Shown: positions 1 to 64,000, numbered from the stretch's first letter. The stretch is 64,000 bases of DNA from Phycisphaeraceae bacterium (GCA_963674705.1 OY771506.1:3648001-3712000), one strand, 5' to 3'. A program made the numbers and translations. The notes: generated by a model from the sequence alone, not told the origin.

Positions 1-153
1 CTGATCCTCATGGTCAACAACAAGACCATCGGCGCCGGCCAGGCGGTTAAGGTCGGTGAGAACTTCGGCGTCAAGATCACCAAGATCGACTCCGCCGTTG
101 AACGCATCAACGCCCTGGGCGGCGACGATGACGCCGCAGGCGAAGCCGCCTGA
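1..153 (+). CDS. fliN: Flagellar motor switch protein FliN/FliM C-terminal (SpoA) domain, 5'-truncated by window edge
   Basis: Frame 1 reads LILMVNNKTIGAGQAVKVGENFGVKITKI...* (TGA 151-153). This matches the FliN C-terminal pattern xVNxxxIxxGEVVxVxxxFGVRIxxI. Not in the ORF track. Confidence 0.75.
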   Translation: MILMVNNKTIGAGQAVKVGENFGVKITKIDSAVERINALGGDDDAAGEAA

Positions 154-239
154 TCCCCCAACTAATCAATATCCGCCCCCTGGCGAGGCTGCTTCAGCAG
201 TCGTGCTCTCACTTGGATATGAACCCCAGCGTAGTGCGA

Positions 240-824
240 TTAAACCCGCTTCACCTTGATCTGCATCCCGTCCGCGTTCACGACCCTCACACGCTCGCCG
301 ACTTCAATCAGCCCAGATACAGACAAACACTCCTGCCGCTTGCCATCCAGCAGGCACGTGCCGACCGGTCTAAGTTCGGTCAGTGATTTGCCCTCCGTGC
401 CGACCGCGATCTGTGATTCGTGCGTGGGAATCTCCCGCACCACTTGGCCGTCTGTTTCTAAATCATCTTCATCATCTTCGCTGCCAAGCATCATCGCCTT
501 AGCGATCGGCGTGCTGGGCCAGATCCACAATCCCAACGCAAACGCGAACGGCAACGCAAGCACCGAGACCACAATCCCGATGACCCCGTATGTCGTATCG
601 ATCCAGAACAGGCAAACGATCCCACCGATCAGACAAAGCGCCGCGGCAACACCAAGGATCCCGCCCGTCGGCACGAACAATTCCGCAAAAAACAAAACAA
701 CCGCCATCCCAAGCAGGATCAACGCCCACAACACGTGGTCGAATCCTATCCCGGACGCACCCCCCGCGCCGCCTGCCTGTGCAAGCATCGCCGAACCCAG
801 AATCGCGTAACCCAAATGTGCCAT
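240..824 (-). CDS. NfeD-family membrane protein (short NfeD, C-terminal OB-fold)
   Basis: Several hydrophobic helices with AELFVPTGGILG, then C-terminal VGTEGKSLTELRPVG...IEVGERVRVV typical of NfeD-C. Confidence 0.8.
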   Translation of the reverse strand: MAHLGYAILGSAMLAQAGGAGGASGIGFDHVLWALILLGMAVVLFFAELFVPTGGILGVAAALCLIGGIVCLFWIDTTYGVIGIVVSVLALPFAFALGLWIWPSTPIAKAMMLGSEDDEDDLETDGQVVREIPTHESQIAVGTEGKSLTELRPVGTCLLDGKRQECLSVSGLIEVGERVRVVNADGMQIKVKRV

Positions 825-876
825 AACCGTATTATCGTCGAAAATACACTTTCAACCAATAGATCTGACAAAAACG

Positions 877-1911
<1,035 letters not shown>

Positions 1912-1974
1912 CGTCGTCTCCCAAGTATGTAGCAGTAATAAACAATCCAGTCTGAGCCTACAGTGTCAGGCGCA

Positions 1975-3864
1975 TCAATCTTCTTGGCAAGCCCGCTCGG
2001 ATAACGCGAGCATGCGCTGTCGCAGATCGTCCGTGATCTGCCTTGCATCCCAAGCCGGATCAGGCGTGTAAGGCTCGCCGAAGATCACCACCGATCGGCT
2101 GGGTTTGAAGATGTGTACGAACATGCTGTTACTTAGCGCCGGGCCCGCGATCCAGACCGGCACAATCGTCGCGCCGCTGCGTTTGGCGATCATCCCGATC
2201 CCCGGCTCCATCGGCTGTAGCTGCCGCACCTTCCGCTGCAGCCCGCCCTCCGGGTAGATCCCCACGATCTCGCCTTGCTTTAAGACATCCACCACCTTGC
2301 GGATCTTCCCGATATCCCCGTTATCACGGTCCAGCGCGATCGGCTCGATCGCACGCCAGATCGGCGTCAGAAGCGCATGCTTGTATTGCGTCAGCATCAG
2401 CCAACGCACCATCCGGATCGATCCGCTCTGCATCAGGAGCGGGTCCGCCGCCGAGGTATGATTCGCCGCGAGGATCACAGGCCCTGCATGGGGGATCCTG
2501 TCACGCCCAACGATCCGCACGCGGTGCCACACCAGGCAAAACAGCCGATTCAACCGCCACGCCGCATTCGCGATCCGGTTCGGCATCGGGCCGTGTGACA
2601 GGTAGCGGATCAACCCGACAAGCCCGACCAGCGCCAGGATCACGCCTAACCCATACAACGCGTGCATGATGTTGTTATCCGAATCGGGCAACTGCCAGAT
2701 CATGAAGTAAATCAGCACGCTGAAGATCGTGTTGACCATCGAGTTGATGCCCATCACGCGACCGCGCATATAGTTCGGCGTGATCACCTGCAGCATCGTT
2801 TGCACATTAATAATCACCACACCACCGAACAATCCGATCAGGAATGCCGACGCGTAGGTGATCGGAAGCCACGGCACGCTGACAAACAGCAGCAAACATA
2901 ATCCCACGCAGAACAACCCGCCCAGCGACACAAGTGAGGATTCCTTGCGTGTGTTGATCGCAATAATCGCGGCCGACCCGGCAAGCATCCCAACGCCGAG
3001 CGTCGCATTGATCTGCGTGTACTGACGCATCAGGATGTTTTCTTCTAACGCGTAATGGCTCTTGACCACACCGATAATCGCGCTGGACACCGCCGCGGCC
3101 GATGCCCAGACCAATACGCCCAGCATGATCAGTGTGATCACGCGCATATGCTTGGAAACATACTTGCCCGCCTGCCAGAAACTGCGCGGCTCCGCGTCCG
3201 CCACGATCGGGTCACGTGTCGGCCTCAGGAACGCAAAGAACGTCCCCGACACCAGGTAGAACAACGCCCCCATCATCAAACCCATCCGAACACTCGACGC
3301 TTCATCTACCTTGATGATCCGTCCGCCGACCACGATCCCGATCATCGATGCGATGATGTTGATCACAAGGATCACCGCGTTGCCCGCCTGTAACTGCTTA
3401 AGCGGCACGATCTGCGGGATGATGGCGTTGCGCGTCGGATTAAAGATGGATGCGAACGTCCCGATCGCAAACAGTGCCGCACACACCTTCCAATGGTGAT
3501 CCGCCGGAATATCCGCCGGCCCCGTCGCCTGCGCCACCGCAAAGAACGACAGCAAAAGGATCAACCCACGGAATTCATCACAGCACAGCAGCAGCCACTT
3601 ACGCGGCAGATGATCCGCAAGCCATCCCGCCGGGATGCTGAACAGGATGTAAGGCAGAAAGAAATAAACCTGCGTCGACGCCTGGATCGCCGTGGAGTCA
3701 GATGTCCCCTTGACCATCCCCCCCAGCAGCGCCAGCGCCGCCAGCATGATCATCCGGTCCCCGAATCCGCTCGCCGCCGTGCTCGTCCACATCAGCGTAA
3801 AGCTGAGGTTACGCCAAAGCGGCCCGGGCCGAGAAGCAGCAGTAGTTGTCGGGGTCGTGCTCAT
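1975..3864 (-). CDS. MFS transporter (LplT-like) fused to a PlsC-type acyltransferase
   Basis: About 12 TM segments with GWLADHLPRK (MFS motif A). C-terminal domain has NHTSAAD (HxxxxD) and IYPEGG acyltransferase motifs. Confidence 0.85.
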   Translation of the reverse strand: MSTTPTTTAASRPGPLWRNLSFTLMWTSTAASGFGDRMIMLAALALLGGMVKGTSDSTAIQASTQVYFFLPYILFSIPAGWLADHLPRKWLLLCCDEFRGLILLLSFFAVAQATGPADIPADHHWKVCAALFAIGTFASIFNPTRNAIIPQIVPLKQLQAGNAVILVINIIASMIGIVVGGRIIKVDEASSVRMGLMMGALFYLVSGTFFAFLRPTRDPIVADAEPRSFWQAGKYVSKHMRVITLIMLGVLVWASAAAVSSAIIGVVKSHYALEENILMRQYTQINATLGVGMLAGSAAIIAINTRKESSLVSLGGLFCVGLCLLLFVSVPWLPITYASAFLIGLFGGVVIINVQTMLQVITPNYMRGRVMGINSMVNTIFSVLIYFMIWQLPDSDNNIMHALYGLGVILALVGLVGLIRYLSHGPMPNRIANAAWRLNRLFCLVWHRVRIVGRDRIPHAGPVILAANHTSAADPLLMQSGSIRMVRWLMLTQYKHALLTPIWRAIEPIALDRDNGDIGKIRKVVDVLKQGEIVGIYPEGGLQRKVRQLQPMEPGIGMIAKRSGATIVPVWIAGPALSNSMFVHIFKPSRSVVIFGEPYTPDPAWDARQITDDLRQRMLALSERACQED

Positions 3865-3978
3865 GCATCCAGTCCGTTAGCGACACCAGAACGCCGGGTA
3901 GTGTACCGGATGATGGCCATTCGCAAGGGATGGGTGGATATCGCGGCGGATAAAGCGAAATAAGACGATATGATCGCC

Positions 3979-4127
3979 AGCCGTTAGCCGTTAGCCGTTA
4001 GCCGTTAGCCGTTAGCACAGATTGAACATCCAACATCCAACATCCAACCCACCCGCTCCTTCGCTGCGATCAGGACCGGCGTTGGGGATCGAGATATTAA
4101 CGATTAACGATCAGCAATTAGCGATTT
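3979..4127. repeat. Cluster of three 7-bp tandem repeat tracts
   Basis: (AGCCGTT)x5 at 3979-4013; (AACATCC)x3 at 4025-4045; degenerate ATTAACG-ATTAACG-ATCAGCA-ATTAGCG at 4096-4123. Confidence 0.9.
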
Positions 4128-4136
4128 ACATCGCTA

Positions 4137-4946
4137 CTACCGCTTATCACGCTCAATGAACGCGTATGCGTTGTGATTGTGAATAGACTCATAGTTCGTG
4201 CTGTTCAACTGATACCAGCAGATGCGGTCCTCAGCGTTCAGCGCCAAGGCCAGGTCGCGCACGATGTCTTCGACGAACTTCGGATTATCGAATGCCGCTT
4301 CGGTCACGTACTTCTCATCCGGCCGTTTGAGCACCGCGAAGACCTGCGTGCTCGCTGCTTGCTCGCAGATATCGAATAACTCCTCGATCCACATCATCTT
4401 GCCCGGCACGAAACGGACGTTGACCTCGATCTCGCACCGCTGGTTATGAGCCCCGTATTTGGAGATTTCCTTTGAGCAGGGGCACAGACTCGTGGCCGGG
4501 ACCTTGATGCCCAGTACCAGGTCGTCTTTCGAGTTGCTCGAACAGGCAAGCGACACCTCGATGTCGATCTTGCCGACCTGCCCGCTGACCGGGGCCTTCT
4601 TGTCGATGAAGTAGGGGAAGCTCAGCTCAAGGTGGGCTTCTTCCGCCTCGAGTTTGTCCTTCATGTCGTGGCAGATCGACAGCACCTTGTTGGACTGGAT
4701 CGATTCGTGGTGGCTGTTGAGCACCTCCAAGAACCGGCTCATGTGCGTGCCCTTCTGGTGGTGGGGCAAACCCACATACATGTTCACCTGGGCGACGGTG
4801 CTCTGCGTCCCGCCCGTGGCCGGGCAGTGGAGCGTGATCGGGTAACGGATATCCTTCACGCCGACCTTGTCGATGGCGATATTCCGGGAATCCTGGCTGC
4901 CTTGTACGTCGGGCATGCCTCTGCTAACGGGGTTTTCTACGGGCAT
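4137..4946 (-). CDS. folE2: GTP cyclohydrolase I type IB (FolE2)
   Basis: IDKVGVKDIRYP, KGTHMSRF, TSLCPCSKEISKYGAHNQR, NPKFVEDIVRD, ESIHNHNAYA. Confidence 0.95.
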   Translation of the reverse strand: MPVENPVSRGMPDVQGSQDSRNIAIDKVGVKDIRYPITLHCPATGGTQSTVAQVNMYVGLPHHQKGTHMSRFLEVLNSHHESIQSNKVLSICHDMKDKLEAEEAHLELSFPYFIDKKAPVSGQVGKIDIEVSLACSSNSKDDLVLGIKVPATSLCPCSKEISKYGAHNQRCEIEVNVRFVPGKMMWIEELFDICEQAASTQVFAVLKRPDEKYVTEAAFDNPKFVEDIVRDLALALNAEDRICWYQLNSTNYESIHNHNAYAFIERDKR

Positions 4947-5139
4947 GATCTATCCTGAGGGAAGGTGTGTAACACCCTTATTTGGCCAATACTAGGCACA
5001 CGATCCCCAACTGGCAATCCGATGCCCCTCACGATCTTAAAAACGCCTTTTTCACCAATCGCCCCCTGACTTCCACAACCCACCAGATACGATACACTTG
5101 GATCAACCAGACCCCGGACCCGGAACCCAGACCCCGACC

Positions 5140-5550
5140 ATGGCCAGCCGAAAACCTCCCAGCCAGCCCAGCGGACTCGTCGGCGTCGTCGTCGACCACG
5201 CGGTCTACCGCAGCTTCAGCCAGTTCGCCCAGACGCAGGCGTGGAATCCCGCGGTCAATATCTACCAGGTCGGCCGCGTCCTGCACGTCTGCGTCGATCT
5301 GGCCGGCGTCGACCGTGACAAGATCAATGTCCGCGTCGAGCAGGGCAGGCTTACCGTCAGCGGCGTCCGACACGCCCCCGAACCCCGTCAGCCCGACGGG
5401 TCGCTGCACATTGAAATGAAAATCCACAGTATGGAAATCGACTACGGCTCGTTCAGCCGCATCGTCCAGATCCCTACACACGTCGATCTGGACGGCGTCA
5501 AAAGCGAATACCGCCAGGGCATCCTCTGGATTACCCTCCCGCTGAATTAG
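5140..5550 (+). CDS. Hsp20/alpha-crystallin family small heat-shock protein
   Basis: WNPAVNIY...VDLAGV...LTVSGVR...EIDYGSFSRIVQIP...YRQGILWITLP. Lies directly upstream of lon. Start uncertain (TTG 5098 or ATG 5140). Confidence 0.85.
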   Translation: MASRKPPSQPSGLVGVVVDHAVYRSFSQFAQTQAWNPAVNIYQVGRVLHVCVDLAGVDRDKINVRVEQGRLTVSGVRHAPEPRQPDGSLHIEMKIHSMEIDYGSFSRIVQIPTHVDLDGVKSEYRQGILWITLPLN

Positions 5551-5605
5551 CCGCCGCAACGTTACAACGAATCCAAATAATACAAGCGCACACCAGGCGA
5601 AGACC

Positions 5606-8098
5606 TTGAGCAAGAAGACAACGAAAAAGAAGTCCGTAGCAAAACGTTCACGTAAGAAGTCTCCAGCAGTAGGGGATACCGGGGATTCCGGAGGTCCCAA
5701 GCAAATCGGGGCAACTGTTACGCTAGATTCATCGAACCTGATCCCGGATAACAGCCGCGCCGCCATCCCTGAAGTCCTGCCGGTCCTGCCCGTGCGCGGC
5801 AGCGTCATGTTCCCCGGCACGATCGTGCCGCTGGGTGTCGGCCGCCCGTCCAGCAGAAAAATGCTCGATGAGTCGCTGCCCAAGTCTAAGATCATCGCGC
5901 TGTTCAGTCAGAAGGATGAAGAGGTCGAAAACCCGACCATCGACGACCTGCATCACGTCGGCACCGCCGCGATGGTCCTCAAACTAATCCGCCAGACCGA
6001 CGATACCGTTTCCGTCATCGTCCACGGCATCGGGCGCATCACACTCGATGAAGTCGTGCAGTCCAAGCCTTACTTCAAAGCCCGTGTCAGCGGGCCGACC
6101 GAAAAGCCCGGTTCGGGTAAGAAGTTTGAGGCAGAAGTCAGCCAACTGCGCGACCAGGCACACAACCTGATCGAGCTGTCTCCCAACGCTCCCGAGCAGG
6201 CGTTGACGGTCATGATGAATATCGAAGACCCCGGAGCGCTTGCCGACTTCCTCGGCGCGAACCTGGCGCTCGATGTCGAACAGAAGCAGGACCTGCTCGA
6301 AGAATACAACGTCGCCAAGCGCGTCCGCATGGTCCACGTACACCTGTCAAGCCAACTGGAAATCCTCAAGCTCCAGGAAAAGATCCAGCAGGATGTGCAG
6401 TCTTCCATCGGCGACACGCAACGCAGGTTCTACCTCCGCGAGCAGATCAAGGCGATCCAGAAGGAACTCGGCGAAGACGACTCCGGCATCGACCAGACCG
6501 TCGAGAAACTCGCCGAACGTCTGGAAGACGCCGACCCGCCCGAAAAGGTGATGGCCGAAGCGCAGCGCGAACTCGACCGCCTGCGTTCCATCCCGCCTGC
6601 CAGCCCCGAGTATTCGGTCATCATGACCTACCTCGAGCTGATCGCCGACCTGCCATGGGTTAAAGCCAGCGAGGACAACCTCGACCTCGACCGCGCACGA
6701 AAGATCCTCGACCGCGACCACTTCGACCTCGACAAGGTCAAGCGGCGCCTGATCGAGTATCTCGCGGTTCGCAAACTCAATCCGGAAGGGCGGGGGCCCA
6801 TCCTCTGCCTCGTCGGCCCGCCCGGCGTCGGCAAGACAAGCCTCGGCCAGTCCATCGCCGACAGTCTCGGTAGAGAGTTCTCACGCATCAGCCTCGGCGG
6901 TATACGCGATGAAGCGGAAGTGCGCGGCCACCGGCGAACCTACATCGGCGCCATGCCGGGACGCATCATCCAGGAACTGCGCCGCGCAGGTACGAACAAT
7001 CCTGTCATGATGCTCGACGAGGTCGACAAACTCGGTGCAGATGTACGCGGCGATCCATCCAGCGCACTACTGGAAGTACTCGACCCACGACAGAACCACG
7101 CTTTTGTCGATCGGTATCTCGATGTGCCTTTCGACCTGTCGCAGGTCATCTTCATTGCGACCGCGAACTACATCGGCAACGTCCCGCCGGCGCTACGCGA
7201 CCGCATGGAAATCATCGAGATCCCCGGCTACACCGACAACGATAAACTCATCATCGCACGCAAATACCTCGTGCCCCGCCAGCTTGAAGAGAACGGCCTG
7301 ACACGCACGAAGTGCAAATGGCTCGCCTCGGGTATCAAGAAGGTGATCGAAAGCTACACACGTGAAGCAGGTGTTCGCGAACTGGAGCGGCAGATCGGTT
7401 CTGTCTGCCGCGGTGTGGCCGCACAGGTCGCCGGCGCTGACAACGGCCGCAAACGCCGCAAAGCCGCGACCGTCGATGACAAGTTTGTACGCGAGATACT
7501 CGGCGCTGAAAAATACGTGCGCGACCTCGATACACGCACGACCACGCCCGGCGTCGCGCTCGGCCTGGCATATACCCCCGTCGGTGGCGAGGTCCTTTTC
7601 ATCGAAGCCACCCAATACCCCGGCAAGGGCAACGTCACACTCACCGGCCAGATCGGCGACGTCATGAAAGAATCCGCCAGCGCCGCGTTATCGCTATTCA
7701 AGAGTAGAGCCGAATCGCTGGGCTACGATGTGAAGAAACTCGCAGAACACGACCTGCACATACACGTTCCCGCCGGCGCTGTGCCCAAGGACGGTCCGAG
7801 CGCAGGCACAGCGATGTTCACCGCCATCAGTTCGCTATTGCTCAACCGCCCGGTGACCAAGAACCTCGCCATGACGGGCGAGATCACCCTCCGCGGTAAG
7901 GTCCTGCCCATCGGCGGCGTCAAGGAAAAAACCCTCGCCGCCGCACGTGCCGGTGTCAAGACCATCCTCCTGCCAAAACAAAACGAGCCGGACATGGAAG
8001 AGATCGACGCACAGGTTAAGAAAAAATGCAAGTTCCACTTCGTCGAAACCGTCGACGATGTCCTCAAACACGCGCTAACGAAGAAAATGAAGAAGTAA
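5606..8098 (+). CDS. lon: ATP-dependent endopeptidase La (Lon)
   Basis: LON N-domain, Walker A GPPGVGKT, RGHRRTYIGAMPG, LDEVDK, catalytic PKDGPSAG and PIGGVKEK. Confidence 0.97.
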   Translation: MSKKTTKKKSVAKRSRKKSPAVGDTGDSGGPKQIGATVTLDSSNLIPDNSRAAIPEVLPVLPVRGSVMFPGTIVPLGVGRPSSRKMLDESLPKSKIIALFSQKDEEVENPTIDDLHHVGTAAMVLKLIRQTDDTVSVIVHGIGRITLDEVVQSKPYFKARVSGPTEKPGSGKKFEAEVSQLRDQAHNLIELSPNAPEQALTVMMNIEDPGALADFLGANLALDVEQKQDLLEEYNVAKRVRMVHVHLSSQLEILKLQEKIQQDVQSSIGDTQRRFYLREQIKAIQKELGEDDSGIDQTVEKLAERLEDADPPEKVMAEAQRELDRLRSIPPASPEYSVIMTYLELIADLPWVKASEDNLDLDRARKILDRDHFDLDKVKRRLIEYLAVRKLNPEGRGPILCLVGPPGVGKTSLGQSIADSLGREFSRISLGGIRDEAEVRGHRRTYIGAMPGRIIQELRRAGTNNPVMMLDEVDKLGADVRGDPSSALLEVLDPRQNHAFVDRYLDVPFDLSQVIFIATANYIGNVPPALRDRMEIIEIPGYTDNDKLIIARKYLVPRQLEENGLTRTKCKWLASGIKKVIESYTREAGVRELERQIGSVCRGVAAQVAGADNGRKRRKAATVDDKFVREILGAEKYVRDLDTRTTTPGVALGLAYTPVGGEVLFIEATQYPGKGNVTLTGQIGDVMKESASAALSLFKSRAESLGYDVKKLAEHDLHIHVPAGAVPKDGPSAGTAMFTAISSLLLNRPVTKNLAMTGEITLRGKVLPIGGVKEKTLAAARAGVKTILLPKQNEPDMEEIDAQVKKKCKFHFVETVDDVLKHALTKKMKK

Positions 8099-8267
8099 CC
8101 ACAGAGATCACAAAGAGAACAAAGAAGATTAGCAGGGATGGACACGGATAAACACAGATGAAGATGTTATGAATTTCAATTTGTATAACCATAAATTCTT
8201 ATCCGTGTTCATCTGTGTCCATCCCTTTTACAACCTCTTCTCCGTGATCTCTGTGTACTCTGTGGTT
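8097..8267. repeat. Nested inverted-repeat (hairpin) element of about 170 bp
   Basis: Outer arms AACCACAGAG (8097-8106) / CTCTGTGGTT (8258-8267). Inner arms AGGGATGGACACGGATAAACACAGAT (from 8134) / ATCCGTGTTCATCTGTGTCCATCCCT (to 8226). Confidence 0.8.
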
Positions 8268-8286
8268 CATCAAGCAAGGATGTGAA

Positions 8287-8826
8287 ATGAAACTCTACAC
8301 CCGACGCGGCGACAACGGCGAAACCGACCTGCTTACCGGCAACCGCACGCCCAAGGCCGATCCACGCGTCCACGCCATAGGTGAAGTCGACGAAACCAAC
8401 GCCGTCATCGGCCTCGCGCTGTGCGCCTGCGAGCCGGGTGAACTCAACGACATCCTCACCGAAGCTCAGTCCCGCCTGTTCGATCTTGGCGCAGACCTCG
8501 CCTCCGCTAATTCCGGGATTTCTCACCGCATTACGCAGTCGCAGATCGACGTGATCGAAAAACACATCGACAACATCTGCGCAAAACTGCCCGAGATGAA
8601 ACACTTCATCCTCCCCGGCGGCACCGAACTCGCCGCTCGTCTGCACCTCGCCCGCACCACCTGCCGTCGCGCCGAACGCGCCTGCGTCGCCATCAAGGAA
8701 CCCAACCCCAACACGCACGACGCCATCGTCTACTTAAACCGCCTCAGCGATCTGCTCTTCGCCCTCGCAAGACTCGCCAACCAGCAAGCTAACGTCAAAG
8801 ACATCCCATGGACCGGCACGCAATAA
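8287..8826 (+). CDS. Cob(I)alamin adenosyltransferase, PduO/MMAB type
   Basis: MKLYTRRGDNGETDL, GEVDETN, LFDLGADLA, FILPGG, RTTCRRAER, YLNRLSDLLF. Confidence 0.93.
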   Translation: MKLYTRRGDNGETDLLTGNRTPKADPRVHAIGEVDETNAVIGLALCACEPGELNDILTEAQSRLFDLGADLASANSGISHRITQSQIDVIEKHIDNICAKLPEMKHFILPGGTELAARLHLARTTCRRAERACVAIKEPNPNTHDAIVYLNRLSDLLFALARLANQQANVKDIPWTGTQ

Positions 8827-8849
8827 CTTGACTCAATACTTGAACCCCC

Positions 8850-8946
8850 CAGGCGAGCACGCTTCACCACGCGGACCTACCCATCTCCAGGCGAGCGTGC
8901 TTCAGCATGCGGCCCACCCACACACCGCAACAAGCCGTGCTTCACC
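8850..8946. repeat. Tandem copies of a short palindrome family (GCGTGCTTCAGCACGC core)
   Basis: Copies at about 8850-8877 and 8888-8915, partial at about 8933-8946. Relatives at 183-204, 10696-10718 and 51257-51284 (27/28 identical to 8888-8915). Confidence 0.75.
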
Positions 8947-9577
8947 AATGTGAAACGTAGTACCAGTTAGTGTCGTACTTGACCAGTTCAGTGCTGTCCG
9001 ACTCACTCAAATCGTAGAACAACTTCGGATCACCATTCTCTGGGACATAGAGGAAGCCTGCATAATTGTCGAGGATACCCCGGAAGGTAAAAAAGAGAAT
9101 GTAAGTATCCCCCTCATGTTTCTCGACAATGACTTCGTTCCCTCCCATGGAGACTGCCGGAGTATCCAGCCCGAGTTTGACAAGGCTGTGTGAACTTGAC
9201 TTATCCGGTTGAAGTGTACCGGTGAGGATATCCTGCACGATCTGTTCTCTTACCGTTCTATGGCTCGAGAAGTTATACATCAGCCATAGCGATGTAAATG
9301 GAATGGTTGTCACCGCAACAATAGCGGTCACACATATCAGTAGTGGGATCACATCTCGCCACTTTGCATTACGTCTGAATACGACGTAAAGAATCGACCA
9401 CACCATCGCAGACAGAAATACAAGCCCCACCAGGGCCTGAAGCAATAAAAGAGGATATAAGCCAATAAGGTCTACTAGAGTCCAACGAAGTGCGGTCAAT
9501 AGCAACACCGCCACGGACGACAGGGTAGCGGTCCACAAAACATCGGGTCTTAATTTACCAGCGTCTTCTTCACTCAT
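8942..9577 (-). CDS. Hypothetical membrane protein (3 N-terminal TM helices plus soluble domain)
   Basis: 211-aa ORF with hydrophobic N-half, visibly AT-richer than neighbours. No recognised motif. Confidence 0.7.
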   Translation of the reverse strand: MSEEDAGKLRPDVLWTATLSSVAVLLLTALRWTLVDLIGLYPLLLLQALVGLVFLSAMVWSILYVVFRRNAKWRDVIPLLICVTAIVAVTTIPFTSLWLMYNFSSHRTVREQIVQDILTGTLQPDKSSSHSLVKLGLDTPAVSMGGNEVIVEKHEGDTYILFFTFRGILDNYAGFLYVPENGDPKLFYDLSESDSTELVKYDTNWYYVSHW

Positions 9578-9691
9578 GTTGCCTGCCTGCTTGATCGGCA
9601 GAAAGGCGGTAGAAACTCAAACGTAACACGTTTAAGAAAGAGCCGATGCCTTTGTCATGTTCTGTACAAGCAGGGGATAACACCGAGGGAT

Positions 9692-10531
9692 TTACGAAAG
9701 CAACTCCATCAGCTTCTCCTGAGAATGCGCCAAAATGTTCAGCGACTTGAACAGGGTTTTCTCATAAATCGTCTCGCGATTGAGTTTGGTCATCTCCATC
9801 GCAAAATCCGTGTCCGCGATCTCCGAACGAGCCGCTGCAAGATTCTCGATCGCGATGCTGCTTGCATTTTTCAGTGAATCGATCGAGTTTGATTCAAACG
9901 CCCCGATCTTCCCACGCAGCGTCGAGATATCGTTGATGGCTTTATCCAGGATTTGGGTGGACGATAACGGGATGTCCGCCGCCGCACCCTTGGACGCGGT
10001 GTCATCCAGGTAGTACGTCGTCCCGTCGATATCCGTGGCCCCCAAACTGCTTGAGGATAAATCCGGCAGGTCGAGCGTCTCGCCGCCGGCAGATAGCGTG
10101 ATCGAACCATCGAATAACGCCTGGCCGTTGAACCGGGCGTTGGCGGTGATCCGGTCGATCGACTGGATATTCGCATCGATCTGCTGCTGGATCGCCGCCC
10201 GCTCATCAGCACTCATGGCCCCGGTGTTGGCAAGCTGAGTCTTAAGCCCCTGGTTTTCACGCAGCCGCGCCGACACCTCATCCAATGACGCCTCGGCCGC
10301 GGCGGCAATATAATGATTACGCTGATACGCCCGGCTCTCCGCTTCGAGTTCCGCCAGCGCCGCATCGAGCTGGGTCGAAATGATCAGTCCAGCCGGATCG
10401 TCCGCACCACGATTAATCGACCGCCCGGTCGACAACCGAGCCAACGACTCGTTCAATCGGGCCTGATTAGCCTGGAACCGATGCAGAGTATGCATCATCC
10501 CGCTGTTGATGTTATTGGTAAATCCCGCCAC
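9692..10531 (-). CDS. Short flagellin-family protein
   Basis: SLARLSTGRSINRGADDPAGL (N-terminal), NARFNGQALFDG, LRGKIGAFE...ENLAAARSEIADTDFAMEMT (C-terminal). Start set to GTG 10531 with AAGGGA upstream, rather than the track's 10723. Confidence 0.85.
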   Translation of the reverse strand: MAGFTNNINSGMMHTLHRFQANQARLNESLARLSTGRSINRGADDPAGLIISTQLDAALAELEAESRAYQRNHYIAAAAEASLDEVSARLRENQGLKTQLANTGAMSADERAAIQQQIDANIQSIDRITANARFNGQALFDGSITLSAGGETLDLPDLSSSSLGATDIDGTTYYLDDTASKGAAADIPLSSTQILDKAINDISTLRGKIGAFESNSIDSLKNASSIAIENLAAARSEIADTDFAMEMTKLNRETIYEKTLFKSLNILAHSQEKLMELLS

Positions 10532-10739
10532 AAGGCATCCCTTTTTGGAGACACGTTCGTCACGGCAATTGACCGATACATCCGCCCGCCGGGCCAATTC
10601 AGCCCGAGAATATCCCCGCTTTTGATCCCGAAAAACCCCCGACCCGGCATAACCCGACCAGCTTAACAACCAGCCCAAATATCCCCCCAGCGGCAAGGCG
10701 TGCTTCAGCACGCCGGCCCACACTTGCTCAATGCTACAT

Positions 10740-12626
10740 CTACTTCCGCCGCATCACCCAGGGGATTCCAACCAACATCACCAACCCCACCCCCGGCTCC
10801 GGGATCACATCCGCCACCGGTGGCGTACCCGAGTTCCAATTATTAAGCACCGCATCCAGATCATCCAAACCGACGAATCCGTCACCGCTGTAATCGCCGG
10901 CCAAGGCATCACCATAAGCAACATCCTGGTTCCAATGATCCAACACGATATCAAGGTCATCCAGCCCGACGTAGCCATCGCTGTTCAGGTCGCCGGGGAT
11001 GCTGACCGAAGCCAGAAAGATGCCTTCAGTGCCGTCTGTAAATGTAAGGTGAAATACAATCTGGCCGTTATCGTTGAATGCCCTGGGCAATCCAGTATTA
11101 TCTCCGGCATTATTCCGCCGCCCTGTTTCAGGATCGGTTTCTTGGCCCACTAATTCGATTTCACTGACGGTACGCAGGTCTTCGATGAGGGGATCGTCGT
11201 TGACATCAAATAACATGCCGGTCGCTGTGATCAATTGCGGCAGGCCATTCCGGTCAGTTACGAAGAGACCGGTATCTTCACCTATCGTAAAGTCCACTCC
11301 GTCTAAACTTGAAACAAAAGCAACCTGACCCGCCCCGTTCAAATAGAACTGCCTCATGTAATGCAGCGAACCCTCCTCGACACCCGGAATTCTACGGCTG
11401 GTCTGAATAATAGGTATCAACTCGCCGTGGTCTTCGATCCAAATCCCAACATAACTATAATCAACTTGCGGGTCATAGAAGGAGCATTTAAATGCAATCT
11501 GACCAGCCTGGTTGATGACCGGATTGCCGATAATGCGTACCAGTTCTACGTCCCGCACAAGACCAGGCAGAATGTCTCCGGGCTCCGCGACCAAACGTGT
11601 CGAGCCATTTTCGTATTGCCACATCGCCTCATAAGGAGAGGATTGATCGTATTCCGATGTAAATACAACGCTGCCCGTTGAATTGATGGCTACATCTCTG
11701 AAGTAGGCGAATACTCCACCCGCATCTAGGCCGGGTGCGGGATCACCTTGGCGTGCGATCAGTTTCAGTGACGAAGGCTGGCCCGCCCACAAACCAAATG
11801 TGTAGCCTGACAAACTATCCGGATCTGACATCGAAGCACGGATGATTACTTGTCCGGAATCACCAATCTGCACATGACTGAAAACAAGAATGGTTGACCC
11901 ATCTGATGTATCCGGCGCATCCTGGCCTCTTCGTAGTACTGTTTGCAGGGAACTGCCGTCATAGATCGATATGGCCCAATCGTTTGTCGTGTCAATACCC
12001 GTGCCCGACACTTGGTACTGAACTAGTGTTTGACCCGAGTTCGTAAACAGGGGTGCGTAGATTTTCTCAACAACGACATCCGAACCGAATTCGGGTACAA
12101 GATCACCATCGCGAATCACTTTATCCAACCCATCGGCCCCGGTTGTCAAGATCGCTTGATCGTTTGTTCCAACGATACTCGTACCGTAATAAAGTGCCCC
12201 GAACGAAATACTTCCTTGATCATTCAAAACCAGATTGTAGCTGCGCCACCGGGAATCAGCGGGTGAGAAGTTATTGCCACCAGATATACTCAAATAGACA
12301 TCCGATCCTTCACCTGGGACTTCGCTATAGAAGTTGGCGATCATTTCAGGCGACTCAATGTCACCCGCCCACAGGCTGTTCGTCTGGTTCCACGAGGATG
12401 TCGAAATAACATAGGCCACCTCGCCGGCATTATTGATCACCGGCAGACTCACGCCCAAGACCGTCGTGTACGGCCCGATTTCAGGCACTGGATAACCAAC
12501 CATCGAAATCGTCTGATAGCTCACGGCCGCTCCGCATGGTTGCGTTGTGGCAACATTGACCAACAGAACCAGCGAAAGAATGATACAAGTGACGCTATGA
12601 ATCCGGATTCTAAATACCGCTGACAT
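10740..12626 (-). CDS. Secreted NxxGxxAF-repeat protein with dockerin-like module and PEP-CTERM tail
   Basis: Signal peptide; repeats INNAGEVAY, LNDQGSISF, INSTGSVVF, INQAGQIAF, LNGAGQVAF, FNDNGQIVF; two GDxxxDG(Y/F)VGLDDLD motifs; VIPEP-TM-RRK. Confidence 0.85.
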   Translation of the reverse strand: MSAVFRIRIHSVTCIILSLVLLVNVATTQPCGAAVSYQTISMVGYPVPEIGPYTTVLGVSLPVINNAGEVAYVISTSSWNQTNSLWAGDIESPEMIANFYSEVPGEGSDVYLSISGGNNFSPADSRWRSYNLVLNDQGSISFGALYYGTSIVGTNDQAILTTGADGLDKVIRDGDLVPEFGSDVVVEKIYAPLFTNSGQTLVQYQVSGTGIDTTNDWAISIYDGSSLQTVLRRGQDAPDTSDGSTILVFSHVQIGDSGQVIIRASMSDPDSLSGYTFGLWAGQPSSLKLIARQGDPAPGLDAGGVFAYFRDVAINSTGSVVFTSEYDQSSPYEAMWQYENGSTRLVAEPGDILPGLVRDVELVRIIGNPVINQAGQIAFKCSFYDPQVDYSYVGIWIEDHGELIPIIQTSRRIPGVEEGSLHYMRQFYLNGAGQVAFVSSLDGVDFTIGEDTGLFVTDRNGLPQLITATGMLFDVNDDPLIEDLRTVSEIELVGQETDPETGRRNNAGDNTGLPRAFNDNGQIVFHLTFTDGTEGIFLASVSIPGDLNSDGYVGLDDLDIVLDHWNQDVAYGDALAGDYSGDGFVGLDDLDAVLNNWNSGTPPVADVIPEPGVGLVMLVGIPWVMRRK

Positions 12627-12720
12627 GTTGGTCCTCCCGGGATGACTGAAGTCCCCGCAGATTCAAAATAGAGAAGTTAGTGTGAGGACTATTTTACCTG
12701 CTGTGACATGAAATGCACGC

Positions 12721-13956
12721 TTAATCCGGCAAAGCCTGTGCTAAATCCAGGTAAACCCCGTCCTTCACCACGTCCCCCTCGTCCGGCCGTTTTCGTAATT
12801 CTTTAATCAATTCCCCCAGCTTCCCATGCACCGGCGCGGTGAACGTCATCGGCTCGTTGGTTTCCGGATGCTTCATCCGCAACATCGCCGCGTGCAATGC
12901 CGGCGTGTCCATGAGCATGTCGTCGCGCTGCGCCGCCTCGGCTTCCATGCGCTGACCTTCTTCTTTCGATCTCGCAAAAGTCAGGTGCGGTCTTGCTGCG
13001 GCGGGGTGGGGCGGGGTATCCAGTTCCGGGTATCCCACCGGCTCGCCGCCGTAGATGATGTCGCCGACCAATGGATGACCGATGTATGACATGTGCACAC
13101 GGATCTGATGCGTACGCCCTGTTTTCAATTCAAGCTCAACGAGCGAATACCCCTTATACCTTTCGCGCACACGATACAGCGTCACCGAATCACGGCTCGT
13201 TGAATCATGACGTACCGCCATCGCTTCGCGGATCGTCGGGTGTTTGCCGATCGGCTCATTGATCACACCGCCCGGCGGCTGCGGGCAGCCGTGCACGACC
13301 GCCAGATACACTTTTAAATTCGTGCGATCTTCAAACTGCTTCGCCAGCTTCCAGTGTTGTTCATCCTGCTTGGCGACGATGATGACGCCGGTCGTGTTCT
13401 TATCTAATCGATGGATCACGCCCGGCCGAGCATCTTCTTTGCCGACCTCGCTCAGCGCCGCACGCTCTTGCTCATTCTGCTGAAAGTGATATGCCAGCGC
13501 ATTGAGCAGCGTCCCGTTCAGGTGGCTGCGCGCCGGGTGCACGATCAATCCCGCCTGCTTGTTTACGACGACAAATCCCGGCTCCTCGTGCAGGATCTCA
13601 AGCGGGATCGGCTCCGGCTCAAGGTTCACCGCCGGCCTTGGCGGGATCAATACTTCAACACAATCGCCTTGCTTCAGCTTCGTGCTGGCCTTTGGCTGCT
13701 TGCCATTGACACTCACCCCGCCAAGCGAGATCAAGCGTTGGATCTGGTGTCGGCTGAACCCCTTGATCCGGTTCTGCAGAAACTTATCCAGCCGATGCTG
13801 CGAGTCTTTGCTCAGCGTATAGCTGACGCGCTCGACAGCGTCGTCCTGGAGTTCTTCCGGCAAATCTTGGGATAGCGGATCATCCGGCGCAGCGGGATCG
13901 ACATTCGGTTCCTGCGGCCCGTCTGGTTCGTTGTGTCCGGCTTTACGTTTGGACAT
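12721..13956 (-). CDS. rluD: RluA/RluD-family 23S rRNA pseudouridine synthase
   Basis: S4 domain (RLDKFL), VVNKQAGLIVHP, catalytic HRLDKNTTG, TGRTHQIRVH, HPLVGD. Confidence 0.9.
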   Translation of the reverse strand: MSKRKAGHNEPDGPQEPNVDPAAPDDPLSQDLPEELQDDAVERVSYTLSKDSQHRLDKFLQNRIKGFSRHQIQRLISLGGVSVNGKQPKASTKLKQGDCVEVLIPPRPAVNLEPEPIPLEILHEEPGFVVVNKQAGLIVHPARSHLNGTLLNALAYHFQQNEQERAALSEVGKEDARPGVIHRLDKNTTGVIIVAKQDEQHWKLAKQFEDRTNLKVYLAVVHGCPQPPGGVINEPIGKHPTIREAMAVRHDSTSRDSVTLYRVRERYKGYSLVELELKTGRTHQIRVHMSYIGHPLVGDIIYGGEPVGYPELDTPPHPAAARPHLTFARSKEEGQRMEAEAAQRDDMLMDTPALHAAMLRMKHPETNEPMTFTAPVHGKLGELIKELRKRPDEGDVVKDGVYLDLAQALPD

Positions 13957-14678
13957 CAGCCTGGGTCGGCCGGGGCAAGTGGATCAAGGCCCGGTAGTTC
14001 AACCGGTGCGGTTTCAGGGACCAGCACATCATCAACAGGCGCCGCCGGCATGCTTGGACTGCTGCTTTTAGCGAACACGATCGGCCGGGCTAACTCACCC
14101 AGCATACCTAGACGCACCTTCGCCTGTGAAGCGATGGCTTGCAGTTTCGCATCGGTAGCGATCTTTTCCGCCTGCTCCCAATACGTCTTGGCCGCGTCGA
14201 AGTCGCCGCGTGTCTCCGCAACATTCGCCAGGCCAAGCGCCGCGTTCGCCTTGTAGACCACCGGGGCGTCGGATTCAAGCACCTGCTTGTACATCGACTC
14301 GGCGGCGTCCAGCGATTCTTCCGGCTTCATCATGCCTGAATCGGCGGTGGCGTTCTCAGCTTCGTATTCGATCGCCTGCTTGTGATAAGCCTCGGCGCCG
14401 TATAGCCGCGCCAGGTAGGGGATCGCCGGGTGGCCCGGGTTGTCCTGGGCCCGTTCGCGGTAGCTCTGCGGCGTCGTCGTTGAAGCCAGGTCCGACCAGG
14501 AGACTTCATGCTTGCTCGCGGAGTAGCTCTGGTAATACCGGTAGCCGAACATCGACGCGACAGCCAGCAGGATAACGATCGAAACGCTGTTGCCGTGCTT
14601 GTTCCAGAACGTCCCGAAGTTCTGTAGAAAATCATACAGATCGTTGTCTTTAAGTTCGTGTCTCTCTTTGGCGTCCAT
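13956..14678 (-). CDS. YfgM-like single-TM tetratricopeptide-repeat protein
   Basis: MDAKERHELKDNDL...one TM helix...AALGLANVAETRGDFDAAKTYW. Start set to ATG 14678; the stop overlaps the rluD start. Confidence 0.7.
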   Translation of the reverse strand: MDAKERHELKDNDLYDFLQNFGTFWNKHGNSVSIVILLAVASMFGYRYYQSYSASKHEVSWSDLASTTTPQSYRERAQDNPGHPAIPYLARLYGAEAYHKQAIEYEAENATADSGMMKPEESLDAAESMYKQVLESDAPVVYKANAALGLANVAETRGDFDAAKTYWEQAEKIATDAKLQAIASQAKVRLGMLGELARPIVFAKSSSPSMPAAPVDDVLVPETAPVELPGLDPLAPADPG

Positions 14679-14731
14679 AACTAAGTAGGTCCGTCGTTCT
14701 TTCTTGGTGTGATTGATAATAGCAGGGGGGA

Positions 14732-15211
14732 TCAACGCGGCGTCATGTAGACTTCGATCGTCGCTTTGCCGTGACGTTCGCTGAGCCGGATGCCCAGCGC
14801 CTCGTTGCCCTTGGTGTAATGCAAGCTTGTCGAGCCGTCCTCGAAGGTCTGCCTCTCGACCTTTTGCCAATCAAACAGCGGTAACTGCTGCTGATAGAAC
14901 AGCACGGTCTCCGCCGCGGCAGCCCGGCCCTGGTAGACATGGGTCACCGTCCGCGACACGCCGTCGAACGAACTGCTGCACTGGCTCTTCACCGCTTTGA
15001 ATCCGATGGGCATCGGCACATCCGGAATCGGGGACGGGCTCTGCGCCACCAGTCCCGGTCCGGTGCGGTGCGGCAGATATTCGCCGTCATCCGACCACGA
15101 CACCACCGGCACCTGGAACGGCACCTTCTCGACAGGATCGGTTCGGCAGCCGGCCAGGAACATCGGCGACAGCACGGCTACGAAAGCTAACACTTTTGTT
15201 GTCATGTCCAT
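14732..15211 (-). CDS. Hypothetical lipoprotein
   Basis: Signal peptide with lipobox FLAGC. Start at ATG 15211 or 15205. Confidence 0.7.
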   Translation of the reverse strand: MDMTTKVLAFVAVLSPMFLAGCRTDPVEKVPFQVPVVSWSDDGEYLPHRTGPGLVAQSPSPIPDVPMPIGFKAVKSQCSSSFDGVSRTVTHVYQGRAAAAETVLFYQQQLPLFDWQKVERQTFEDGSTSLHYTKGNEALGIRLSERHGKATIEVYMTPR

Positions 15212-15369
15212 AGGGCTTTTCCGTGGGAGTCCAATACAAAGTGTAAGACCCCACTCGCCCGCGGGCAAACTCACCCCATTTTCACACGACACCCATGTCA
15301 GGGATATCTCTTTCACACGCCGAAAAAAAGCCCCCGATGGCATCGCGGGTCTTCCGTATAACGCAGGAA

Positions 15370-15437
15370 GTAGGTCCGGGCCTGCCCGGACATTGCGGAA
15401 TTGATATTTGATTTTGTCCGGGCAGGCCTGGACCTAC
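15370..15437. repeat. Inverted REP doublet (GTAG-type, family A)
   Basis: GTAGGTCCGGGCCTGCCCGGACA (15370-15392) and inverted TGTCCGGGCAGGCCTGGACCTAC (15415-15437). Confidence 0.8.
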
Positions 15438-15495
15438 GAATCTTCACCCGTTTTTCGCGGCAGCTTGCTGCCGCATATGCCAACCCGCATAACCA

Positions 15496-17037
15496 TTAAT
15501 CCCCATCCGGTGCCGTAATCCCCGGCCAATTATCCGTCCGGAACGGCGACGCAGGCAAACCTTCCTTATTCATCAGGTTCGTCCAGCTCGGATTGTCCGC
15601 CCAGCCGTACCTGACCGACACGGGCTTCTTGTACCGGTCCGACACCACGATCAGCTTGTCGCCGTCAATCTCCGCCGTCGCCCAGCGGAAACTCTTGGAT
15701 TCATCCGTAATCACCAGACCGCGCACGGGCCCGCCGTCGCTGGTCGCAAGCCCCGACCCGGCATGATCGAAGTGGATGATGACCTTCTCGCCATCGAATT
15801 CCGCCTCGCGATACATCGGGCCCATCGGCACCACATCCTTGCCGTAGGCCGTCCCCAACGCCCATTGTGCCAGGCGGTTGCCCACCGTCAGCTTGTCCGT
15901 CGGGTGGATGTCCGTGGGGTTGCCCACATCCGTAGTCACCACGAGACCCGTGTTCGGCACGGTTTGAAGTGTCATCAATTGCGCCTCACGCAGTTCCGGC
16001 CAGCTCCATTCACAAGGTGGGAAACGCGGATCAAAGTAATTCGCCAATTGCACGATCCCGAACGGGAAGTCACCCTGGCCCCAACGCGAACGCCAGTCTT
16101 CGATCATCACAGGCAGCAGCTTGCGGTATTGGTACGACCGCCAGACATTCGATTCACCCTGGTACCAGATCGCGCCGCGGATGCCGTAGGGGATCAGCGG
16201 ATTGATCATCCCATCAAATAACCCCGTCGGCTTGTGCCGGTTGTATGCAGAGAAGGGCAGCGCCGGTTCCTTCGGCGGCTCCTTGCCCGCAGCCTTCGCG
16301 GCCGCCGCTTCCTTACGCCACTGCACCATCGCGTCGTCGTACGCCGCCTGTTTCTCCGCCTTCTCACGCAGGATCGATTGCAGTTCCGGTTCAGCCGCCA
16401 GCGCTTCGGTGCTGGTCCATGCCTGTGCGGGTGTTCCGCCGTAAGCCGTGTGGATCAGCCCGATCGGCACGTTCAGTTCATCATTTAGCTTGATGCCGAA
16501 GAAGTAGCCGACCGCGGAGATATCCTTCGCGTTCTCCGGCGAATTGGTCCGCCACTTACCTTCACAATCATCCTCGGGCTTGTCCGCCACGTGACGCTCG
16601 ACCTTGAACAGCCGGACCTTCGGATACTTCACCGTCTCGGTTAACGCCTCTTCCGCGTTATGCGCCTTGTCCAGCCGAAAGTCCATGTTCGACTGGCCCG
16701 TGCACAGCCAGACCTCGCCGACCAGGACATCTTTGAATGTGACCGACGATGCCTTGCCTTCGACCGTCAACTCGAACGGCCCACCGGCGTCCATCGCCTT
16801 CAGGTCGACGCGCCATTTGCCCGCATCGTTGGCCATGGCCTTGGCGGATTTGCCGTCCAGGCTGACCGTCACCGACTCGCCCGGATCGGCCCAGCCCCAG
16901 ACCGGGATCGCGATATCGCGTTGAAGCACCATGTGATCCCCGAAGATCGCGGGCATCCGGACTTCAGCAAGCGTGGTGGTGCAGATAAGTGTCCAAACCG
17001 CGAGCGCGGCCACGATAGAGAGGGTCTGTCGTTTCAT
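15496..17037 (-). CDS. Sialate O-acetylesterase family protein (SGNH)
   Basis: Signal peptide, FGDHMVLQR, VGEVWLCTGQSNM, GAIWYQGESN, DIHP. Start set at MKRQTL (17037). Confidence 0.9.
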   Translation of the reverse strand: MKRQTLSIVAALAVWTLICTTTLAEVRMPAIFGDHMVLQRDIAIPVWGWADPGESVTVSLDGKSAKAMANDAGKWRVDLKAMDAGGPFELTVEGKASSVTFKDVLVGEVWLCTGQSNMDFRLDKAHNAEEALTETVKYPKVRLFKVERHVADKPEDDCEGKWRTNSPENAKDISAVGYFFGIKLNDELNVPIGLIHTAYGGTPAQAWTSTEALAAEPELQSILREKAEKQAAYDDAMVQWRKEAAAAKAAGKEPPKEPALPFSAYNRHKPTGLFDGMINPLIPYGIRGAIWYQGESNVWRSYQYRKLLPVMIEDWRSRWGQGDFPFGIVQLANYFDPRFPPCEWSWPELREAQLMTLQTVPNTGLVVTTDVGNPTDIHPTDKLTVGNRLAQWALGTAYGKDVVPMGPMYREAEFDGEKVIIHFDHAGSGLATSDGGPVRGLVITDESKSFRWATAEIDGDKLIVVSDRYKKPVSVRYGWADNPSWTNLMNKEGLPASPFRTDNWPGITAPDGD

Positions 17038-17135
17038 ACCCAAGACTATAACCTGACACTTCCAACAACCCCATGTCCATTTTGGACATGGTCTTTGCAA
17101 ACATGGATGTACATCCGGTTTGGCATCCCAAAACC

Positions 17136-17200
17136 GTAGGCCCGGCCCCCGGACATGGGTGCATCCCCTGTTATCTGCGTCCGGGCAGGGCCGGACCTAC
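17136..17200. repeat. Inverted REP doublet (family A)
   Basis: GTAGGCCCGGCCCCCGGACA (17136-17155) and GTCCGGGCAGGGCCGGACCTAC (17179-17200). Same family as 15370-15437. Confidence 0.75.
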
Positions 17201-17277
17201 AAGCGTCCTCAAGGCGGTTTGTTAGCGGCACACTTGGCTGGCGATGAATGGCGGTGTGTGATTCAATGGACATCCGT

Positions 17278-17309
17278 GGTGGGTTGCGCTTCGCTTGACC
17301 GCACCCTAT
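17278..17309 (-). repeat. GTAG-type REP (family B)
   Basis: GGTGGGTTGCGCTTCGCTTGACCGCACCCTAT, near-identical to 53492-53523. Confidence 0.8.
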
Positions 17310-17328
17310 ACCGGAGTGGGGACCTATG

Positions 17329-18303
17329 CTACTTGCTGTCTCCCCCAACCGTTTTCCCGAGCATAGTAACTTCATCTAACAGATAGGTACCCGGTGGCAG
17401 TTTCTTGGCTACATCAAACTCATCATCACTCACCTCGGTATTGATCTGAAGAGCGAAGCTCCCATCTTCTTGTTCCAACACGTCGAATTGATGTTGGTGC
17501 GTAGCGGCCTCATCTTTCACGCCGAAGTAAGAACGGATCCCCTTTACGGCAAACCATTGGCCGCCGATCTCCGCGACCTCGCTAACCTCATATATCACAC
17601 GGGGGTACCCTTTCCCAAGCCAAAGCTCCTGCCGCAAAGGAACAAAACCCCTTTCCGGGTCCAGCCAAAGACTCACAAGTTTCCGATCCTTGAGTTCTTC
17701 ATTGGGATATAGGTCAACCACGTAACACTGCCGGCCGCCAATGGGCTCCATCGCTTCTCGCAGTCGAGCACCTGGCGCACTAAGCCAGGTGGAAGCGCTG
17801 GCATCTAGCAAGCTGTAAATATTTTTAGTATCTCCTCCATGCGGAAGATTAAGAAGATTGAAGTTGAAGAACTCACTGTTATACCGATTGGCGGCTTGCG
17901 GCCTACTCTTCAAAACAATTGCTTGTGAATTATGCACGGTATAATCAACCGAGCGATTCCCATCAAACCCGACTATCCGATGGAATTTCAGGTTGTCGAT
18001 ATCCTGGCGCCATCCATAGTTCATATCTCTGACTATTTTATCGCCCTTAACTATAGTTGTTTCGCGTTGGTGTACGAGCACTTCACCTTCAGGCACAACG
18101 GTTGCATTGTACGTGTACGTAACCGTAAGATTCTCTATCATTGAGCGATTGGCATCAACAATTGCATGTATGTCTGTCAACGAAAGATCGGCTCTAGGAT
18201 CTACTGGCCAAGCCGGCTCTGCATAAAAAAGGTTTGCTGTTAAAGCAATCATGCACGCTATTAGGCAGCTATTCGCTGTTATATTCAACCGGCTCAGCTT
18301 CAT
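17329..18303 (-). CDS. Hypothetical secreted protein, possibly LolA/RseB-like beta fold
   Basis: Signal-like N-terminus; EPIGGRQCYVVD...LWLDPERGFVPLR pattern seen in LolA-like proteins; AT-richer composition. Confidence 0.65.
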   Translation of the reverse strand: MKLSRLNITANSCLIACMIALTANLFYAEPAWPVDPRADLSLTDIHAIVDANRSMIENLTVTYTYNATVVPEGEVLVHQRETTIVKGDKIVRDMNYGWRQDIDNLKFHRIVGFDGNRSVDYTVHNSQAIVLKSRPQAANRYNSEFFNFNLLNLPHGGDTKNIYSLLDASASTWLSAPGARLREAMEPIGGRQCYVVDLYPNEELKDRKLVSLWLDPERGFVPLRQELWLGKGYPRVIYEVSEVAEIGGQWFAVKGIRSYFGVKDEAATHQHQFDVLEQEDGSFALQINTEVSDDEFDVAKKLPPGTYLLDEVTMLGKTVGGDSK

Positions 18304-18388
18304 AATATTACCTGTTCAGTAATGAATGCTAGAGAATGTATTATCTGCCGCATGTAAGTCATATTAATGGCTATGGATTTAATTGTTT

Positions 18389-18583
18389 TTAAGCATTGGG
18401 TGCCCGTGTTGGGTAAGAGTGGTTCAGACTTGGCCCGCCTTGTAATTTATAGCAGCTAATACCAGCGGTATATACCTTGTCAATTCCGCCCAGCCAACTA
18501 TAGCATGAGGATATAATAATTATGGGGCACCCGTGATTTGTAATCCTCCCATCCTTATCACATCTAAAAGTAGAGGGTTTCAT
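18389..18583 (-). CDS. Possible small Cys-containing ORF or gene remnant
   Basis: 64-aa ORF with 4 Cys, same strand and same AT-rich composition as the downstream 324-aa gene. No signal peptide. Confidence 0.25.
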   Translation of the reverse strand: MKPSTFRCDKDGRITNHGCPIIIISSCYSWLGGIDKVYTAGISCYKLQGGPSLNHSYPTRAPNA

Positions 18584-18698
18584 GCTCCGTGGGGATTAGG
18601 GGTGGCGAGATGCCGGGTGCCCGTCTTTGACCCGCAGGGCAAAGGCGGTTGACACAGAGCAGAACGCCCGGCCAGCAAGCAACATGGTTTGTCTTTTC

Positions 18699-18730
18699 GT
18701 AGGGTGGCGTTAAGCGAAGCGCAACCCACC
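18699..18730 (+). repeat. GTAG-type REP (family B)
   Basis: GTAGGGTGGCGTTAAGCGAAGCGCAACCCACC. Confidence 0.8.
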
Positions 18731-18841
18731 GCAGTCAAGTCGTGGCAGACGGATACAGATTCTCCTCGATGATACGGGGCGTGATCAACCGCGTCTTTCA
18801 TCATTCGTGCTTGGTCGTTCATTCGGCATTCACGCTTGCCT

Positions 18842-18893
18842 CGCTCGGCGCGGGTCTCCTGACCCTGCCGAAACACCCGACCGAAGGTCTCCC
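18842..18893 (-). repeat. Dispersed ~52-bp repeat (GGGAGACC...GGTCGGGAGACCCGCGCCGAGCG family)
   Basis: Reverse complement aligns with 41757-41808. Both translate as G(R/Q)ETRAER in shadow ORFs. Confidence 0.75.
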
Positions 18894-18944
18894 AATTCGG
18901 CATTCACGAATGCTCTATTCCGTGCATTCACAGGTATCCGGCTC

Positions 18945-19054
18945 ATATCCCAGCTAGATCCGGAGGCTTCCGCGGAGAGGGAGGCAGTGAAGACGGCTGT
19001 GCCAGGCTCGGCGCAGGGGCGTCTTCTTGGGTGTTCCGGGGGGGCTGGGGATAT
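18945..19054 (+). ncRNA. Candidate structured RNA (multi-stem junction), unassigned
   Basis: Nested complementary segments 18945-54/19044-54, 18960-64/19035-39, 18966-71/18980-85, 18989-95/19020-26, 18997-19003/19010-16. G-U pairs favour the + strand. Confidence 0.4.
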
Positions 19055-19240
19055 CACCCATAATTGCATAATATTGAGTCATTTAGACGATTATCAGCAG
19101 GTATGGCAGTGGTTTGCGATCCGGCGCATTTTGTATTTGCGACGCTTTGCTTGACCGTTTGCGACGGCCGTAAATAACGTGCTTGCAGGTGTTTGAGCGG
19201 CCTGTTCCTGTTAAGATAGTCACCCAAAGATGAGTACCCC

Positions 19241-22200
19241 ATGACTCAGCAGTCCAACCAATCAGTACAGGAGCAGCCGCAGGTCCAAGGGGGCTCGGCC
19301 CTGACGCGATTGGGTGAATTGCTCGGACCTCATAAGTACATGCTCGGCCTCGCGGTCCTGATGCTCATCGGGCTGACCGCGGTCAACATCATCATCCCCC
19401 AACTCATCGCGATCGTCTTCGACGAGGTCTTCGAGACCGGCAACTGGATGCTGCTGTTCACCGTGCTCGCCACCATGCTCGGTCTCTACCTCCTGCGCAA
19501 CCTGCTCTACTTCGGCGGCAAGACCATCTCCGTGAGCATCGGTGAGAACCTGTGCTTCGGTTTGCGTAAGCAACTGTTCGAGCGGCTCCAGCACATGAGC
19601 CTGCGTTACTACCAGCACCACAAGCCCGGGCAACTTTCCAGCCGGGTCATGAACGACAGCTACGTCATACAGCAGTTCATCCAGAACGAGTTCCCGACGC
19701 TGATCCAGGCGTTGTTGCTGTTTCTGGGGATCGTGGCGACGACGTACGCGATGAACTGGCAACTCGCCTTGGCGTCGACGATCCTGCTGCCGCTGCACAT
19801 GGCGGCGTTCTACTACATGCGTCGGCCTATCAAGAAGGCGAGCCGGGCCGCGCAGAGCCACCTTGCGGACGCCACCGGCAACCTGATCGAAAAGTTCCTC
19901 GGTATCGAAGTCGTCAAAGGATTCGTCGGCGAGGAAAGAGAGAACGCCGCGTTCGAAGAAGCGATCGACCTGTCTCGCAAGAGCGAGAAGCGTGGCCAGC
20001 AGTTCCATGTGCTACAGAAGGTTTTGGCCGACCTGCTCGTGGGGCTCGGTTTCGCCATGCTGATCGGTTTCGGCGCGTACCAGGTGTTCGGCGTTCCGGC
20101 GAGCAGGGCGCTGGCGCCCGGTGAATTCATCGCGTTCTTCTGGTACGTCCGCATGCTCTACCCGACCGTCATCGAAATGATGAGCGGTTCAGCCAAGCTG
20201 GCCAAAACCAGCGCGAGCATCGACCGCGTGTATGAAGTGCTCGACCTGACGCCCGATGAGATCCTCGAAGAAGCGCAGCGCGTCGAGGCGATCAAAGGCG
20301 GGTTGGAATTCAAGAACGTGTTCTTCAAGTTCGGCGACGGGGCGGATGTGCTCGAGGATATCAGCTTTAAGGTCGAGCCCGGGCAGGTCTGTGCGGTGGT
20401 CGGCCCATCCGGCGCAGGTAAGAGCACGCTGATGAGCCTGGTCCCACGCATGAACGTGCCCACGCAGGGTGAATTGCTGATGGACGGCGAAAACACCGCC
20501 GAGATGCCGCTGCACCACATCCGCACGACGGTCGGCATGGCGTTCCAGGAGGCGTTCCTCTTCAGCAGCTCCATCCTGGAAAACCTGCGATACGCCCGGC
20601 CCGACGCGACACGCGAAGAGGTCGAGAACGTGCTCAAGCGCATCGGCCTGCACAAGTTTGTCGAAGAACTGCCGCAAGGCTATGACACGATGGTTGGTGA
20701 TGAAGGGCTGAGCCTGTCCCGCGGGCAGAAGCAGATGATCACCCTCGCACGCGCCATCCTCAAAGACCCCAAGGTGCTGATCCTCGACGAGGCGACTGCT
20801 TCGATCGACATCGCACAGGAAGCCGCGATCATCCCCGTGATCCTGGACTTCATGAAAGGCAAGACGACGCTGATGGTTACTCACCGCCCCGAACTGCTCA
20901 AGCACGTTGACAAGGTTGTACATCTGGAAGGCGGAAGAGTCGTGTACGACGGTCCACCGGAAGGATTCGATGCCGAAGCATTCACGACGTCCAAGCCCCT
21001 GATCCTGCCAACGGATGAACGTGTCGAAAATCGCGGCCCACAGCACCGGTCTCTGCGTCCGGGTAGTAGTGCGCTCAACCTGTTAGCGATCGGCCTGCTC
21101 AGCGCATTGACCATGTTAGGTGGTACACAACCGATCTATGCCGCCGAGGGCGACGCCGCTGCTGCGCCCGCTGAAACCAAACAAGCTGAGCCCGCACCCG
21201 AAGCGAAAAAAGATGAGCCCAAGCAAGAAGAAGCTAAACCACAGCCCGCTGCCGAAAAACCTGCCGAAAAACCTGCTCCGAAACCCGCCGCCGCACCCGC
21301 GCCAAAGCCGCCCGTTGGCCAGATGATCTCGATGCCCAACACGAGCCGTAACGAGCTGCGCGAACTCATCGACGTCGTCGCGTCTCGCATCCGTGCCGAG
21401 ATGGGTTACGAAACTGCCTCCGGCGAGCAGGTCGCCCTCATCAAACAAACCCCCGATAATCTCAGCTCTCCTGTCACGCTTACAAAACAAGACGGCGACA
21501 ACACCCGGCTCATACAACTCGGCTCCAAGAGCTACCTCAGCCAACCCGGCCAGGTCTGGCTGTTCGGCCAGATGATCACCAGCAACAGCGTCATCGAAAA
21601 CACGGACATCGCCAAAGTCGTTCCCATGATCCAGACAGCCGGCAAAGCTCAGGAAGAACAAGCCAAGAACATTAGTCTGGCTGATCTGAAGTCGGCACGG
21701 ATCGAACTCAGCTACATCGAGGCCGACCGTTGCCTCGGCGTGCTTAAAGGCCTCGGCATCCAGACCATCCAATACAAAAAAACCGGTGACGGCATCGGGC
21801 AGGCGAAACTCATCGAACCTACCGCGCAACTGGATATCAACAATCTCCCCGCCGTCATGCTCATGCCCGGGCCCGACGGCGTCGGACTCGTCGGTGGCTC
21901 ACAGGAGATGAAGTCCAAGACACTCACCGTTGCGCAGAGCCTCAACGACATGACCAGCGCCGCGCCCATGATGAACCTCATGGTCTTCTATAACCCGAGC
22001 CATCCCGAGCAATTCGCACGTGTACACGACCTGGTCCGCCGAACGATCGACGTCGCCTCCGGCCAGATCGTCATCGAGGCCATGGTCCTGGAGATCTCCG
22101 AGTCCGGCCTCAGACAACTCGGAGTTGAGTGGGAACTCGAAACGCCCTTCGGTTCCGATTCATCATTACGCAAAGTCGAATCCGTCCAGTTGGGCCGTCT

Positions 22201-23773
22201 ACCAAGCTTCACCGGCAACCCAGCCCTTGACGCTACTTTCGTAGGCCTGAACAATCACTGGAAAGCACAAATCCAGGCCATGGTCACCTCCGGCCAGGCC
22301 GAAATCCTCTCTCGCCCCAGCGTGCTCACGCTCGACAACCGCCAGGCATCGATCCGTGTCGGCGAGGAAATCCCCATCGCTACCAGCGTCACCGGCACCA
22401 GCGGCGGCGACAAGGTCAGCTTCAGCTTCGAATATATCCCCGTCGGCATCATCCTCAACGTCAGGCCCCGCGTCAGCGCCGACGGCGAAGACGTCAGCAT
22501 GCAGATCGATGCCATCGTCTCCTCGGAAGTCCCCGGCGAAGAACTGGTCCTGCTTGATAACAACGGCGACGAACTCGCCCGCGCGCCGCGCATCGCTTCA
22601 CGCCGCGTCCAGACGCACACACGCATCTCCAACAACACGCCCTTCATCATCGGCGGGCTGGTCAGCAAAGATACGATCAATACCGAAGAGAAAGTCCCGC
22701 TGCTCGGCGACATCCCGATCGTCGGCAACCTCTTCAAGAGCAGCACCAACGACAGGCTCAAACGCGAAGTCATCATCGTCATCACGCCTTACGTCCTGCC
22801 CAAGAACCAGGTCGTCGGCCGCAACACTCCCGAAGACGAAGACGCCTTCGACAGCTTCGATAACGAGCTGTTCCGCGATGCCTACCGCATCCGCGCTGAA
22901 GATGTCTTCGACCTGCGCTTCCTCTTCGAAAACCTGCAGGTCCACAAGATGCTGCGCATGGCCGACCAGATCCTCAACCGCCGGCCCGACTGGGCTTACA
23001 AGTATCCCTTCTCCCAGTTCGCGGATAACCGCATCCCCGGCGAGCGCATCCTTGTCTACCGACAGATCTATGAAGTCATCAAACGCCGAGGCATCGATCA
23101 GAAAACCAACCCCAGCCGGTTGATCTACTTCAAGGATGCGCCCGAGCAGCCCGCAGGTTTCGAGGTCAAGTTCCTCGAGCAATCCCTCGCCAAGATGCTC
23201 GGTGTATCAAAGCCCGCGATACCGATCGGCGATGATTGGCTCTTCGGCAACCTCAAGGATCAGGCCGTCGCCATCACCTTTACCGAGCAACCCTTCGACG
23301 GCGCTATTGACGCGCCCACGCAACCCGTGCCCGATGTCAGCCTTGTTGAATGCCACGACCGCGACGAGTGGGGGGCCTTGCTCTGGGAACTCAACCAACC
23401 CAACAGCCAGGGCCAGCGCCGATTCACTATCCTCCTCAAGGATGGCCGAGACATCGCACGCCTTCGTCGTGCCGTCGTCGTCAAGCAGACCGTCCAGCTC
23501 AACGCCACGCATCAATCGCTGCGTCTGCGCAACTTCACGCAGGGTCGCCTGCTGCTGGTGCCGACAATTAAAGACGATCAGGTATTTTTGATTGACGAAG
23601 ACGTCGCCCAGTACTTCTTCTACACCGAGCACTACTACCCCGCCCTGCAGAGCGAACTGCAACGCGACATGGAAGCACTGCATAATGCCCTGCAAGACCC
23701 GGAATACAGCAGCTACCTGGACGATCCGGATATGGTCAACAAACCCATCCCCTGGCGTCCGACCGGCAGGTAA
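19241..23773 (+). CDS. ABC exporter (TMD+NBD) fused to a secretin (GspD/PilQ-like) with C-terminal extension
   Basis: MsbA-like TMD; Walker A GPSGAGKS (aa ~388); signature LSRGQ; Walker B ILDE; H-loop VTHR. Secretin core QIVIEAMVLEIS, ILSRPSVLTLDNRQASIRVGEEIP, VGIILNVRPRV, IIGGL, KVPLLGDIPIVGNLFKS, REVIIVITP. No stop codon between the domains. Confidence 0.9.
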   Translation: MTQQSNQSVQEQPQVQGGSALTRLGELLGPHKYMLGLAVLMLIGLTAVNIIIPQLIAIVFDEVFETGNWMLLFTVLATMLGLYLLRNLLYFGGKTISVSIGENLCFGLRKQLFERLQHMSLRYYQHHKPGQLSSRVMNDSYVIQQFIQNEFPTLIQALLLFLGIVATTYAMNWQLALASTILLPLHMAAFYYMRRPIKKASRAAQSHLADATGNLIEKFLGIEVVKGFVGEERENAAFEEAIDLSRKSEKRGQQFHVLQKVLADLLVGLGFAMLIGFGAYQVFGVPASRALAPGEFIAFFWYVRMLYPTVIEMMSGSAKLAKTSASIDRVYEVLDLTPDEILEEAQRVEAIKGGLEFKNVFFKFGDGADVLEDISFKVEPGQVCAVVGPSGAGKSTLMSLVPRMNVPTQGELLMDGENTAEMPLHHIRTTVGMAFQEAFLFSSSILENLRYARPDATREEVENVLKRIGLHKFVEELPQGYDTMVGDEGLSLSRGQKQMITLARAILKDPKVLILDEATASIDIAQEAAIIPVILDFMKGKTTLMVTHRPELLKHVDKVVHLEGGRVVYDGPPEGFDAEAFTTSKPLILPTDERVENRGPQHRSLRPGSSALNLLAIGLLSALTMLGGTQPIYAAEGDAAAAPAETKQAEPAPEAKKDEPKQEEAKPQPAAEKPAEKPAPKPAAAPAPKPPVGQMISMPNTSRNELRELIDVVASRIRAEMGYETASGEQVALIKQTPDNLSSPVTLTKQDGDNTRLIQLGSKSYLSQPGQVWLFGQMITSNSVIENTDIAKVVPMIQTAGKAQEEQAKNISLADLKSARIELSYIEADRCLGVLKGLGIQTIQYKKTGDGIGQAKLIEPTAQLDINNLPAVMLMPGPDGVGLVGGSQEMKSKTLTVAQSLNDMTSAAPMMNLMVFYNPSHPEQFARVHDLVRRTIDVASGQIVIEAMVLEISESGLRQLGVEWELETPFGSDSSLRKVESVQLGRLPSFTGNPALDATFVGLNNHWKAQIQAMVTSGQAEILSRPSVLTLDNRQASIRVGEEIPIATSVTGTSGGDKVSFSFEYIPVGIILNVRPRVSADGEDVSMQIDAIVSSEVPGEELVLLDNNGDELARAPRIASRRVQTHTRISNNTPFIIGGLVSKDTINTEEKVPLLGDIPIVGNLFKSSTNDRLKREVIIVITPYVLPKNQVVGRNTPEDEDAFDSFDNELFRDAYRIRAEDVFDLRFLFENLQVHKMLRMADQILNRRPDWAYKYPFSQFADNRIPGERILVYRQIYEVIKRRGIDQKTNPSRLIYFKDAPEQPAGFEVKFLEQSLAKMLGVSKPAIPIGDDWLFGNLKDQAVAITFTEQPFDGAIDAPTQPVPDVSLVECHDRDEWGALLWELNQPNSQGQRRFTILLKDGRDIARLRRAVVVKQTVQLNATHQSLRLRNFTQGRLLLVPTIKDDQVFLIDEDVAQYFFYTEHYYPALQSELQRDMEALHNALQDPEYSSYLDDPDMVNKPIPWRPTGR

Positions 23774-23854
23774 ATCGCGGCAAGCATGTTTAGAATAAAA
23801 ACTATCCTTGTCCGATGAGTGCTGTTTTACAGGATAATTCTGTCTACTCATGGG

Positions 23855-23882
23855 TTGATTAAACCCGCAATCATCCTATATT
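23855..23882 (+). promoter_or_regulatory. Possible sigma70-like promoter for the beta-barrel gene
   Basis: TTGATT (23855-60), 16-nt spacer, TATATT (23877-82). Confidence 0.3.
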
Positions 23883-23995
23883 ACCCGCGTGTACACCATC
23901 CGATTGCAGGGGTAGGGCGGACCAACTCCATGATCGATGCGTGAGAGATCTGACATCCGCTAATCAACTATCGCGAACACTTGAAAGGAATCCCA

Positions 23996-24904
23996 ATGTT
24001 TCACGTCACACGTTTAGGATTGCTCGCGGCTGCCTGCGTTGCAGTCCCCGTACTTTCCCAATCGTCCGCTTCTGCGCAGCACGCCAACTTCGTGCTCTTC
24101 GGCGATCCGAATCCCGCCGCCGCGAATGTCCCCGATTCGCAGAAGCACGTCCACCCCATCACCACCCCGTATTACAACGAAGACTCCTTCGTCACCTCCG
24201 ACGTCCGTGCCTGGTTTGTCTACCACGACTTCCCCAAGTCCAGCGTCATCAACGGCGGTAACGCAAAGGTCTACGCCGCTCAGGTCCGCCTCGCCCTGAC
24301 CGATCAACTCCAGTTCGTCGCCTACAAAGACGGCTACATCGATTGGGACTCCGGCCTCATCAAGGACGACGGCTGGAACGACATCGCCGCCGGCATCAAG
24401 TGGAACTTCATCCAGGACTGGGAAAACCAGTTCCACATGGCTGCCGGTATCGGCTACGAAATCCCCACCGGCGGCTCCGATGTCCTCCAGGACGACGACG
24501 AGTGGCGCTTCTGGGTCTCCGCCAACAAGGGCTTTGAAGAGCTGCACCTCGGCGGCACACTCAACTACATCGTCTCCGATCAACCCAACCAACGCCTCGG
24601 TAACTCCGATCAACTCATCTGGAACGTCCACCTCGACTACTACGTCAGTGAGTTCTTCAGCCCGGTCGTCGAACTCAACGGCTTCCACGTCCTCGACGAC
24701 GGCGGCGTCGTGGTCCCGTTCTCCGGACTCGACGTGGTTAACCTCGGCGGTAACGAAAACGAAGACGTCGTCACCCTCGGCCTGGGCACGGAACTGCGGC
24801 CCAACGATCTGATGTCGATCCGCGTTGCTTATGAAACACCGCTGACCGACAACGACGACCTCTACGGCTACCGCTGGACGTTCTCCCTCGTTTGGCCGTT
24901 CTGA
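23996..24904 (+). CDS. Outer-membrane beta-barrel protein
   Basis: Signal peptide ending ASA, RBS GAAAGGA, alternating aromatic/polar beta-strands (GWNDIAAGIKWNF...GIGYEIPTG), C-terminal YRWTFSLVWPF (BamA-type terminal Phe). Confidence 0.75.
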   Translation: MFHVTRLGLLAAACVAVPVLSQSSASAQHANFVLFGDPNPAAANVPDSQKHVHPITTPYYNEDSFVTSDVRAWFVYHDFPKSSVINGGNAKVYAAQVRLALTDQLQFVAYKDGYIDWDSGLIKDDGWNDIAAGIKWNFIQDWENQFHMAAGIGYEIPTGGSDVLQDDDEWRFWVSANKGFEELHLGGTLNYIVSDQPNQRLGNSDQLIWNVHLDYYVSEFFSPVVELNGFHVLDDGGVVVPFSGLDVVNLGGNENEDVVTLGLGTELRPNDLMSIRVAYETPLTDNDDLYGYRWTFSLVWPF

Positions 24905-24956
24905 TGATTCAAAAACAAACATCCCGGGCGGGAACGGTTTGTTGTTAATAACTCAC

Positions 24957-24993
24957 CAGCCGCCCCGCGCACCCACGCGGGGCGGCTGTCTTA
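24957..24993 (+). terminator. GC-rich hairpin, probable intrinsic terminator
   Basis: 13-bp perfect stem CAGCCGCCCCGCG / CGCGGGGCGGCTG, followed by a weak TCTT tail. Confidence 0.6.
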
Positions 24994-25107
24994 GGTGACA
25001 GTGGTCTGATAAAAAGATAGACTCCCCATTGCTTTATTGCCGACTTATGTCTCAGGTCGGGCGGACATGCTCAGGGCGGATGGACCAAGTTCAGGAGAGA
25101 TGCGCCG

Positions 25108-27498
25108 GTGACAGCCTCACAGACATTGGATGCAACCCCGGATTCACCGGGCAAGCTCGAAAAATTTACCTATGACGACAAGATCGTGAGGGCATTCCTC
25201 CTTGCGACCATTGTCTGGGCCCTGGTCGCGTTCCTCGTCGGCATCATCGCCGCGATCGAACTGGCCTTCCCCGAAGCCAGCATGGGCATCCCGTACATCA
25301 CGTTCGGACGCCTCCGACCGCTGCACACCAACGCCGCCATATTCGCCTTCGCCGGCAACACCATCTTCGCGGGTATCTACTACTCCACCCAGCGCCTCTG
25401 TAAAGCGCGGATGGCCAGCGACCTGCTCAGTTGGCTTCACTTCTGGGGCTGGCAACTCATCATCGTCTCCGCTGCGCTCACGCTGCCGCTGGGTATCACC
25501 CAGAGCAAGGAATACGCCGAGCTCGAATGGCCCATCGACATCGCCATCGCTGTCGTCTGGCTCGTTTTCTTCGGCGGCAACTTCTTCTGGACGCTCGCCA
25601 AACGCCGCGAACGACACCTCTACGTCGCACTGTGGTTCTACATCGCTACGATCGTCACCGTCACGATCCTGCACGTATTCAATAACCTCTGGTTCCCGCT
25701 GGTTGCCACCGGCAAGCCCGGCACGTTCTTCGGCTACCTCAAGAGCTACCCCGTCTACGCAGGCGTCCAGGACGCGTTCATGCAGTGGTGGTACGGCCAC
25801 AACGCCGTTGCCTTCTTCCTCACCACCCCGTTCCTCGGCCTCATGTACTACTTCATGCCCAAGGCCGCCGACCGCCCCGTCTTCAGCTACAAGCTCTCCA
25901 TCCTGCACTTCTGGTCACTGGTCTTCATCTACATCTGGGCCGGCCCGCACCACCTGCACTACACCGCGCTTCCTGAATGGGCCTCCACCCTCGGCATGAT
26001 CTTCAGCCTCATGCTATGGATGCCAAGCTGGGGCGGCATGATCAACGGCCTGCTTACCCTCCGCGGCGCCTGGCACAAGGTCGCCACCGATCCGATCCTC
26101 AAGTTCTTCGTCGTCGCCGTCACGTTCTACGGCATGAGCACCTTCGAAGGGCCCATGCTCTCCATCAAGAGCGTCAACGCACTATCGCACTACACCGACT
26201 GGACCATCGCACACGTCCACGCCGGCGCACTGGGCTGGAACGGGTTCATGGCCTTCGGCATGATGTACTTCCTGCTGCCGCGACTCTTCCAGACCAAACT
26301 CTTCAGCAAGCAACTCGCCGAGCTGCACTTCTGGCTCGCGACCGTTGGCATCCTGCTCTACATCATCCCGATCTACGTCGCCGGCATCACGCAGGGCCTC
26401 ATGTGGCGCGGCATGACCGACCAGGGCCAACTGCTTTACCCCGACTTCGTCGAGACCGTCACGCACATCGTCCCGATGTACTACCTGCGAATCCTCGGCG
26501 GCCTCTGCTACTTCGGCGGCGCCGCCATCGGTTTCTACAACTACATCATGACCTGGAAGGCTCGCCCCGAGAAGTACGAAGAGCCCGTCCACCAGGCCCC
26601 GGCGCTCAGCGCCACCTACGACGACGGCCCGCCGCCTCATTCTCGTCTCAAGGGTGTCACCGACCTCGGGCACAAGATCGACATCTTCATGCAGATGAAG
26701 TGGCACCGCCGATGGGAACGGCTCATGGTTACCTTCACCATTTGGGTCATCATCTCCGTCTCCGTCGCCTCGCTGTTTGAAATCATCCCCACGTTCCTGA
26801 TCCGCTCGAACGTGCCGACGATCGCAACCGTCACGCCTTACACGCCGTTGGAACTCGCCGGCCGGGATATCTACGTCTCCGAGGGCTGCTACAACTGCCA
26901 CTCGCAGATGATCCGACCGATGTTCCACGAAACCAAGCGCTACGGCGAATACTCCAAGCCCGGCGAATCCGTCTACGACCACCCGTTCCAGTGGGGCTCA
27001 CGCCGCATCGGTCCGGACCTGGCGCGTGAAGGCGGCAAGCAGTCGCCTTACTGGCACGTCATCCACTTCCGCAATCCACGTCTGCTCGTTGAGCAGTCCA
27101 TCATGCCCGAGTACTCCTGGCTCGAGAAGAAGGACGTCGACATCAAATCGATCCCACTCCGCGTCAAGGCCAACCGCATGATCGGCGCGGACTACGACGA
27201 CGAGGATGTGCAAAACGCGATCGAGCACGCCATGGCTCAAGCCGAACTCATCGCCGGCAAGATCAAGGAAGGTGCCGGCGGCGATACGACCATCGAAGGG
27301 CTTGTCATCAACAAAGACGGTAAGCAGCAGATCAAGGAAGTCGTCGCCGTGATCGCCTACCTGGAGCGGCTCGGTGTCGATTTGTTTAAGACGCCGGATG
27401 AACCCGCCACCGAAGAAGCGGAAACCGAAACCGCAGATCAGGATCAGGATGTGTCCCAGCCCGTCGGTGAACCCACCGCGATGAGGGCCGACGGATGA
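25108..27498 (+). CDS. ccoN: cbb3-type cytochrome c oxidase subunits I and II, fused (CcoN-CcoO)
   Basis: FGRLRPLHTN, QWWYGHNAVAF, WAGPHHLHY, WTIAHVHAGALGW; C-terminal CcoO EGCYNCHSQMIRP and WGSRRIGPDL. Confidence 0.96.
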   Translation: MTASQTLDATPDSPGKLEKFTYDDKIVRAFLLATIVWALVAFLVGIIAAIELAFPEASMGIPYITFGRLRPLHTNAAIFAFAGNTIFAGIYYSTQRLCKARMASDLLSWLHFWGWQLIIVSAALTLPLGITQSKEYAELEWPIDIAIAVVWLVFFGGNFFWTLAKRRERHLYVALWFYIATIVTVTILHVFNNLWFPLVATGKPGTFFGYLKSYPVYAGVQDAFMQWWYGHNAVAFFLTTPFLGLMYYFMPKAADRPVFSYKLSILHFWSLVFIYIWAGPHHLHYTALPEWASTLGMIFSLMLWMPSWGGMINGLLTLRGAWHKVATDPILKFFVVAVTFYGMSTFEGPMLSIKSVNALSHYTDWTIAHVHAGALGWNGFMAFGMMYFLLPRLFQTKLFSKQLAELHFWLATVGILLYIIPIYVAGITQGLMWRGMTDQGQLLYPDFVETVTHIVPMYYLRILGGLCYFGGAAIGFYNYIMTWKARPEKYEEPVHQAPALSATYDDGPPPHSRLKGVTDLGHKIDIFMQMKWHRRWERLMVTFTIWVIISVSVASLFEIIPTFLIRSNVPTIATVTPYTPLELAGRDIYVSEGCYNCHSQMIRPMFHETKRYGEYSKPGESVYDHPFQWGSRRIGPDLAREGGKQSPYWHVIHFRNPRLLVEQSIMPEYSWLEKKDVDIKSIPLRVKANRMIGADYDDEDVQNAIEHAMAQAELIAGKIKEGAGGDTTIEGLVINKDGKQQIKEVVAVIAYLERLGVDLFKTPDEPATEEAETETADQDQDVSQPVGEPTAMRADG

Positions 27499-27722
27499 TC
27501 AAGGATGTCCTGCAAAGCGGAAACTACGGCCTGTTCACGCAGATCGCGCTGGTGCTGTTCTTCCTCGCCTTCGTGGTCCTGCTCGTCATCAACTTCCTGC
27601 GCCCGCGAAGCCAGACCGACAAGATCGCTCGCCTGCCGCTTGAAGACGACGACAACATCACACCCATCACCCCAAGGACCGCCGAACCGATCGGCAACGG
27701 GCAGGGAGACCATAATCAATGA
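27495..27722 (+). CDS. ccoQ: cbb3-type oxidase subunit CcoQ
   Basis: Single TM helix followed by ARLPLEDD; position between ccoO and ccoP with ATGA overlaps. Confidence 0.8.
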   Translation: MIKDVLQSGNYGLFTQIALVLFFLAFVVLLVINFLRPRSQTDKIARLPLEDDDNITPITPRTAEPIGNGQGDHNQ

Positions 27723-28342
27723 GTGATGCCCCAACCACACCTGAAGTCTATGAAGACCCGTTGACCGATCACGAGTACGACGGCATACGTGAGTTCGACA
27801 ACCCCACGCCGGGTTGGTGGAACTGGCTGTTCATCGCTTCGATCATCTTCGCGATCTTCTACTTTGTCGCCCACCACATCGGCACCGCCGGTATCAGCGT
27901 CGAACAGGCTTATGAAAACCAGAAGAGCGAGGTCAGCAAGCGCATGCTCGCGCTGCTCGGTGACCTGCCGGTGAATGAAGAAACGATCATCGCCAACCAG
28001 AAAAACCAGGACCTTCTAGCGGTCGGCGCGGGTATCTTCCAGACGAATTGCGTTTCTTGCCATGGCAAGGAAGCCCAGGGTTTAGTCGGGCCGAATCTGA
28101 CCGATGACAAATACAAGAACGTGAAAACCATCGGCGATATCGGCGAGGTCTTGGTTAACGGTGCGAACAACGGCGCCATGCCTGCGTGGGGGAACAGGTT
28201 ACCCTCCACCGAAATCGTCGCTGTGTCGGTGTATGTCGCTTCACTGCGCGGCCAGAACCTGCAGGGTGTCTCAATCCAAGGTGAAGAACAAATCGCTCCG
28301 TGGCCCGCTCCGCCCGCGCAGCCGGTGGAAAACGCCGAATAA
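27719..28342 (+). CDS. ccoP: cbb3-type oxidase subunit III, monoheme CcoP
   Basis: DHEYDGIREFDNPTPGWW, one CVSCH, GPNLTD, MPAW. Confidence 0.92.
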   Translation: MSDAPTTPEVYEDPLTDHEYDGIREFDNPTPGWWNWLFIASIIFAIFYFVAHHIGTAGISVEQAYENQKSEVSKRMLALLGDLPVNEETIIANQKNQDLLAVGAGIFQTNCVSCHGKEAQGLVGPNLTDDKYKNVKTIGDIGEVLVNGANNGAMPAWGNRLPSTEIVAVSVYVASLRGQNLQGVSIQGEEQIAPWPAPPAQPVENAE

Positions 28343-28387
28343 CCCGGCCTAGAATCGGGCCCGAAACCACGAACATGGAACGCAACG

Positions 28388-29821
28388 GTGAGTAACCTGA
28401 TCGAGCCCGAAGAACGCGTCCTCTCGACGCTGGAGAAAGACGGTTCAAGACGTTGGCTGTACCCGAGGTTGTCGCAAGGCAACTTCCTGCTCAAGCGACG
28501 CATCGTTGCCTACGCGCTGATCCTGATCTTCACGCTCATCCCGTATATCAAGCTCAACGGCAAACCGCTGATCCTGCTCGATGTCATCAACCGTGAATTC
28601 ACGATCCTCGGTTACACCTTCCTGCCGACCGACACGATCCTGCTTGCCTTGTTCATCGTCGCGGTGATCGTCGGTATCTTCCTGATGACCGCGCTGTTCG
28701 GCCGCGTCTGGTGCGGCTGGGCCTGCCCCCAGACCGTCTACATGGAATTCGTCTATCGCCCGATCGAACGCTTATTTGAAGGCACGAAAGGCAAGGGCGG
28801 TAAACCTCGCGGACAGGTCGAAGGCTGGCGCAAAATCGCCAAGTTCGTCGTCTACTTCTTTGTCTCCACCTTCCTCGCGCATACCTTCATCGCTTACTTC
28901 GTCGGCGTCGACAATCTGATCAAGTGGATGACCGGTTCGCCTTTTAATCACCCCGTCGCGTTCCTCGTCATGGCGGCTGTCACCGCGCTGATGATGTTCG
29001 ACTTCGGCTACTTCCGTGAACAAACCTGCATCATCGCCTGCCCCTACGGACGCTTACAGTCCGTCATGCTCGACCGCCAATCACTGATCGTCACCTACGA
29101 CAAGAACCGCGGCGAACCTAGAGGCAAAGTACGCAAAGGCGAAGCGGACGACAAAGGTGATTGTGTTGACTGTCACTTGTGTGTCGACACCTGTCCGACC
29201 GGCATCGACATCCGTGACGGCCTGCAACTGGAATGCATCGGCTGCGCCCAGTGTATCGACGCCTGCGCCCCCGTCATGGCAAAGCTCGGCCGCGATCCCG
29301 GCCTCATCCGCTACAGCACGCAAGCAACCATGGAAGGGCAGAAGCAACGCTTCATCCGCCCACGCGTCATCTTCTACCCCGCGATCATGCTGATCGTCAT
29401 CACCTTGTTCAGCGTGTTGTTCTTCAACAAGGGAACAGCAGATGTATTGATGCTGCGCAACTTCGGCAATCCATACACCGTGTTGGAAGATGGACAGATC
29501 GCAAACTCGATGCGCTTGAAGATAACAAACCGTACTGGTGATACTGCAAGCTACACCATTGCGCCGGCCGACGAACGCATTACGCGTATCGACCTTGCAG
29601 AGAACCCTGTGCAAGTTGAGTCCGGCGAATCGGTTACCGAAGGCGTACTGGTTGTCGTACCACGTTCCGTGTTCACCGTCGGCGCGATCGATGTGAACCT
29701 GCGTGTAACGGATGGCAACGACTACGATGAGATGATCCACTGCCGCTTGTTGGGCCCTGTAGGTTCAGCGTCGGCAACAGTTTCGGTTGAGACTGAGGAA
29801 GAAGCGGAGATGCAGCCGTGA
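28388..29821 (+). CDS. ccoG: Cytochrome c oxidase accessory protein CcoG/FixG
   Basis: GRVWCGWACPQTV, CIIACPYGRLQ, CVDCHLCVDTCPTGIDIR, ECIGCAQCIDAC. Confidence 0.95.
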   Translation: MSNLIEPEERVLSTLEKDGSRRWLYPRLSQGNFLLKRRIVAYALILIFTLIPYIKLNGKPLILLDVINREFTILGYTFLPTDTILLALFIVAVIVGIFLMTALFGRVWCGWACPQTVYMEFVYRPIERLFEGTKGKGGKPRGQVEGWRKIAKFVVYFFVSTFLAHTFIAYFVGVDNLIKWMTGSPFNHPVAFLVMAAVTALMMFDFGYFREQTCIIACPYGRLQSVMLDRQSLIVTYDKNRGEPRGKVRKGEADDKGDCVDCHLCVDTCPTGIDIRDGLQLECIGCAQCIDACAPVMAKLGRDPGLIRYSTQATMEGQKQRFIRPRVIFYPAIMLIVITLFSVLFFNKGTADVLMLRNFGNPYTVLEDGQIANSMRLKITNRTGDTASYTIAPADERITRIDLAENPVQVESGESVTEGVLVVVPRSVFTVGAIDVNLRVTDGNDYDEMIHCRLLGPVGSASATVSVETEEEAEMQP

Positions 29822-30363
29822 GTGAGCAAGGCGCGACAGATCCGAAGCCGCAACAGCCCGGCAAACCGCCTAAGTACTGGATCTGGCCGGCGATTATCGT
29901 CGGTCTGCTGGCGGTTCATACGCTTGCCATGCTGATCGTCATCATGATCGCGACGAACAACCCGTCCGAAGCGGTTGTCAGCGACTATCACGCCAAGGCG
30001 GTCGCCTGGGATGAGCATCAAGCGCAAGTCCGTGCCAGTGAAGCACTTGGCTGGACTGTTGCGGTCGAAGCCTCCCCACAGCCGGACCTGTTGAACCAGC
30101 GGACTGTGCGAATCAGTCTCAAAGATGCAGATGCAAATTCGTTGACCGATGCCAAAGTGCATCTCAAAGCGTATCATCATGCACGGGCTGCGGACATCAA
30201 GGAAGCGGATGTCGAAGAACGCGCGCCCGGTGAGTACATCGTGATGATCGACATGCGGCGTAACGGCATGTGGGCGTTCGAGATAGAAGCGCACAAAGAT
30301 GAAGACACCTTCATCACGCGCATCGATCAACAGGTCGGCCCGACCAAGTACGGCACGCCATGA
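29818..30363 (+). CDS. ccoH: FixH/CcoH family protein
   Basis: WPAIIVGLL...TM...DYHAKAVAWD...ALGW followed by a YtkA-like beta domain; operon position. Confidence 0.75.
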   Translation: MSEQGATDPKPQQPGKPPKYWIWPAIIVGLLAVHTLAMLIVIMIATNNPSEAVVSDYHAKAVAWDEHQAQVRASEALGWTVAVEASPQPDLLNQRTVRISLKDADANSLTDAKVHLKAYHHARAADIKEADVEERAPGEYIVMIDMRRNGMWAFEIEAHKDEDTFITRIDQQVGPTKYGTP

Positions 30364-31166
30364 CCCTTTCCATCTTCGCCATCCTGATCGCCAGCCTCGT
30401 CGGCAGCCTGCATTGTGTAGGCATGTGCGGCGCGTTCGTCGCCTTCGCGGTCGGCACGGATGATAAGCCCGGTTGGCGCAATAAGTTCCTGTTATCCGCT
30501 GCGTACAACGGCGGACGCCTGGTCACCTACAGCATCCTCGGCGCGATCGCCGGCACACTCGGCCACGTCCTGGACCTCGGCGGGAAGTACGTCGGCATCC
30601 AGCAAGCCGCCGCGATCATGGCGGGCGTCGTCATGATCGTGTTCGGAATCGTTGCCTTACTTAAAGTTAAAGGCGTTCGGCTTCCCAAAACGCCGCTGCC
30701 GAAGTTCCTGGTAAAGATTGTTGCGCTAGGACAAGGCCTGGCCATGGCGATGCGACCGCTGCCCCGGGCGCTGACCATCGGCTTGCTGACGACGCTTCTA
30801 CCTTGTGGCTGGCTCTATGCTTACGCGTTTGTGGCGGCGGGCACGGGCAGCCCGGTGTACGGCGCGTTGACCATGGCGATCTTCTGGCTGGGCACGTTGC
30901 CTTATCTTGTCGCCGTGGGTGTCGGGGTGCAGAGTCTGGCCGGTGTGTTAGGCAGGCATCTGCCGGCGGCGACCGCCATATTGATTGTGCTGGTAGGGAT
31001 TTACACCGTCTTCTATCGGCTGGATCTATCCAACGCGGTCTACGCCCAGACCGACCAGGTGGATTATGAATCGCTGACGCCTGAAGAAGCCGCCGAATTA
31101 AATCAGCGGATGATCAGTGAATTGCCACCCTGTTGTGTCACCGATGACGAATCCAAACAAGACTGA
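30360..31166 (+). CDS. DsbD_2 / TauE-SafE-like membrane protein of cco clusters
   Basis: GSLHCVGMCG, YNGGRLVTY, LLPCGWLY, FWLGTLP. Confidence 0.88.
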   Translation: MTLSIFAILIASLVGSLHCVGMCGAFVAFAVGTDDKPGWRNKFLLSAAYNGGRLVTYSILGAIAGTLGHVLDLGGKYVGIQQAAAIMAGVVMIVFGIVALLKVKGVRLPKTPLPKFLVKIVALGQGLAMAMRPLPRALTIGLLTTLLPCGWLYAYAFVAAGTGSPVYGALTMAIFWLGTLPYLVAVGVGVQSLAGVLGRHLPAATAILIVLVGIYTVFYRLDLSNAVYAQTDQVDYESLTPEEAAELNQRMISELPPCCVTDDESKQD

Positions 31167-33765
31167 TCCCCGGGAAGCTTCGCAACCGCCGCTTGACGCT
31201 GCGCCGGATAGTACGCTTGTGTCAAACGACGCGCAAGATATCCACCACTCAACGGGCGCACAGTCCTGTCGTGTTTATACCCCGTGCGCACACTGCGGGC
31301 TGCCGGTTCCCAAGGGTCGGATCGATCCCGAGGCCGAGGATGGATTGCAATTCTGTTGCGGCGGGTGCGAAGCGGTCTACGCGGTCATCAACAAGCTCGG
31401 ATTAAGTTCTTACTACAAGCTGCGGCAGAAGCAGGAGGTCGAACAACAACCTGCCAAGACGACCGGCGCGGGTTACCAGGCGTTTGATCATCCGGAATTC
31501 ATCGAGCGCTGCTGCGAAGATCGCGCGGATGGATCAAGGACAACGAGTTTCTATCTTGAAGGTGTGCACTGCGCTGCGTGTTTGTGGTTGGTTGAGAAGT
31601 TGCCGACGGTTGTGCCGGGCGTGATCGAGTCGCGGCTGAACATGGGTAAGTCGCTTGTGCGATTGACGTGGGACCCGAAGCAGGTCGAGTTATCGAAGAT
31701 CGCTGCGGCGCTTGATTCACTGGGTTATCCGCCGCATCCGGCGCGCGATGTGCAGGCGGATGCGGTGGTGACGCGCGAGAATCGGCGTGAGCTGATACGC
31801 ATCGCCGTGGCAGGGTCAGCGATGGGCAACGCGATGATCCTGGCGATCTGCCTTTATCAAGGCTACTTCACGGGGATCGAAGATCAGTATGCAACACTAT
31901 TCCGTTGGGTTGGGATGGGTTTAGCGCTCGTTGCATTAGTATGGCCCGGCGCGGTTTTCTTCCGGGGCGCGTGGTCTGCGATACGCACGCGCACCGCACA
32001 CATGGACCTGCCGATCGCGATGGGTTTACTCGCAGGCGGCGCAGCGGGAACGGTTAATACGATCACCGGTCGCGGCGAGGTGTACTTCGATACGCTGGCG
32101 GTGCTGGTATTTCTGCTATTAGTCGGACGCGCGATTCAACGCAGGCAACAACGACGTGCTGCGGATGCGGTCGAACAACTGTTTCGGTTAACGCCCGTTG
32201 CGGCAAGGCGTGTTGAAGAAGATGGCAAGTTGACCGAGGTGCCGATCGAAGCATTACGCGCCGATGATGTGGTGGAACTGCACGCCGGCGAATCCGTGCC
32301 GGTCGATGGAAGAATCGTTGAAGGGGTAAGCGAAGTCGATGAATCGCTACTGACCGGTGAATCCCGCCCCGTGAAAGTGAATCAGGATGCATCCGTACAT
32401 GCGGGCAGCGTGAACCTGACATCGACGGTGCGTATCCGCGTTGAAGCAACAGGCGAACGGACGCGCGTCGGCGCGCTGATGAGTCTGATCGAACAAAGCG
32501 CGCAGAGCAAAGCGCCGGCGGTGCAGACAGCGGACAAGATCGCCGGTTGGTTTGTGGTTGTCGTGGTGACGCTTGCGTTTGTGACGTTTGGCTACTGGCT
32601 GATGCGCGACCCGGTGCATGCGGCGGATCACGCGGTGGCGCTGCTGATCGTGGCGTGCCCGTGTGCGTTGGGATTGGCGACGCCGTTGACGCTTGCGGTG
32701 ACGATCGGCCGGGCTGCGGGGCGGGGCGTATTGATCAAAGGTGGCGCAGCGCTTGAACGCATGGCAGAAGCCGGAACGATCCTGCTGGATAAGACGGGAA
32801 CGGTAACGCTGGGGAAGACAGCGTTAGTTGAATGGCATGGCGACGAATCGATTCAGTCGATGGTCGCTGCGGTCGAAGCACATTCCTCGCACCGGATCGC
32901 CAAGGCGCTGGTCGAAGGGATAGGTGAGTATCCGGATGACATCGTCGCAACGGATGTAAGCCAGACCAACGACGGGGGGATTATGGGAACGGTGGGCGGG
33001 CATACACTCACTATTGGATCGCTTGACTTCGTTAATAAACATGCGCTTCAGAAACAGGGTCAGCTTCAGAAACAGGGTCAGACCCCGTTTTCGGAGCATG
33101 TGCTTCAGAAACAGGGTCAGACACCGTTTTCGCAGCACATTCATGCGTACACCGAGGCGAGTCTGACGCCGGTGTTGATCGCGGTGGATGGTGAGATCAA
33201 AGCGGTGGCGGGGTTGGGGGATGCGGTTCGGCCTGACGCGGCGGAGGCGGTTGCGTCGCTGCGTGATCTTGGCTGGAAGGTCGGGATGGTGTCGGGCGAT
33301 CATGTGGATGTGGTCAGGCACGTCGGCGAAACACTCGGGATCGAGCCGGAGATGATCCACGGCAACGTGATGCCCGAGCAGAAGGTCGAACTTGTCAGAC
33401 GCTACAGCGAAAAGGAGCCGGTTGTGATGGTCGGTGACGGCGTGAATGACGCGGCGGCGCTGGCGAGCGCGACGGTTGGGATTGCGGTGCACGGCGGCGC
33501 GGAGGCGAGCCTGGCGGCGGCGGATATCTATCTTGCCAAGCCCGGATTGAGCCAGATCGTAGGTCTGACGTTTGCGGCGGCGCGGGTGAAACGCAGTATC
33601 CGCCGTGGCCTGGGCGTGTCGCTGGCGTACAATGCTATCGGCGTGAGCCTGGCTGCGACGGGGATCATCAACCCGCTGATCGCGGCGATACTGATGCCGA
33701 TCAGCTCGCTGACGGTCCTGTCGCTGGCGGTGAGCACCCGCGCATTTGCGCGGAAGGAGGCATAA
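31144..33765 (+). CDS. ccoI: Copper-translocating P1B-type ATPase CcoI/FixI
   Basis: CAHCGLPV...FCCGGC, HCAAC, TGES, ACPCALGLATP, DKTGT, MVGDGVND. Start is ATG 31144 or GTG 31117. Confidence 0.93.
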   Translation: MTNPNKTDPREASQPPLDAAPDSTLVSNDAQDIHHSTGAQSCRVYTPCAHCGLPVPKGRIDPEAEDGLQFCCGGCEAVYAVINKLGLSSYYKLRQKQEVEQQPAKTTGAGYQAFDHPEFIERCCEDRADGSRTTSFYLEGVHCAACLWLVEKLPTVVPGVIESRLNMGKSLVRLTWDPKQVELSKIAAALDSLGYPPHPARDVQADAVVTRENRRELIRIAVAGSAMGNAMILAICLYQGYFTGIEDQYATLFRWVGMGLALVALVWPGAVFFRGAWSAIRTRTAHMDLPIAMGLLAGGAAGTVNTITGRGEVYFDTLAVLVFLLLVGRAIQRRQQRRAADAVEQLFRLTPVAARRVEEDGKLTEVPIEALRADDVVELHAGESVPVDGRIVEGVSEVDESLLTGESRPVKVNQDASVHAGSVNLTSTVRIRVEATGERTRVGALMSLIEQSAQSKAPAVQTADKIAGWFVVVVVTLAFVTFGYWLMRDPVHAADHAVALLIVACPCALGLATPLTLAVTIGRAAGRGVLIKGGAALERMAEAGTILLDKTGTVTLGKTALVEWHGDESIQSMVAAVEAHSSHRIAKALVEGIGEYPDDIVATDVSQTNDGGIMGTVGGHTLTIGSLDFVNKHALQKQGQLQKQGQTPFSEHVLQKQGQTPFSQHIHAYTEASLTPVLIAVDGEIKAVAGLGDAVRPDAAEAVASLRDLGWKVGMVSGDHVDVVRHVGETLGIEPEMIHGNVMPEQKVELVRRYSEKEPVVMVGDGVNDAAALASATVGIAVHGGAEASLAAADIYLAKPGLSQIVGLTFAAARVKRSIRRGLGVSLAYNAIGVSLAATGIINPLIAAILMPISSLTVLSLAVSTRAFARKEA
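33045..33140 (+). repeat. In-frame tandem duplication containing a palindrome inside ccoI
   Basis: GCTTCAGAAACAGGGTCAG x3; 39-bp unit x2; encodes LQKQGQ-LQKQGQTPFSEHV-LQKQGQTPFSQH. Confidence 0.85.
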
Positions 33766-33767
33766 GC

Positions 33768-33914
33768 ATGAACGTGGTCTACGTGGTTCTACCTGTTGCG
33801 ATCGTGCTCGCCATCGGTTTTGTGGCCGCCTTTATCTGGGCGACGCGAAACGGTCAGTATGATGACATGGACAGCCCCTCGGTGCGTATGCTGCATGATG
33901 AGGAGGATGAGTAG
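33768..33914 (+). CDS. ccoS: cbb3-type oxidase maturation protein CcoS/FixS
   Basis: 48 aa, below the ORF-track cut-off: MNVVYVVLPVAIVLAIGFVAAFIWATRNGQYDDMDSPSVRMLHDEEDE. GGAGG upstream. Confidence 0.92.
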   Translation: MNVVYVVLPVAIVLAIGFVAAFIWATRNGQYDDMDSPSVRMLHDEEDE

Positions 33915-33924
33915 GGGGTGGGAA

Positions 33925-34046
33925 GCACGAATGGCGAAGTTCGAATGACGAATTATTGTCGAATGATTTAATGACTAATGTCGGATCGTTGGTTTTGGAC
34001 ATTTGGCATTTGAGCATTCATTCGTCATTCGTGGATCCGATATTCG
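33925..34046. repeat. Inverted-repeat element built of GAATGAC-like heptamers
   Basis: CGAATGACGAAT (33942-53) / ATTCGTCATTCG (34020-31). Related to 49728-49882 and ~18796-18930. Confidence 0.75.
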
Positions 34047-34162
34047 CTATTTTGCCGTGTGGGAAACGAATTATCTTGAGACAAACGAAAGCAGACCCGA
34101 CCAGGATGGTCGGGCTATATAGGCATATACTGGGGTGGTTACAATATCTGTCTTGAAGCAAG

Positions 34163-34516
34163 CTACTCAACATGCCAGTTAAGAGGTTGCTCTTCATCAG
34201 GTCCGATATAGACTTCAAAGTCGATGTTATGCATTCGTAACTGAACTTCCAGATCTTGAAGTGTCGGGTATATCTCGCGGGGAGGTATATACTGGCAATA
34301 AAGCATAAATACGATCGGTTTCCCAATGTACTCCTTATATTCGGATATCTGGTCGCTGAATATAAATGCCAGGTATTGATTGATTTTATTGTGTAAATCA
34401 GCGATCATTTCTGAGCAGTCATACCAATCTCGCTCCTCATACATCCGCATACAAACACAACCCCTGTTTATATTGGTGCCGATTGCATCGATGACATTTG
34501 GATCACTGACAGGCAT
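34163..34516 (-). CDS. Hypothetical protein resembling DUF6572
   Basis: SDPNVIDAIG...MYEERDW...DLHNKINQYLAFIFSDQI pattern; AT-rich; flanked by 26-bp direct repeats (34095-34120, 34629-34654). Confidence 0.6.
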   Translation of the reverse strand: MPVSDPNVIDAIGTNINRGCVCMRMYEERDWYDCSEMIADLHNKINQYLAFIFSDQISEYKEYIGKPIVFMLYCQYIPPREIYPTLQDLEVQLRMHNIDFEVYIGPDEEQPLNWHVE

Positions 34517-34947
34517 TGTTTGTTCATTTCAATCGTGCATGTATTCAAACTAAGCGATAAGATAGACCATAATTTTAGTCTGATGCAACCAGCGAGTTGT
34601 AAGATGAACTTCTATCTGTAATGTCCATACCCGACCGGGATGGTCGGGCTATATGAGGACGACCCGCGATGGCATCGCGGGCTTTGTGTTGGCAACATGT
34701 GTGTATGGATACGGCAATGGCATCCGTGCGATTCCGCCGGGTAAGTTCGGGGTGATGTGGGGCTATATGGGGATGTACCAGGTGGTTACATTTCTTAATT
34801 GAAGCGGGAGCGGGACGTTAGGAGGGGGATTCCCCGGCTTTGAAACAGGTTTCACACTAAAATAGCCATTTATCCGGATCGGTTTGTCATATCCGGTCAT
34901 GTGCTCCGTCTTTGTTGTTGAGGTCTAACCCCTTTGAGGCTCACATC

Positions 34948-35520
34948 ATGAAAGAAAGACCCACATCCGTCACCGTGTTCGCGATCATTAATCTTGTCAT
35001 GGCTGGAATGGGATTGTTGCTTTGGATTGTCGGCATGATTTTCATGCTCGGATTGATCAAGCTGCCTGAGCAGGCCGGGCCTAATCCTGCGATGGAGATG
35101 ATGGAGACCAGCACGGGGTTTCAGATATACAGTTACGTAACATCCGGATTTCATCTGCTGGCAACGATCCTGATCATTTCCGCTTCGATAGGGATGTTTA
35201 CCTTGCAGCCGTGGGCGAGGAAGGGCACGATTGTCTGGGCGGTCTACTCGATCGTGTCCAAGGTGGTGACGACTACCGTGCAGCACGTATTGTTTACGAT
35301 ACCGATGTTGAATGACGTGACGGATGATATCCAGCGCACCGGCATGATTGTGGGTGCGGTGGTTGGGGGTGTCTTCATCCTCATGCTGATTGGTTATCAT
35401 CTGTTGCTGATTTACATGATGACCCGACCTCATGTGGTGGATGCGTTTACGCCTGAGCCGGAGGATGAAACACTAGTGGGTTGGGGTAATGAAGATTTGC
35501 CGGAAGGAAATGAAGCGTGA
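34948..35520 (+). CDS. Hypothetical 4-TM membrane protein, first gene of the exporter operon
   Basis: RPTSVTVFAIINLV...WARKG...MTRPHV. Its stop overlaps the next start (GTGA). Confidence 0.75.
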   Translation: MKERPTSVTVFAIINLVMAGMGLLLWIVGMIFMLGLIKLPEQAGPNPAMEMMETSTGFQIYSYVTSGFHLLATILIISASIGMFTLQPWARKGTIVWAVYSIVSKVVTTTVQHVLFTIPMLNDVTDDIQRTGMIVGAVVGGVFILMLIGYHLLLIYMMTRPHVVDAFTPEPEDETLVGWGNEDLPEGNEA

Positions 35521-37022
35521 AGATCATAATCGGCGTGACAATCGGCGTCATCGTGCTTGTCGTGGGGGTAGTCGGCATCGTCGCGATGGTCGCGGGTGGT
35601 GCGGCCGGCGACGGCGAGGGCGGCGGCTTTGGCACGAAGGTGCGGCTTGAGAAGGTGCAACAGGGGCAACTGATCGAGACGGTGGTGGCGCCGGGGCAGG
35701 TGAAGCCTGCGACGAACGTGGCGATCAGCGCGCGCGTGTCGGCCCGTATCAAAGAGATCCCGCATGATGAAGGCGAGCAGGTCACGAAGGGTGATCCGAA
35801 CGCGAACCCGCCGATCCCGGCAAGTGTGTTGATCCGGCTGGATTCGGAGGACCTTGAGGCACGTTTGCGATCTGCCAAGGCCCGGCGCGATGGCCAGGAA
35901 GCGCAGATCGAGGTGGATAAGAAGCGGATCGAGGCCCAGGAGGCATCGCTGCGGGGGACGCTGGCGACGCTCAACGAGGCAGAGCGGAATCTCGATCGGC
36001 ATCGTGAGATGGTGTCGGCGGGGGATGTGAGTCAGACGGCCTACGAGCAGGCACAGGAACATTATGACGGACTAAAAGCCCAGTACGAATCTTCGGCAGC
36101 GAACATTGATGCAGCGAAGCGGGCGATCAAGGTGTCGGAATACAACCTGATCGCGGCAGATGCGGATATCGAGCAGGCGGAGGATAACCTGAGTTACACG
36201 ACGATCGTTTCGCCGATCGATGGGGTGGTGACGAAGGTGAACGTTGAGCCGGGCGAGTTGGCGGTGACGGGGACGATGAATAATCCGGGGACGGTGCTGC
36301 TTGAGGTGGCGGATTTATCGAAGATGCTGGTTGTTGCGGAGCTTGACGAGGCGGATGTCGGGCGTGTGCTGGAAGGGCAGCCGGCGAAGGTGCGGATGCT
36401 GGCGTATCCGGATCGTGTGTTTGACGGCAAGGTGCTGTCGGTAGCGCTATCGGCAACGCGCGGGGGGACGAACTACTTTGATACCGAGATATTGCTGGAT
36501 ACCGAAGGGGACCAGATCTATACGGGCCTGACCGCGGATGCGGAGATCGAGGTGGCGCGTCATGACACGATCATGATCGTACCGAGCCAGGCGGTGTTGG
36601 GCAGGCCGATCGAGGAGTTGCCTTTTGATATCCGGGACAACAACGAGTATGTCGATCAGAGCAAGACGATCGTGACGGTGGTGTACCGTTTTGTGGATGG
36701 CAAGGCGGTGATCACGCCGGTGAAGATCGGGCCTTCAGATGTGACGCACACGATCATCCTGGGCGGGCTCGAAGAAGGGGAGCAGGTCGTGGTCGGGCCA
36801 TACAAGGCGCTTGAATCGATGAAGCACGATCAAAACTTGAAGGACGAGCGTGAAGAGCAGAAGAAGGAAGACGAGAAGGCTGCAAGCGAAGGCGAAGCCA
36901 AAGCGGATGATGTGAAAGCGAAGGACGCTGAATCTGAGAAGGCCAAAGAGCCTGCGGATGATGAAGCGAGCGATGAGGTTGAGCCTGTCGAAGCAGAAGC
37001 GCCTGTGGGCGTGGGGTCTTGA
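35517..37022 (+). CDS. MacA-like periplasmic adaptor (membrane fusion protein)
   Basis: N-terminal TM, ISARVSARI...EGEQVTKG, coiled coil, TTIVSPIDGVV, AELDEADVG. Confidence 0.9.
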   Translation: MKIIIGVTIGVIVLVVGVVGIVAMVAGGAAGDGEGGGFGTKVRLEKVQQGQLIETVVAPGQVKPATNVAISARVSARIKEIPHDEGEQVTKGDPNANPPIPASVLIRLDSEDLEARLRSAKARRDGQEAQIEVDKKRIEAQEASLRGTLATLNEAERNLDRHREMVSAGDVSQTAYEQAQEHYDGLKAQYESSAANIDAAKRAIKVSEYNLIAADADIEQAEDNLSYTTIVSPIDGVVTKVNVEPGELAVTGTMNNPGTVLLEVADLSKMLVVAELDEADVGRVLEGQPAKVRMLAYPDRVFDGKVLSVALSATRGGTNYFDTEILLDTEGDQIYTGLTADAEIEVARHDTIMIVPSQAVLGRPIEELPFDIRDNNEYVDQSKTIVTVVYRFVDGKAVITPVKIGPSDVTHTIILGGLEEGEQVVVGPYKALESMKHDQNLKDEREEQKKEDEKAASEGEAKADDVKAKDAESEKAKEPADDEASDEVEPVEAEAPVGVGS

Positions 37023-37792
37023 AGCCGATGCTGATCCAATTACACAAACTGACCAAGGTTTACAAGGTCGGCGTGGAGCGCGTTCACGCTTTGGCCGGGG
37101 TTGATCTTGATGTCGGCAAGAACGAGTTCGTCGCGATCATGGGTGCGTCGGGTTCGGGCAAGAGCACGCTGATGAACGTGCTGGGTTGTCTGGATCGGCC
37201 GACGTCGGGTGGGTACAAGCTGGCGGGCAAGCGTACGGATCGGATGAGTGCGGCCGAGTTAGCCAAGACGCGGAACCAGCGGATCGGGTTTGTGTTTCAG
37301 TCGTTCGAGTTGATGCCGAGGTTAAGCGCGTTGTGGAACGTGGCGATGCCTTTGACGTATTCGCAGACGCGTTGGCGTGAGCGCAAGGCGAGGTCGATGG
37401 ATGTGCTGAAGCGCGTGGGGCTGGAGGATCGTGCGACGCACAGGCCGAACCAATTATCCGGCGGGCAGAAGCAGCGCGTGGCGATCGCGCGGGCGCTGAT
37501 TAATAACCCGAACATCGTGCTGGCGGATGAGCCGACGGGGAACCTGGACAGCAAAACGAGCGGCGAGATCCTGGAGCTGTTCGTGCGGCTGCACGAGGAA
37601 GGGCAAACGATCATCATGGTGACGCACGAGACGGATGTTGCGTCGCATGCAAGCCGGATCGTGCGGATGAGCGACGGGTTGATCGTTTCGGATTTGCCTG
37701 CTGATGAAGATGAGCAGACGCGAGAGCTGCATAAGAAGCTCATGGCAGAACGTAAACGCAAGTATGCCGGCGTGGAAGGGGGCGAAGCATGA
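37019..37792 (+). CDS. MacB/LolD-type ABC transporter ATP-binding protein
   Basis: GASGSGKS, LSGGQKQRVAIARAL, LADEPTGNLD, VTHE. Confidence 0.95.
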   Translation: MKPMLIQLHKLTKVYKVGVERVHALAGVDLDVGKNEFVAIMGASGSGKSTLMNVLGCLDRPTSGGYKLAGKRTDRMSAAELAKTRNQRIGFVFQSFELMPRLSALWNVAMPLTYSQTRWRERKARSMDVLKRVGLEDRATHRPNQLSGGQKQRVAIARALINNPNIVLADEPTGNLDSKTSGEILELFVRLHEEGQTIIMVTHETDVASHASRIVRMSDGLIVSDLPADEDEQTRELHKKLMAERKRKYAGVEGGEA

Positions 37793-39048
37793 GTATGATC
37801 CGCGCCCCGTTTGCATTGATGGCGTTCTTTACACAGAGCGTGTTGCTTGCGTTGGGGCAGATCTGGTCGAACAAGGTGCGTTCGTTGCTGACGACGATGG
37901 GGATCATCATCGGTGTGGCGTCGGTGACGGCGGTGATCGCGGCGCTATCGGGTATGAAGGCGAACATCCTCGCGGACTTCGAGGTGATCGGGAACAACAA
38001 GATATTTGTGCAGGCATGGCGCCCTCAGACGGGGCGATTCCGGCATGCATCGTGGCGCAGCATCCAGTTCGTCCCCAGTGATTTTGACGGGCTGCTGGAG
38101 CATTGCCCGTCGGTCGAGACGTTTACGCGCATCACGGGGTACAACGCCGCGGTGACTTTTGGCGAGCGTTCGATCGAATCGGCGCGGGTGTCGGGGATCG
38201 AGCCGGCGTGGCATGATATGGAGAACCGGTTTGTCATGATGGGCCGGCCTTTCAATCTTGTCGATGAAGAAGGGGCGCGTAATGTCTGTTTGATCAGCGA
38301 GAAGACGCGCGATGAGTTAAGGTTGAACCGCGATTGTGTGGGCCAGTCGATTTATCTTGATAATGTGCGGTTCCTGATCGTAGGTGTGGTGGACCCGCCG
38401 CGTGAATTTTCGATGATCGGCGGGGGTGGGCCTGACCATGAGATATTCATCCCGTTTACGACGTGCTGGAAACGGTACCAGGGATGGATGGTGGTGTTGC
38501 TGGACGCGGTGAAGCCCGAGATGTCGGATGATGCGCGTGCGGAGATCCGGTTTTTCCTGAGGCGATCGCGTGAGCTTAGACCGGATGATGAGGACACGTT
38601 CCGGATCGAGGCGGTGGAAGCGTTCGTGCAGATCTTCAGCAAGGTCGCCAGCGGGATCACGATGGTGGCGGGCGGGATCGTAAGCATTTCGCTGCTGGTC
38701 GGCGGGGTGGGGATCATGAACATCATGCTGGTATCTGTTTCGGAAAGGACGCGCGAGATCGGTCTGCGCAAGGCGGTCGGTGCGACGCCGACAGCGATCC
38801 TTTTGCAATTCCTGATTGAAGCGATCACGTTGTGTTCGGTCGGCGGTTTGCTCGGGCTGGCGGGCGGGCAGATATTGACGGTGATCATGGGGATGATCCC
38901 TGCTGCGAACCTGGAGCGTGCGTATATCCCGATCTGGGCGATGGTCATATCGATCGGTTTCTCGGCGTTGGTCGGCGTGTTCTTCGGCATGTTCCCCGCG
39001 GTGAAGGCGGCGAGGCTGGACCCCATCGAGGCATTGCGACATGAATAG
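37789..39048 (+). CDS. MacB/FtsX-type ABC permease
   Basis: RSLLTTMGIIIGVASV, VGGVGIMNIMLVSVSERTREIGLRKAVGA, PAVKAARLDPIEALRHE. Confidence 0.95.
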   Translation: MSMIRAPFALMAFFTQSVLLALGQIWSNKVRSLLTTMGIIIGVASVTAVIAALSGMKANILADFEVIGNNKIFVQAWRPQTGRFRHASWRSIQFVPSDFDGLLEHCPSVETFTRITGYNAAVTFGERSIESARVSGIEPAWHDMENRFVMMGRPFNLVDEEGARNVCLISEKTRDELRLNRDCVGQSIYLDNVRFLIVGVVDPPREFSMIGGGGPDHEIFIPFTTCWKRYQGWMVVLLDAVKPEMSDDARAEIRFFLRRSRELRPDDEDTFRIEAVEAFVQIFSKVASGITMVAGGIVSISLLVGGVGIMNIMLVSVSERTREIGLRKAVGATPTAILLQFLIEAITLCSVGGLLGLAGGQILTVIMGMIPAANLERAYIPIWAMVISIGFSALVGVFFGMFPAVKAARLDPIEALRHE

Positions 39049-40675
39049 AAAGCGTTATCTGGGACAACTTGCTTTGCTTACCGTAACATCGGCGCTTTTA
39101 TGGAGCACGGGCTGCAAGGGGCCGTTTGATGACGATCCGGGATTAGCGGTCAACGTCCCGCCGGAGCGGTTCCGCACGATCGAGCCGATGCAGTTCGAGC
39201 CGTCCGAGGACCAGGGCGCGAATTATGAAGATCGTTACGGCAATCCGCCTGCGGAGATGCAGTTAACGATCGACGATTGCCGGGCGCTGGTGATGGAAAA
39301 CAACCTTGAGTTAAGGGTGCAGCTACTGAGCCCGGCGATTGCCCGACAGAGCATCACGCAAGAGCAGGCGCGGTTTGAGGCATTGTTCTACGCCAACGCG
39401 AGCATGATGAAAACCGATACGCCGACGGACACGCAGCTTAGCGGTTCGAGCGTTGAATCAACGAGTACGGACTTCGGCGTGAACCTGCCGCTACGCACCG
39501 GTGGCACGCTGACGTTCGATGTCCCGACCAACCGGACCAAGACGGATAATGTTTTCTCCACGTTGAATCCATCGTACACAGCCGACATGGTTATCTCGCT
39601 GAGCCACAACCTGCTGCGAAACGCGGGGCATCGCACGAACAGCCACGGCATCCGTGTCGCGCATTACCAGTCACAACAGGTGGAAGCGCAGACAAAGCTG
39701 GAAGTCATCCGCGTGGTTGCGGTGGCGGATAGGATGTACTGGCGATTGTACGCGGCGCGCAAAGAGCTTGAAGTACGCAAGCAGCAGCACGAGCTGGCGC
39801 TTGCGCAGTTGGAGCGAGCGAAGCGGCGCGTCGAACAGGGTGCTGATGCGCAGATCGAAGTAACGCGGGCAGAGGCCGGTGTAGCGGAGGGGCTTGAATC
39901 GATCATCATTGCGGAGAATTCGCTGCGCGATTGGGAGCGTACGATTAAAAGGATGTTGAACAAGCCGGGCCTGCCGATGAACAGCCAGACGGTGATGGTG
40001 CCCGCGACCGATCCGGACCCGGTGCATTTTATTGTCGATCCGAAGCAGTTGGTTGAAGCGTCTATGGCCAAGCGGATGGAACTGCTGGACCTGGAACTGC
40101 AACTCGCCGCCGACGCCAGCACGGTGGACTACCGACGGAACCAGAAGCTGCCGTTAGCGGCGCTTGATTACAGCTACATCTCCAACGGCCTGGGTGAATC
40201 CTATGGCGATGCGTTTGAACTGGCGAACCAATTCAACTTTGAAGATCACCGCGTCTCGATGCGTGTCGAGATCCCGTTAGGCAATGAAGCTGCGGAGAGC
40301 GCGCTACGCCGTGCATTGCTGACCCGCCTGCAGCGTTTAGCGACACGCGAGCAGCGCCGTGCTGCGATCGAGCAGGAGGTGCTCAATGCGGTGGATCAAC
40401 TGGAAGCCAACTGGCTGCGCATCCTGGCTGCAAGACAACGAGCGATCCTAGCCGGGCGCACGCTTGAGGCGGAACTGCGCCAGTTTGACCTGGGCTTGAA
40501 CACATCGACAGACGTGCTGGATGCACAAGCGCGCTTTTCCAATGCACAATCCGCGGAGGTGCAGAGCCTGGCCGACTACCAGATCGCGCAGATCGATCTG
40601 GCGTATGCGACGGGCACGGTGCTTGGCGCAGCGAATATCCGCTGGGAAGAGCCTGAGCCTGAGTTAGATGAGTAG
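39041..40675 (+). CDS. TolC-family outer-membrane efflux lipoprotein
   Basis: Lipobox-like WSTGC, ALVMENNLEL, helical repeats, QFDLGLNTSTDVLDAQ, DLAYATG. Confidence 0.9.
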   Translation: MNRKRYLGQLALLTVTSALLWSTGCKGPFDDDPGLAVNVPPERFRTIEPMQFEPSEDQGANYEDRYGNPPAEMQLTIDDCRALVMENNLELRVQLLSPAIARQSITQEQARFEALFYANASMMKTDTPTDTQLSGSSVESTSTDFGVNLPLRTGGTLTFDVPTNRTKTDNVFSTLNPSYTADMVISLSHNLLRNAGHRTNSHGIRVAHYQSQQVEAQTKLEVIRVVAVADRMYWRLYAARKELEVRKQQHELALAQLERAKRRVEQGADAQIEVTRAEAGVAEGLESIIIAENSLRDWERTIKRMLNKPGLPMNSQTVMVPATDPDPVHFIVDPKQLVEASMAKRMELLDLELQLAADASTVDYRRNQKLPLAALDYSYISNGLGESYGDAFELANQFNFEDHRVSMRVEIPLGNEAAESALRRALLTRLQRLATREQRRAAIEQEVLNAVDQLEANWLRILAARQRAILAGRTLEAELRQFDLGLNTSTDVLDAQARFSNAQSAEVQSLADYQIAQIDLAYATGTVLGAANIRWEEPEPELDE

Positions 40676-40692
40676 TGTGGCTTACGGCCTAT

Positions 40693-40777
40693 CGGGTGCC
40701 ACGTTTTGACCGCGCAGCGGCAAAGCGTGTTGGTCAGCGCACACTTTGCTACTGCGGAGTCAAAGTGTGGCACCCAT
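40693..40777. repeat. Inverted palindrome element (GGGTGCCAC...GTGGCACCC)
   Basis: Arms at ~40694 and ~40766-40775, with inner CACACTTTG/CAAAGTGTG. TCAAAGTGTGGCACCCAT recurs at 54906-54923. Confidence 0.65.
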
Positions 40778-40798
40778 TACGGTGGAATTGAGAATGCG

Positions 40799-41635
40799 CT
40801 AAGTCGTGCGTCGGTGGTTGAGCAAGCTGAATACTGCGGTGGTCAGCAGTAGGGCGGTTGCGGGTTCCGGGATTGAGGCATCTGTTGGTGGGGTGGCGGC
40901 GTTCCAGTCGCTTAAGACGATGTCAAGATCGTCGAGGCCGATGAAGCCGTCGTTAGAGGCGTCGCCGGTCAGGCGGTCGCCGAGGATGACGTTCTGGTTC
41001 CAGTTGTTGAGGACAAGGTCGAGGTCATCGAGGCCTACGAAGCCGTCGCCGTTGAGGTCGCCGTTGTGGATGCGCGTGAGGGAAGTAATCTCTGTTCGAT
41101 AGCCACCAGAATTCGGCAGAATCCACTTGTATTCATACTCGGAAAGCTGAGGAAGTTGATCAGGGATTTGAGTTGAGTTAAATACTGAATGGTCGAGGTC
41201 ACGCAGATGGATACTCACCGAAATGGCAGGTGGTATCGGAAGGGTTGGTGAGTATAGATGATCCGCATACATATCAAACAGATCGAAGGCAGGAATAGAA
41301 GGATCAAATGTGTAGTTGTCGTAGATCGAGAGTCGTGTACGAGAAGTGCTGTAAATCGTATGGTCTTGGAAGTATAATTGATAATAGATGCCCGGGGTGT
41401 CGTTATAATAATCTCGATAGCCATAGGACACGGCGGAATTCAAGTTCAGATAGACTGGTAGGTCGTCTCTATAGCTGAAGTATCCGACCATTGTCGAGTC
41501 AACCGAGGCCCATGGCGCATCGTCTACGACGGTTCCTTCGATTTTGTAGGTGAACACCTCGGCAGGTAATTGCTTTGTGTTTACTAAGCAGGTGATACTG
41601 GCGGTGAGTAAACAGAGTGTGGTAGAACGCAGCAT
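40799..41635 (-). CDS. Secreted protein with dockerin-like module and PEP-CTERM tail
   Basis: Signal peptide from MLRSTT; GDLNGDGFVGLDDLDLVLNNWNQ plus a second copy; SIPEP-TM-HRR. Confidence 0.82.
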   Translation of the reverse strand: MLRSTTLCLLTASITCLVNTKQLPAEVFTYKIEGTVVDDAPWASVDSTMVGYFSYRDDLPVYLNLNSAVSYGYRDYYNDTPGIYYQLYFQDHTIYSTSRTRLSIYDNYTFDPSIPAFDLFDMYADHLYSPTLPIPPAISVSIHLRDLDHSVFNSTQIPDQLPQLSEYEYKWILPNSGGYRTEITSLTRIHNGDLNGDGFVGLDDLDLVLNNWNQNVILGDRLTGDASNDGFIGLDDLDIVLSDWNAATPPTDASIPEPATALLLTTAVFSLLNHRRTT

Positions 41636-41756
41636 GTGACCCCCATTATTTATTGAGTGTGCTGATTGTATCATGCGGGACTGATATTTCGATGTGTTTC
41701 TTTGCACAGCGCGAGTCAATCAATCATTTTGGATCACGGCTGTTGGTGTTATAGCA

Positions 41757-41931
41757 GGGAGACCTGCGGTCAGACATTACGGCGGGGTCGGGAGACCCGC
41801 GCCGAGCGCTGGAGTGAACCCCATAAAGCCCGGCCATGGCATGGCCGGGATTACCCACAGATGGAATCTGTGGGCTTCGGGGGAATGTGTGGTTTCATCT
41901 AGATCCGCTAAGCCGCGAGCGGCTTTGGGGG
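41757..41931. repeat. Stack of dispersed palindromic repeats
   Basis: 41757-41808 (copy of 18842-18893); CCCGGCCATGGCATGGCCGGG at ~41829-41849; CGCTAAGCCGCGAGCGGCTTTGGGGG at 41906-41931 (copy at 63287-63312). Confidence 0.75.
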
Positions 41932-41971
41932 GCGGATCGAAAAGTTTGTTTTGGGTGGGTATGCTTAGCAT

Positions 41972-42430
41972 ATGGATTTTAATGATGCGGCTATGTTGGC
42001 GGAGAGGTTGATGGCGAAGCATGGGTTGCTTCGCAAGGGGTGGCGATTTCGGTTTAACCGGGGCAAGCGGACATTGGGGATTTGTGATTACACGCGCAAG
42101 CGGGTGGAGCTGTCGTGTTATTTTGTGGCTCATAATGATGAGGAGGCGGTGCGGGATACGGTGCTGCATGAGATCGCGCATGCGATCGCTGGGGAGAAGG
42201 CGGGGCATGGGCCGAAGTGGCGGATGGTGTGCAAACGGATCGGGGCGAAGCCGGAGCGGCTGGATCGGGAGGCGGTGATGCCGCAGGGGCATTGGGCGGC
42301 GAAGTGCCCGGGCTGTGGGGCGGTGCATCGGCGGTTCCGGAGGCCGCTTCTGGGCAGAACCTATATCTGTAAGAGTTGCGGTCCCAAGCGGGGGGTGCTT
42401 CAGTTCGGCATACCGCGTGAGGTCTCCTGA
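41972..42430 (+). CDS. SprT-like zinc metalloprotease
   Basis: DTVLHEIAHA (HExxH), GHGPKW, C-terminal CPGC...CKSC zinc ribbon. Confidence 0.88.
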   Translation: MDFNDAAMLAERLMAKHGLLRKGWRFRFNRGKRTLGICDYTRKRVELSCYFVAHNDEEAVRDTVLHEIAHAIAGEKAGHGPKWRMVCKRIGAKPERLDREAVMPQGHWAAKCPGCGAVHRRFRRPLLGRTYICKSCGPKRGVLQFGIPREVS

Positions 42431-42575
42431 TTGCTAACATAGGTCGTTTTGTCCGCGTTAGTTAAGATAGGTAAAATCGATCATAAAAATCAGGTAAGCA
42501 CTTGCAGAATCTGGGGCTTAAGTAGGCTATAACTGTCTGAGAGAATTGGGTTTTGCCTTGCCCGTGTCATAGGCG

Positions 42576-42584
42576 TGGTATACT
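42576..42584 (+). promoter_or_regulatory. Possible extended -10 element upstream of the giant adhesin gene
   Basis: TGGTATACT (TGn + TATACT). Confidence 0.3.
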
Positions 42585-42759
42585 TGACCAAAGGTATCCG
42601 GTCATGCGCGCGGGGCGTTTCGCGGACATGAACGGGTATCCGCCAACAAGGTTTTAGCGGCTGTGGGGGACCACGGACGGGATGGGCTGGGTGTTATCAC
42701 AGCCCGTCTATTCTTATCAGTACACATGGTTTGATTCCAAGCCGTCAGGAGAACGAAAG

Positions 42760-45700
42760 ATGACCAAGTCGACAAGCTCGCAGGGTTCGAAGCAGCGTTT
42801 TGGCAGCCGGCGTGCATACCGCAGGTGGCTGAAGCGACAGCAAAGTGGCGTGAGGACGATGTTATTTAGTCCTGACACACGGCAGGGCCTGGAGGCGCTT
42901 GAGCAGCGTGTGCTGCTTTCGGCTTCGCCGGTCTTCGAACTGTCGGACCTGTTAGCAGCCAACGGCGGCGATGGGTCGGAAGGCGTCGTGATCAACGGCG
43001 TATCGATCGACGACCGCGCGGGCGTATCGGTCAGCTCGGCGGGGGATGTGAACGGCGACGGTTATGAAGACATGATCATCGGCGCGTTCCGTGATTCGCC
43101 CAACGGCGTGGACTCGGGCTCCAGCTATGTCATCTTCGGTACGGCAAACGGGTTTAATCCAACACTGCAACTGTCTTCGCTGAACGGGACCACGGGCTTT
43201 AAGATCAATGGTATCGCGGCGGGCGATTACTCCGGTCGGTCTGTATCCAGCGCGGGTGATGTGAACAATGACGGTTATGACGACCTGCTGATCGGCGCGT
43301 TCTACGCCGATGGCAGCGCTGTTGATTCCGGCCAGGTGTATGTCGTGTACGGCGGGGCGAGCTTCTCTTCGACGCTTCAGTTGTCGGCACTGAACGGGAC
43401 CAACGGCTTTACGATCAGCGGCGTGTCGGCGGATGATCATCTTGGCTTCAGCGTCAGCAATGCCGGTGATGTGAACGGGGACGGTATTGATGACTTTATC
43501 CTGGGCGCATCGGATTCATCGCCAAACGGTGCAGCTTCGGGTACGGCGTATGTGATCTTCGGGCAGGACGGCGGATTCGGTAGCAGCTTCGATCTGACCA
43601 CACTCAACGGCAGCAATGGTTTTGCAATCGAAGGTGTTTCTGCGGACGATCAACTGGGTATCGAAGTCAGCGGCGCCGGCGATGTGAACGGCGACGGCAT
43701 CGGCGACCTGATCGTCGGGGCGTTCCTGGACGATACGAACGGCGGCGACGCGGGTGCGGCGTATGTGATCTTCGGCGCAAGCAGCGGTTTCAGTGCGACG
43801 TTTGATCCTTCGACGCTCAACGGCAGCAATGGTTTTGCGATTCTAGGCGCGGCAGCGGGCGACAACGCGGGGCGCGGTGTCAGCGGCGCCGGCGACTTCA
43901 ACGGCGACGGCTACGCGGACCTTATCATCGGCGCACCCGGTGCGGATGGTTCTTCGGCCGACTCCGGCAGTGCGTATGTCATCTTCGGCAAGGGCACGTC
44001 ATTCAGCAGCTCGATTAATCTGGGTTCACTCAGCGGAAGCAACGGGTTCAAGCTCAACGGTATCGATCTCGATGACCAGGTGGGCGTATCTGTCAGTTCC
44101 GCCGGCGATGTGAATGGTGACGGGCTGGATGACTTATTGATCAGCGCGGATAACGCGGACCCGAACGGCAACCGGTCGGGCGAAACGTATGTCGTGTTCG
44201 GACGCACTTCGGCGATGTCGGCGTCGATTAACCTTTCTGCGCTCAGTGGCTCAGATGGTTTTGTGATCAACGGCATCAATAGCGCGGACCGGTCGGGCTT
44301 GTCGGTCAGTTCGGCAGGCGATGTGAACGGCGACGGTTATGACGACATGATCATCGGTGCGTTCCTTGCGGACCCGAACGGTTCGGCATCCGGGCAGAGC
44401 TACCTGGTCTACGGCGGCGACTTCTCTGATGCCGTGACGGAAGAAGGCTCGCAGGTAAGTGATGCGATCACCGGCACAACGGGTGCGGACGTGATTGTTG
44501 CCGGCAGTGGTGATGATATCGTGGACAGCCGGGGCGGCACGGATGTGGTCAACGCCGGTCAGGGTGACGACGAGATCATCATCCGGAACCTGAACTTCAC
44601 GCAGATCGACGGCGGGCGTGGCACCGACACGCTGACGATCGATGGTTCGGGGATATCGCTCGATCTTTCGACCTTCACGCCGACTCAACTGAAGAACATC
44701 GAGGCGATCGACATCAGCGGCGGGGCGAACTCGGTAACACTGACCGTTGAAGACATCCTGAATCTTTCCAACAGCAGCAATACGCTGACGATTACCTATG
44801 ACATTCTCGGTTCGGTCAACTTCGGCAGCGGCTGGGCGCAGCAAAGCAATGAGACCATCGGTAACGAGCAGCATATCACGTACACGCAAGGCAACGCGAC
44901 GTTGATCCTTATCATCAAGGCTGATGTGATCGATCCGGTCGTTACGATTGATCCACTGAAGACGGATTCACGCTCACCGCAATTGACCGGTACGGTGTCC
45001 GACCTTGATCCGGACGTTGATATTGAGGTAACGGTCGATGGGATGGCTTACACAGCAACCAACAACGGTGATGGCACATGGACGCTGGCGGCCGGCGTGA
45101 TCACACCTGACCTGGCGGACGGTATTTACAGTGTGACCGTCACGGGTACGGATTCTTCGGGTAATGTCGGCAGCGATCAGACGTCAAACGAGCTGATCAT
45201 CGACAATGAAGACCCGGTCGTCACGATCGACGTGCTTGAAACGATCGAGGTATCACCCGTGCTGACGGGCACGATCACGGACCTCGATCCGGCGACGACG
45301 ATCAGTGTGACGGTCGATGGTGTTACGTATGACGCGGTGAACAATGGCGATGGAACATGGACGCTCGATCTGAGCGCAGAAACGGTTGTTCCTGAATTGG
45401 CAGAGGGGACGTACGAGGTATCGGTGACGGCAACCGATACGGTCGGGCATACCGGTTCAGACAGCACGACAGATGAATTGACGATTGACCTGACTGATCC
45501 GGTCATCACGATTAATGATCCAGGCACGGTGACCACTGCCTCGCCCGTGTTGACGGGGACCGTGACGGACGCGGACACGGAAGCGACGGTTCGTGTTTCA
45601 ATCGATGGTGTGGTTTACGAAGCCGTGAACAACGGTGACGGCACATGGACGCTGGACCTTAGTGATGAAGAGATCGCCCTGGTCCTGGATGAGGGCGATT

Positions 45701-48700
45701 ACGAGATCAACGCGGCGGCCATTGATGCGGCCGGCAATAGCGCAATGATTGATGCAACCGTCACGATGACGGTTGACCTGGCGCCGGTGGTGACGGTTGA
45801 TGTGAAGACGACCAGCGACACCACGCCGCAGATCACCGGTACGATCGACGACATGGACGTAACAGCGGAAGTACTCGTCACAGTTAACGGGACGCAATAC
45901 ACGGCGACGAACAACGGCGACGGGACATGGACGCTCGAAGACGACACAATAACTTCTTCGCTTGCGGACGGGGTGTATGATGTTTCCGTACAGGCGACAG
46001 ACAGCTTCGGCAATATCGGCACGGACACCACGACAGATGAACTGACGATTGATACGGCTGCGCCGACGGTGACGGTGGATGCGTTGATTACCAACGACAC
46101 CCGGCCTGAGATTACCGGTACGGTCAGCGATGCAGAATCGACTGTCAGCGTTACGATCAATGGAACGACTTATACCGCGACGAATAACGGCGACGGTACA
46201 TGGACGCTGGCGGATAACATGATAGGCATCGCACTGGCTGAGGGGATTTACGACGTCGAGGTGACGGCGACGAACCTGGCTTCCGAAGTCGGCACGGACA
46301 GCACGACGAACGAGCTGGAAATCGATCTCACCGCGCCGACAGTGGCTATCGACACCCTTACCTCGGGTGACTCCACGCCGACCCTGACAGGGGCGGTGAA
46401 TGATTTTGATGCGGAAGTCGTAGTCAACATCATCGGTGGGGAGTCGTACACCGCGACCAATAACGGGGATGGAACGTGGACGCTTGAAGGCAACACGATG
46501 ACGGAAGAACTCGCTGTCGGGACGTACAACGTTCTTGTGACGGCGACCGACGTAGCGGGTAACAGCGGGAATAATGACAGCAATTACATCGGTGTGTTAG
46601 AGATTATCGATTCACCGTTCACGCTGACGGTGGACACGTTGGAGACCAACGATTCAACGCCCGAAATCACGGGCACGATCGAGGGGGACACGACCGGTGT
46701 GACGATCACGGTCACGATCAACGGCACGGAGTACACCGGGGTTACAATCGATGGCAACACCTGGACGCTGGCGGATGGCTCGATTACCTCGGCGCTGGCC
46801 GACGGTGTGTATGAAGTGACCGCGACGGGTACGAACAGCGATCCGTTCTCGATCGACGACAGCACGATGAACGAGCTGACGATCGACACGACGGCCCCGA
46901 CCGTGACGGTTGATGCGCTGACAACGAGCGATTCGACGCCTGAACTGACCGGCACCGTCGACGATGCCTCTGCGACAGTCATGGTGACCGTCAACGGCAC
47001 CGAATATCAAGCCACGAACAACGGCGACGGCACGTGGACGTTGGCGGACGATACGATCAGCCCGGCGCTCACGGTTGGCACGTACGATGTGTCCGTCAGT
47101 TCCGAAGATACGTTAGGCAACAGCGGCTCGGACGCGACGGTGGACGAGTTGATTATCATCGAATCGACGATTGACGTAATCAATCTGGCGGACCTGCTTG
47201 CTGCGAATGGCGGCGACGGCAGCGAGGGCTTCGTGCTTAATGGTGAATCCGCCAACGGCTGGGCGGGGGTCTCTGCCAGTCTGGCTGGGGACATCAACGG
47301 CGACGGCTATGACGACATCGTCATCGGCGCGAACATCACCAGCCCGATCAGCTTCCAGGACGGCACGGTTTATGTCATCTTCGGTTCGGCGAGCGGGTTC
47401 CCGGCGGAGATCGAACTCTCGTCGCTGGACGGTACCAATGGTTTCCGTATCGATGCGATCCTGGCCGGTGAGAACCTGGGCGTTTCGGTCGCGACAGCCG
47501 GCGACTTCAACGGCGACGGGATTGACGACCTGATCATCGGCGCCAGCCACGCGTCACGCAACGGCAGCCAGTCCGGTTCGGCGTACGTGGTCTACGGCCA
47601 ATCAACGTTCTCCGCGAGTTTCGATCTGTCGACGCTCGACGGGACCAACGGCTTCCGCTTCGACGGCGCGGCGATTGGTGACCGCACCGGCTTCTCCGTC
47701 AACACAGCCGGCGACATCAACGGCGACGGGCTTGCGGATGTGCTGATCGGCACGACCAAGGCCGACGACGGTGTCTTGATCGACGCCGGCAGAACCTACG
47801 TGATCTACGGCTCGACTTCAGCGATGACCTCCGTCATCGAAGTTGGCGACCTCAACGGCACGAATGGTTTCATCCTCACAGGCGCTGCAGCCGGCGAGCG
47901 TGCGGGCTTCAGTGTCAGTTCCGCCGGCGACGTCAATGGCGACGGCTATGATGACATCCGTATCGGCGCGCCGGGCCTGGATTCCAGCGACGCGGGACAG
48001 ACGTATATCGTCTTCGGCCAAAGCGGAAGCTATGGCACGGAGCTGAACCTCGGTGATCTCGACGGCACCAACGGCTTTGTGATCCTCGGTGATCTTGCTC
48101 AGAGTTTCCTGGGCTACTCCGGCTCGGGTATCGGCGACTTCAACGGCGACGGCTTCGATGACATCCTCGTCAGCGCCCCGGCAAGCAACCTCGGTTCGGA
48201 AGCCGGCGCAGCGTATGTCATCTACGGCCACGGCGGCAGCTTCTCCGCTTCGATTTCGATCGCTGATCTGGATGGTAGCAACGGATTCGCAATCCTCGGT
48301 GATGCCGCCGGTGACCTGGCAGGCTTCAACGTCTCTGGTGTTGGCGATGTCAACGGCGACGGGCTCGATGACTTGCTGGTCGGTGTGCCGCAAGCCTCCG
48401 GCGGCGGTTATGAACAGGGCGAATCGTATCTGCTCTTTGGCGCGGCTACGGGTATCGGCGCCAGCATTGACCTTGCGACGCTTCCGGGCAACGGCGGGAT
48501 CGTCTTCAACGGGGTTGCGTCCTCGGACCACGCCGGGCGTTATGTCAGCATGGCAGGCGATGTGAACGGCGACGGTTTTGCCGACTTCATCGTTGCGGCC
48601 CGTGATGCTGATATATCAACCAACAACGACGCCGGGCAGATCTATGTTGTCTTCGGCCAGGATTACCTCGGCACCGCGACACAGCTCGGCGACGAAACCA

Positions 48701-49623
48701 GTGAATCATTCACCGGAACCAGCGGCCGTGACGCGGTCATCGCCGGTGCGGGTGATGATGATGTAGCCGGCGAAGGCGGGCCCGACGTGGTCTACACCGG
48801 CGCGGATGATGATTCGATCACCGTGACGGATACCAACTTCGTCCGCATCGACGGCGGCAGCGGTTTCGATACGCTCAACCTCGACGGCAGCGGCATCAGC
48901 CTCGACCTGACCGCTCTCGCCGATTCGGCGCTGACTGAGATCGAACAGATCGACATCCGCGGCACGGGCGACAACACCCTGACGCTCGACGTCATGGAAG
49001 TCTTGAACATGTCCGGCGCCAGCAACACGCTGCTCGTGCTCGCCGACAGCGGCGACACCGTCAACATGGGCAGCGGCTGGACCTCCGCCGGCACGGAAAG
49101 CATCGATGGCAAGACCTTCGATGTCTACACCCAAGGCAACGCGACCCTCAAGGTCTACACCGAGGCCGGCACCGCCATCGACGGCGACCTCAACGGCGAC
49201 GGCTTCGTCGGCCTCGACGACCTGGACCTCGTCCTGGGCAACTGGAACCAGAACGTCACCCCGGGCGATAAGCTCAGCGGCGATCCGTCGGGCGACGGCT
49301 TCGTCGGCCTGGACGATCTGGACATCGTGCTGGGCAACTGGAACGCCGGCACGCCTGCCGCTGTTGAAGCGACCGCGACCAGCGTCAGCGAAGAAACCGC
49401 TGCAAGCACGCAGGCTCAGCCCGAAACGGTCTCGCTCGTGGATGAAGTCGAAACTTCCACCAGCACCGCTGCCACGTCTGATGACAGCGACGACGCGGCC
49501 GGCTGGAGCTGGATGCACGACAGCGACGCATCACGCTCAGCCTTCGGCGACGCCGATGACGACGCCTCCGACAGCGTCCTGGACATGATGAGTGAAGATT
49601 CAGCCTTGTCCCGCCTCCTCTAA
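42760..49623 (+). CDS. Giant extracellular adhesin-like protein: LEPRxLL-like motif, 2 x 7 FG-GAP repeats, 8 Bap-like Ig repeats, RTX-like segments, dockerin-like module
   Basis: LEALEQRVLLS; 14 (A/I/V)GDxNxDGxxD repeats in two blocks; NNGDGTWTL repeats; C-terminal GDLNGDGFVGLDDLD x2. Start at ATG 42760 with AGGAGA upstream. Confidence 0.9.
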   Translation: MTKSTSSQGSKQRFGSRRAYRRWLKRQQSGVRTMLFSPDTRQGLEALEQRVLLSASPVFELSDLLAANGGDGSEGVVINGVSIDDRAGVSVSSAGDVNGDGYEDMIIGAFRDSPNGVDSGSSYVIFGTANGFNPTLQLSSLNGTTGFKINGIAAGDYSGRSVSSAGDVNNDGYDDLLIGAFYADGSAVDSGQVYVVYGGASFSSTLQLSALNGTNGFTISGVSADDHLGFSVSNAGDVNGDGIDDFILGASDSSPNGAASGTAYVIFGQDGGFGSSFDLTTLNGSNGFAIEGVSADDQLGIEVSGAGDVNGDGIGDLIVGAFLDDTNGGDAGAAYVIFGASSGFSATFDPSTLNGSNGFAILGAAAGDNAGRGVSGAGDFNGDGYADLIIGAPGADGSSADSGSAYVIFGKGTSFSSSINLGSLSGSNGFKLNGIDLDDQVGVSVSSAGDVNGDGLDDLLISADNADPNGNRSGETYVVFGRTSAMSASINLSALSGSDGFVINGINSADRSGLSVSSAGDVNGDGYDDMIIGAFLADPNGSASGQSYLVYGGDFSDAVTEEGSQVSDAITGTTGADVIVAGSGDDIVDSRGGTDVVNAGQGDDEIIIRNLNFTQIDGGRGTDTLTIDGSGISLDLSTFTPTQLKNIEAIDISGGANSVTLTVEDILNLSNSSNTLTITYDILGSVNFGSGWAQQSNETIGNEQHITYTQGNATLILIIKADVIDPVVTIDPLKTDSRSPQLTGTVSDLDPDVDIEVTVDGMAYTATNNGDGTWTLAAGVITPDLADGIYSVTVTGTDSSGNVGSDQTSNELIIDNEDPVVTIDVLETIEVSPVLTGTITDLDPATTISVTVDGVTYDAVNNGDGTWTLDLSAETVVPELAEGTYEVSVTATDTVGHTGSDSTTDELTIDLTDPVITINDPGTVTTASPVLTGTVTDADTEATVRVSIDGVVYEAVNNGDGTWTLDLSDEEIALVLDEGDYEINAAAIDAAGNSAMIDATVTMTVDLAPVVTVDVKTTSDTTPQITGTIDDMDVTAEVLVTVNGTQYTATNNGDGTWTLEDDTITSSLADGVYDVSVQATDSFGNIGTDTTTDELTIDTAAPTVTVDALITNDTRPEITGTVSDAESTVSVTINGTTYTATNNGDGTWTLADNMIGIALAEGIYDVEVTATNLASEVGTDSTTNELEIDLTAPTVAIDTLTSGDSTPTLTGAVNDFDAEVVVNIIGGESYTATNNGDGTWTLEGNTMTEELAVGTYNVLVTATDVAGNSGNNDSNYIGVLEIIDSPFTLTVDTLETNDSTPEITGTIEGDTTGVTITVTINGTEYTGVTIDGNTWTLADGSITSALADGVYEVTATGTNSDPFSIDDSTMNELTIDTTAPTVTVDALTTSDSTPELTGTVDDASATVMVTVNGTEYQATNNGDGTWTLADDTISPALTVGTYDVSVSSEDTLGNSGSDATVDELIIIESTIDVINLADLLAANGGDGSEGFVLNGESANGWAGVSASLAGDINGDGYDDIVIGANITSPISFQDGTVYVIFGSASGFPAEIELSSLDGTNGFRIDAILAGENLGVSVATAGDFNGDGIDDLIIGASHASRNGSQSGSAYVVYGQSTFSASFDLSTLDGTNGFRFDGAAIGDRTGFSVNTAGDINGDGLADVLIGTTKADDGVLIDAGRTYVIYGSTSAMTSVIEVGDLNGTNGFILTGAAAGERAGFSVSSAGDVNGDGYDDIRIGAPGLDSSDAGQTYIVFGQSGSYGTELNLGDLDGTNGFVILGDLAQSFLGYSGSGIGDFNGDGFDDILVSAPASNLGSEAGAAYVIYGHGGSFSASISIADLDGSNGFAILGDAAGDLAGFNVSGVGDVNGDGLDDLLVGVPQASGGGYEQGESYLLFGAATGIGASIDLATLPGNGGIVFNGVASSDHAGRYVSMAGDVNGDGFADFIVAARDADISTNNDAGQIYVVFGQDYLGTATQLGDETSESFTGTSGRDAVIAGAGDDDVAGEGGPDVVYTGADDDSITVTDTNFVRIDGGSGFDTLNLDGSGISLDLTALADSALTEIEQIDIRGTGDNTLTLDVMEVLNMSGASNTLLVLADSGDTVNMGSGWTSAGTESIDGKTFDVYTQGNATLKVYTEAGTAIDGDLNGDGFVGLDDLDLVLGNWNQNVTPGDKLSGDPSGDGFVGLDDLDIVLGNWNAGTPAAVEATATSVSEETAASTQAQPETVSLVDEVETSTSTAATSDDSDDAAGWSWMHDSDASRSAFGDADDDASDSVLDMMSEDSALSRLL

Positions 49624-49658
49624 GGCGGATTCGATTCACGCACTTGGATGGTTCTACC

Positions 49659-49693
49659 CAACCCCCTTTCCTGCACGGAGAGGGGGTTGTTTT
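49659..49693 (+). terminator. Intrinsic terminator after the adhesin gene
   Basis: CAACCCCCTTTCC-TGCAC-GGAGAGGGGGTTG followed by TTTT. Confidence 0.75.
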
Positions 49694-49727
49694 ATGGATG
49701 GGAAATGCAGGCCTGGGGGGGAATGTA

Positions 49728-49882
49728 AATGCACGAATGACGAAAATCGAATGACGAAGGAATGTTCCAATGACCAATTGCTCTCTGGGCGCGGGTCTGC
49801 ACGGCTGTACTCGACGCAGAATATTTGGACATTGGATCATTCGGCATTCTTTCGTCATTCGTGCATTCGATATTCGTGCATT
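49728..49882. repeat. Inverted-repeat element of GAATGAC-like heptamers
   Basis: AATGCACGAATGACGAAA (49728-45) / TTTCGTCATTCGTGCATT (49850-67). Confidence 0.8.
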
Positions 49883-50032
49883 ACATATCCTGTTCACGGG
49901 CTGCGACTTTGAAAAATGGCCATCAGGCCCCGACAGTCGCCTGCTCTGAATATCCCGCCCGGTCTGCTATCATGGGGGCCTTGGCGGGCGGTGGTCGCCC
50001 GGGTTTTGGAAGGCGTACAGGGGTTTTCGATC

Positions 50033-51781
50033 GTGGGATATACGGTACTAGCCAGACGCTACCGCTCAACGAGCTTCGCCGGCGTGATCGGTCAGGAGCC
50101 GATCGCCGGGACGCTGCGCAACGCCATCGAGCAGGGCCGCGTCGCCCACGCCTACCTCTTCACCGGCACACGCGGCGTCGGCAAGACGTCCATGGCCCGG
50201 ATCTTCGCCCGTGCCCTCAACGCCCCGGCCACCGTCGAGGATGCACCGCTTCCGCCCGACGCCGATGCCGACGGCGGGTTCCCCCCGGTCGATGTCCAGG
50301 AACGTATGGCCGCCGCCATCATGCGCGGCGAGGACCTGAACGTCATCGAGATCGACGGCGCAAGTAACCGCGGCGTCGACGAAGCACGTCAGCTCATCGC
50401 CAACGCCGGCCTCTCCCCGACGGGCAACGCCCGGTACAAGGTCTACATCATCGACGAGGTCCACATGCTCACGCGCGAGGCGTTCAACGCCTTGCTCAAG
50501 ACCATGGAGGAGCCGCCGTCGCACGTGAAGTTCATCCTGTGCACGACCGAGCCGCACAAGGTCCCGCCGACGATCCACTCGCGCTGCCAGGCGTTCGACT
50601 TCCGCAATATCCCCACGCCCAAGATCGCCGACCATCTGGCGAACGTCTTGAAGAGTGAAAACGTCGAGGCCGACCATGATGTCGTCTGGCAGATCGCACG
50701 GCTCGCCAACGGCTCGATGCGCGACGGCCTGTCGCTGCTCGATCGCTTGATCGCAACGGGTCAATCCCCGTTGACAGGTGAAGTGCTCGAACAGATGTTC
50801 GGCCTGCCCGATGCCCAACTCATCAACGGCCTCATCGATGCAATCGCAAGCGGGGATGTCAAAGCCTCACTCGAATCGGCTGCGAACCTGATAACCAACG
50901 GCGTGGGCCAGGACCAGATATTCGAGGTCCTGATTGAACGCTTCCGCCAGTTGATGCTCATCAGCGCCTGCGGCGCCGACAGCGACCTGGTCGAACTGTC
51001 CGATGAAGCCAAAACCGAGGCCGCCGAGCAAGCCAAGCAGTTTGATGCAAGTGCGTTGACTTACATGATCGCGCTGTGTGAAAGCGTGCAAAGAAACGGC
51101 AAAGCCAGCGCCACCCCCAGAGCGCTATTAGACGCCACCATCGTAAGATTAGCCCTGGCTGAGAAGATGGCCGACGTCACCGCTGTGTTGAGTGGAAGTA
51201 GTGGGGCGATGACTTCCGGGGGGCAAAAAAAAAAGCTAACTACTAATCCCACGCCGCAGGCGAGCGTGCTTCAGCACGCGGCCCCAACAACACCCCTCAC
51301 ACCCTCAGCATCCTCCCCCCAATCCCCAACCCCCAATCCCCAATCCCCAACCGAAGTCATGGACGCGCTACTCACCCGCGTCGCCACCAAACCCGCGCTC
51401 TCCTGGCTGCGCTTCGTCCAGATCGTCAAGATCGACGAGCAATCCGTCATCATGACCCCCACGCCCGGCCACCGCGAGGTCATGGCCTTCGCCAAAGGCC
51501 AACGCCTCCAGGACCTCGCCAACGACCTCCAACCCATCCTGGGCCGCCGCGTCCGCGTCTCCATGCAACCCCCAGCCAACCCAAACGGCGACCTCACCTC
51601 TTCCGATTCCCCCACACCCAACACCCCAAACCCCACCCCCGGTTCCCCCGGCCCCTCCGGAGCCTCCGCCGCCCGCCGCGCCGCGATGGATTTGCCATTA
51701 GTCAAACAAGTGATGGATGTGTTTCCGGACGCGGTTTTGTTTGAGGTGAGGGATGAAGATAGTGTTAGTAAACCACAGTAA
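50033..51781 (+). CDS. dnaX: DNA polymerase III subunit gamma/tau
   Basis: YTVLARRYR, HAYLFTGTRGVGKT, EIDGASNRGVD, IIDEVHML, NALLKTMEEPP, TIHSRC, GSMRD. Start set to GTG 50033. Confidence 0.96.
   Translation: MGYTVLARRYRSTSFAGVIGQEPIAGTLRNAIEQGRVAHAYLFTGTRGVGKTSMARIFARALNAPATVEDAPLPPDADADGGFPPVDVQERMAAAIMRGEDLNVIEIDGASNRGVDEARQLIANAGLSPTGNARYKVYIIDEVHMLTREAFNALLKTMEEPPSHVKFILCTTEPHKVPPTIHSRCQAFDFRNIPTPKIADHLANVLKSENVEADHDVVWQIARLANGSMRDGLSLLDRLIATGQSPLTGEVLEQMFGLPDAQLINGLIDAIASGDVKASLESAANLITNGVGQDQIFEVLIERFRQLMLISACGADSDLVELSDEAKTEAAEQAKQFDASALTYMIALCESVQRNGKASATPRALLDATIVRLALAEKMADVTAVLSGSSGAMTSGGQKKKLTTNPTPQASVLQHAAPTTPLTPSASSPQSPTPNPQSPTEVMDALLTRVATKPALSWLRFVQIVKIDEQSVIMTPTPGHREVMAFAKGQRLQDLANDLQPILGRRVRVSMQPPANPNGDLTSSDSPTPNTPNPTPGSPGPSGASAARRAAMDLPLVKQVMDVFPDAVLFEVRDEDSVSKPQ
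51224..51246 (+). other. Candidate programmed frameshift / transcriptional slippage site in dnaX
   Basis: CAA AAA AAA AAG CTA ACT ACT AA: A10 run (51225-34) ending in A_AAA_AAG. Stops TAA at 51237-39 (+1 frame) and 51244-46 (-1 frame). Confidence 0.7.
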
Positions 51782-51852
51782 GAATTAGTATCTTAAACAC
51801 ATTCTTTCTTTTAATATATCGGGGAATATTGCTTATTTTTGAAAGGTAAAGA

Positions 51853-53289
51853 ATGACTTTAGGTTCATTGCTGACAATTATCGGCTTAGTATTGGCAATA
51901 TATTCATTAGCAAGCCCATCTCAACGCAAATCGATAAGTCTATTTGTTCCTCTATGGATTCCGTATACTGCTCTCGGTTTTTCTGGGGTACTGTTAATTG
52001 TGTTAGAACTACTGATTCAATGGGATATCAAATCACCTCTAAGTATATTTCTTCTAGGTACTACTGCATTCACAATTCCATTAGCTGCAATACTGTGGTC
52101 CTTACAGTTATGGCAAAAAGCGATCTTGACAAAGCATTCTGATGCGAAATTCAGAGATTTTATACATAGTTGCATACAAGATGATGCATATAGCGAAGCG
52201 GTTCGTATATTGGATAAGAATAAACAGGCATTGGCTGGAGTTCTCAAAAAGCAAACATTCGACTTAATATTCGATTCAAGATTTGTACGAGCGATGTCAA
52301 ATTCGCAAACGTGGATACACCTAGAACTATTGTCAGATTTTGCCTTATTAGATTCAATTCCAAATTATCACAGTGCGCTAGATAGAACAATTCGCGAGCT
52401 TGCTGTAGCGGAGGATTCCGTGCTTCGAAAAACAGCCATCATGAAAGAAGGGGGTGATGAAACTGTATACCTGAGTGAAAATGACAAGGAATTGATGGGT
52501 AAGACATTTCAGAATGCAAACTGGTATCACAAATGTCGTGCTGGATATCCTCTGGTTATAGTTGCATGGGAGAGAATTAGTTCTGGAATTATGGATGAGA
52601 CATATAATCAAGCTGATGCCCTCTATGGCTCTCGACAAGGAATAAGCACTAGATCTCGTTGCCCAGTATTCATCGCAATGAAAACGATTACACATGCATT
52701 AGAATATGCCATTGAGCAAAATACATGTGAAGAGAGAGATATTCATGAAGACTCTGTTAGTTTGTGGGATATTTTTAAAACGATCTGTGATCGAAGTGTA
52801 TATCAAAAAGAGACTTGGGATGAACCGTTTGGATTTGGCGATTATCCAACTCCGTATGGGTATTTATTAGCGGAAATCTTGTATGACTATAAACGTATAT
52901 GTGATTATGGTCTGAGACTGTGTAATTATGGAAATAAAAGACCAATAAGCTTGTTAGGTCCTGTTATTTATATGTGGGCGCACAGTGTTTTCTATATGTG
53001 TAAAAAATACGAGAGTACATCACAAGAATTGCGAAAAAATAGTGTTGTTAATCTCTTGGAAATGATTGTTGAGAGAAGGCAATTTGAAATTAACGTTGTT
53101 GAAAACAGAGAAGAGGCTGCCGCTTGGACGCGGTTATTTGTTGATAATACTGTTAATGCGATGAGTTCGATTGGCGATGAAATGCGTATATATTTGTCAA
53201 ATATAGTTGACAAAATGGACCCGGGTAAACCGCATATCTTGGCGAATCGTGAATGGTTGGTGGGAGAACTTGGTTTAAATAGCAAATAA
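51853..53289 (+). CDS. AT-rich hypothetical protein with 3 N-terminal TM helices
   Basis: 478-aa intact ORF, strongly AT-rich relative to flanks; GAAAGG upstream. No recognised motif. Confidence 0.75.
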   Translation: MTLGSLLTIIGLVLAIYSLASPSQRKSISLFVPLWIPYTALGFSGVLLIVLELLIQWDIKSPLSIFLLGTTAFTIPLAAILWSLQLWQKAILTKHSDAKFRDFIHSCIQDDAYSEAVRILDKNKQALAGVLKKQTFDLIFDSRFVRAMSNSQTWIHLELLSDFALLDSIPNYHSALDRTIRELAVAEDSVLRKTAIMKEGGDETVYLSENDKELMGKTFQNANWYHKCRAGYPLVIVAWERISSGIMDETYNQADALYGSRQGISTRSRCPVFIAMKTITHALEYAIEQNTCEERDIHEDSVSLWDIFKTICDRSVYQKETWDEPFGFGDYPTPYGYLLAEILYDYKRICDYGLRLCNYGNKRPISLLGPVIYMWAHSVFYMCKKYESTSQELRKNSVVNLLEMIVERRQFEINVVENREEAAAWTRLFVDNTVNAMSSIGDEMRIYLSNIVDKMDPGKPHILANREWLVGELGLNSK

Positions 53290-53324
53290 CATGGGTAGCA
53301 AGTAGCATGGGTTCCCACTTCGTA

Positions 53325-53523
53325 GTAGGGTGCGGTTAAGCGCAGCGCAACCCACCACAGCCACACATTGACTCTATTGGTTTATCAAACCGACCACTTC
53401 AAACGATGGTCAACAATAAAACATCGATAGGATGCGGGCGCCCCGCGCATTTTGTCGATCGCTATACATCCAGTGGCGTACAGTTAACTATGGTGGGTTG
53501 CGCTTCGCTTAACCGCACCCTAC
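53325..53523. repeat. Inverted REP pair (family B, REPIN-like)
   Basis: GTAGGGTGCGGTTAAGCGCAGCGCAACCCACC (53325-56) and GGTGGGTTGCGCTTCGCTTAACCGCACCCTAC (53492-523). Confidence 0.85.
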
Positions 53524-53559
53524 GATACTAAGTGATCCGGTGTTGGACGTGGCGGGGGG

Positions 53560-53727
53560 TATAGCCGCGACCAGTGGTCGCGCTGTATTTTGTGCTGAGA
53601 TGCGGGGGCGCGACCGATGGTCGCGGCTATACAGGGGGAGTGATTGAATACGTAATCAATCCGGCCCTCACCCCGGCCCCCCCGGAAGTCTCCCGCGGGG
53701 AAAGGGGGAGATTTATGATTTATGAAT
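53560..53727. repeat. Further palindromes stacked between convergent genes
   Basis: TATAGCCGCGACCAGTGGTCGCG / CGCGACCGATGGTCGCGGCTATA pair; CCCTCACCCCGGCCC...GGGGAAAGGGGGAG; GATTTAT heptamers overlapping the stop of the next gene. Confidence 0.65.
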
Positions 53728-55011
53728 GGTGGTTTGGCGGCGGAGGGTTAGTAACACTGCCGGGGATAGCAGGATGAGTGTGGTGGGTTCGGGGATGGTT
53801 GTCGAGCTTGCGGGGGTGTTGCTTCCGGGGGGGATACTTCCGGGGGTGGCGTTCCAGTTGTTTAAGATAACGTCGAGGTCGGTCAGGCCGACGTAGCCGT
53901 CGGCGGTGGGGTCGCCTTGGAGGATGTTGCCGGGGGTGACGGTGGTGTTCCAGTTGGCCAGGACGATGTCGAGGTCGTCGAGGCCGACGAAGCCGTCGAG
54001 GTTGAGATCGCCCGGGAGTGTGTAGAGGGTATCGAAGAGCGTGGCGGCGGCTTGCTTGGCGAGCATTTCGTGGGCGGCGGTGGTGGGGTGGACTTCGTCC
54101 CAGAAGAGGTATGTATCGGGGTCGATGCCGGTGAGGTTCATCGCGGGGGTGGTGACGTTGGTGAAGCCGTAGGCGGTGGGATTGCTGATGGCGCTACTGA
54201 TGAGGTTGGCGGCATCGATGCGAAAGAAGGTGGCTGATGCAAGCTGCGTTTCGAGTGAATCGAGCGAGCTGGACAGTACGTTATTGAACTGGGTGCTGCG
54301 TGCATCGAAGGTAGCTTCGCTGGAGGTGCCGTTGTAGCGCGGGGTCTGGCCCAGCAGCGGGAGGTTGACGACCATGAAGTTGCGAGCGCCGGCGTTGTAG
54401 AGTGAGTTGATGTCGGAGACGAGGTCGCCGACGATCGATGTAAAGTTGGTTTGGTTATCGAATAAATTGTTCGCGCCGCCCCAGAGAATGAAAAGCTCAT
54501 CGCCGACGGGGCCGCCGTCGTTGTTGAGGTAGTCGTCTACCTGTTCGTCGATGTCGTTGATGACCCAATGAGTAATATTGAAGGCACTGGCATGTGTGAA
54601 CGCGCCGCCGAAGGCGTAGTCTCTGCCGGAGCTGGTGTTGATGGTGTTGGCGGCGGGGGTGGGCAGTTGCAGTTCGTTTGCGAGGTATTCGACCCAGACC
54701 GGGCCGTTGGAGAATCGGCCGTCGTAGTAGTCGTCCGGGTCCATCGCGAGCGTGCCGAGCTGGTTGTAGGCATTGCCCATGTCCGAGAGGCTGTCGCCGA
54801 AGATGACGAGTTGGCTGAAGGGTTGGGCGGTGGCGGATTGTGTGGCGAGCGCGGCGAGTAAAACGAATGTGATAAAACGAAGCAGCACACTTTGTCGTGT
54901 TGCGATCAAAGTGTGGCACCCATCGTGAGTGTGGTATCTATCGCACCCATCGTGCGTGTGGTATCCATCGCACCCATCGGAAGTAGATTGCGTTGCCGGC
55001 TGTGTTGTCAT
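53713..55011 (-). CDS. Secreted SGNH/GDSL hydrolase with dockerin-like module and PEP-CTERM
   Basis: FGDSLSDMGN, GRFSNGPVW, YAFGGA, WGGANN, FWDEVHPT; GDLNLDGFVGLDDLD plus a second copy; TIPEP-TM-RR; AGGAGG upstream of the ATG. Confidence 0.9.
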   Translation of the reverse strand: MTTQPATQSTSDGCDGYHTHDGCDRYHTHDGCHTLIATRQSVLLRFITFVLLAALATQSATAQPFSQLVIFGDSLSDMGNAYNQLGTLAMDPDDYYDGRFSNGPVWVEYLANELQLPTPAANTINTSSGRDYAFGGAFTHASAFNITHWVINDIDEQVDDYLNNDGGPVGDELFILWGGANNLFDNQTNFTSIVGDLVSDINSLYNAGARNFMVVNLPLLGQTPRYNGTSSEATFDARSTQFNNVLSSSLDSLETQLASATFFRIDAANLISSAISNPTAYGFTNVTTPAMNLTGIDPDTYLFWDEVHPTTAAHEMLAKQAAATLFDTLYTLPGDLNLDGFVGLDDLDIVLANWNTTVTPGNILQGDPTADGYVGLTDLDVILNNWNATPGSIPPGSNTPASSTTIPEPTTLILLSPAVLLTLRRQTTIHKS

Positions 55012-55042
55012 CCCATCCTCCTGACTTGCTGTTATGTACAGC

Positions 55043-56068
55043 TTAGCGTCGGCGGCGGGTGATTCCCAGCATAATCATGCAGACCGCGACAGAAGCGGAA
55101 GCGGGCTCGGGGACGAGGCTTTCGAGCGTGGGGGGTGTTCCCTGGTTCCAGTTGCCGAGGACGAGATCGAGGTCGTCGAGGCCGACGAACATGTCGCCGG
55201 TCGGGTCGGCCCGCGAGTCGACTATAGGGATCTGATAGTTCCAGTTGGCGAGGACGATGTCGAGGTCGTCGAGACCGACGAAGCCGTCGCCGGTGATGTC
55301 GCCGACGGAAGAGTCGCCCGGGAAGACGTACTGGTTCCAGTTAGCGAGGATGATGTCGAGATCGTCTAGGCCGACAAAGCCGTCGCTGGTGATGTCGCCG
55401 ATGTCGACGGGGTCGCCTGTGAAGATGGTTTTGTTCCAGTCGCCGAGGACGATATCGAGATCGGCCAGGCCGACGAAGCCGTCGGAGTCGAGGTCGCCAA
55501 CGATGGGTTCGCCGCCGCCTGTTTCGCGGAGGTCGAATTCACCAGCGACGATGCTGCCCTGGTAGGTGCGGTATCCGCTGGTGGAGGTGACCATCATGGT
55601 CCATGTGCCGTAGGCATCGTCGCTGAGCGTGAATCGGCCGATGGTAAACGTGCCGATGTTGTTTTGCCCGGCACTGAGCCATGTGATGTCGATGTGGTTT
55701 TCAGAAAATTCCTGCACATCGCCGCCGAGGTTGACAGCTTGGCCGGCGATCATGGGTTGCTGGCCGTTACCATCGAGATAGCTGTCGTATTCGAGCTCGG
55801 GAAACGTATCGAAGAGCAGGGGATTTGGCGCGAAGAAGCTGCCGTTGGGGTCCTGGTAGATGCTGCCGCTGGTGAGGGTGGCGAGAATCTGCGCGGTGCC
55901 CCAGGTATCCCCTGCGGTGGTGTTGATGTAGAGGTCCTGCGTGGTGTGGCTTTGAGCGAGCGCAAGTTCGCTATTGATTTCAACGTTCTCGAAGTAAGCT
56001 TGGAGCACAGCCAGCGCATTGGAAGCCGAGAGAGCCATCGCGATTATAAAACAGAGCGTCCGCGTCAT
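55043..56068 (-). CDS. Secreted protein with four dockerin-like repeats and PEP-CTERM
   Basis: Signal peptide ending ALA; four (G/A)DxxxD(G/M)FVGLxDLDx(V/I)LxxWN copies; LVPEP-TM-RRRR. Confidence 0.85.
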   Translation of the reverse strand: MTRTLCFIIAMALSASNALAVLQAYFENVEINSELALAQSHTTQDLYINTTAGDTWGTAQILATLTSGSIYQDPNGSFFAPNPLLFDTFPELEYDSYLDGNGQQPMIAGQAVNLGGDVQEFSENHIDITWLSAGQNNIGTFTIGRFTLSDDAYGTWTMMVTSTSGYRTYQGSIVAGEFDLRETGGGEPIVGDLDSDGFVGLADLDIVLGDWNKTIFTGDPVDIGDITSDGFVGLDDLDIILANWNQYVFPGDSSVGDITGDGFVGLDDLDIVLANWNYQIPIVDSRADPTGDMFVGLDDLDLVLGNWNQGTPPTLESLVPEPASASVAVCMIMLGITRRRR

Positions 56069-56172
56069 GGTTGCGTCCTTCGGTGAAGCTTCGGTTGTCT
56101 CGTGTGTCGGTTCATTTTACCCCGACACGGTTGGTCACATCATTGTCATCGCACATGGATGATAGTGTATTG

Positions 56173-58140
56173 TCAGCGGCGTTTGCGTTGGTTCATGAGG
56201 GCGAGACCTGCAAGACTCAGCAGCGTCGCGGCCGCGGGTTCGGGCACGTTAGCCGAAGGCGGCGTGCCGTTGTTCCAGTTATTGAGGACGATGTCCAAGT
56301 CGTCGAGGCCGACAAAGCCGTCGCCCGAGGGGTCCCCGTCAGCGTCGCCGGGCGTGACGCTCTGGTTCCAGGCGTTGAGGACGATATCAAGATCATCGAG
56401 GCCGACGTAACCGTCGCCGTTCAAGTCGCCTTCGATCGCGCTACTAAGTACGGTGCCGATCAATTGCAGGGAAAGTTGCTGGCTTGCTTCGCCGAGTATG
56501 TCTTCATCGGAGAGTGTGATCGTGTAGGTCGCGCTGTAGGAACCGGCTGTGCTGGTGTCGAAGCTGGCTATGAAGCTGTTGGGAGAACCAGCGGCAAGAC
56601 CAGCGAAGCTGCCGAGGTTTGTCGTGAGGACATCAGTGTCAACACTGCCGAGGATGGCGTCGAGGTCCAGGTCGGCGGTGTAGCCGAGTGTTTGTTGAAG
56701 ATTGAAAATATCGAAGCCGACTTCAGCCACATCGCCGATGCTAACACTGCCGAAGTCAATCGTGAGCAGGTCCTGGTCGGTGCCTGAGGCAAAAGAGGCT
56801 TCGGCGTGGTCGAGGACATCGACATTAACCGTTTGGCCAAGGATACCGTCGGCAACGGATTGACTTGTACTAAGCGCCGCGAGGCCGCCGCTCACGCTGC
56901 CGGCAGTACTGGTATCAAACGAAACGGTATGCACATTCCCTGCCTGCAGCGCGTAAGCGATGCCCGACCCGGAGCCTGTGATGTCACCGCTTGTATAGAC
57001 CGTATAGTCCAGTTCATCCGCGCCGTTGGTGGTCTGTACCGGTGCGACATTGGAGACGGTGATATCGATGTCGAGTGTTGAGTTGACGATGACCGCAGAC
57101 GGAATCGAGGACACTTCGATGCCCATCTTGGCAGGCAGTTGATAGTCAACGACGACGGGCAGGTGGTCGCTGACATGTGCCAGCGCGTCCAGCACGCTTT
57201 GTGAAACCGGGTAGGTATTACTCCAATAGTTAACCGGCTGGTTGTAAGTCGTACCGTTGTTGCCGAAGGCATGGTAAGAGCCGGCGATGTAGCTCATGCC
57301 TTCGTTGTCGAGCAATTCACCGGTGACGAGTTGGAAGTCGAAGCGGTCGTCCATACCACCGGTGACCAGGCCGTCGCTGCCGTCGTGCGGGCTTTGCGTG
57401 TGTACGGCACGGTAGGTGTAATTGTTGTTCCAGTTGCCGGGTGTATTGATCGGATCGAACGCCTGGCCGTTGCCTGAGCTGAGCAGTGTCTGGTAAGCCG
57501 GCTCATTACTGGAATACATGTTGAAGTCGCCGGCGTAGATGATGCTTGCACCTTGACCGAGTGCATCGGCATCTGCACGGACGAAGGTTGCTTCGTAATC
57601 ACGCCTGTCTTCGTTGTCTGTGCCGGTGCTGGATTTGTAGTGATCGTTGTAGATGTAGAAGTCGGCGGAAGAATCGTATCCGACCGGTCGAAGCTGGAAG
57701 CGGGCGCTTTGGCGTGCGGCGTAGTTGCTGCCGGTGGTGCCGAATGCTTTTTCGTGGATAAGCTCAACGGTGTTGGTGTTGTAGATCAGGGTTTGGCGGA
57801 TGTTGTCGCTGTAGGTCGGCAGGGTGATGACGGTGCTGTGAGCGTAGGTGCCTTCGCCATAGAGATCATCAAGCAGTTCGACGAATGCCTGGGTGGTGGT
57901 GCTGGGGTCGTCCTGTTCCTGGAGGATGAGTACGTCAATGGGGCGAGATATCCCGTTGGTGACTTCGTCGCCGATCGCCTGAAGGACAAGGTCCATGCCG
58001 GTGCGTGGCAGGTAGTCATTTCCGCTGGGGAATGTTCCATTGGCGGTGTTGTAGTTGACGATGCGTAGCTGCGCAAAGCCTGCGTCTGCCATCGCTAAGA
58101 CGGACAGCACCGCCATGAACAACGAAATATATCGCTTCAT
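56173..58140 (-). CDS. Secreted endonuclease/exonuclease/phosphatase-family protein with Ig-like domains, dockerin-like module and PEP-CTERM
   Basis: LRIVNYN, DVLILQE, NDHYKS, AGDFN, DDRFDF, SDHLPV (DNase I-like EEP motifs); NVPEP-TM-RKRR. Confidence 0.88.
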   Translation of the reverse strand: MKRYISLFMAVLSVLAMADAGFAQLRIVNYNTANGTFPSGNDYLPRTGMDLVLQAIGDEVTNGISRPIDVLILQEQDDPSTTTQAFVELLDDLYGEGTYAHSTVITLPTYSDNIRQTLIYNTNTVELIHEKAFGTTGSNYAARQSARFQLRPVGYDSSADFYIYNDHYKSSTGTDNEDRRDYEATFVRADADALGQGASIIYAGDFNMYSSNEPAYQTLLSSGNGQAFDPINTPGNWNNNYTYRAVHTQSPHDGSDGLVTGGMDDRFDFQLVTGELLDNEGMSYIAGSYHAFGNNGTTYNQPVNYWSNTYPVSQSVLDALAHVSDHLPVVVDYQLPAKMGIEVSSIPSAVIVNSTLDIDITVSNVAPVQTTNGADELDYTVYTSGDITGSGSGIAYALQAGNVHTVSFDTSTAGSVSGGLAALSTSQSVADGILGQTVNVDVLDHAEASFASGTDQDLLTIDFGSVSIGDVAEVGFDIFNLQQTLGYTADLDLDAILGSVDTDVLTTNLGSFAGLAAGSPNSFIASFDTSTAGSYSATYTITLSDEDILGEASQQLSLQLIGTVLSSAIEGDLNGDGYVGLDDLDIVLNAWNQSVTPGDADGDPSGDGFVGLDDLDIVLNNWNNGTPPSANVPEPAAATLLSLAGLALMNQRKRR

Positions 58141-58286
58141 GGTATAGTCCTTCTCCCGGAAGCCTGTGTGGGTACGGCAATTATAGCCTATGCCCGGGTA
58201 AATCGGGCGATCAGGTTGCCAATTTCATCGTATAAAATGCATACAGCTTGTACCGGTCAGGGGATACAGGCGGTTTGGAGGTACGA

Positions 58287-58652
58287 ATGTTCGATCAATT
58301 GAAGCAATTCAAGAACCTGGCGGGTCTGATGGGCAATTCGGGGGAATTACGTGAGAAGATGGAGAAGATGCAGGAGGAGATTGCCCGCCTGACCGCTGAG
58401 GCCGACGCGGGTGCCGGAGCGGTCCGTGTGGTGGTCAACGGCAAACTTCAGGTGCTGAACGTAAGTCTTGATCCTGTCATGATATCCGCCCTGACGGGAG
58501 AAGGAACGGACGCGGATCGGGAGATGATCGAGGAACTGATCGTCTCAGCGACCAACGAGGCCATGCGACGTGTGCAGGAGCTGGTGAAGGAAGAATTCTC
58601 GAAGATGTCAGGCCTGAACCTGCCAGGAATGGAAGGTCTGCTTGGCGGGTAA
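58287..58652 (+). CDS. ybaB: YbaB/EbfC nucleoid-associated protein
   Basis: EADAGAGAVRVVVNG...DREMIEELIVSATNEA...GLNLPG; GGAGG upstream of ATG 58287. Confidence 0.9.
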   Translation: MFDQLKQFKNLAGLMGNSGELREKMEKMQEEIARLTAEADAGAGAVRVVVNGKLQVLNVSLDPVMISALTGEGTDADREMIEELIVSATNEAMRRVQELVKEEFSKMSGLNLPGMEGLLGG

Positions 58653-58655
58653 GAG

Positions 58656-58779
58656 ATTTATGATTTGGGATTTATGATTTAGGATTTTAAATCCCACTTC
58701 CGGCAACTTCCACGCATACGCAGGACATTCTGCACTTGGATTGATTCACATCACCAATCATAAATCCCAAATCATAAAT
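58656..58779. repeat. Perfect 24-bp inverted repeat made of ATTTATG-like heptamers
   Basis: ATTTATGATTTGGGATTTATGATT (58656-79) / AATCATAAATCCCAAATCATAAAT (58756-79). Confidence 0.88.
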
Positions 58780-58900
58780 TGAATAAACACCGAGCCGCGG
58801 AGGTCGTCAGGCCACCAGTTCAGTGTCTGAGTCATCTGACTTCACGTCAGTGAGGGCCGACTCGGTCCGCGGCTCGCAAGCGGGAGGGCGTGGATCATTT

Positions 58901-59206
58901 TTACATTGAAACAGGTACGGCTTGTTCCTCGTGTTGAATCATGACATCGGGATGCGGCGAGTCCGGCTCCGTGATGGACAGGCCGTAGGTGCCGCCATTG
59001 ATGAAGGTGTCACCTTCCGCAGTGAAGTAGGAGAACTGGTAGCTGCCGGGAATTAGAGGCAGGTCCAGCTCCCATTGGTCAGACCCTACGGGTGACATTG
59101 GCACCCATGCGGTACTGGCACTGTGGCACTTTTTAACCAGATAGACACGATCCGCATGTGGGCAACACACACGGAAGTGCCAATTCTGCTCAATGTTGTG
59201 ATTCAT
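58901..59206 (-). CDS. Small CBM48/AMPK-beta-like (glycogen-binding early set) domain protein
   Basis: FRVCCPHADRVYLV...WVPMSPVGSDQWELDLPLIPGSYQFSYF. Confidence 0.6.
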   Translation of the reverse strand: MNHNIEQNWHFRVCCPHADRVYLVKKCHSASTAWVPMSPVGSDQWELDLPLIPGSYQFSYFTAEGDTFINGGTYGLSITEPDSPHPDVMIQHEEQAVPVSM

Positions 59207-59435
59207 GGCTTTCACCTTCCTTGGTAGCAAGACTTCATGGCCTAAGTCTTGTACGTCAAGCCGTGACGTTTGTTCTACTATACCCGTTCAGATTTAAATA
59301 ACAATAGGAATAATAGGGGTTTTAGGGTAAACCCGGCGATCGATATGTTTTTGTTTTCTGTTCAGTGCAGCAGATACGGCAGGGCGCACGGGTGAACGGT
59401 ATTCACAATATGTGCATTCCAGCACACAAATCGTG

Positions 59436-59966
59436 TTACGAAGCGGATTTTTCATGGTGTATGCGAGCGATTACTGACTCGCTCGGACCCACTTTATCAG
59501 CATCCTGCATAGGCGGATGTTTTCCGTGTTGTTGCTGCTGCACTTCACGGTCATATGCATTTGGTGAGTACGGATGGCTTCGGGGCAACCTTCCGTAGCG
59601 GTAGCTCATTCGAGCATGCCAGAGGAAGCCGACCAGGCAGAGGTTATAGAGGCCGATGATCATGGCCAGACCGAGCAGGGCGAATTCCTTGGGTTGGGCG
59701 TCGAGCGAGTGGTGGAAGAAGAACAGATCGCCGATCGAGTGCAGCCAGTTCTCGAAGTTCTTTGAGCCGAGTGTGGCGGCAAAAGGCAGGCTCGTAAAAT
59801 CTTCCCGCCAGATGCGGGGCATATCGGGGATCAGCGCCCACAGGCCGCCCAGCGTCATGCCGACGGGGATAAAGCGCCAGCCGCGACGCAGGATCAAACA
59901 GGGGGCGATTGTCAGTGCGGCGCCGCCACACATGCCCATCGCAAAATGCATTGAAGTCCATGCCAT
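59436..59966 (-). CDS. Membrane protein, possibly a YdjM-like metal-dependent hydrolase
   Basis: MHFAMG...GGLWALIPDMP...FFHHSLD; hydrophobic segments. Confidence 0.55.
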   Translation of the reverse strand: MAWTSMHFAMGMCGGAALTIAPCLILRRGWRFIPVGMTLGGLWALIPDMPRIWREDFTSLPFAATLGSKNFENWLHSIGDLFFFHHSLDAQPKEFALLGLAMIIGLYNLCLVGFLWHARMSYRYGRLPRSHPYSPNAYDREVQQQQHGKHPPMQDADKVGPSESVIARIHHEKSAS

Positions 59967-59999
59967 GGAAAAACTCTTTCTCTCGATCTCCAATAAGAA

Positions 60000-61304
60000 T
60001 CAGGCGCTTTGTTTAGCGATTAGCGGAACAGGTGGAATCCCGCCTGCAATGTGTTGAGTTACATCGTCCGTCACTTCAACCGATGACAATCGCAGGCAAG
60101 CATCCAGCTTGTGTGCAGCTTCAGACCAACTGTGATGCTGGACAATCCATTCGTGGGCATCTTCACGTAGCTGTTTATTCAATAGGCCGTCGTACCAGGT
60201 GCGTTCGATCTGGTGAACCCATTCATCGGGATTACGGCAAATGAATAACGGCTTCATGTGCTCGGGCCAACTCAAGCCTTGTACGGCTCGTGGCGAGGCG
60301 ATGATCGGCAAGCCCATCGCGGCGGCTTCCAGCAGCTTGTTCTTGATCCCCGCTCCACAGCGCATTGGCAGGATGGTGGCCGCGGCGGTGTGCGCATAAG
60401 GGCGGATGTCGTCGACCTCGCCGACGAACTGGATCTGCGGGTGCTTGCCGAGTTGACGTACTTTTTCACAGGCGTTCTTGCCGACAATCTGCCAGCGCGT
60501 TTGTGGCTGACGCTCGATCAGTTTCGGGAATACCTTCTTCGCAAACCAGCGCACGGCATCGATGTTGGGTTCAAAATCGAGCCTGCCCCAGAAGACGAGT
60601 GTGCAAGGCGCGAAGGGTGTGTCGCTTGGCTTATAGAAGTCGGTATCCACGCCGTTGGGGATGTTGATGGCTTGCTTGGCGCCGGTCATGCGCTTGAGCA
60701 GTCTGGTATCGGTCGGGCTGACGCCGATGACAACGTCGAGCTTACGGGCGAAAAGACGTTGCAGCATTGCGTAGAGTGCTGCGAGGTACAGGCGGTGTTT
60801 GAGCGAGAAGATGCCTTCACGTCGTAGGCACGACATCTGGAAGTTGACTGGTTCGTCTGCTGCGTACCAGACGGTTTTCATCTCTGGCAGTTCGGGCCGC
60901 AGAGCTTCCAAGCCTTGCAGCATGATCGGGCCGTGCTGACCGAGCGAGATGATGGCTTTGGGTTTGTATTGTCTAACCAGTGGGATCAGGCCCGCCAATT
61001 CACGTGTTTCTAATGCCTGGTGGCGTGCAAGGCGTTTACGCATGCCGGCAAACCAGCCCTTCCAACCCTGCATGAATAGCTCGTGATCGCTGTCGTCGGC
61101 CTCAGGCCAATCGACGAGCATGTTCTTGAGCCAGAACTCGCAATGCTGGGTGGTTGGACGGAGGCTGGCCATGCGGACGGTCAGGCCCTGATCGGCCAGG
61201 GCACGTGCCATCTGGCAGCCGTGCACGCGGAAACCCTGATCGGGCGGCCACAGCGACTGCTCGCTGATAAACAGGACATCGGTCTGTGGCTTGTCTTGTG
61301 GCAT
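60000..61304 (-). CDS. Glycosyltransferase family 4
   Basis: IPNGVDTDFY, FWGRLDFEPNIDA, GAGIKNKLLEAAAMGLPII. Confidence 0.9.
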   Translation of the reverse strand: MPQDKPQTDVLFISEQSLWPPDQGFRVHGCQMARALADQGLTVRMASLRPTTQHCEFWLKNMLVDWPEADDSDHELFMQGWKGWFAGMRKRLARHQALETRELAGLIPLVRQYKPKAIISLGQHGPIMLQGLEALRPELPEMKTVWYAADEPVNFQMSCLRREGIFSLKHRLYLAALYAMLQRLFARKLDVVIGVSPTDTRLLKRMTGAKQAINIPNGVDTDFYKPSDTPFAPCTLVFWGRLDFEPNIDAVRWFAKKVFPKLIERQPQTRWQIVGKNACEKVRQLGKHPQIQFVGEVDDIRPYAHTAAATILPMRCGAGIKNKLLEAAAMGLPIIASPRAVQGLSWPEHMKPLFICRNPDEWVHQIERTWYDGLLNKQLREDAHEWIVQHHSWSEAAHKLDACLRLSSVEVTDDVTQHIAGGIPPVPLIAKQSA

Positions 61305-61314
61305 GATCGTTCAC

Positions 61315-62469
61315 TCAAGCGGCCTGCTTCAAGCGGCGGCTTGGGTGCTCCTGGTTGACGGCATATTCGATCGCCCGGGCGAATTGCTCGGCAGTATTCA
61401 GCCAGGTGAATTCGTTGAGCCTGTTCTTGCCACGGGCGACCAGCTCCCGGCGATAGACCGGATCGGTCAGCAGTTTGCTCATGGCTTTGGTGATGGTGTT
61501 GAAGTCTTTCGGGTCGACGATCAGTGCGGCGTCGCCTGCGACCTCTGGCAGGCTTGTGCGGTTGCTGGTGATGACCGTTGTGCCGGCGGCGAAGGCTTCG
61601 AGGATCGGCAAGCCAAAACCTTCGGATAAACTCGGGTATACCAGCACGTCCGCCAGACGCAGCAGCTTGGGGATGTCTTCTTCGTCGGCAAAGCCGTGAA
61701 GGATGACGCTGTTCTCGGTACCGAGTCGTGCACTGCAGGTGGAAAGCTCGGCTTGTGCTTTGGCGTCGAGTCCGACAACGAGCAGGCGTGCGTGGTTCTT
61801 GATGAGCTTGCGTTGCCCGGCCCACGCTTCGATGACGCGACGGGTGTTCTTGCGTGGATCTGCTGCGCCGAAGTGCAGGACGAAGGGCGGCTCGACGCGG
61901 TACTTTTCGAATAATCGGATACGGTCTTTGAGGCCGACGGGTCCGGGCCTGCCGAAGTCCGCCCAGGGCGTGACAAAGACGCGGTCCGCACCGGCGTTCA
62001 TATCATTGATAAGTCGGTTGCGTGTGTAATCACTGGGGCAGTTGATCGCGGAGGCTTTAGCGCAGGCGGTGCGGATGGATCGCTCGAAGCGTTGGGTATG
62101 CTTTAGCGGTAGTTCGCCGGGCATGTCCAGCGGGATCAGGTCGTGGATGGTCACGACGGTGGGGATGGGCATCCATTCCGGGCAGTGGTTGGCTGGATTG
62201 TGAAGGACGTCGACGCGGTCTTTCCGGCAGGCCAGGGGCAAACGGAAGCGGTCCCATGCGTTGAAGCGGTCCCCGCGTATCTCGATGAAACGTGGCTGGA
62301 AGTAATCGCCGGGCAGGAGGGTTTCCAGTTGGCCCTTTGTGCGGTGGTACGCAATCACCTGCCAGTCCGGTCGCACGAACGGCAGGTGCTGATAGAGCGC
62401 CAGCAGGCTCTTGCCGATCCCGCGACGTTCGGGGGCGTAGATGGTGCGTGCGTCCAGGGCGATGCGCAT
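61315..62469 (-). CDS. Glycosyltransferase family 4 (GT-B)
   Basis: MRIALDAR, VVTIHDLIP, DPRKN, YPSLSEGFGLPILEAFAAG, SLPEVAGDAA. Confidence 0.92.
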   Translation of the reverse strand: MRIALDARTIYAPERRGIGKSLLALYQHLPFVRPDWQVIAYHRTKGQLETLLPGDYFQPRFIEIRGDRFNAWDRFRLPLACRKDRVDVLHNPANHCPEWMPIPTVVTIHDLIPLDMPGELPLKHTQRFERSIRTACAKASAINCPSDYTRNRLINDMNAGADRVFVTPWADFGRPGPVGLKDRIRLFEKYRVEPPFVLHFGAADPRKNTRRVIEAWAGQRKLIKNHARLLVVGLDAKAQAELSTCSARLGTENSVILHGFADEEDIPKLLRLADVLVYPSLSEGFGLPILEAFAAGTTVITSNRTSLPEVAGDAALIVDPKDFNTITKAMSKLLTDPVYRRELVARGKNRLNEFTWLNTAEQFARAIEYAVNQEHPSRRLKQAA

Positions 62470-62646
62470 ACAGGTAAACCTAGTGAATAACCAGCCAGTT
62501 ACGCTGGTTACATCGGGTGCTGGACGGTGCTTGTTAAGCCCGAACCCGGCCTAATTGGCATAATCGATACAGTCTGACATACCCTGATATTGACAACTGC
62601 CTGGTGGGGTACAATCGCTGTGTTTATCGGCCTAAAATCAGCTTGA

Positions 62647-63267
62647 ATGATGCAACTGCTGGATCAGGACATTCCGATGCCGAGGCAGGACCCGCCGACG
62701 TGGGCGGGGATGGTCGAAGATTGTCTTCAATGCGTTCGCCAGGTCCGCAAAGAGTTATATGACGGGGAAGATCCAAGCATCGCGTTCGCGGTCGATCAGG
62801 TGTTCGCCGCGGATCTGATCTCGCAGCTCTGGCAGGACATGCGTGTGCAGGTGATGGAACACGATCGGCTGTATGTTCCCGCTGATATCGCCAAACGAAA
62901 CGAGCTGGACCTGGTGCTGATGCGTAAAGCGTTGAGCGTTGATACGGACCGCGGCTGTGATGGTACGGCTCGTGATGGATCGTGCGATTGTTCGAACATG
63001 CCCGGCGCTGCGATGCGGCTTGTGGTGCCGGCGTATCAGCAGACGATGCGGGAACTGGTTAAACGGACGGAGTTATTGTTGCGGGAAGGGTGGGATGGGG
63101 CGCGGAAGTTGCCGGGGGTTGAACGGCAGGTGTTACTCGGGGTAGTCGTCGAGACGCGTGCGAGGTTGGGGCTGATCGCGCAGCGCGGATATGACACGAT
63201 GTCACGTCGGCCTGAGATGGGGGGGCTGATGCGCGGGTGGTGGCGGTTGCGTGGGAGGTTTATGTAG
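62647..63267 (+). CDS. Short squalene/phytoene-synthase-like (HpnC-like C-terminal half) protein
   Basis: SQLWQDMRVQVMEHDRLYVP and IAQRGYDTMSRRP resemble the HpnC second motif and C-terminus. The N-terminal DDxxD region is absent. Confidence 0.55.
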   Translation: MMQLLDQDIPMPRQDPPTWAGMVEDCLQCVRQVRKELYDGEDPSIAFAVDQVFAADLISQLWQDMRVQVMEHDRLYVPADIAKRNELDLVLMRKALSVDTDRGCDGTARDGSCDCSNMPGAAMRLVVPAYQQTMRELVKRTELLLREGWDGARKLPGVERQVLLGVVVETRARLGLIAQRGYDTMSRRPEMGGLMRGWWRLRGRFM

Positions 63268-63342
63268 GGTTGGTGTAGGGCAAGATCGCTAAGCCGCAAG
63301 CGGCTTTGGGGGTGGGGGAAATATTCAACTTTTGTGCGCATG

Positions 63343-63370
63343 AAAAACCCGCGACGATTGGCCGCGGGTC
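63343..63370 (-). terminator. Intrinsic terminator of the redoxin gene
   Basis: On the minus strand: ACCCGCG-loop-CGCGGGT followed by TTTTT. Confidence 0.7.
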
Positions 63371-63418
63371 GTCAGGGTTTGTGACTACAGTTGTGAAGTA
63401 GTCCGGGTTATCTTTGTA

Positions 63419-64000
63419 TTACTTACTGACGCGTTTGATGCCGCAGCCCTTGGAGGTTGTCTTGGTGTAGGGCAGTTCTTCGCCGGCCAGGACTGCGTTG
63501 ATTACGGGTTCAAGATAGTTCTCTTCCATCTCGCCGCACTTTTCGGGGCTGGTGGGGACCTGTTCAGCGCCGCCCATGTAAAGCAGCGTCTGCGCTTCAT
63601 CATCGTCGATGACGTAGATGTGCGGGGTGGTCTTGGCGTTGTAGGCATCGGCGATCACGTTGTTGGTGTCTTTGAGGATCGGGTAGGGGATGTTGTGCTG
63701 CTGGTGGTATGAGCCGACCTCTTCGGTGGTTTCGTTCTTGTTAGCGTTGATGGCGAGGAAGGCAACGTTCTTGTCAGCGTACTGCTGGCTCAGTGGGGAG
63801 AAGTAACGCTGGTAGCCGCCGGATTCACGCATGCGGTCCCACGGACAGTTGATGCTCTGGAACGCGATGACGACGACCTTACCCTTGTAATCGGCGAGGC
63901 TGACATCCTGTCCGGTGACGACATCCTTGAGCATGAACTGCGGCGCGGCTTCACCGAGGGTTGGGTCGACACGGTCGCCGGCCAACGCTGGCGCAGCAGT
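63419..64000 (-). CDS. AhpC/TSA-redoxin (thioredoxin-fold) protein, 5' end beyond the window
   Basis: APQFMLKD...SLADYKGKVVV...NCPW...AINAN...TTPHIYVID...GCGIK. The frame stays open to the window end. Confidence 0.85.
   Translation of the reverse strand, partial: TAAPALAGDRVDPTLGEAAPQFMLKDVVTGQDVSLADYKGKVVVIAFQSINCPWDRMRESGGYQRYFSPLSQQYADKNVAFLAINANKNETTEEVGSYHQQHNIPYPILKDTNNVIADAYNAKTTPHIYVIDDDEAQTLLYMGGAEQVPTSPEKCGEMEENYLEPVINAVLAGEELPYTKTTSKGCGIKRVSK

Follow-up and report, generated by a model that had tools for sequence, protein, structure and literature searches.

The window, the whole 64,000 nt stretch of DNA analysed here, comes from a Phycisphaeraceae bacterium (GCA_963674705.1 OY771506.1:3648001-3712000), and all positions are counted from its first letter. 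On its forward strand a single reading frame (P0001, 19241..23773) begins with an ATG at 19241 and runs without an intervening stop codon to the stop at 23773; in its 1510-residue product an ABC half-transporter is followed by an internal signal peptide and then by a secretin. Pfam matches are to ABC_membrane at residues 36-303 (E-value 4e-38), ABC_tran at residues 371-520 (E-value 1e-31) and Secretin at residues 1013-1186 (E-value 5e-46). The original prediction had claimed an uninterrupted frame of 1510 codons holding an ABC transmembrane domain, a full nucleotide-binding domain, a canonical secretin core and some 325 residues beyond it; all of these are present, including the motifs GPSGAGKS, LSRGQ, ILDE and VTHR, and the structural model leaves ~320 residues past the core. 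The combined architecture fits none of the curated families. A public contig (X1) spans positions 19000-24000 unbroken and with zero differences, and may be the source of the window itself; two further contigs from two other studies (X4 and X6, ~94 % alike) run across the junction of ABC and secretin, and no insertion or deletion is listed for them inside the frame. Together with the recurrence of the fusion in relatives (see below), these crossings rule out an assembly artefact or a one-off fusion, and the gene is real and conserved. A scan of the locus for promoters and terminators gave nothing decisive.

The ABC half has the six-helix type IV exporter organization of MsbA, Sav1866 and TM288, with transmembrane domain and ATPase in one chain. 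The transmembrane domain (residues 36-303, 19346..20149, +; PF00664) has short periplasmic loops, judging from the sequence, and R86, K94, H186, K260 and D264 are among its charged residues that are invariant or nearly so in 52 fused proteins. The nucleotide-binding domain (residues ~355-575, 20303..20965, +; PF00005) carries a Walker A motif at 388-395, the signature LSRGQ at 492-496, a Walker B motif with D516 and E517, and the switch H548; in the same 52 proteins Walker A and the Walker B glutamate are invariant and the switch histidine is near-invariant. The signature is non-canonical (x-S-R-G-E/Q as against LSGGQ) in 83 of 84 relatives. The switch histidine is missing in three loci (L035, L042 and L049), and four distant separate ABC partners (L101, L104, L105 and L110) lack both it and the catalytic glutamate, so pumping is not universal in the family. 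A heterodimer with a Walker-B-degenerate half was considered and rejected, since the only such half in the genome adjoins its own partner and no spare subunit was seen there. The best bacterial structure match of the ABC half is TM_0288 (E-value 6e-89), and the lipid A flippase model for MsbA (TIGR02203) scores 348 bits, below its cut-off of 602. P0001 differs from the known type IV exporters in belonging to an orthologue group of its own (>42 % identity, LSRG-E/Q) and in bearing a signal peptide and a secretin at its C-terminal end. In type I secretion (HlyB-HlyD-TolC), too, an ABC exporter is coupled to a dedicated outer-membrane channel, here a secretin; the HlyB model, however, reaches 269 bits on P0001 against a cut-off of 726, and there is no C39 domain.

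What had been taken for a linker after the nucleotide-binding domain contains a feature overlooked in the original prediction, a signal peptide at residues ~598-634 (21032..21142, +). It has a basic n-region, an h-region at 614-626 and a c-region ending P-I-Y-A, with a predicted cut after A634 (or A635), and is of the non-lipoprotein, signal-peptidase-I type. The mature secretin would then begin with a flexible, poorly conserved spacer rich in Ala, Pro, Lys and Glu (residues 635-692, 21143..21316, +). An internal h-region occurs in all 30 fused loci, with a median 13-residue hydropathy of 2.29 (minimum 1.95), the same as in the signal peptides of 22 separately encoded secretins (2.32); among the controls, 1.7 is reached in none of 19 separate ABC tails and in one of 28 mature spacers. 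By custom regular expressions rather than SignalP, it is followed by a peptidase-I-like site in 24 of the 30 and by a lipoprotein-like cysteine in the other six; the cysteine type occurs in the clade where a signal-peptide cysteine is found in the separate secretins too. Among the best 120 matches to the protein, 86 were long, and the internal signal peptide is present in 84/84 of those that could be parsed (two could not).

Of the N-domain-like segments proposed between linker and barrel, the first (domain X, residues 693-809, 21317..21667, +; model pLDDT about 90) proved to be helix-grip-like and not N0 or N1, whereas the second is a single N3-like domain (residues ~815-940, 21683..22060, +) with a long low-confidence insertion, residues 123-249 of the model aligning with the EscC periplasmic domain (Z 8.7, rmsd 1.9, 67 residues). 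Domain X resembles the BamC N-domain (Z 7.7, rmsd 3.4, 94 aligned), but the match is moderate and unrelated helix-grip folds of the KA1/START type do equally well, and so no function is drawn from it. It is present in 52/52 ABC-paired near loci and absent from 16/16 near MscS-paired ones; an ABC-specific docking role is nevertheless weakened by its presence in L053 and L081 and beside MscS in L157, L158 and L178, and by its absence from the fused protein P0130. The secretin barrel with both gate hairpins follows (residues ~942-1187, 22064..22801, +; PF00263, 157 bits against a cut-off of 27.5), and the Foldseek matches of its model include InvG, GspD, PilQ and pIV (E-values 2e-15 to 6e-9). The C-terminal domain (residues ~1195-1510, 22823..23770, +) occupies the S-domain position, has no Pfam match, and is confidently modelled (pLDDT 92, pTM 0.90); fold searches with its ~310 residues gave a best Z of 4.4 and no Foldseek match at E≤0.001, which does not in itself prove a new fold. 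A search of the ESM Atlas returned weak leads only (0.79 and 0.76). With 293 relatives carrying this domain as its marker, the secretin half defines a family of its own. It shares the barrel, gate hairpins, N3-like domain and signal-peptide export with GspD (PulD, XcpQ, ExeD), PilQ, SctC/InvG, RcpA and pIV, but lacks N0-N2, having domain X instead, replaces the S-domain with the unmatched C-terminal domain, and is synthesized in one chain with an ABC transporter that precedes it; it falls below all NCBIfam cut-offs.

The fusion recurs in many Phycisphaerae. Among 81 near loci 30 are fused and, with frameshifted copies (L023, L050, L051, L058; G007) not counted as splits, 22 have a separate ABC gene directly upstream of the secretin; a tree of 73 rows requires four origins of this split state, all of them next to or inside fused lineages. 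The ABC gene of L061 is unrelated to the family ABC. Fusion has been kept across lineages about 45-50 % identical. ABC and secretin identities co-vary (Spearman 0.80, 50 loci). Of 33 supported splits in the secretin tree 27 are also present in the ABC tree, and of 31 supported in the latter five contradict the former; co-divergence is expected from shared descent alone. One genome bin holds an ABC orthologue unlinked from the secretin. A stop between the halves in relatives, or unlinked homologues, had been named in advance as evidence against the fusion, and both occur, the latter in that one bin; what they show is that the halves can do without a covalent link, and they do not make the fusion an artefact. 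The two proteins remain neighbours or fused and their divergence runs in parallel, which makes a dedicated ABC-secretin unit likely. In the literature searched we found no description of an ABC-secretin fusion or pairing, an architecture that subscription papers or supplementary domain tables could hold; it is on architecture that the apparent novelty of the gene rests.

No T2SS, T3SS or pilus gene was found by Pfam among the 22 neighbouring frames from 5606 to 37022, as originally noted, nor does any T2SS, T4P or T3SS gene occur in the recurring neighbour clusters of the 81 near and 80 distant loci, where singletons are partly annotated. Beside the ABC-paired loci no biosynthetic or cargo gene recurs and neither does a membrane-fusion protein or TolC, of which the unit itself also has none. 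An HlyD/TolC cluster 12-17 kb downstream of the fused gene has its own adjacent genes. Genes for a cbb3 oxidase recur in eight close loci only and were set aside as local synteny.

The signal peptide in 30/30 fused loci, the background frequency of internal starts (below) and the four splits make a polyprotein, and not one chain spanning the envelope, the best reading. The fused product is probably cleaved at the membrane into a pair of partner proteins, which would belong to a previously undescribed envelope system; that it is a cleavable polyprotein for a two-part export unit is about an even proposition. After synthesis of the cytoplasmic ATPase, the internal signal peptide would re-engage Sec, the secretin of ~875 residues would be passed through to the periplasm, and cleavage by signal peptidase I would follow A634, or, in the lipoprotein lineages, the cysteine would be lipidated and signal peptidase II would cut; taken jointly, we consider these steps a good bet. 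Fusion would fix a 1:1 synthesis of ABC and secretin at one site. The ABC half would form a homodimer and the secretin a gated ring in the outer membrane, with the C-terminal domain perhaps lying against its periplasmic outer wall, as an integral pilotin or scaffold would. The ABC transporter may deliver to the periplasm a hydrophilic, probably anionic cargo (an oligosaccharide, a peptide or a molecule of nucleotide type), with domain X and N3 as the receiving end, and the secretin would release it in a second step; an adaptor that could seal a one-step tunnel is absent. Granted the preceding steps, we hold such a route to be about as likely as not. Of the hybrid pathway originally predicted, the dedicated unit stands as likely, but a single chain across the envelope is not supported, as the signal peptide separates the halves and 22 loci are split. 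A parallel is Bradyrhizobium japonicum FbcH, reportedly a cytochrome b-c1 polyprotein whose membrane and exported proteins are parted at an internal signal sequence. Both FbcH products stay in one inner-membrane complex, whereas the second product of P0001 is a predicted outer-membrane secretin, and its signal comes after a large cytoplasmic ATPase. HxcQ is reportedly a liposecretin belonging to a full T2SS; the lipoprotein-type members here (six of the fused loci) would be lipid-anchored likewise, unlike the window's protein. Secretins can serve the export of non-protein polymers, according to the available part of PMC12475490; the slime-nozzle secretins of cyanobacteria and Myxococcus implicated there are ordinary PilQ/GspD proteins, and that part of the article names no ABC partner and does not mention Planctomycetes.

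That the pump delivers substrate to the pore, as originally inferred, we keep as a proposal, because in some cases the partner is catalytically dead or an unrelated membrane protein takes its place. Also against the two-part export unit, 37 of 80 distant loci have none of the three partner types (ABC, MscS-cNMP and NTT-HEAT-cNMP), some of them, on long contigs, having a lipoprotein instead. The dead and replaced partners bear on a different reading, in which the polyprotein is cleaved as above and the secretin has in the ABC half a nucleotide-sensing gatekeeper or platform, not a cargo pump. All three partner types are inner-membrane proteins with a cytoplasmic nucleotide-binding module, and ATP or a cyclic nucleotide may therefore be the signal on which the family opens a large pore. 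We consider this reading unlikely, although it has several points in its favour. In the 80 distant loci the inner-membrane partner is ABC in 17, NTT-HEAT in 21 and MscS in five, never two kinds together. MscS lies directly upstream of the secretin in 16 near loci, and three genomes with such pairs have no ABC orthologue above 32 % identity. Domains binding cNMP occur in 24 of the 80 distant loci, a class I cyclic-nucleotide phosphodiesterase in seven and a cyclase in one; the catalytically dead ABC partners are retained directly upstream, and the ABC signature is non-canonical throughout. Against this, the invariant Walker A, catalytic glutamate and many transmembrane charges are as expected of a working transporter, the ABC periplasmic loops are short, and no cNMP gene was found by Pfam beside the window's locus.

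Returning to the cleaved polyprotein, we find it improbable that the product stays uncut, with the hydrophobic segment as a seventh membrane helix and the spacer tethering a secretin subunit to each ABC half. The persistence of fusion in such diverged lineages and the length of the flexible spacer (about 58 residues) would suit a tether, but the segment is signal-peptide-like and not anchor-like in hydropathy (19-residue value 1.78 against 2.43 for the best true membrane helix), cleavage motifs follow in all 30 fused loci, the lipoprotein-type cysteines imply processing, and four independent splits have left 22 loci that manage with no tether. It is similarly improbable that a T2SS or type IV pilus machine with its genes elsewhere uses the secretin as an alternative pore, the ABC half being merely co-expressed. 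The genome has T2SS/T4P clusters, one secretin can serve two processes (PMC12475490), and GspD is the best NCBIfam match; but three of the clusters have their own secretins, two with N0 domains, the GspD model (TIGR02517) gives P0001 189 bits against a cut-off of 351, neither N0 model (PF21305, PF03958) matches P0001 while both match two paralogues in the same genome, no T2SS/T4P gene recurs among the neighbours of the 161 loci, and the ABC link survives four splits. Finally, a lost stop codon between two genes, with the secretin made from an internal start, is very improbable: one fused clade of 10 metagenome loci does keep a conserved Met directly before the signal peptide and in four of 30 loci a start there is accompanied by a Shine-Dalgarno-like motif, but in-frame starts 2-35 codons upstream of the h-region are at background frequency (ATG in 17/30, 16.5 expected; any start in 25/30, 26.3 expected) and absent from five loci including the window's, and the full-length chain would have to be processed in any case.

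In the known systems it is a filament or needle that opens the secretin, and the way of ABC exporters to the exterior is through TolC-type or OPX-type channels. The family described here may represent a new class of secretin system that has no pilus, pseudopilus or needle and a single, interchangeable nucleotide-binding inner-membrane partner (ABC, MscS-cNMP or NTT-HEAT-cNMP), made in the Phycisphaerae as a polyprotein cut by signal peptidase and forming a minimal two-protein envelope route; we rate this a real possibility, slightly short of an even chance. If it is correct, a secretin with only a transporter of the small-solute type would add to the known routes through the Gram-negative envelope, and would give a new answer to how the secretin gate opens. 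The gene would also be a clean natural case of a bacterial polyprotein giving an inner- and an outer-membrane protein, its cleavage being predicted, and natural fused, split, lipoprotein and non-lipoprotein versions are available for comparison. Through the secretin family two uncharacterized families, NTT-HEAT-cNBD and MscS-cNBD, are tied to an outer-membrane pore. The NTT-HEAT-cNBD unit, one of the alternative neighbours of the window's secretin family, is called a fusion protein of unknown function in the available text of PMC5381601, in which the word 'secretin' is absent. A second kind of fusion, P0239, joins a cNMP-binding domain and a hydrophobic signal-like segment to a secretin of the same family. 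Cultured carriers exist, Poriferisphaera corsica (P0047) and Mucisphaera calidilacus (P0066), and so the system is open to experiment.

The frame at 19241–23773 (forward strand) runs uninterrupted for 1510 codons and matches the Pfam families ABC_membrane (residues 36–303), ABC_tran (371–520) and Secretin (1013–1186), which bears out the original prediction of a single ABC–secretin ORF. Its 5′ neighbours, on the opposite strand, give a weak LolA-like match and a SASA esterase match (Pfam), and on the 3′ side lie an uncharacterised frame (307 aa) and genes of a cbb3 oxidase cluster; as predicted, a Pfam scan of 22 neighbouring frames of the window found no T2SS, T3SS or pilus gene. Positions 19000–24000 are matched end to end by a public contig that may be the source record, and two further studies supplied contigs, about 94 % similar, that span the ABC–secretin joint with no listed indels in the frame, which speaks for the joint as assembled. 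No account of an ABC–secretin fusion, or of the secretin pairings below, was found in the literature, with supplements and subscription texts outside the search, in agreement with the earlier statement that no described ABC–secretin fusion was known.

The fusion recurs in other genomes in three surveys (relatives, GTDB genomes and a protein search), which overlap and whose counts are not additive. Among the genome itself and 40 relatives (41; the frame of relative G019 was checked), 23 have a strong secretin-half match listed, in one frame with the ABC half in 16 and with a separate ABC gene just upstream in five; one of the other two is at a contig end and one is broken. The remaining 18 genomes have weaker, generic ABC matches only among the matches listed. 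Scanning GTDB genomes gave 402 confirmed stretches; of the 80 loci returned plus the window (81), 30 carry the fusion, 22 a true split with the genes adjacent, four a frameshift and one an unrelated ABC gene, while 24 have no ABC gene. Of these 24, 16 have MscS directly upstream, six are cut by contig ends, one locus (L081) has a different MscS 350 bases upstream of the secretin, and one (L053) has the secretin alone. A protein search with residues 940–1510 gave 686 matches; 86 of the best 120 exceed 1150 aa and carry a Walker A motif, and some of these long matches are assigned by name to Phycisphaeraceae or to Poriferisphaera corsica. The secretin family is patchily distributed, and its C-terminal domain was found in 9 of 401 Planctomycetota genomes.

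After the ATPase, residues ~598–634 comprise a basic n-region, a 13-residue hydrophobic core and G-G-T-Q-P-I-Y-A, followed by A-E-G-D and an Ala/Pro-rich spacer; this segment, overlooked in the original prediction, reads as a signal peptide. The core is present in all 30 fused loci (median hydropathy 2.29, similar to the 2.32 of the N-terminal signal peptides of 22 separate secretins), and custom cleavage-motif patterns find it followed by a peptidase-I-like site in 24 loci and, in the other six, by a lipoprotein-like cysteine. In the controls, a hydropathy of 1.7 was reached by one of 28 mature spacers and by none of the 19 separate ABC tails of testable length, and over 19 residues the segment scores 1.78, below the best true membrane helix (2.43). 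In-frame starts precede the core about as often as expected (ATG in 17/30 loci versus 16.5; any start in 25/30 versus 26.3). In a tree of 73 secretin halves, with root not fixed and with eight cut, broken or unrelated loci excluded (L029, L032, L051, L060, L061, L063, L098 and L100), the split state requires four origins, a branch with support 99 sets the MscS-paired group apart from the rest, and the fused state is likely to be ancestral. The core in every fused locus, the background level of starts, the four split origins and P0239 (an Acidobacteriota protein in which a similar hydrophobic stretch links a cNMP-binding domain to this secretin) together point to a polyprotein cut at the membrane, for which FbcH is a precedent.

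The ABC half is a type IV exporter; its closest bacterial structure is TM_0288, and it scores below every curated family cut-off listed. Walker A, the Walker B glutamate and several membrane-domain charges are invariant in 52 fused proteins, and this would suit a hydrophilic cargo; the signature x-S-R-G-E/Q is found in 83/84 relatives. Its own genome showed no spare half for it to pair with, so it is likely to act as a homodimer. ABC and secretin divergence are correlated (Spearman 0.80, 50 loci), with 27/33 supported tree splits shared and 5/31 conflicting, a co-divergence that common descent alone could explain. Near ABC-paired loci there is no recurrent gene for an adaptor, TolC, biosynthesis or cargo; a separate efflux-type cluster in the window (35517–40675; HlyD-family gene, two more genes, TolC-family gene) is not conserved alongside the fusion.

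The most likely reading, to which we give an even chance, is that one chain is made and then cut by signal peptidase, and that its two products, the ABC half as a homodimer and the secretin as a ring, would form a two-step export route. The sequence analyses themselves give the domain content, the conservation, the pattern of the signal peptide and the gene neighbourhoods; cleavage, assembly, ABC–secretin contact and cargo we infer. One study (PMC12475490) reports that slime export depends on secretins, which sets a precedent for cargo other than protein.

Next, and rather doubtful, is a reading in which the chain is processed in this way but the inner-membrane partner would serve as a gatekeeper that depends on nucleotide. 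Four distant separate ABC halves of type IV (L101:1547–3268, L104:5630–7411, L105:72–1799 and L110:2497–4314) have neither the catalytic Glu nor the switch His and are kept directly upstream of the secretin. The inner-membrane partner is also exchangeable. Distant family members led to 80 metagenome loci, whose same-strand neighbours were typed by Pfam for representatives and by BLAST for the rest: 17 loci have an ABC half (fused in 12), 21 an NTT/TLC-HEAT protein that mostly carries a cNMP-binding domain, and five MscS(-cNMP), never two kinds together; 37 loci, many on short contigs, have none of the three, and 14 of these have an uncharacterised lipoprotein-like gene. NTT/TLC-HEAT(-cNMP) directly adjoins the secretin in L106 (4229–10052), L109, L116, L120, L136, L140 and others, as does MscS with a cNMP-binding domain in L068 (916–4498), L083, L088, L157 and L178; in Verrucomicrobiota a Sel1/TPR protein comes next after MscS-cNMP/secretin in 14 loci. 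A class I (PDEase_I) cyclic-nucleotide phosphodiesterase lies 3′ of the secretin in seven distant loci (L153:3812–4999 and six more), and a GAF-PAS-cyclase in one (L140:13375–15291). The text seen of PMC5381601 describes the function of NTT-HEAT-cNBD proteins as unknown and does not mention pairing with a secretin. In a clade with L117, L123, L132, L142, L161 and others, where none of the three membrane partners was seen, the secretin is flanked by an uncharacterised lipoprotein-like gene on one side and by an EF-hand-like protein on the other. With the query used, no ABC orthologue was found in three MscS-type genomes or that of L081; the L053 bin has one (47 %) on a separate contig among unrelated genes.

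The two-step route and the gatekeeper are followed by less likely readings. An uncut chain spanning the envelope, the original prediction taken literally, is improbable, as the signal peptide in 30/30 fused loci and the four split origins point to a cut polyprotein. Similarly improbable is a secretin serving a T2SS or pilus encoded elsewhere; the genome encodes four other secretins, three of them inside T2SS/T4P-type clusters of their own. The fifth secretin of this genome (L184:5970–9386) is a stand-alone 1138-aa TPR-secretin with no secretion genes seen beside it. 

The secretin studied here is its own family, reaching no NCBIfam secretin cut-off (GspD 189 versus 351). A model of residues 693–1510 (pLDDT 79), matched by Foldseek to InvG, GspD, PilQ, RcpA and pIV, has domain X (693–809), one N3-like domain, the barrel and the C-terminal domain (~1195–1510) in that order. 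Domain X is similar to helix-grip folds, with BamC (Z 7.7) level with other matches. The C-terminal domain (pLDDT 92, pTM 0.90) found no structural match in fold searches (best Z 4.4); in the model it appears to follow the last barrel strand, the position occupied in GspD by the S-domain. Among representatives at 50 % identity there are 293 relatives of this domain, and all newly listed relatives >600 aa also have a secretin domain. Extra SPOR, CBM9 or AMIN domains in family members P0163, P0164, P0178, L120, L138 and L140 hint at cell-wall or carbohydrate binding. 

Of all the readings, the least probable is a secretin made from an internal start: a fused clade of 10 metagenome loci has a conserved Met heading the signal peptide, with no evident Shine–Dalgarno motif before it, but starts before the core are at chance frequency and absent in 5/30 fused loci, including the window.

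We note that the window also contains an open frame of 2313 aa (42682–49623) and three copies (18699–18730, 53325–53356 and 53492–53523; none expected by chance) of a 32-base imperfect palindrome, which resembles REP elements.

Follow-up and report, generated by a model that had tools for sequence, protein, structure and literature searches.

A candidate ABC exporter-secretin polyprotein with an internal signal-peptide-like segment in a Phycisphaeraceae bacterium

The window analyzed here, a stretch of 64,000 nucleotides from a Phycisphaeraceae bacterium (GCA_963674705.1 OY771506.1:3648001-3712000), contains one gene that encodes both an ABC exporter and a secretin. The gene, at 19241 to 23773 on the plus strand, is a single stop-free frame of 1510 amino acids (P0001) with Pfam matches to ABC_membrane (aa 36 to 303), ABC_tran (aa 371 to 520), and Secretin (aa 1013 to 1186). 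The nucleotide-binding domains (NBDs) of ABC exporters are cytoplasmic, and the exporters are dimers; the secretins in the solved structures among the matches listed are 12- to 15-mers. According to the available text of PMC10329019, the secretin GspD has to leave the inner membrane for the outer one. Judging from the sequence, we consider it probable, at about 0.7, that the product is a polyprotein whose halves are joined by a signal-peptide-like segment, which would restart Sec export and be cut by signal peptidase I (SPase I) after Ala634, so that the secretin is released.

Across the junction between the halves (20500 to 21800), gap-free coverage comes from two studies: a contig of run X1, which may be where the window came from, shows 0 differences, and one from run X4, of a second study, shows 72 substitutions; run X3 reads it in parts only. 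A 98%-identical locus (L001) has the same open frame. With the secretin half as the query, 547 proteins of 830 to 2643 amino acids were found among 8000 scored candidates, and, by our own alignment score, the NBD was also present in 90 of the best 120 of these matches. The fused forms among the named matches belong to the Phycisphaerae, including Poriferisphaera corsica, and the stand-alone forms belong to Mucisphaera and the Opitutales; Poriferisphaera strains, e.g., Poriferisphaera corsica (protein P0045), are cultured carriers of the fused form. At the level of the order, 88 of 401 genomes had a match, giving 90 match rows, and the open frame reached at least 1400 amino acids in 54 of these rows, from several families, with 27 rows at 850 to 1110 amino acids and 9 at other lengths. 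At the level of the class, matches were found in 17 of 301 genomes. Among 106 DNA loci, the exporter is fused to the secretin in 17, lies upstream as a separate frame in 26 (two of which, L004 and L050, resemble frameshifted assemblies), and lies downstream in 2; the 61 loci that show no ABC gene include many on short contigs. Same-genus relatives that carry two separate genes are what one would expect if the fusion were an accidental stop loss or an assembly or frameshift artifact without function. Such an accident is nevertheless hardly credible given the conservation of the catalytic motifs, and it was rejected because of the breadth of the fusion and the gap-free junction in two studies. 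Annotation pipelines label the fused proteins ABC transporters only, a label that would hide an outer membrane channel and miss the internal signals.

The N-terminal half consists of a six-helix transmembrane domain (TMD) followed by an NBD, as judged from Pfam, solved matches, and the model, and is similar in this respect to the half transporters of the type IV ABC exporters MsbA, Sav1866, and TM287/288. The TMD (19346 to 20149, plus strand; PF00664, aa 36 to 303, E 3.6e-38) has six long helices of the MsbA/TM288/Sav1866 type in the model, and the NBD (20303 to 20989, plus strand; aa ~355 to 583) contains the Walker A motif GPSGAGKS, the signature LSRGQ (20714 to 20728), the Walker B motif ILDEAT, and the H-loop THR. 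TM288 and Sav1866 are the best single-domain solved matches. In contrast to the MsbA type, the exporter scores below the cutoff of the MsbA model (347.7 versus 602 bits), no heterodimer partner half was found beside the fusion gene, and a C-terminal signal and a secretin follow the NBD; the TM287/288-like pair of this genome is a separate adjacent pair elsewhere. A further difference is the signature, which is LSRG[E/Q] and not LSGGQ in 93 of 97 distinct fused proteins (107 rows minus duplicates and the near-identical L001). The Walker A and B motifs and the Q-loop are kept in the fused homologs, and the H-loop is mostly kept. With such a signature and without a partner half nearby, the ATPase may be atypical.

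Among solved structures, the C-terminal half is most similar to GspD of the T2SS (ExeD, PulD, and XcpQ; E 1e-40 to 1e-31), with which it shares a secretin core and one N-type domain. The core (22058 to 22804, plus strand; PF00263 at 156.8 bits) has the secretin fold (Foldseek E 1e-16; VIA Z 10 to 11 to secretins) in a model of the secretin half with a pLDDT of 71 and a pTM of 0.41. It is preceded by an N-type, KH-like ring domain with an insertion inside (21686 to 22057, plus strand), which matches EscC (3gr5; Z 8.3, rmsd 2.2, 65 aligned) and XcpQ (4e9j; Z 7.5). In contrast to GspD, the protein falls below the cutoff of TIGR02517 (188.7 versus 351.35 bits) and has no N0 domain, with matches to the GspD profile beginning at about position 190 of 822 or later. 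The first periplasmic domain (21317 to 21673, plus strand) instead has a helix-grip/KA1-like fold, whose weak matches (Z 7 to 8), including the BamC N-domain, may reflect merely a common fold. Also different from GspD is a confidently modeled, family-specific C-terminal domain of ~315 amino acids (22823 to 23770, plus strand), for which neither a Pfam or other family match nor a paralog within this genome was found and which in the Atlas matched only a low-score secretin cluster (0.79). Finally, the secretin is joined to an ABC exporter and has no gsp genes nearby, the nearest PF00437 match lying more than 200 kb from the fusion gene; gspE and gspF were not found among the recurrent neighbors of related loci. 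Two fusions of ~1270 amino acids (L112:3219-7034 and L122:3168-6986) have a secretin without the first periplasmic domain and keep the internal signal, and the short secretins akin to them (L104-L121 group) are unfused and adjoin a cNMP-binding MscS gene.

The segment between the halves is organized like a signal peptide. In the AlphaFold model of aa 1 to 700 (pLDDT 73, pTM 0.58), the exporter has a standard form, ends at aa ~583, and is followed by disorder and a lone low-confidence helix at aa 611 to 624. The disorder (pLDDT below 50 at aa 585 to 613) covers a spacer and basic n-region that are predicted to be cytoplasmic (20990 to 21070, plus strand), the n-region being RSLRPGSS from aa 603 (21047 to 21070), with R603 and R606. 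The hydrophobic core follows at aa 611 to 626 (21071 to 21118), with ALNLLAIG at aa 611 (21071), and then the c-region GGTQPIYA (21119 to 21142), in which TQPIYA begins at aa 629 (21125). The SPase I site after Ala634 (21142/21143), predicted from the sequence and the family pattern, lies between Q-P-I-Y-A and A-E, with Ile at -3 and Ala at -1. The sequence AEGDAAA (aa 635; 21143) stands at the start of the Pro/Ala/Lys/Glu-rich linker of 58 amino acids (21143 to 21316, plus strand; pLDDT below 50). The basic stretch, hydrophobic stretch, cleavage-like TQPIYA-AE, and linker described in the sequence-only reading were all located, the first three at aa 603, 611 to 629, and 629 to 635. Downstream of the TMD, aa 611 to 629 form the sole 19-residue Kyte-Doolittle (KD) peak above 1.4, with a value of 1.66, and of the genome's 35 NBD-containing frames whose Walker B motif could be read, only the fusion protein has a hydrophobic core after the NBD. 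Members of the SPase I family are also encoded in the genome.

This organization is conserved in relatives. A 13-residue core with a KD value of at least 1.8, a level that windows of equal length in the periplasmic halves reach in 3% of cases, was found between the NBD and the secretin in 96 of the 97 fused proteins, so the homologous fusions do not lose the hydrophobic segment, and in 89 of the 97 the core exceeded 200 composition shuffles (p < 0.05). The net charge before the core is positive in 70 of the 97 and negative in 7, and the net charge beyond the predicted site is zero or negative in 71 of 84. By motif rules that were defined after the sequences were viewed, and in shuffle tests that overstate because the relatives share descent, a strict A-x-A[AQDE] motif follows the core in 63 of the 89 fused proteins without a lipobox (300 shuffles: mean, 30.4; maximum, 39), and a looser -3/-1 site follows it in 84 (mean, 48.2; maximum, 63). 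After the exporter's own helices, the strict motif was found in 0/89 (TM1), 0/94 (TM2), 0/42 (TM5), and 1/95 (TM6), with TM3 as an exception at 18/94. The N-terminal signals of stand-alone secretins have the loose site in 33 of 43 (shuffle mean, 16.8) and show no excess of strict A-x-A (11 of 43; shuffle mean, 8.3). Median 19-mer hydrophobicity is 1.85 for the internal cores and 1.81 for the stand-alone signals, versus 2.18 for TM1 and 2.11 for TM3. In eight close relatives, amino acid identity is 38 to 50% in the segment, versus 77 to 81% in the ABC half and 67 to 73% in the secretin half; conserved flanks around a drifting segment are as expected if a pattern, rather than a structure, is selected. 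In some lineages, a fossil signal peptide left from a recent fusion may be the source of the pattern.

A second type of predicted processing site occurs in one clade. In eight fused proteins (P0106, P0113/L034, P0116, P0120, L035, L036, L037, and L102), a lipobox cysteine is found in place of the A-x-A site, 600 to 780 residues from the N terminus. Under a stricter rule, six lipobox fusions are in register with 28 unfused lipoprotein secretins relative to a conserved downstream motif. The window protein has no Cys at the lipobox position. Two loci (L039:8074-12638 and L040:7895-12457) show the reversed order, with a lipoprotein secretin first and the ABC exporter directly after it.

Split relatives, ~70% identical, provide a comparison for both halves. 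Their ABC proteins stop after the NBD with no hydrophobic tail, and their secretins open with an ordinary N-terminal signal peptide. At the same-genus split loci L003, L005, L006, L008, and L010, the secretin gene starts 17 to 22 nucleotides past the ABC stop, behind GGAG, and in a second split clade, the stop and start codons of the two genes overlap (TGATG/ATGA). Because split pairs with separate signals exist, a covalent bond is not required by either half. In the second clade, several tails of the ABC proteins close with G-x-W or W-x-K-E-D/E-stop; the motif echoes the G-x-W found directly ahead of the core in 36 of the 97 fused proteins (shuffle mean, 2.2) and, by its sequence, is likely a scar of fission just ahead of the signal. 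A FastTree phylogeny of 214 rows, in which split forms also fall among fused ones, gave 20 changes between the fused and split states, a figure inflated by partial proteins labeled solo, and an IQ-TREE phylogeny of 30 of the 214 rows placed split forms among fused ones within the genus. Since a single clade of the genus's fused rows was not rejected by the AU test (p 0.283), the direction of fusion or fission is suggested only.

The secretin could also be made by ribosomes that initiate in the spacer or the late NBD, giving an ordinary pre-secretin; the frame that runs on from the ABC part would then be a by-product, and little of the full-length protein would be made or it too would be processed. 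We consider this unlikely. The sequence-only reading held that no in-frame ATG precedes the basic region. The window indeed has none from aa 555 to Met625, which lies inside the hydrophobic core, but an in-frame GTG at aa 568 (20942 to 20944, plus strand) had been overlooked. This GTG, the sole ATG, GTG, or TTG from aa 555 to the core, lies in the last NBD strand, 46 codons ahead of the core and behind a purine-rich sequence; CTG and ATC codons are also present in frame. It falls in the 32nd percentile of a start model from 392 presumed starts of this genome, a weak model dominated by codon periodicity; it might serve as a start in this particular gene and is not kept as a start codon in relatives. 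An SD-like motif accompanies only 28% of the 392 presumed starts, and with such weak SD use, starts can be cryptic. An ATG, GTG, or TTG lies 3 to 35 codons ahead of the core at 22 of 30 distinct fused DNA loci, 15 of them with ATG, and in L002-type relatives an ATG 24 codons ahead of the core follows AAGGGA, which makes an internal start plausible in that group. Against a general internal start, the position is not conserved: 8 of the 30 loci, including the window, have no such codon in this range, and L029, L034, L122, and L144 have none anywhere between the NBD and the core. An SD-like motif goes with such a codon at only 3 of the 30 loci, 59 of the 97 fused proteins have no Met 3 to 30 residues ahead of the core, and Met is depleted rather than enriched there (1.3% versus 2.4% overall). 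Where the genes are truly split, a GGAG-ATG or an overlap of stop and start is plain to see, and, even with an internal start, the ABC protein would keep a whole secretin unless cut. No conserved independent start was found across the 97 fused proteins and 30 DNA loci, which, together with the near-universal core, supports the earlier claim that the segment re-initiates Sec translocation. A promoter-like 9/12 match inside the NBD (20805 to 20832) was one of eight in the region and was treated as chance.

The sequence-only reading left two fates for the segment, release of the secretin by SPase I or retention as a transmembrane tether; the evidence favors cleavage, the tether less so. As a tether, the segment would be a seventh transmembrane helix that keeps the secretin ring positioned above the exporter, in one chain across the envelope. 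The main point in favor of this arrangement is the conserved Trp of the G-x-W motif, which also fits an interface-anchored permanent helix; the apolar run has a median of 18 residues in the 97 fused proteins, the loose site is missing in 5 of 89, and the available text of PMC10329019 describes secretins as able to assemble on the inner membrane. We nevertheless regard a permanent tether as quite improbable, because the peptidase motif, more frequent than in shuffles and than after true transmembrane helices, persists as the sequence drifts, because the linker beyond the predicted cut varies from 4 to 190 amino acids (median, 36; n = 83), with 4 amino acids in 6 proteins and no more than 12 in 14 of the 83, and because one clade has a lipobox. 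A permanent anchor would hardly need a conserved peptidase motif or a lipobox. Split forms occur often, a 12- to 15-mer would drag 6 to 7 exporter dimers with it, and in the low-confidence model the segment appears unpacked from the exporter.

Under the polyprotein reading, the six-helix TMD and the cytoplasmic NBD (to aa ~583) would be made first, followed by the spacer, the basic patch, and the 16-residue core. After synthesis of the NBD, the core would insert in an N-in/C-out orientation, and the C-terminal half of ~876 amino acids would be threaded into the periplasm. SPase I would cut between I-Y-A and A-E, and the secretin would move to the outer membrane as a 12- to 15-mer, while the exporter would form a dimer in the inner membrane and keep the remnant of the signal as a tail helix at its C terminus. 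For the lipobox clade, Lgt and SPase II would be expected to release a lipid-anchored secretin. The fusion would act as a fixed 1:1 coexpression device for two proteins whose genes, in relatives, are translationally coupled neighbors.

Reports of bacterial polyproteins that are processed at internal signal peptides are, to our knowledge, rare. FbcH of Bradyrhizobium japonicum, the subject of work by Thony-Meyer, James, and Hennecke in 1991, is said to yield cytochromes b and c1 from one gene, with cleavage of an internal signal sequence. The fusion resembles FbcH in that one bacterial gene encodes a polytopic inner membrane protein first and a second, exported protein after it. In contrast to FbcH, the fusion has a cytoplasmic ATPase domain of ~230 amino acids and a spacer ahead of the signal, its exported product is predicted to be bound for the outer membrane as a large oligomer with a differing stoichiometry, and one clade has a lipobox. 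The polyproteins of flavi-, pesti-, and bunyaviruses also contain internal signal sequences at which signal peptidase frees separate membrane proteins, but these are viral genes processed by the eukaryotic endoplasmic reticulum peptidase, whereas the fusion is a chromosomal bacterial gene. By this comparison, the fusion is likely an FbcH-like, signal-peptidase-processed polyprotein of a pump and a pore. The family offers about a hundred natural examples, fused and split, with SPase I and lipobox sites and with cultured Poriferisphaera included, in which to ask whether Sec restarts after a large cytoplasmic domain, whether Lgt and LspA act on a deeply internal lipobox, and whether a secretin outside the T2SS, T3SS, and pili serves as the exit of an ABC exporter.

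Joint work of the two products is a question of function, separate from the polyprotein reading. There is close to an even chance that processing occurs as proposed and that the secretin serves a pilus or T2SS platform or another channel and never the exporter, an alternative that concerns function alone and is compatible with a polyprotein. GspE/PilB-type and GspF-type loci outnumber the secretins of this genome, some platform loci being without a secretin, and in other lineages the same secretin family is found beside MscS channels and TAXI/RCK proteins (18, 14, and 10 loci) or alone (L032). Against it stand the recurrent linkage to an ABC gene, whether fused, upstream, or reversed, the absence of the N0 domain, and the distribution of platform genes: three of the four other secretins of the genome have GspE/GspF-type genes within 10 kb, and the fusion secretin has none within 200 kb. 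That the secretin travels with inner membrane transport proteins suggests a conduit role. A shared export route for the exporter and the secretin, with the secretin as the outer membrane exit, is tentatively put at somewhat less than even odds. Type I secretion systems and MacAB-TolC likewise place an ABC pump and an outer membrane channel at one locus; they differ in that the channel is TolC and not a secretin, and no adaptor gene was found among the recurrent neighbors of the fusion family. By the traits compared, the fusion is thus neither a type I system nor the GspD of a T2SS. The term "secretin" is absent from the available text of a review of ABC nanomachines (PMC10094684), and an ABC-secretin fusion was not reported in the openly accessible literature searched. 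Doubtful at present is the full proposal of a trans-envelope export system, in which an MsbA-type exporter and an adaptor-free secretin would be made as a polyprotein, cut by SPase I or SPase II, and act as a joint pump and pore. If true, it would mean that bacterial Sec can resume export past an entire ATPase domain folded in the cytoplasm, that lipoproteins can mature at a site 600 to 780 residues into a membrane protein, and that ABC exporters can use secretins as their outer membrane exits.

Beyond the ABC-secretin pair, no family-wide conserved neighbor was found, and cbb3 oxidase genes recur within the genus only. In the group comprising L038, L056-L083, and L097, the secretin has MscS channels and a TAXI solute-binding/RCK fusion protein as neighbors in place of an ABC exporter. 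One split clade has the pair flanked by subtilase (S8/P-domain) and glycosyltransferase/sulfotransferase genes, an arrangement seen downstream at L049, L051, L066, L092, L093, and L106 and upstream in 11 loci; this context might point to a glycan or glycolipid as the substrate. In divergent orientation to the fusion gene, the window encodes a 324-amino-acid protein (17329 to 18303, minus strand) that weakly resembles LolA (E 4e-4, under the cutoff) and was not seen next to the fusion gene in relatives. Downstream, at 23981 to 24904, lies the gene for an exported-looking protein of 307 amino acids without a Pfam or NCBIfam match, which is kept at nine same-genus loci, with the fusion gene on one side and the cbb3 oxidase genes on the other.
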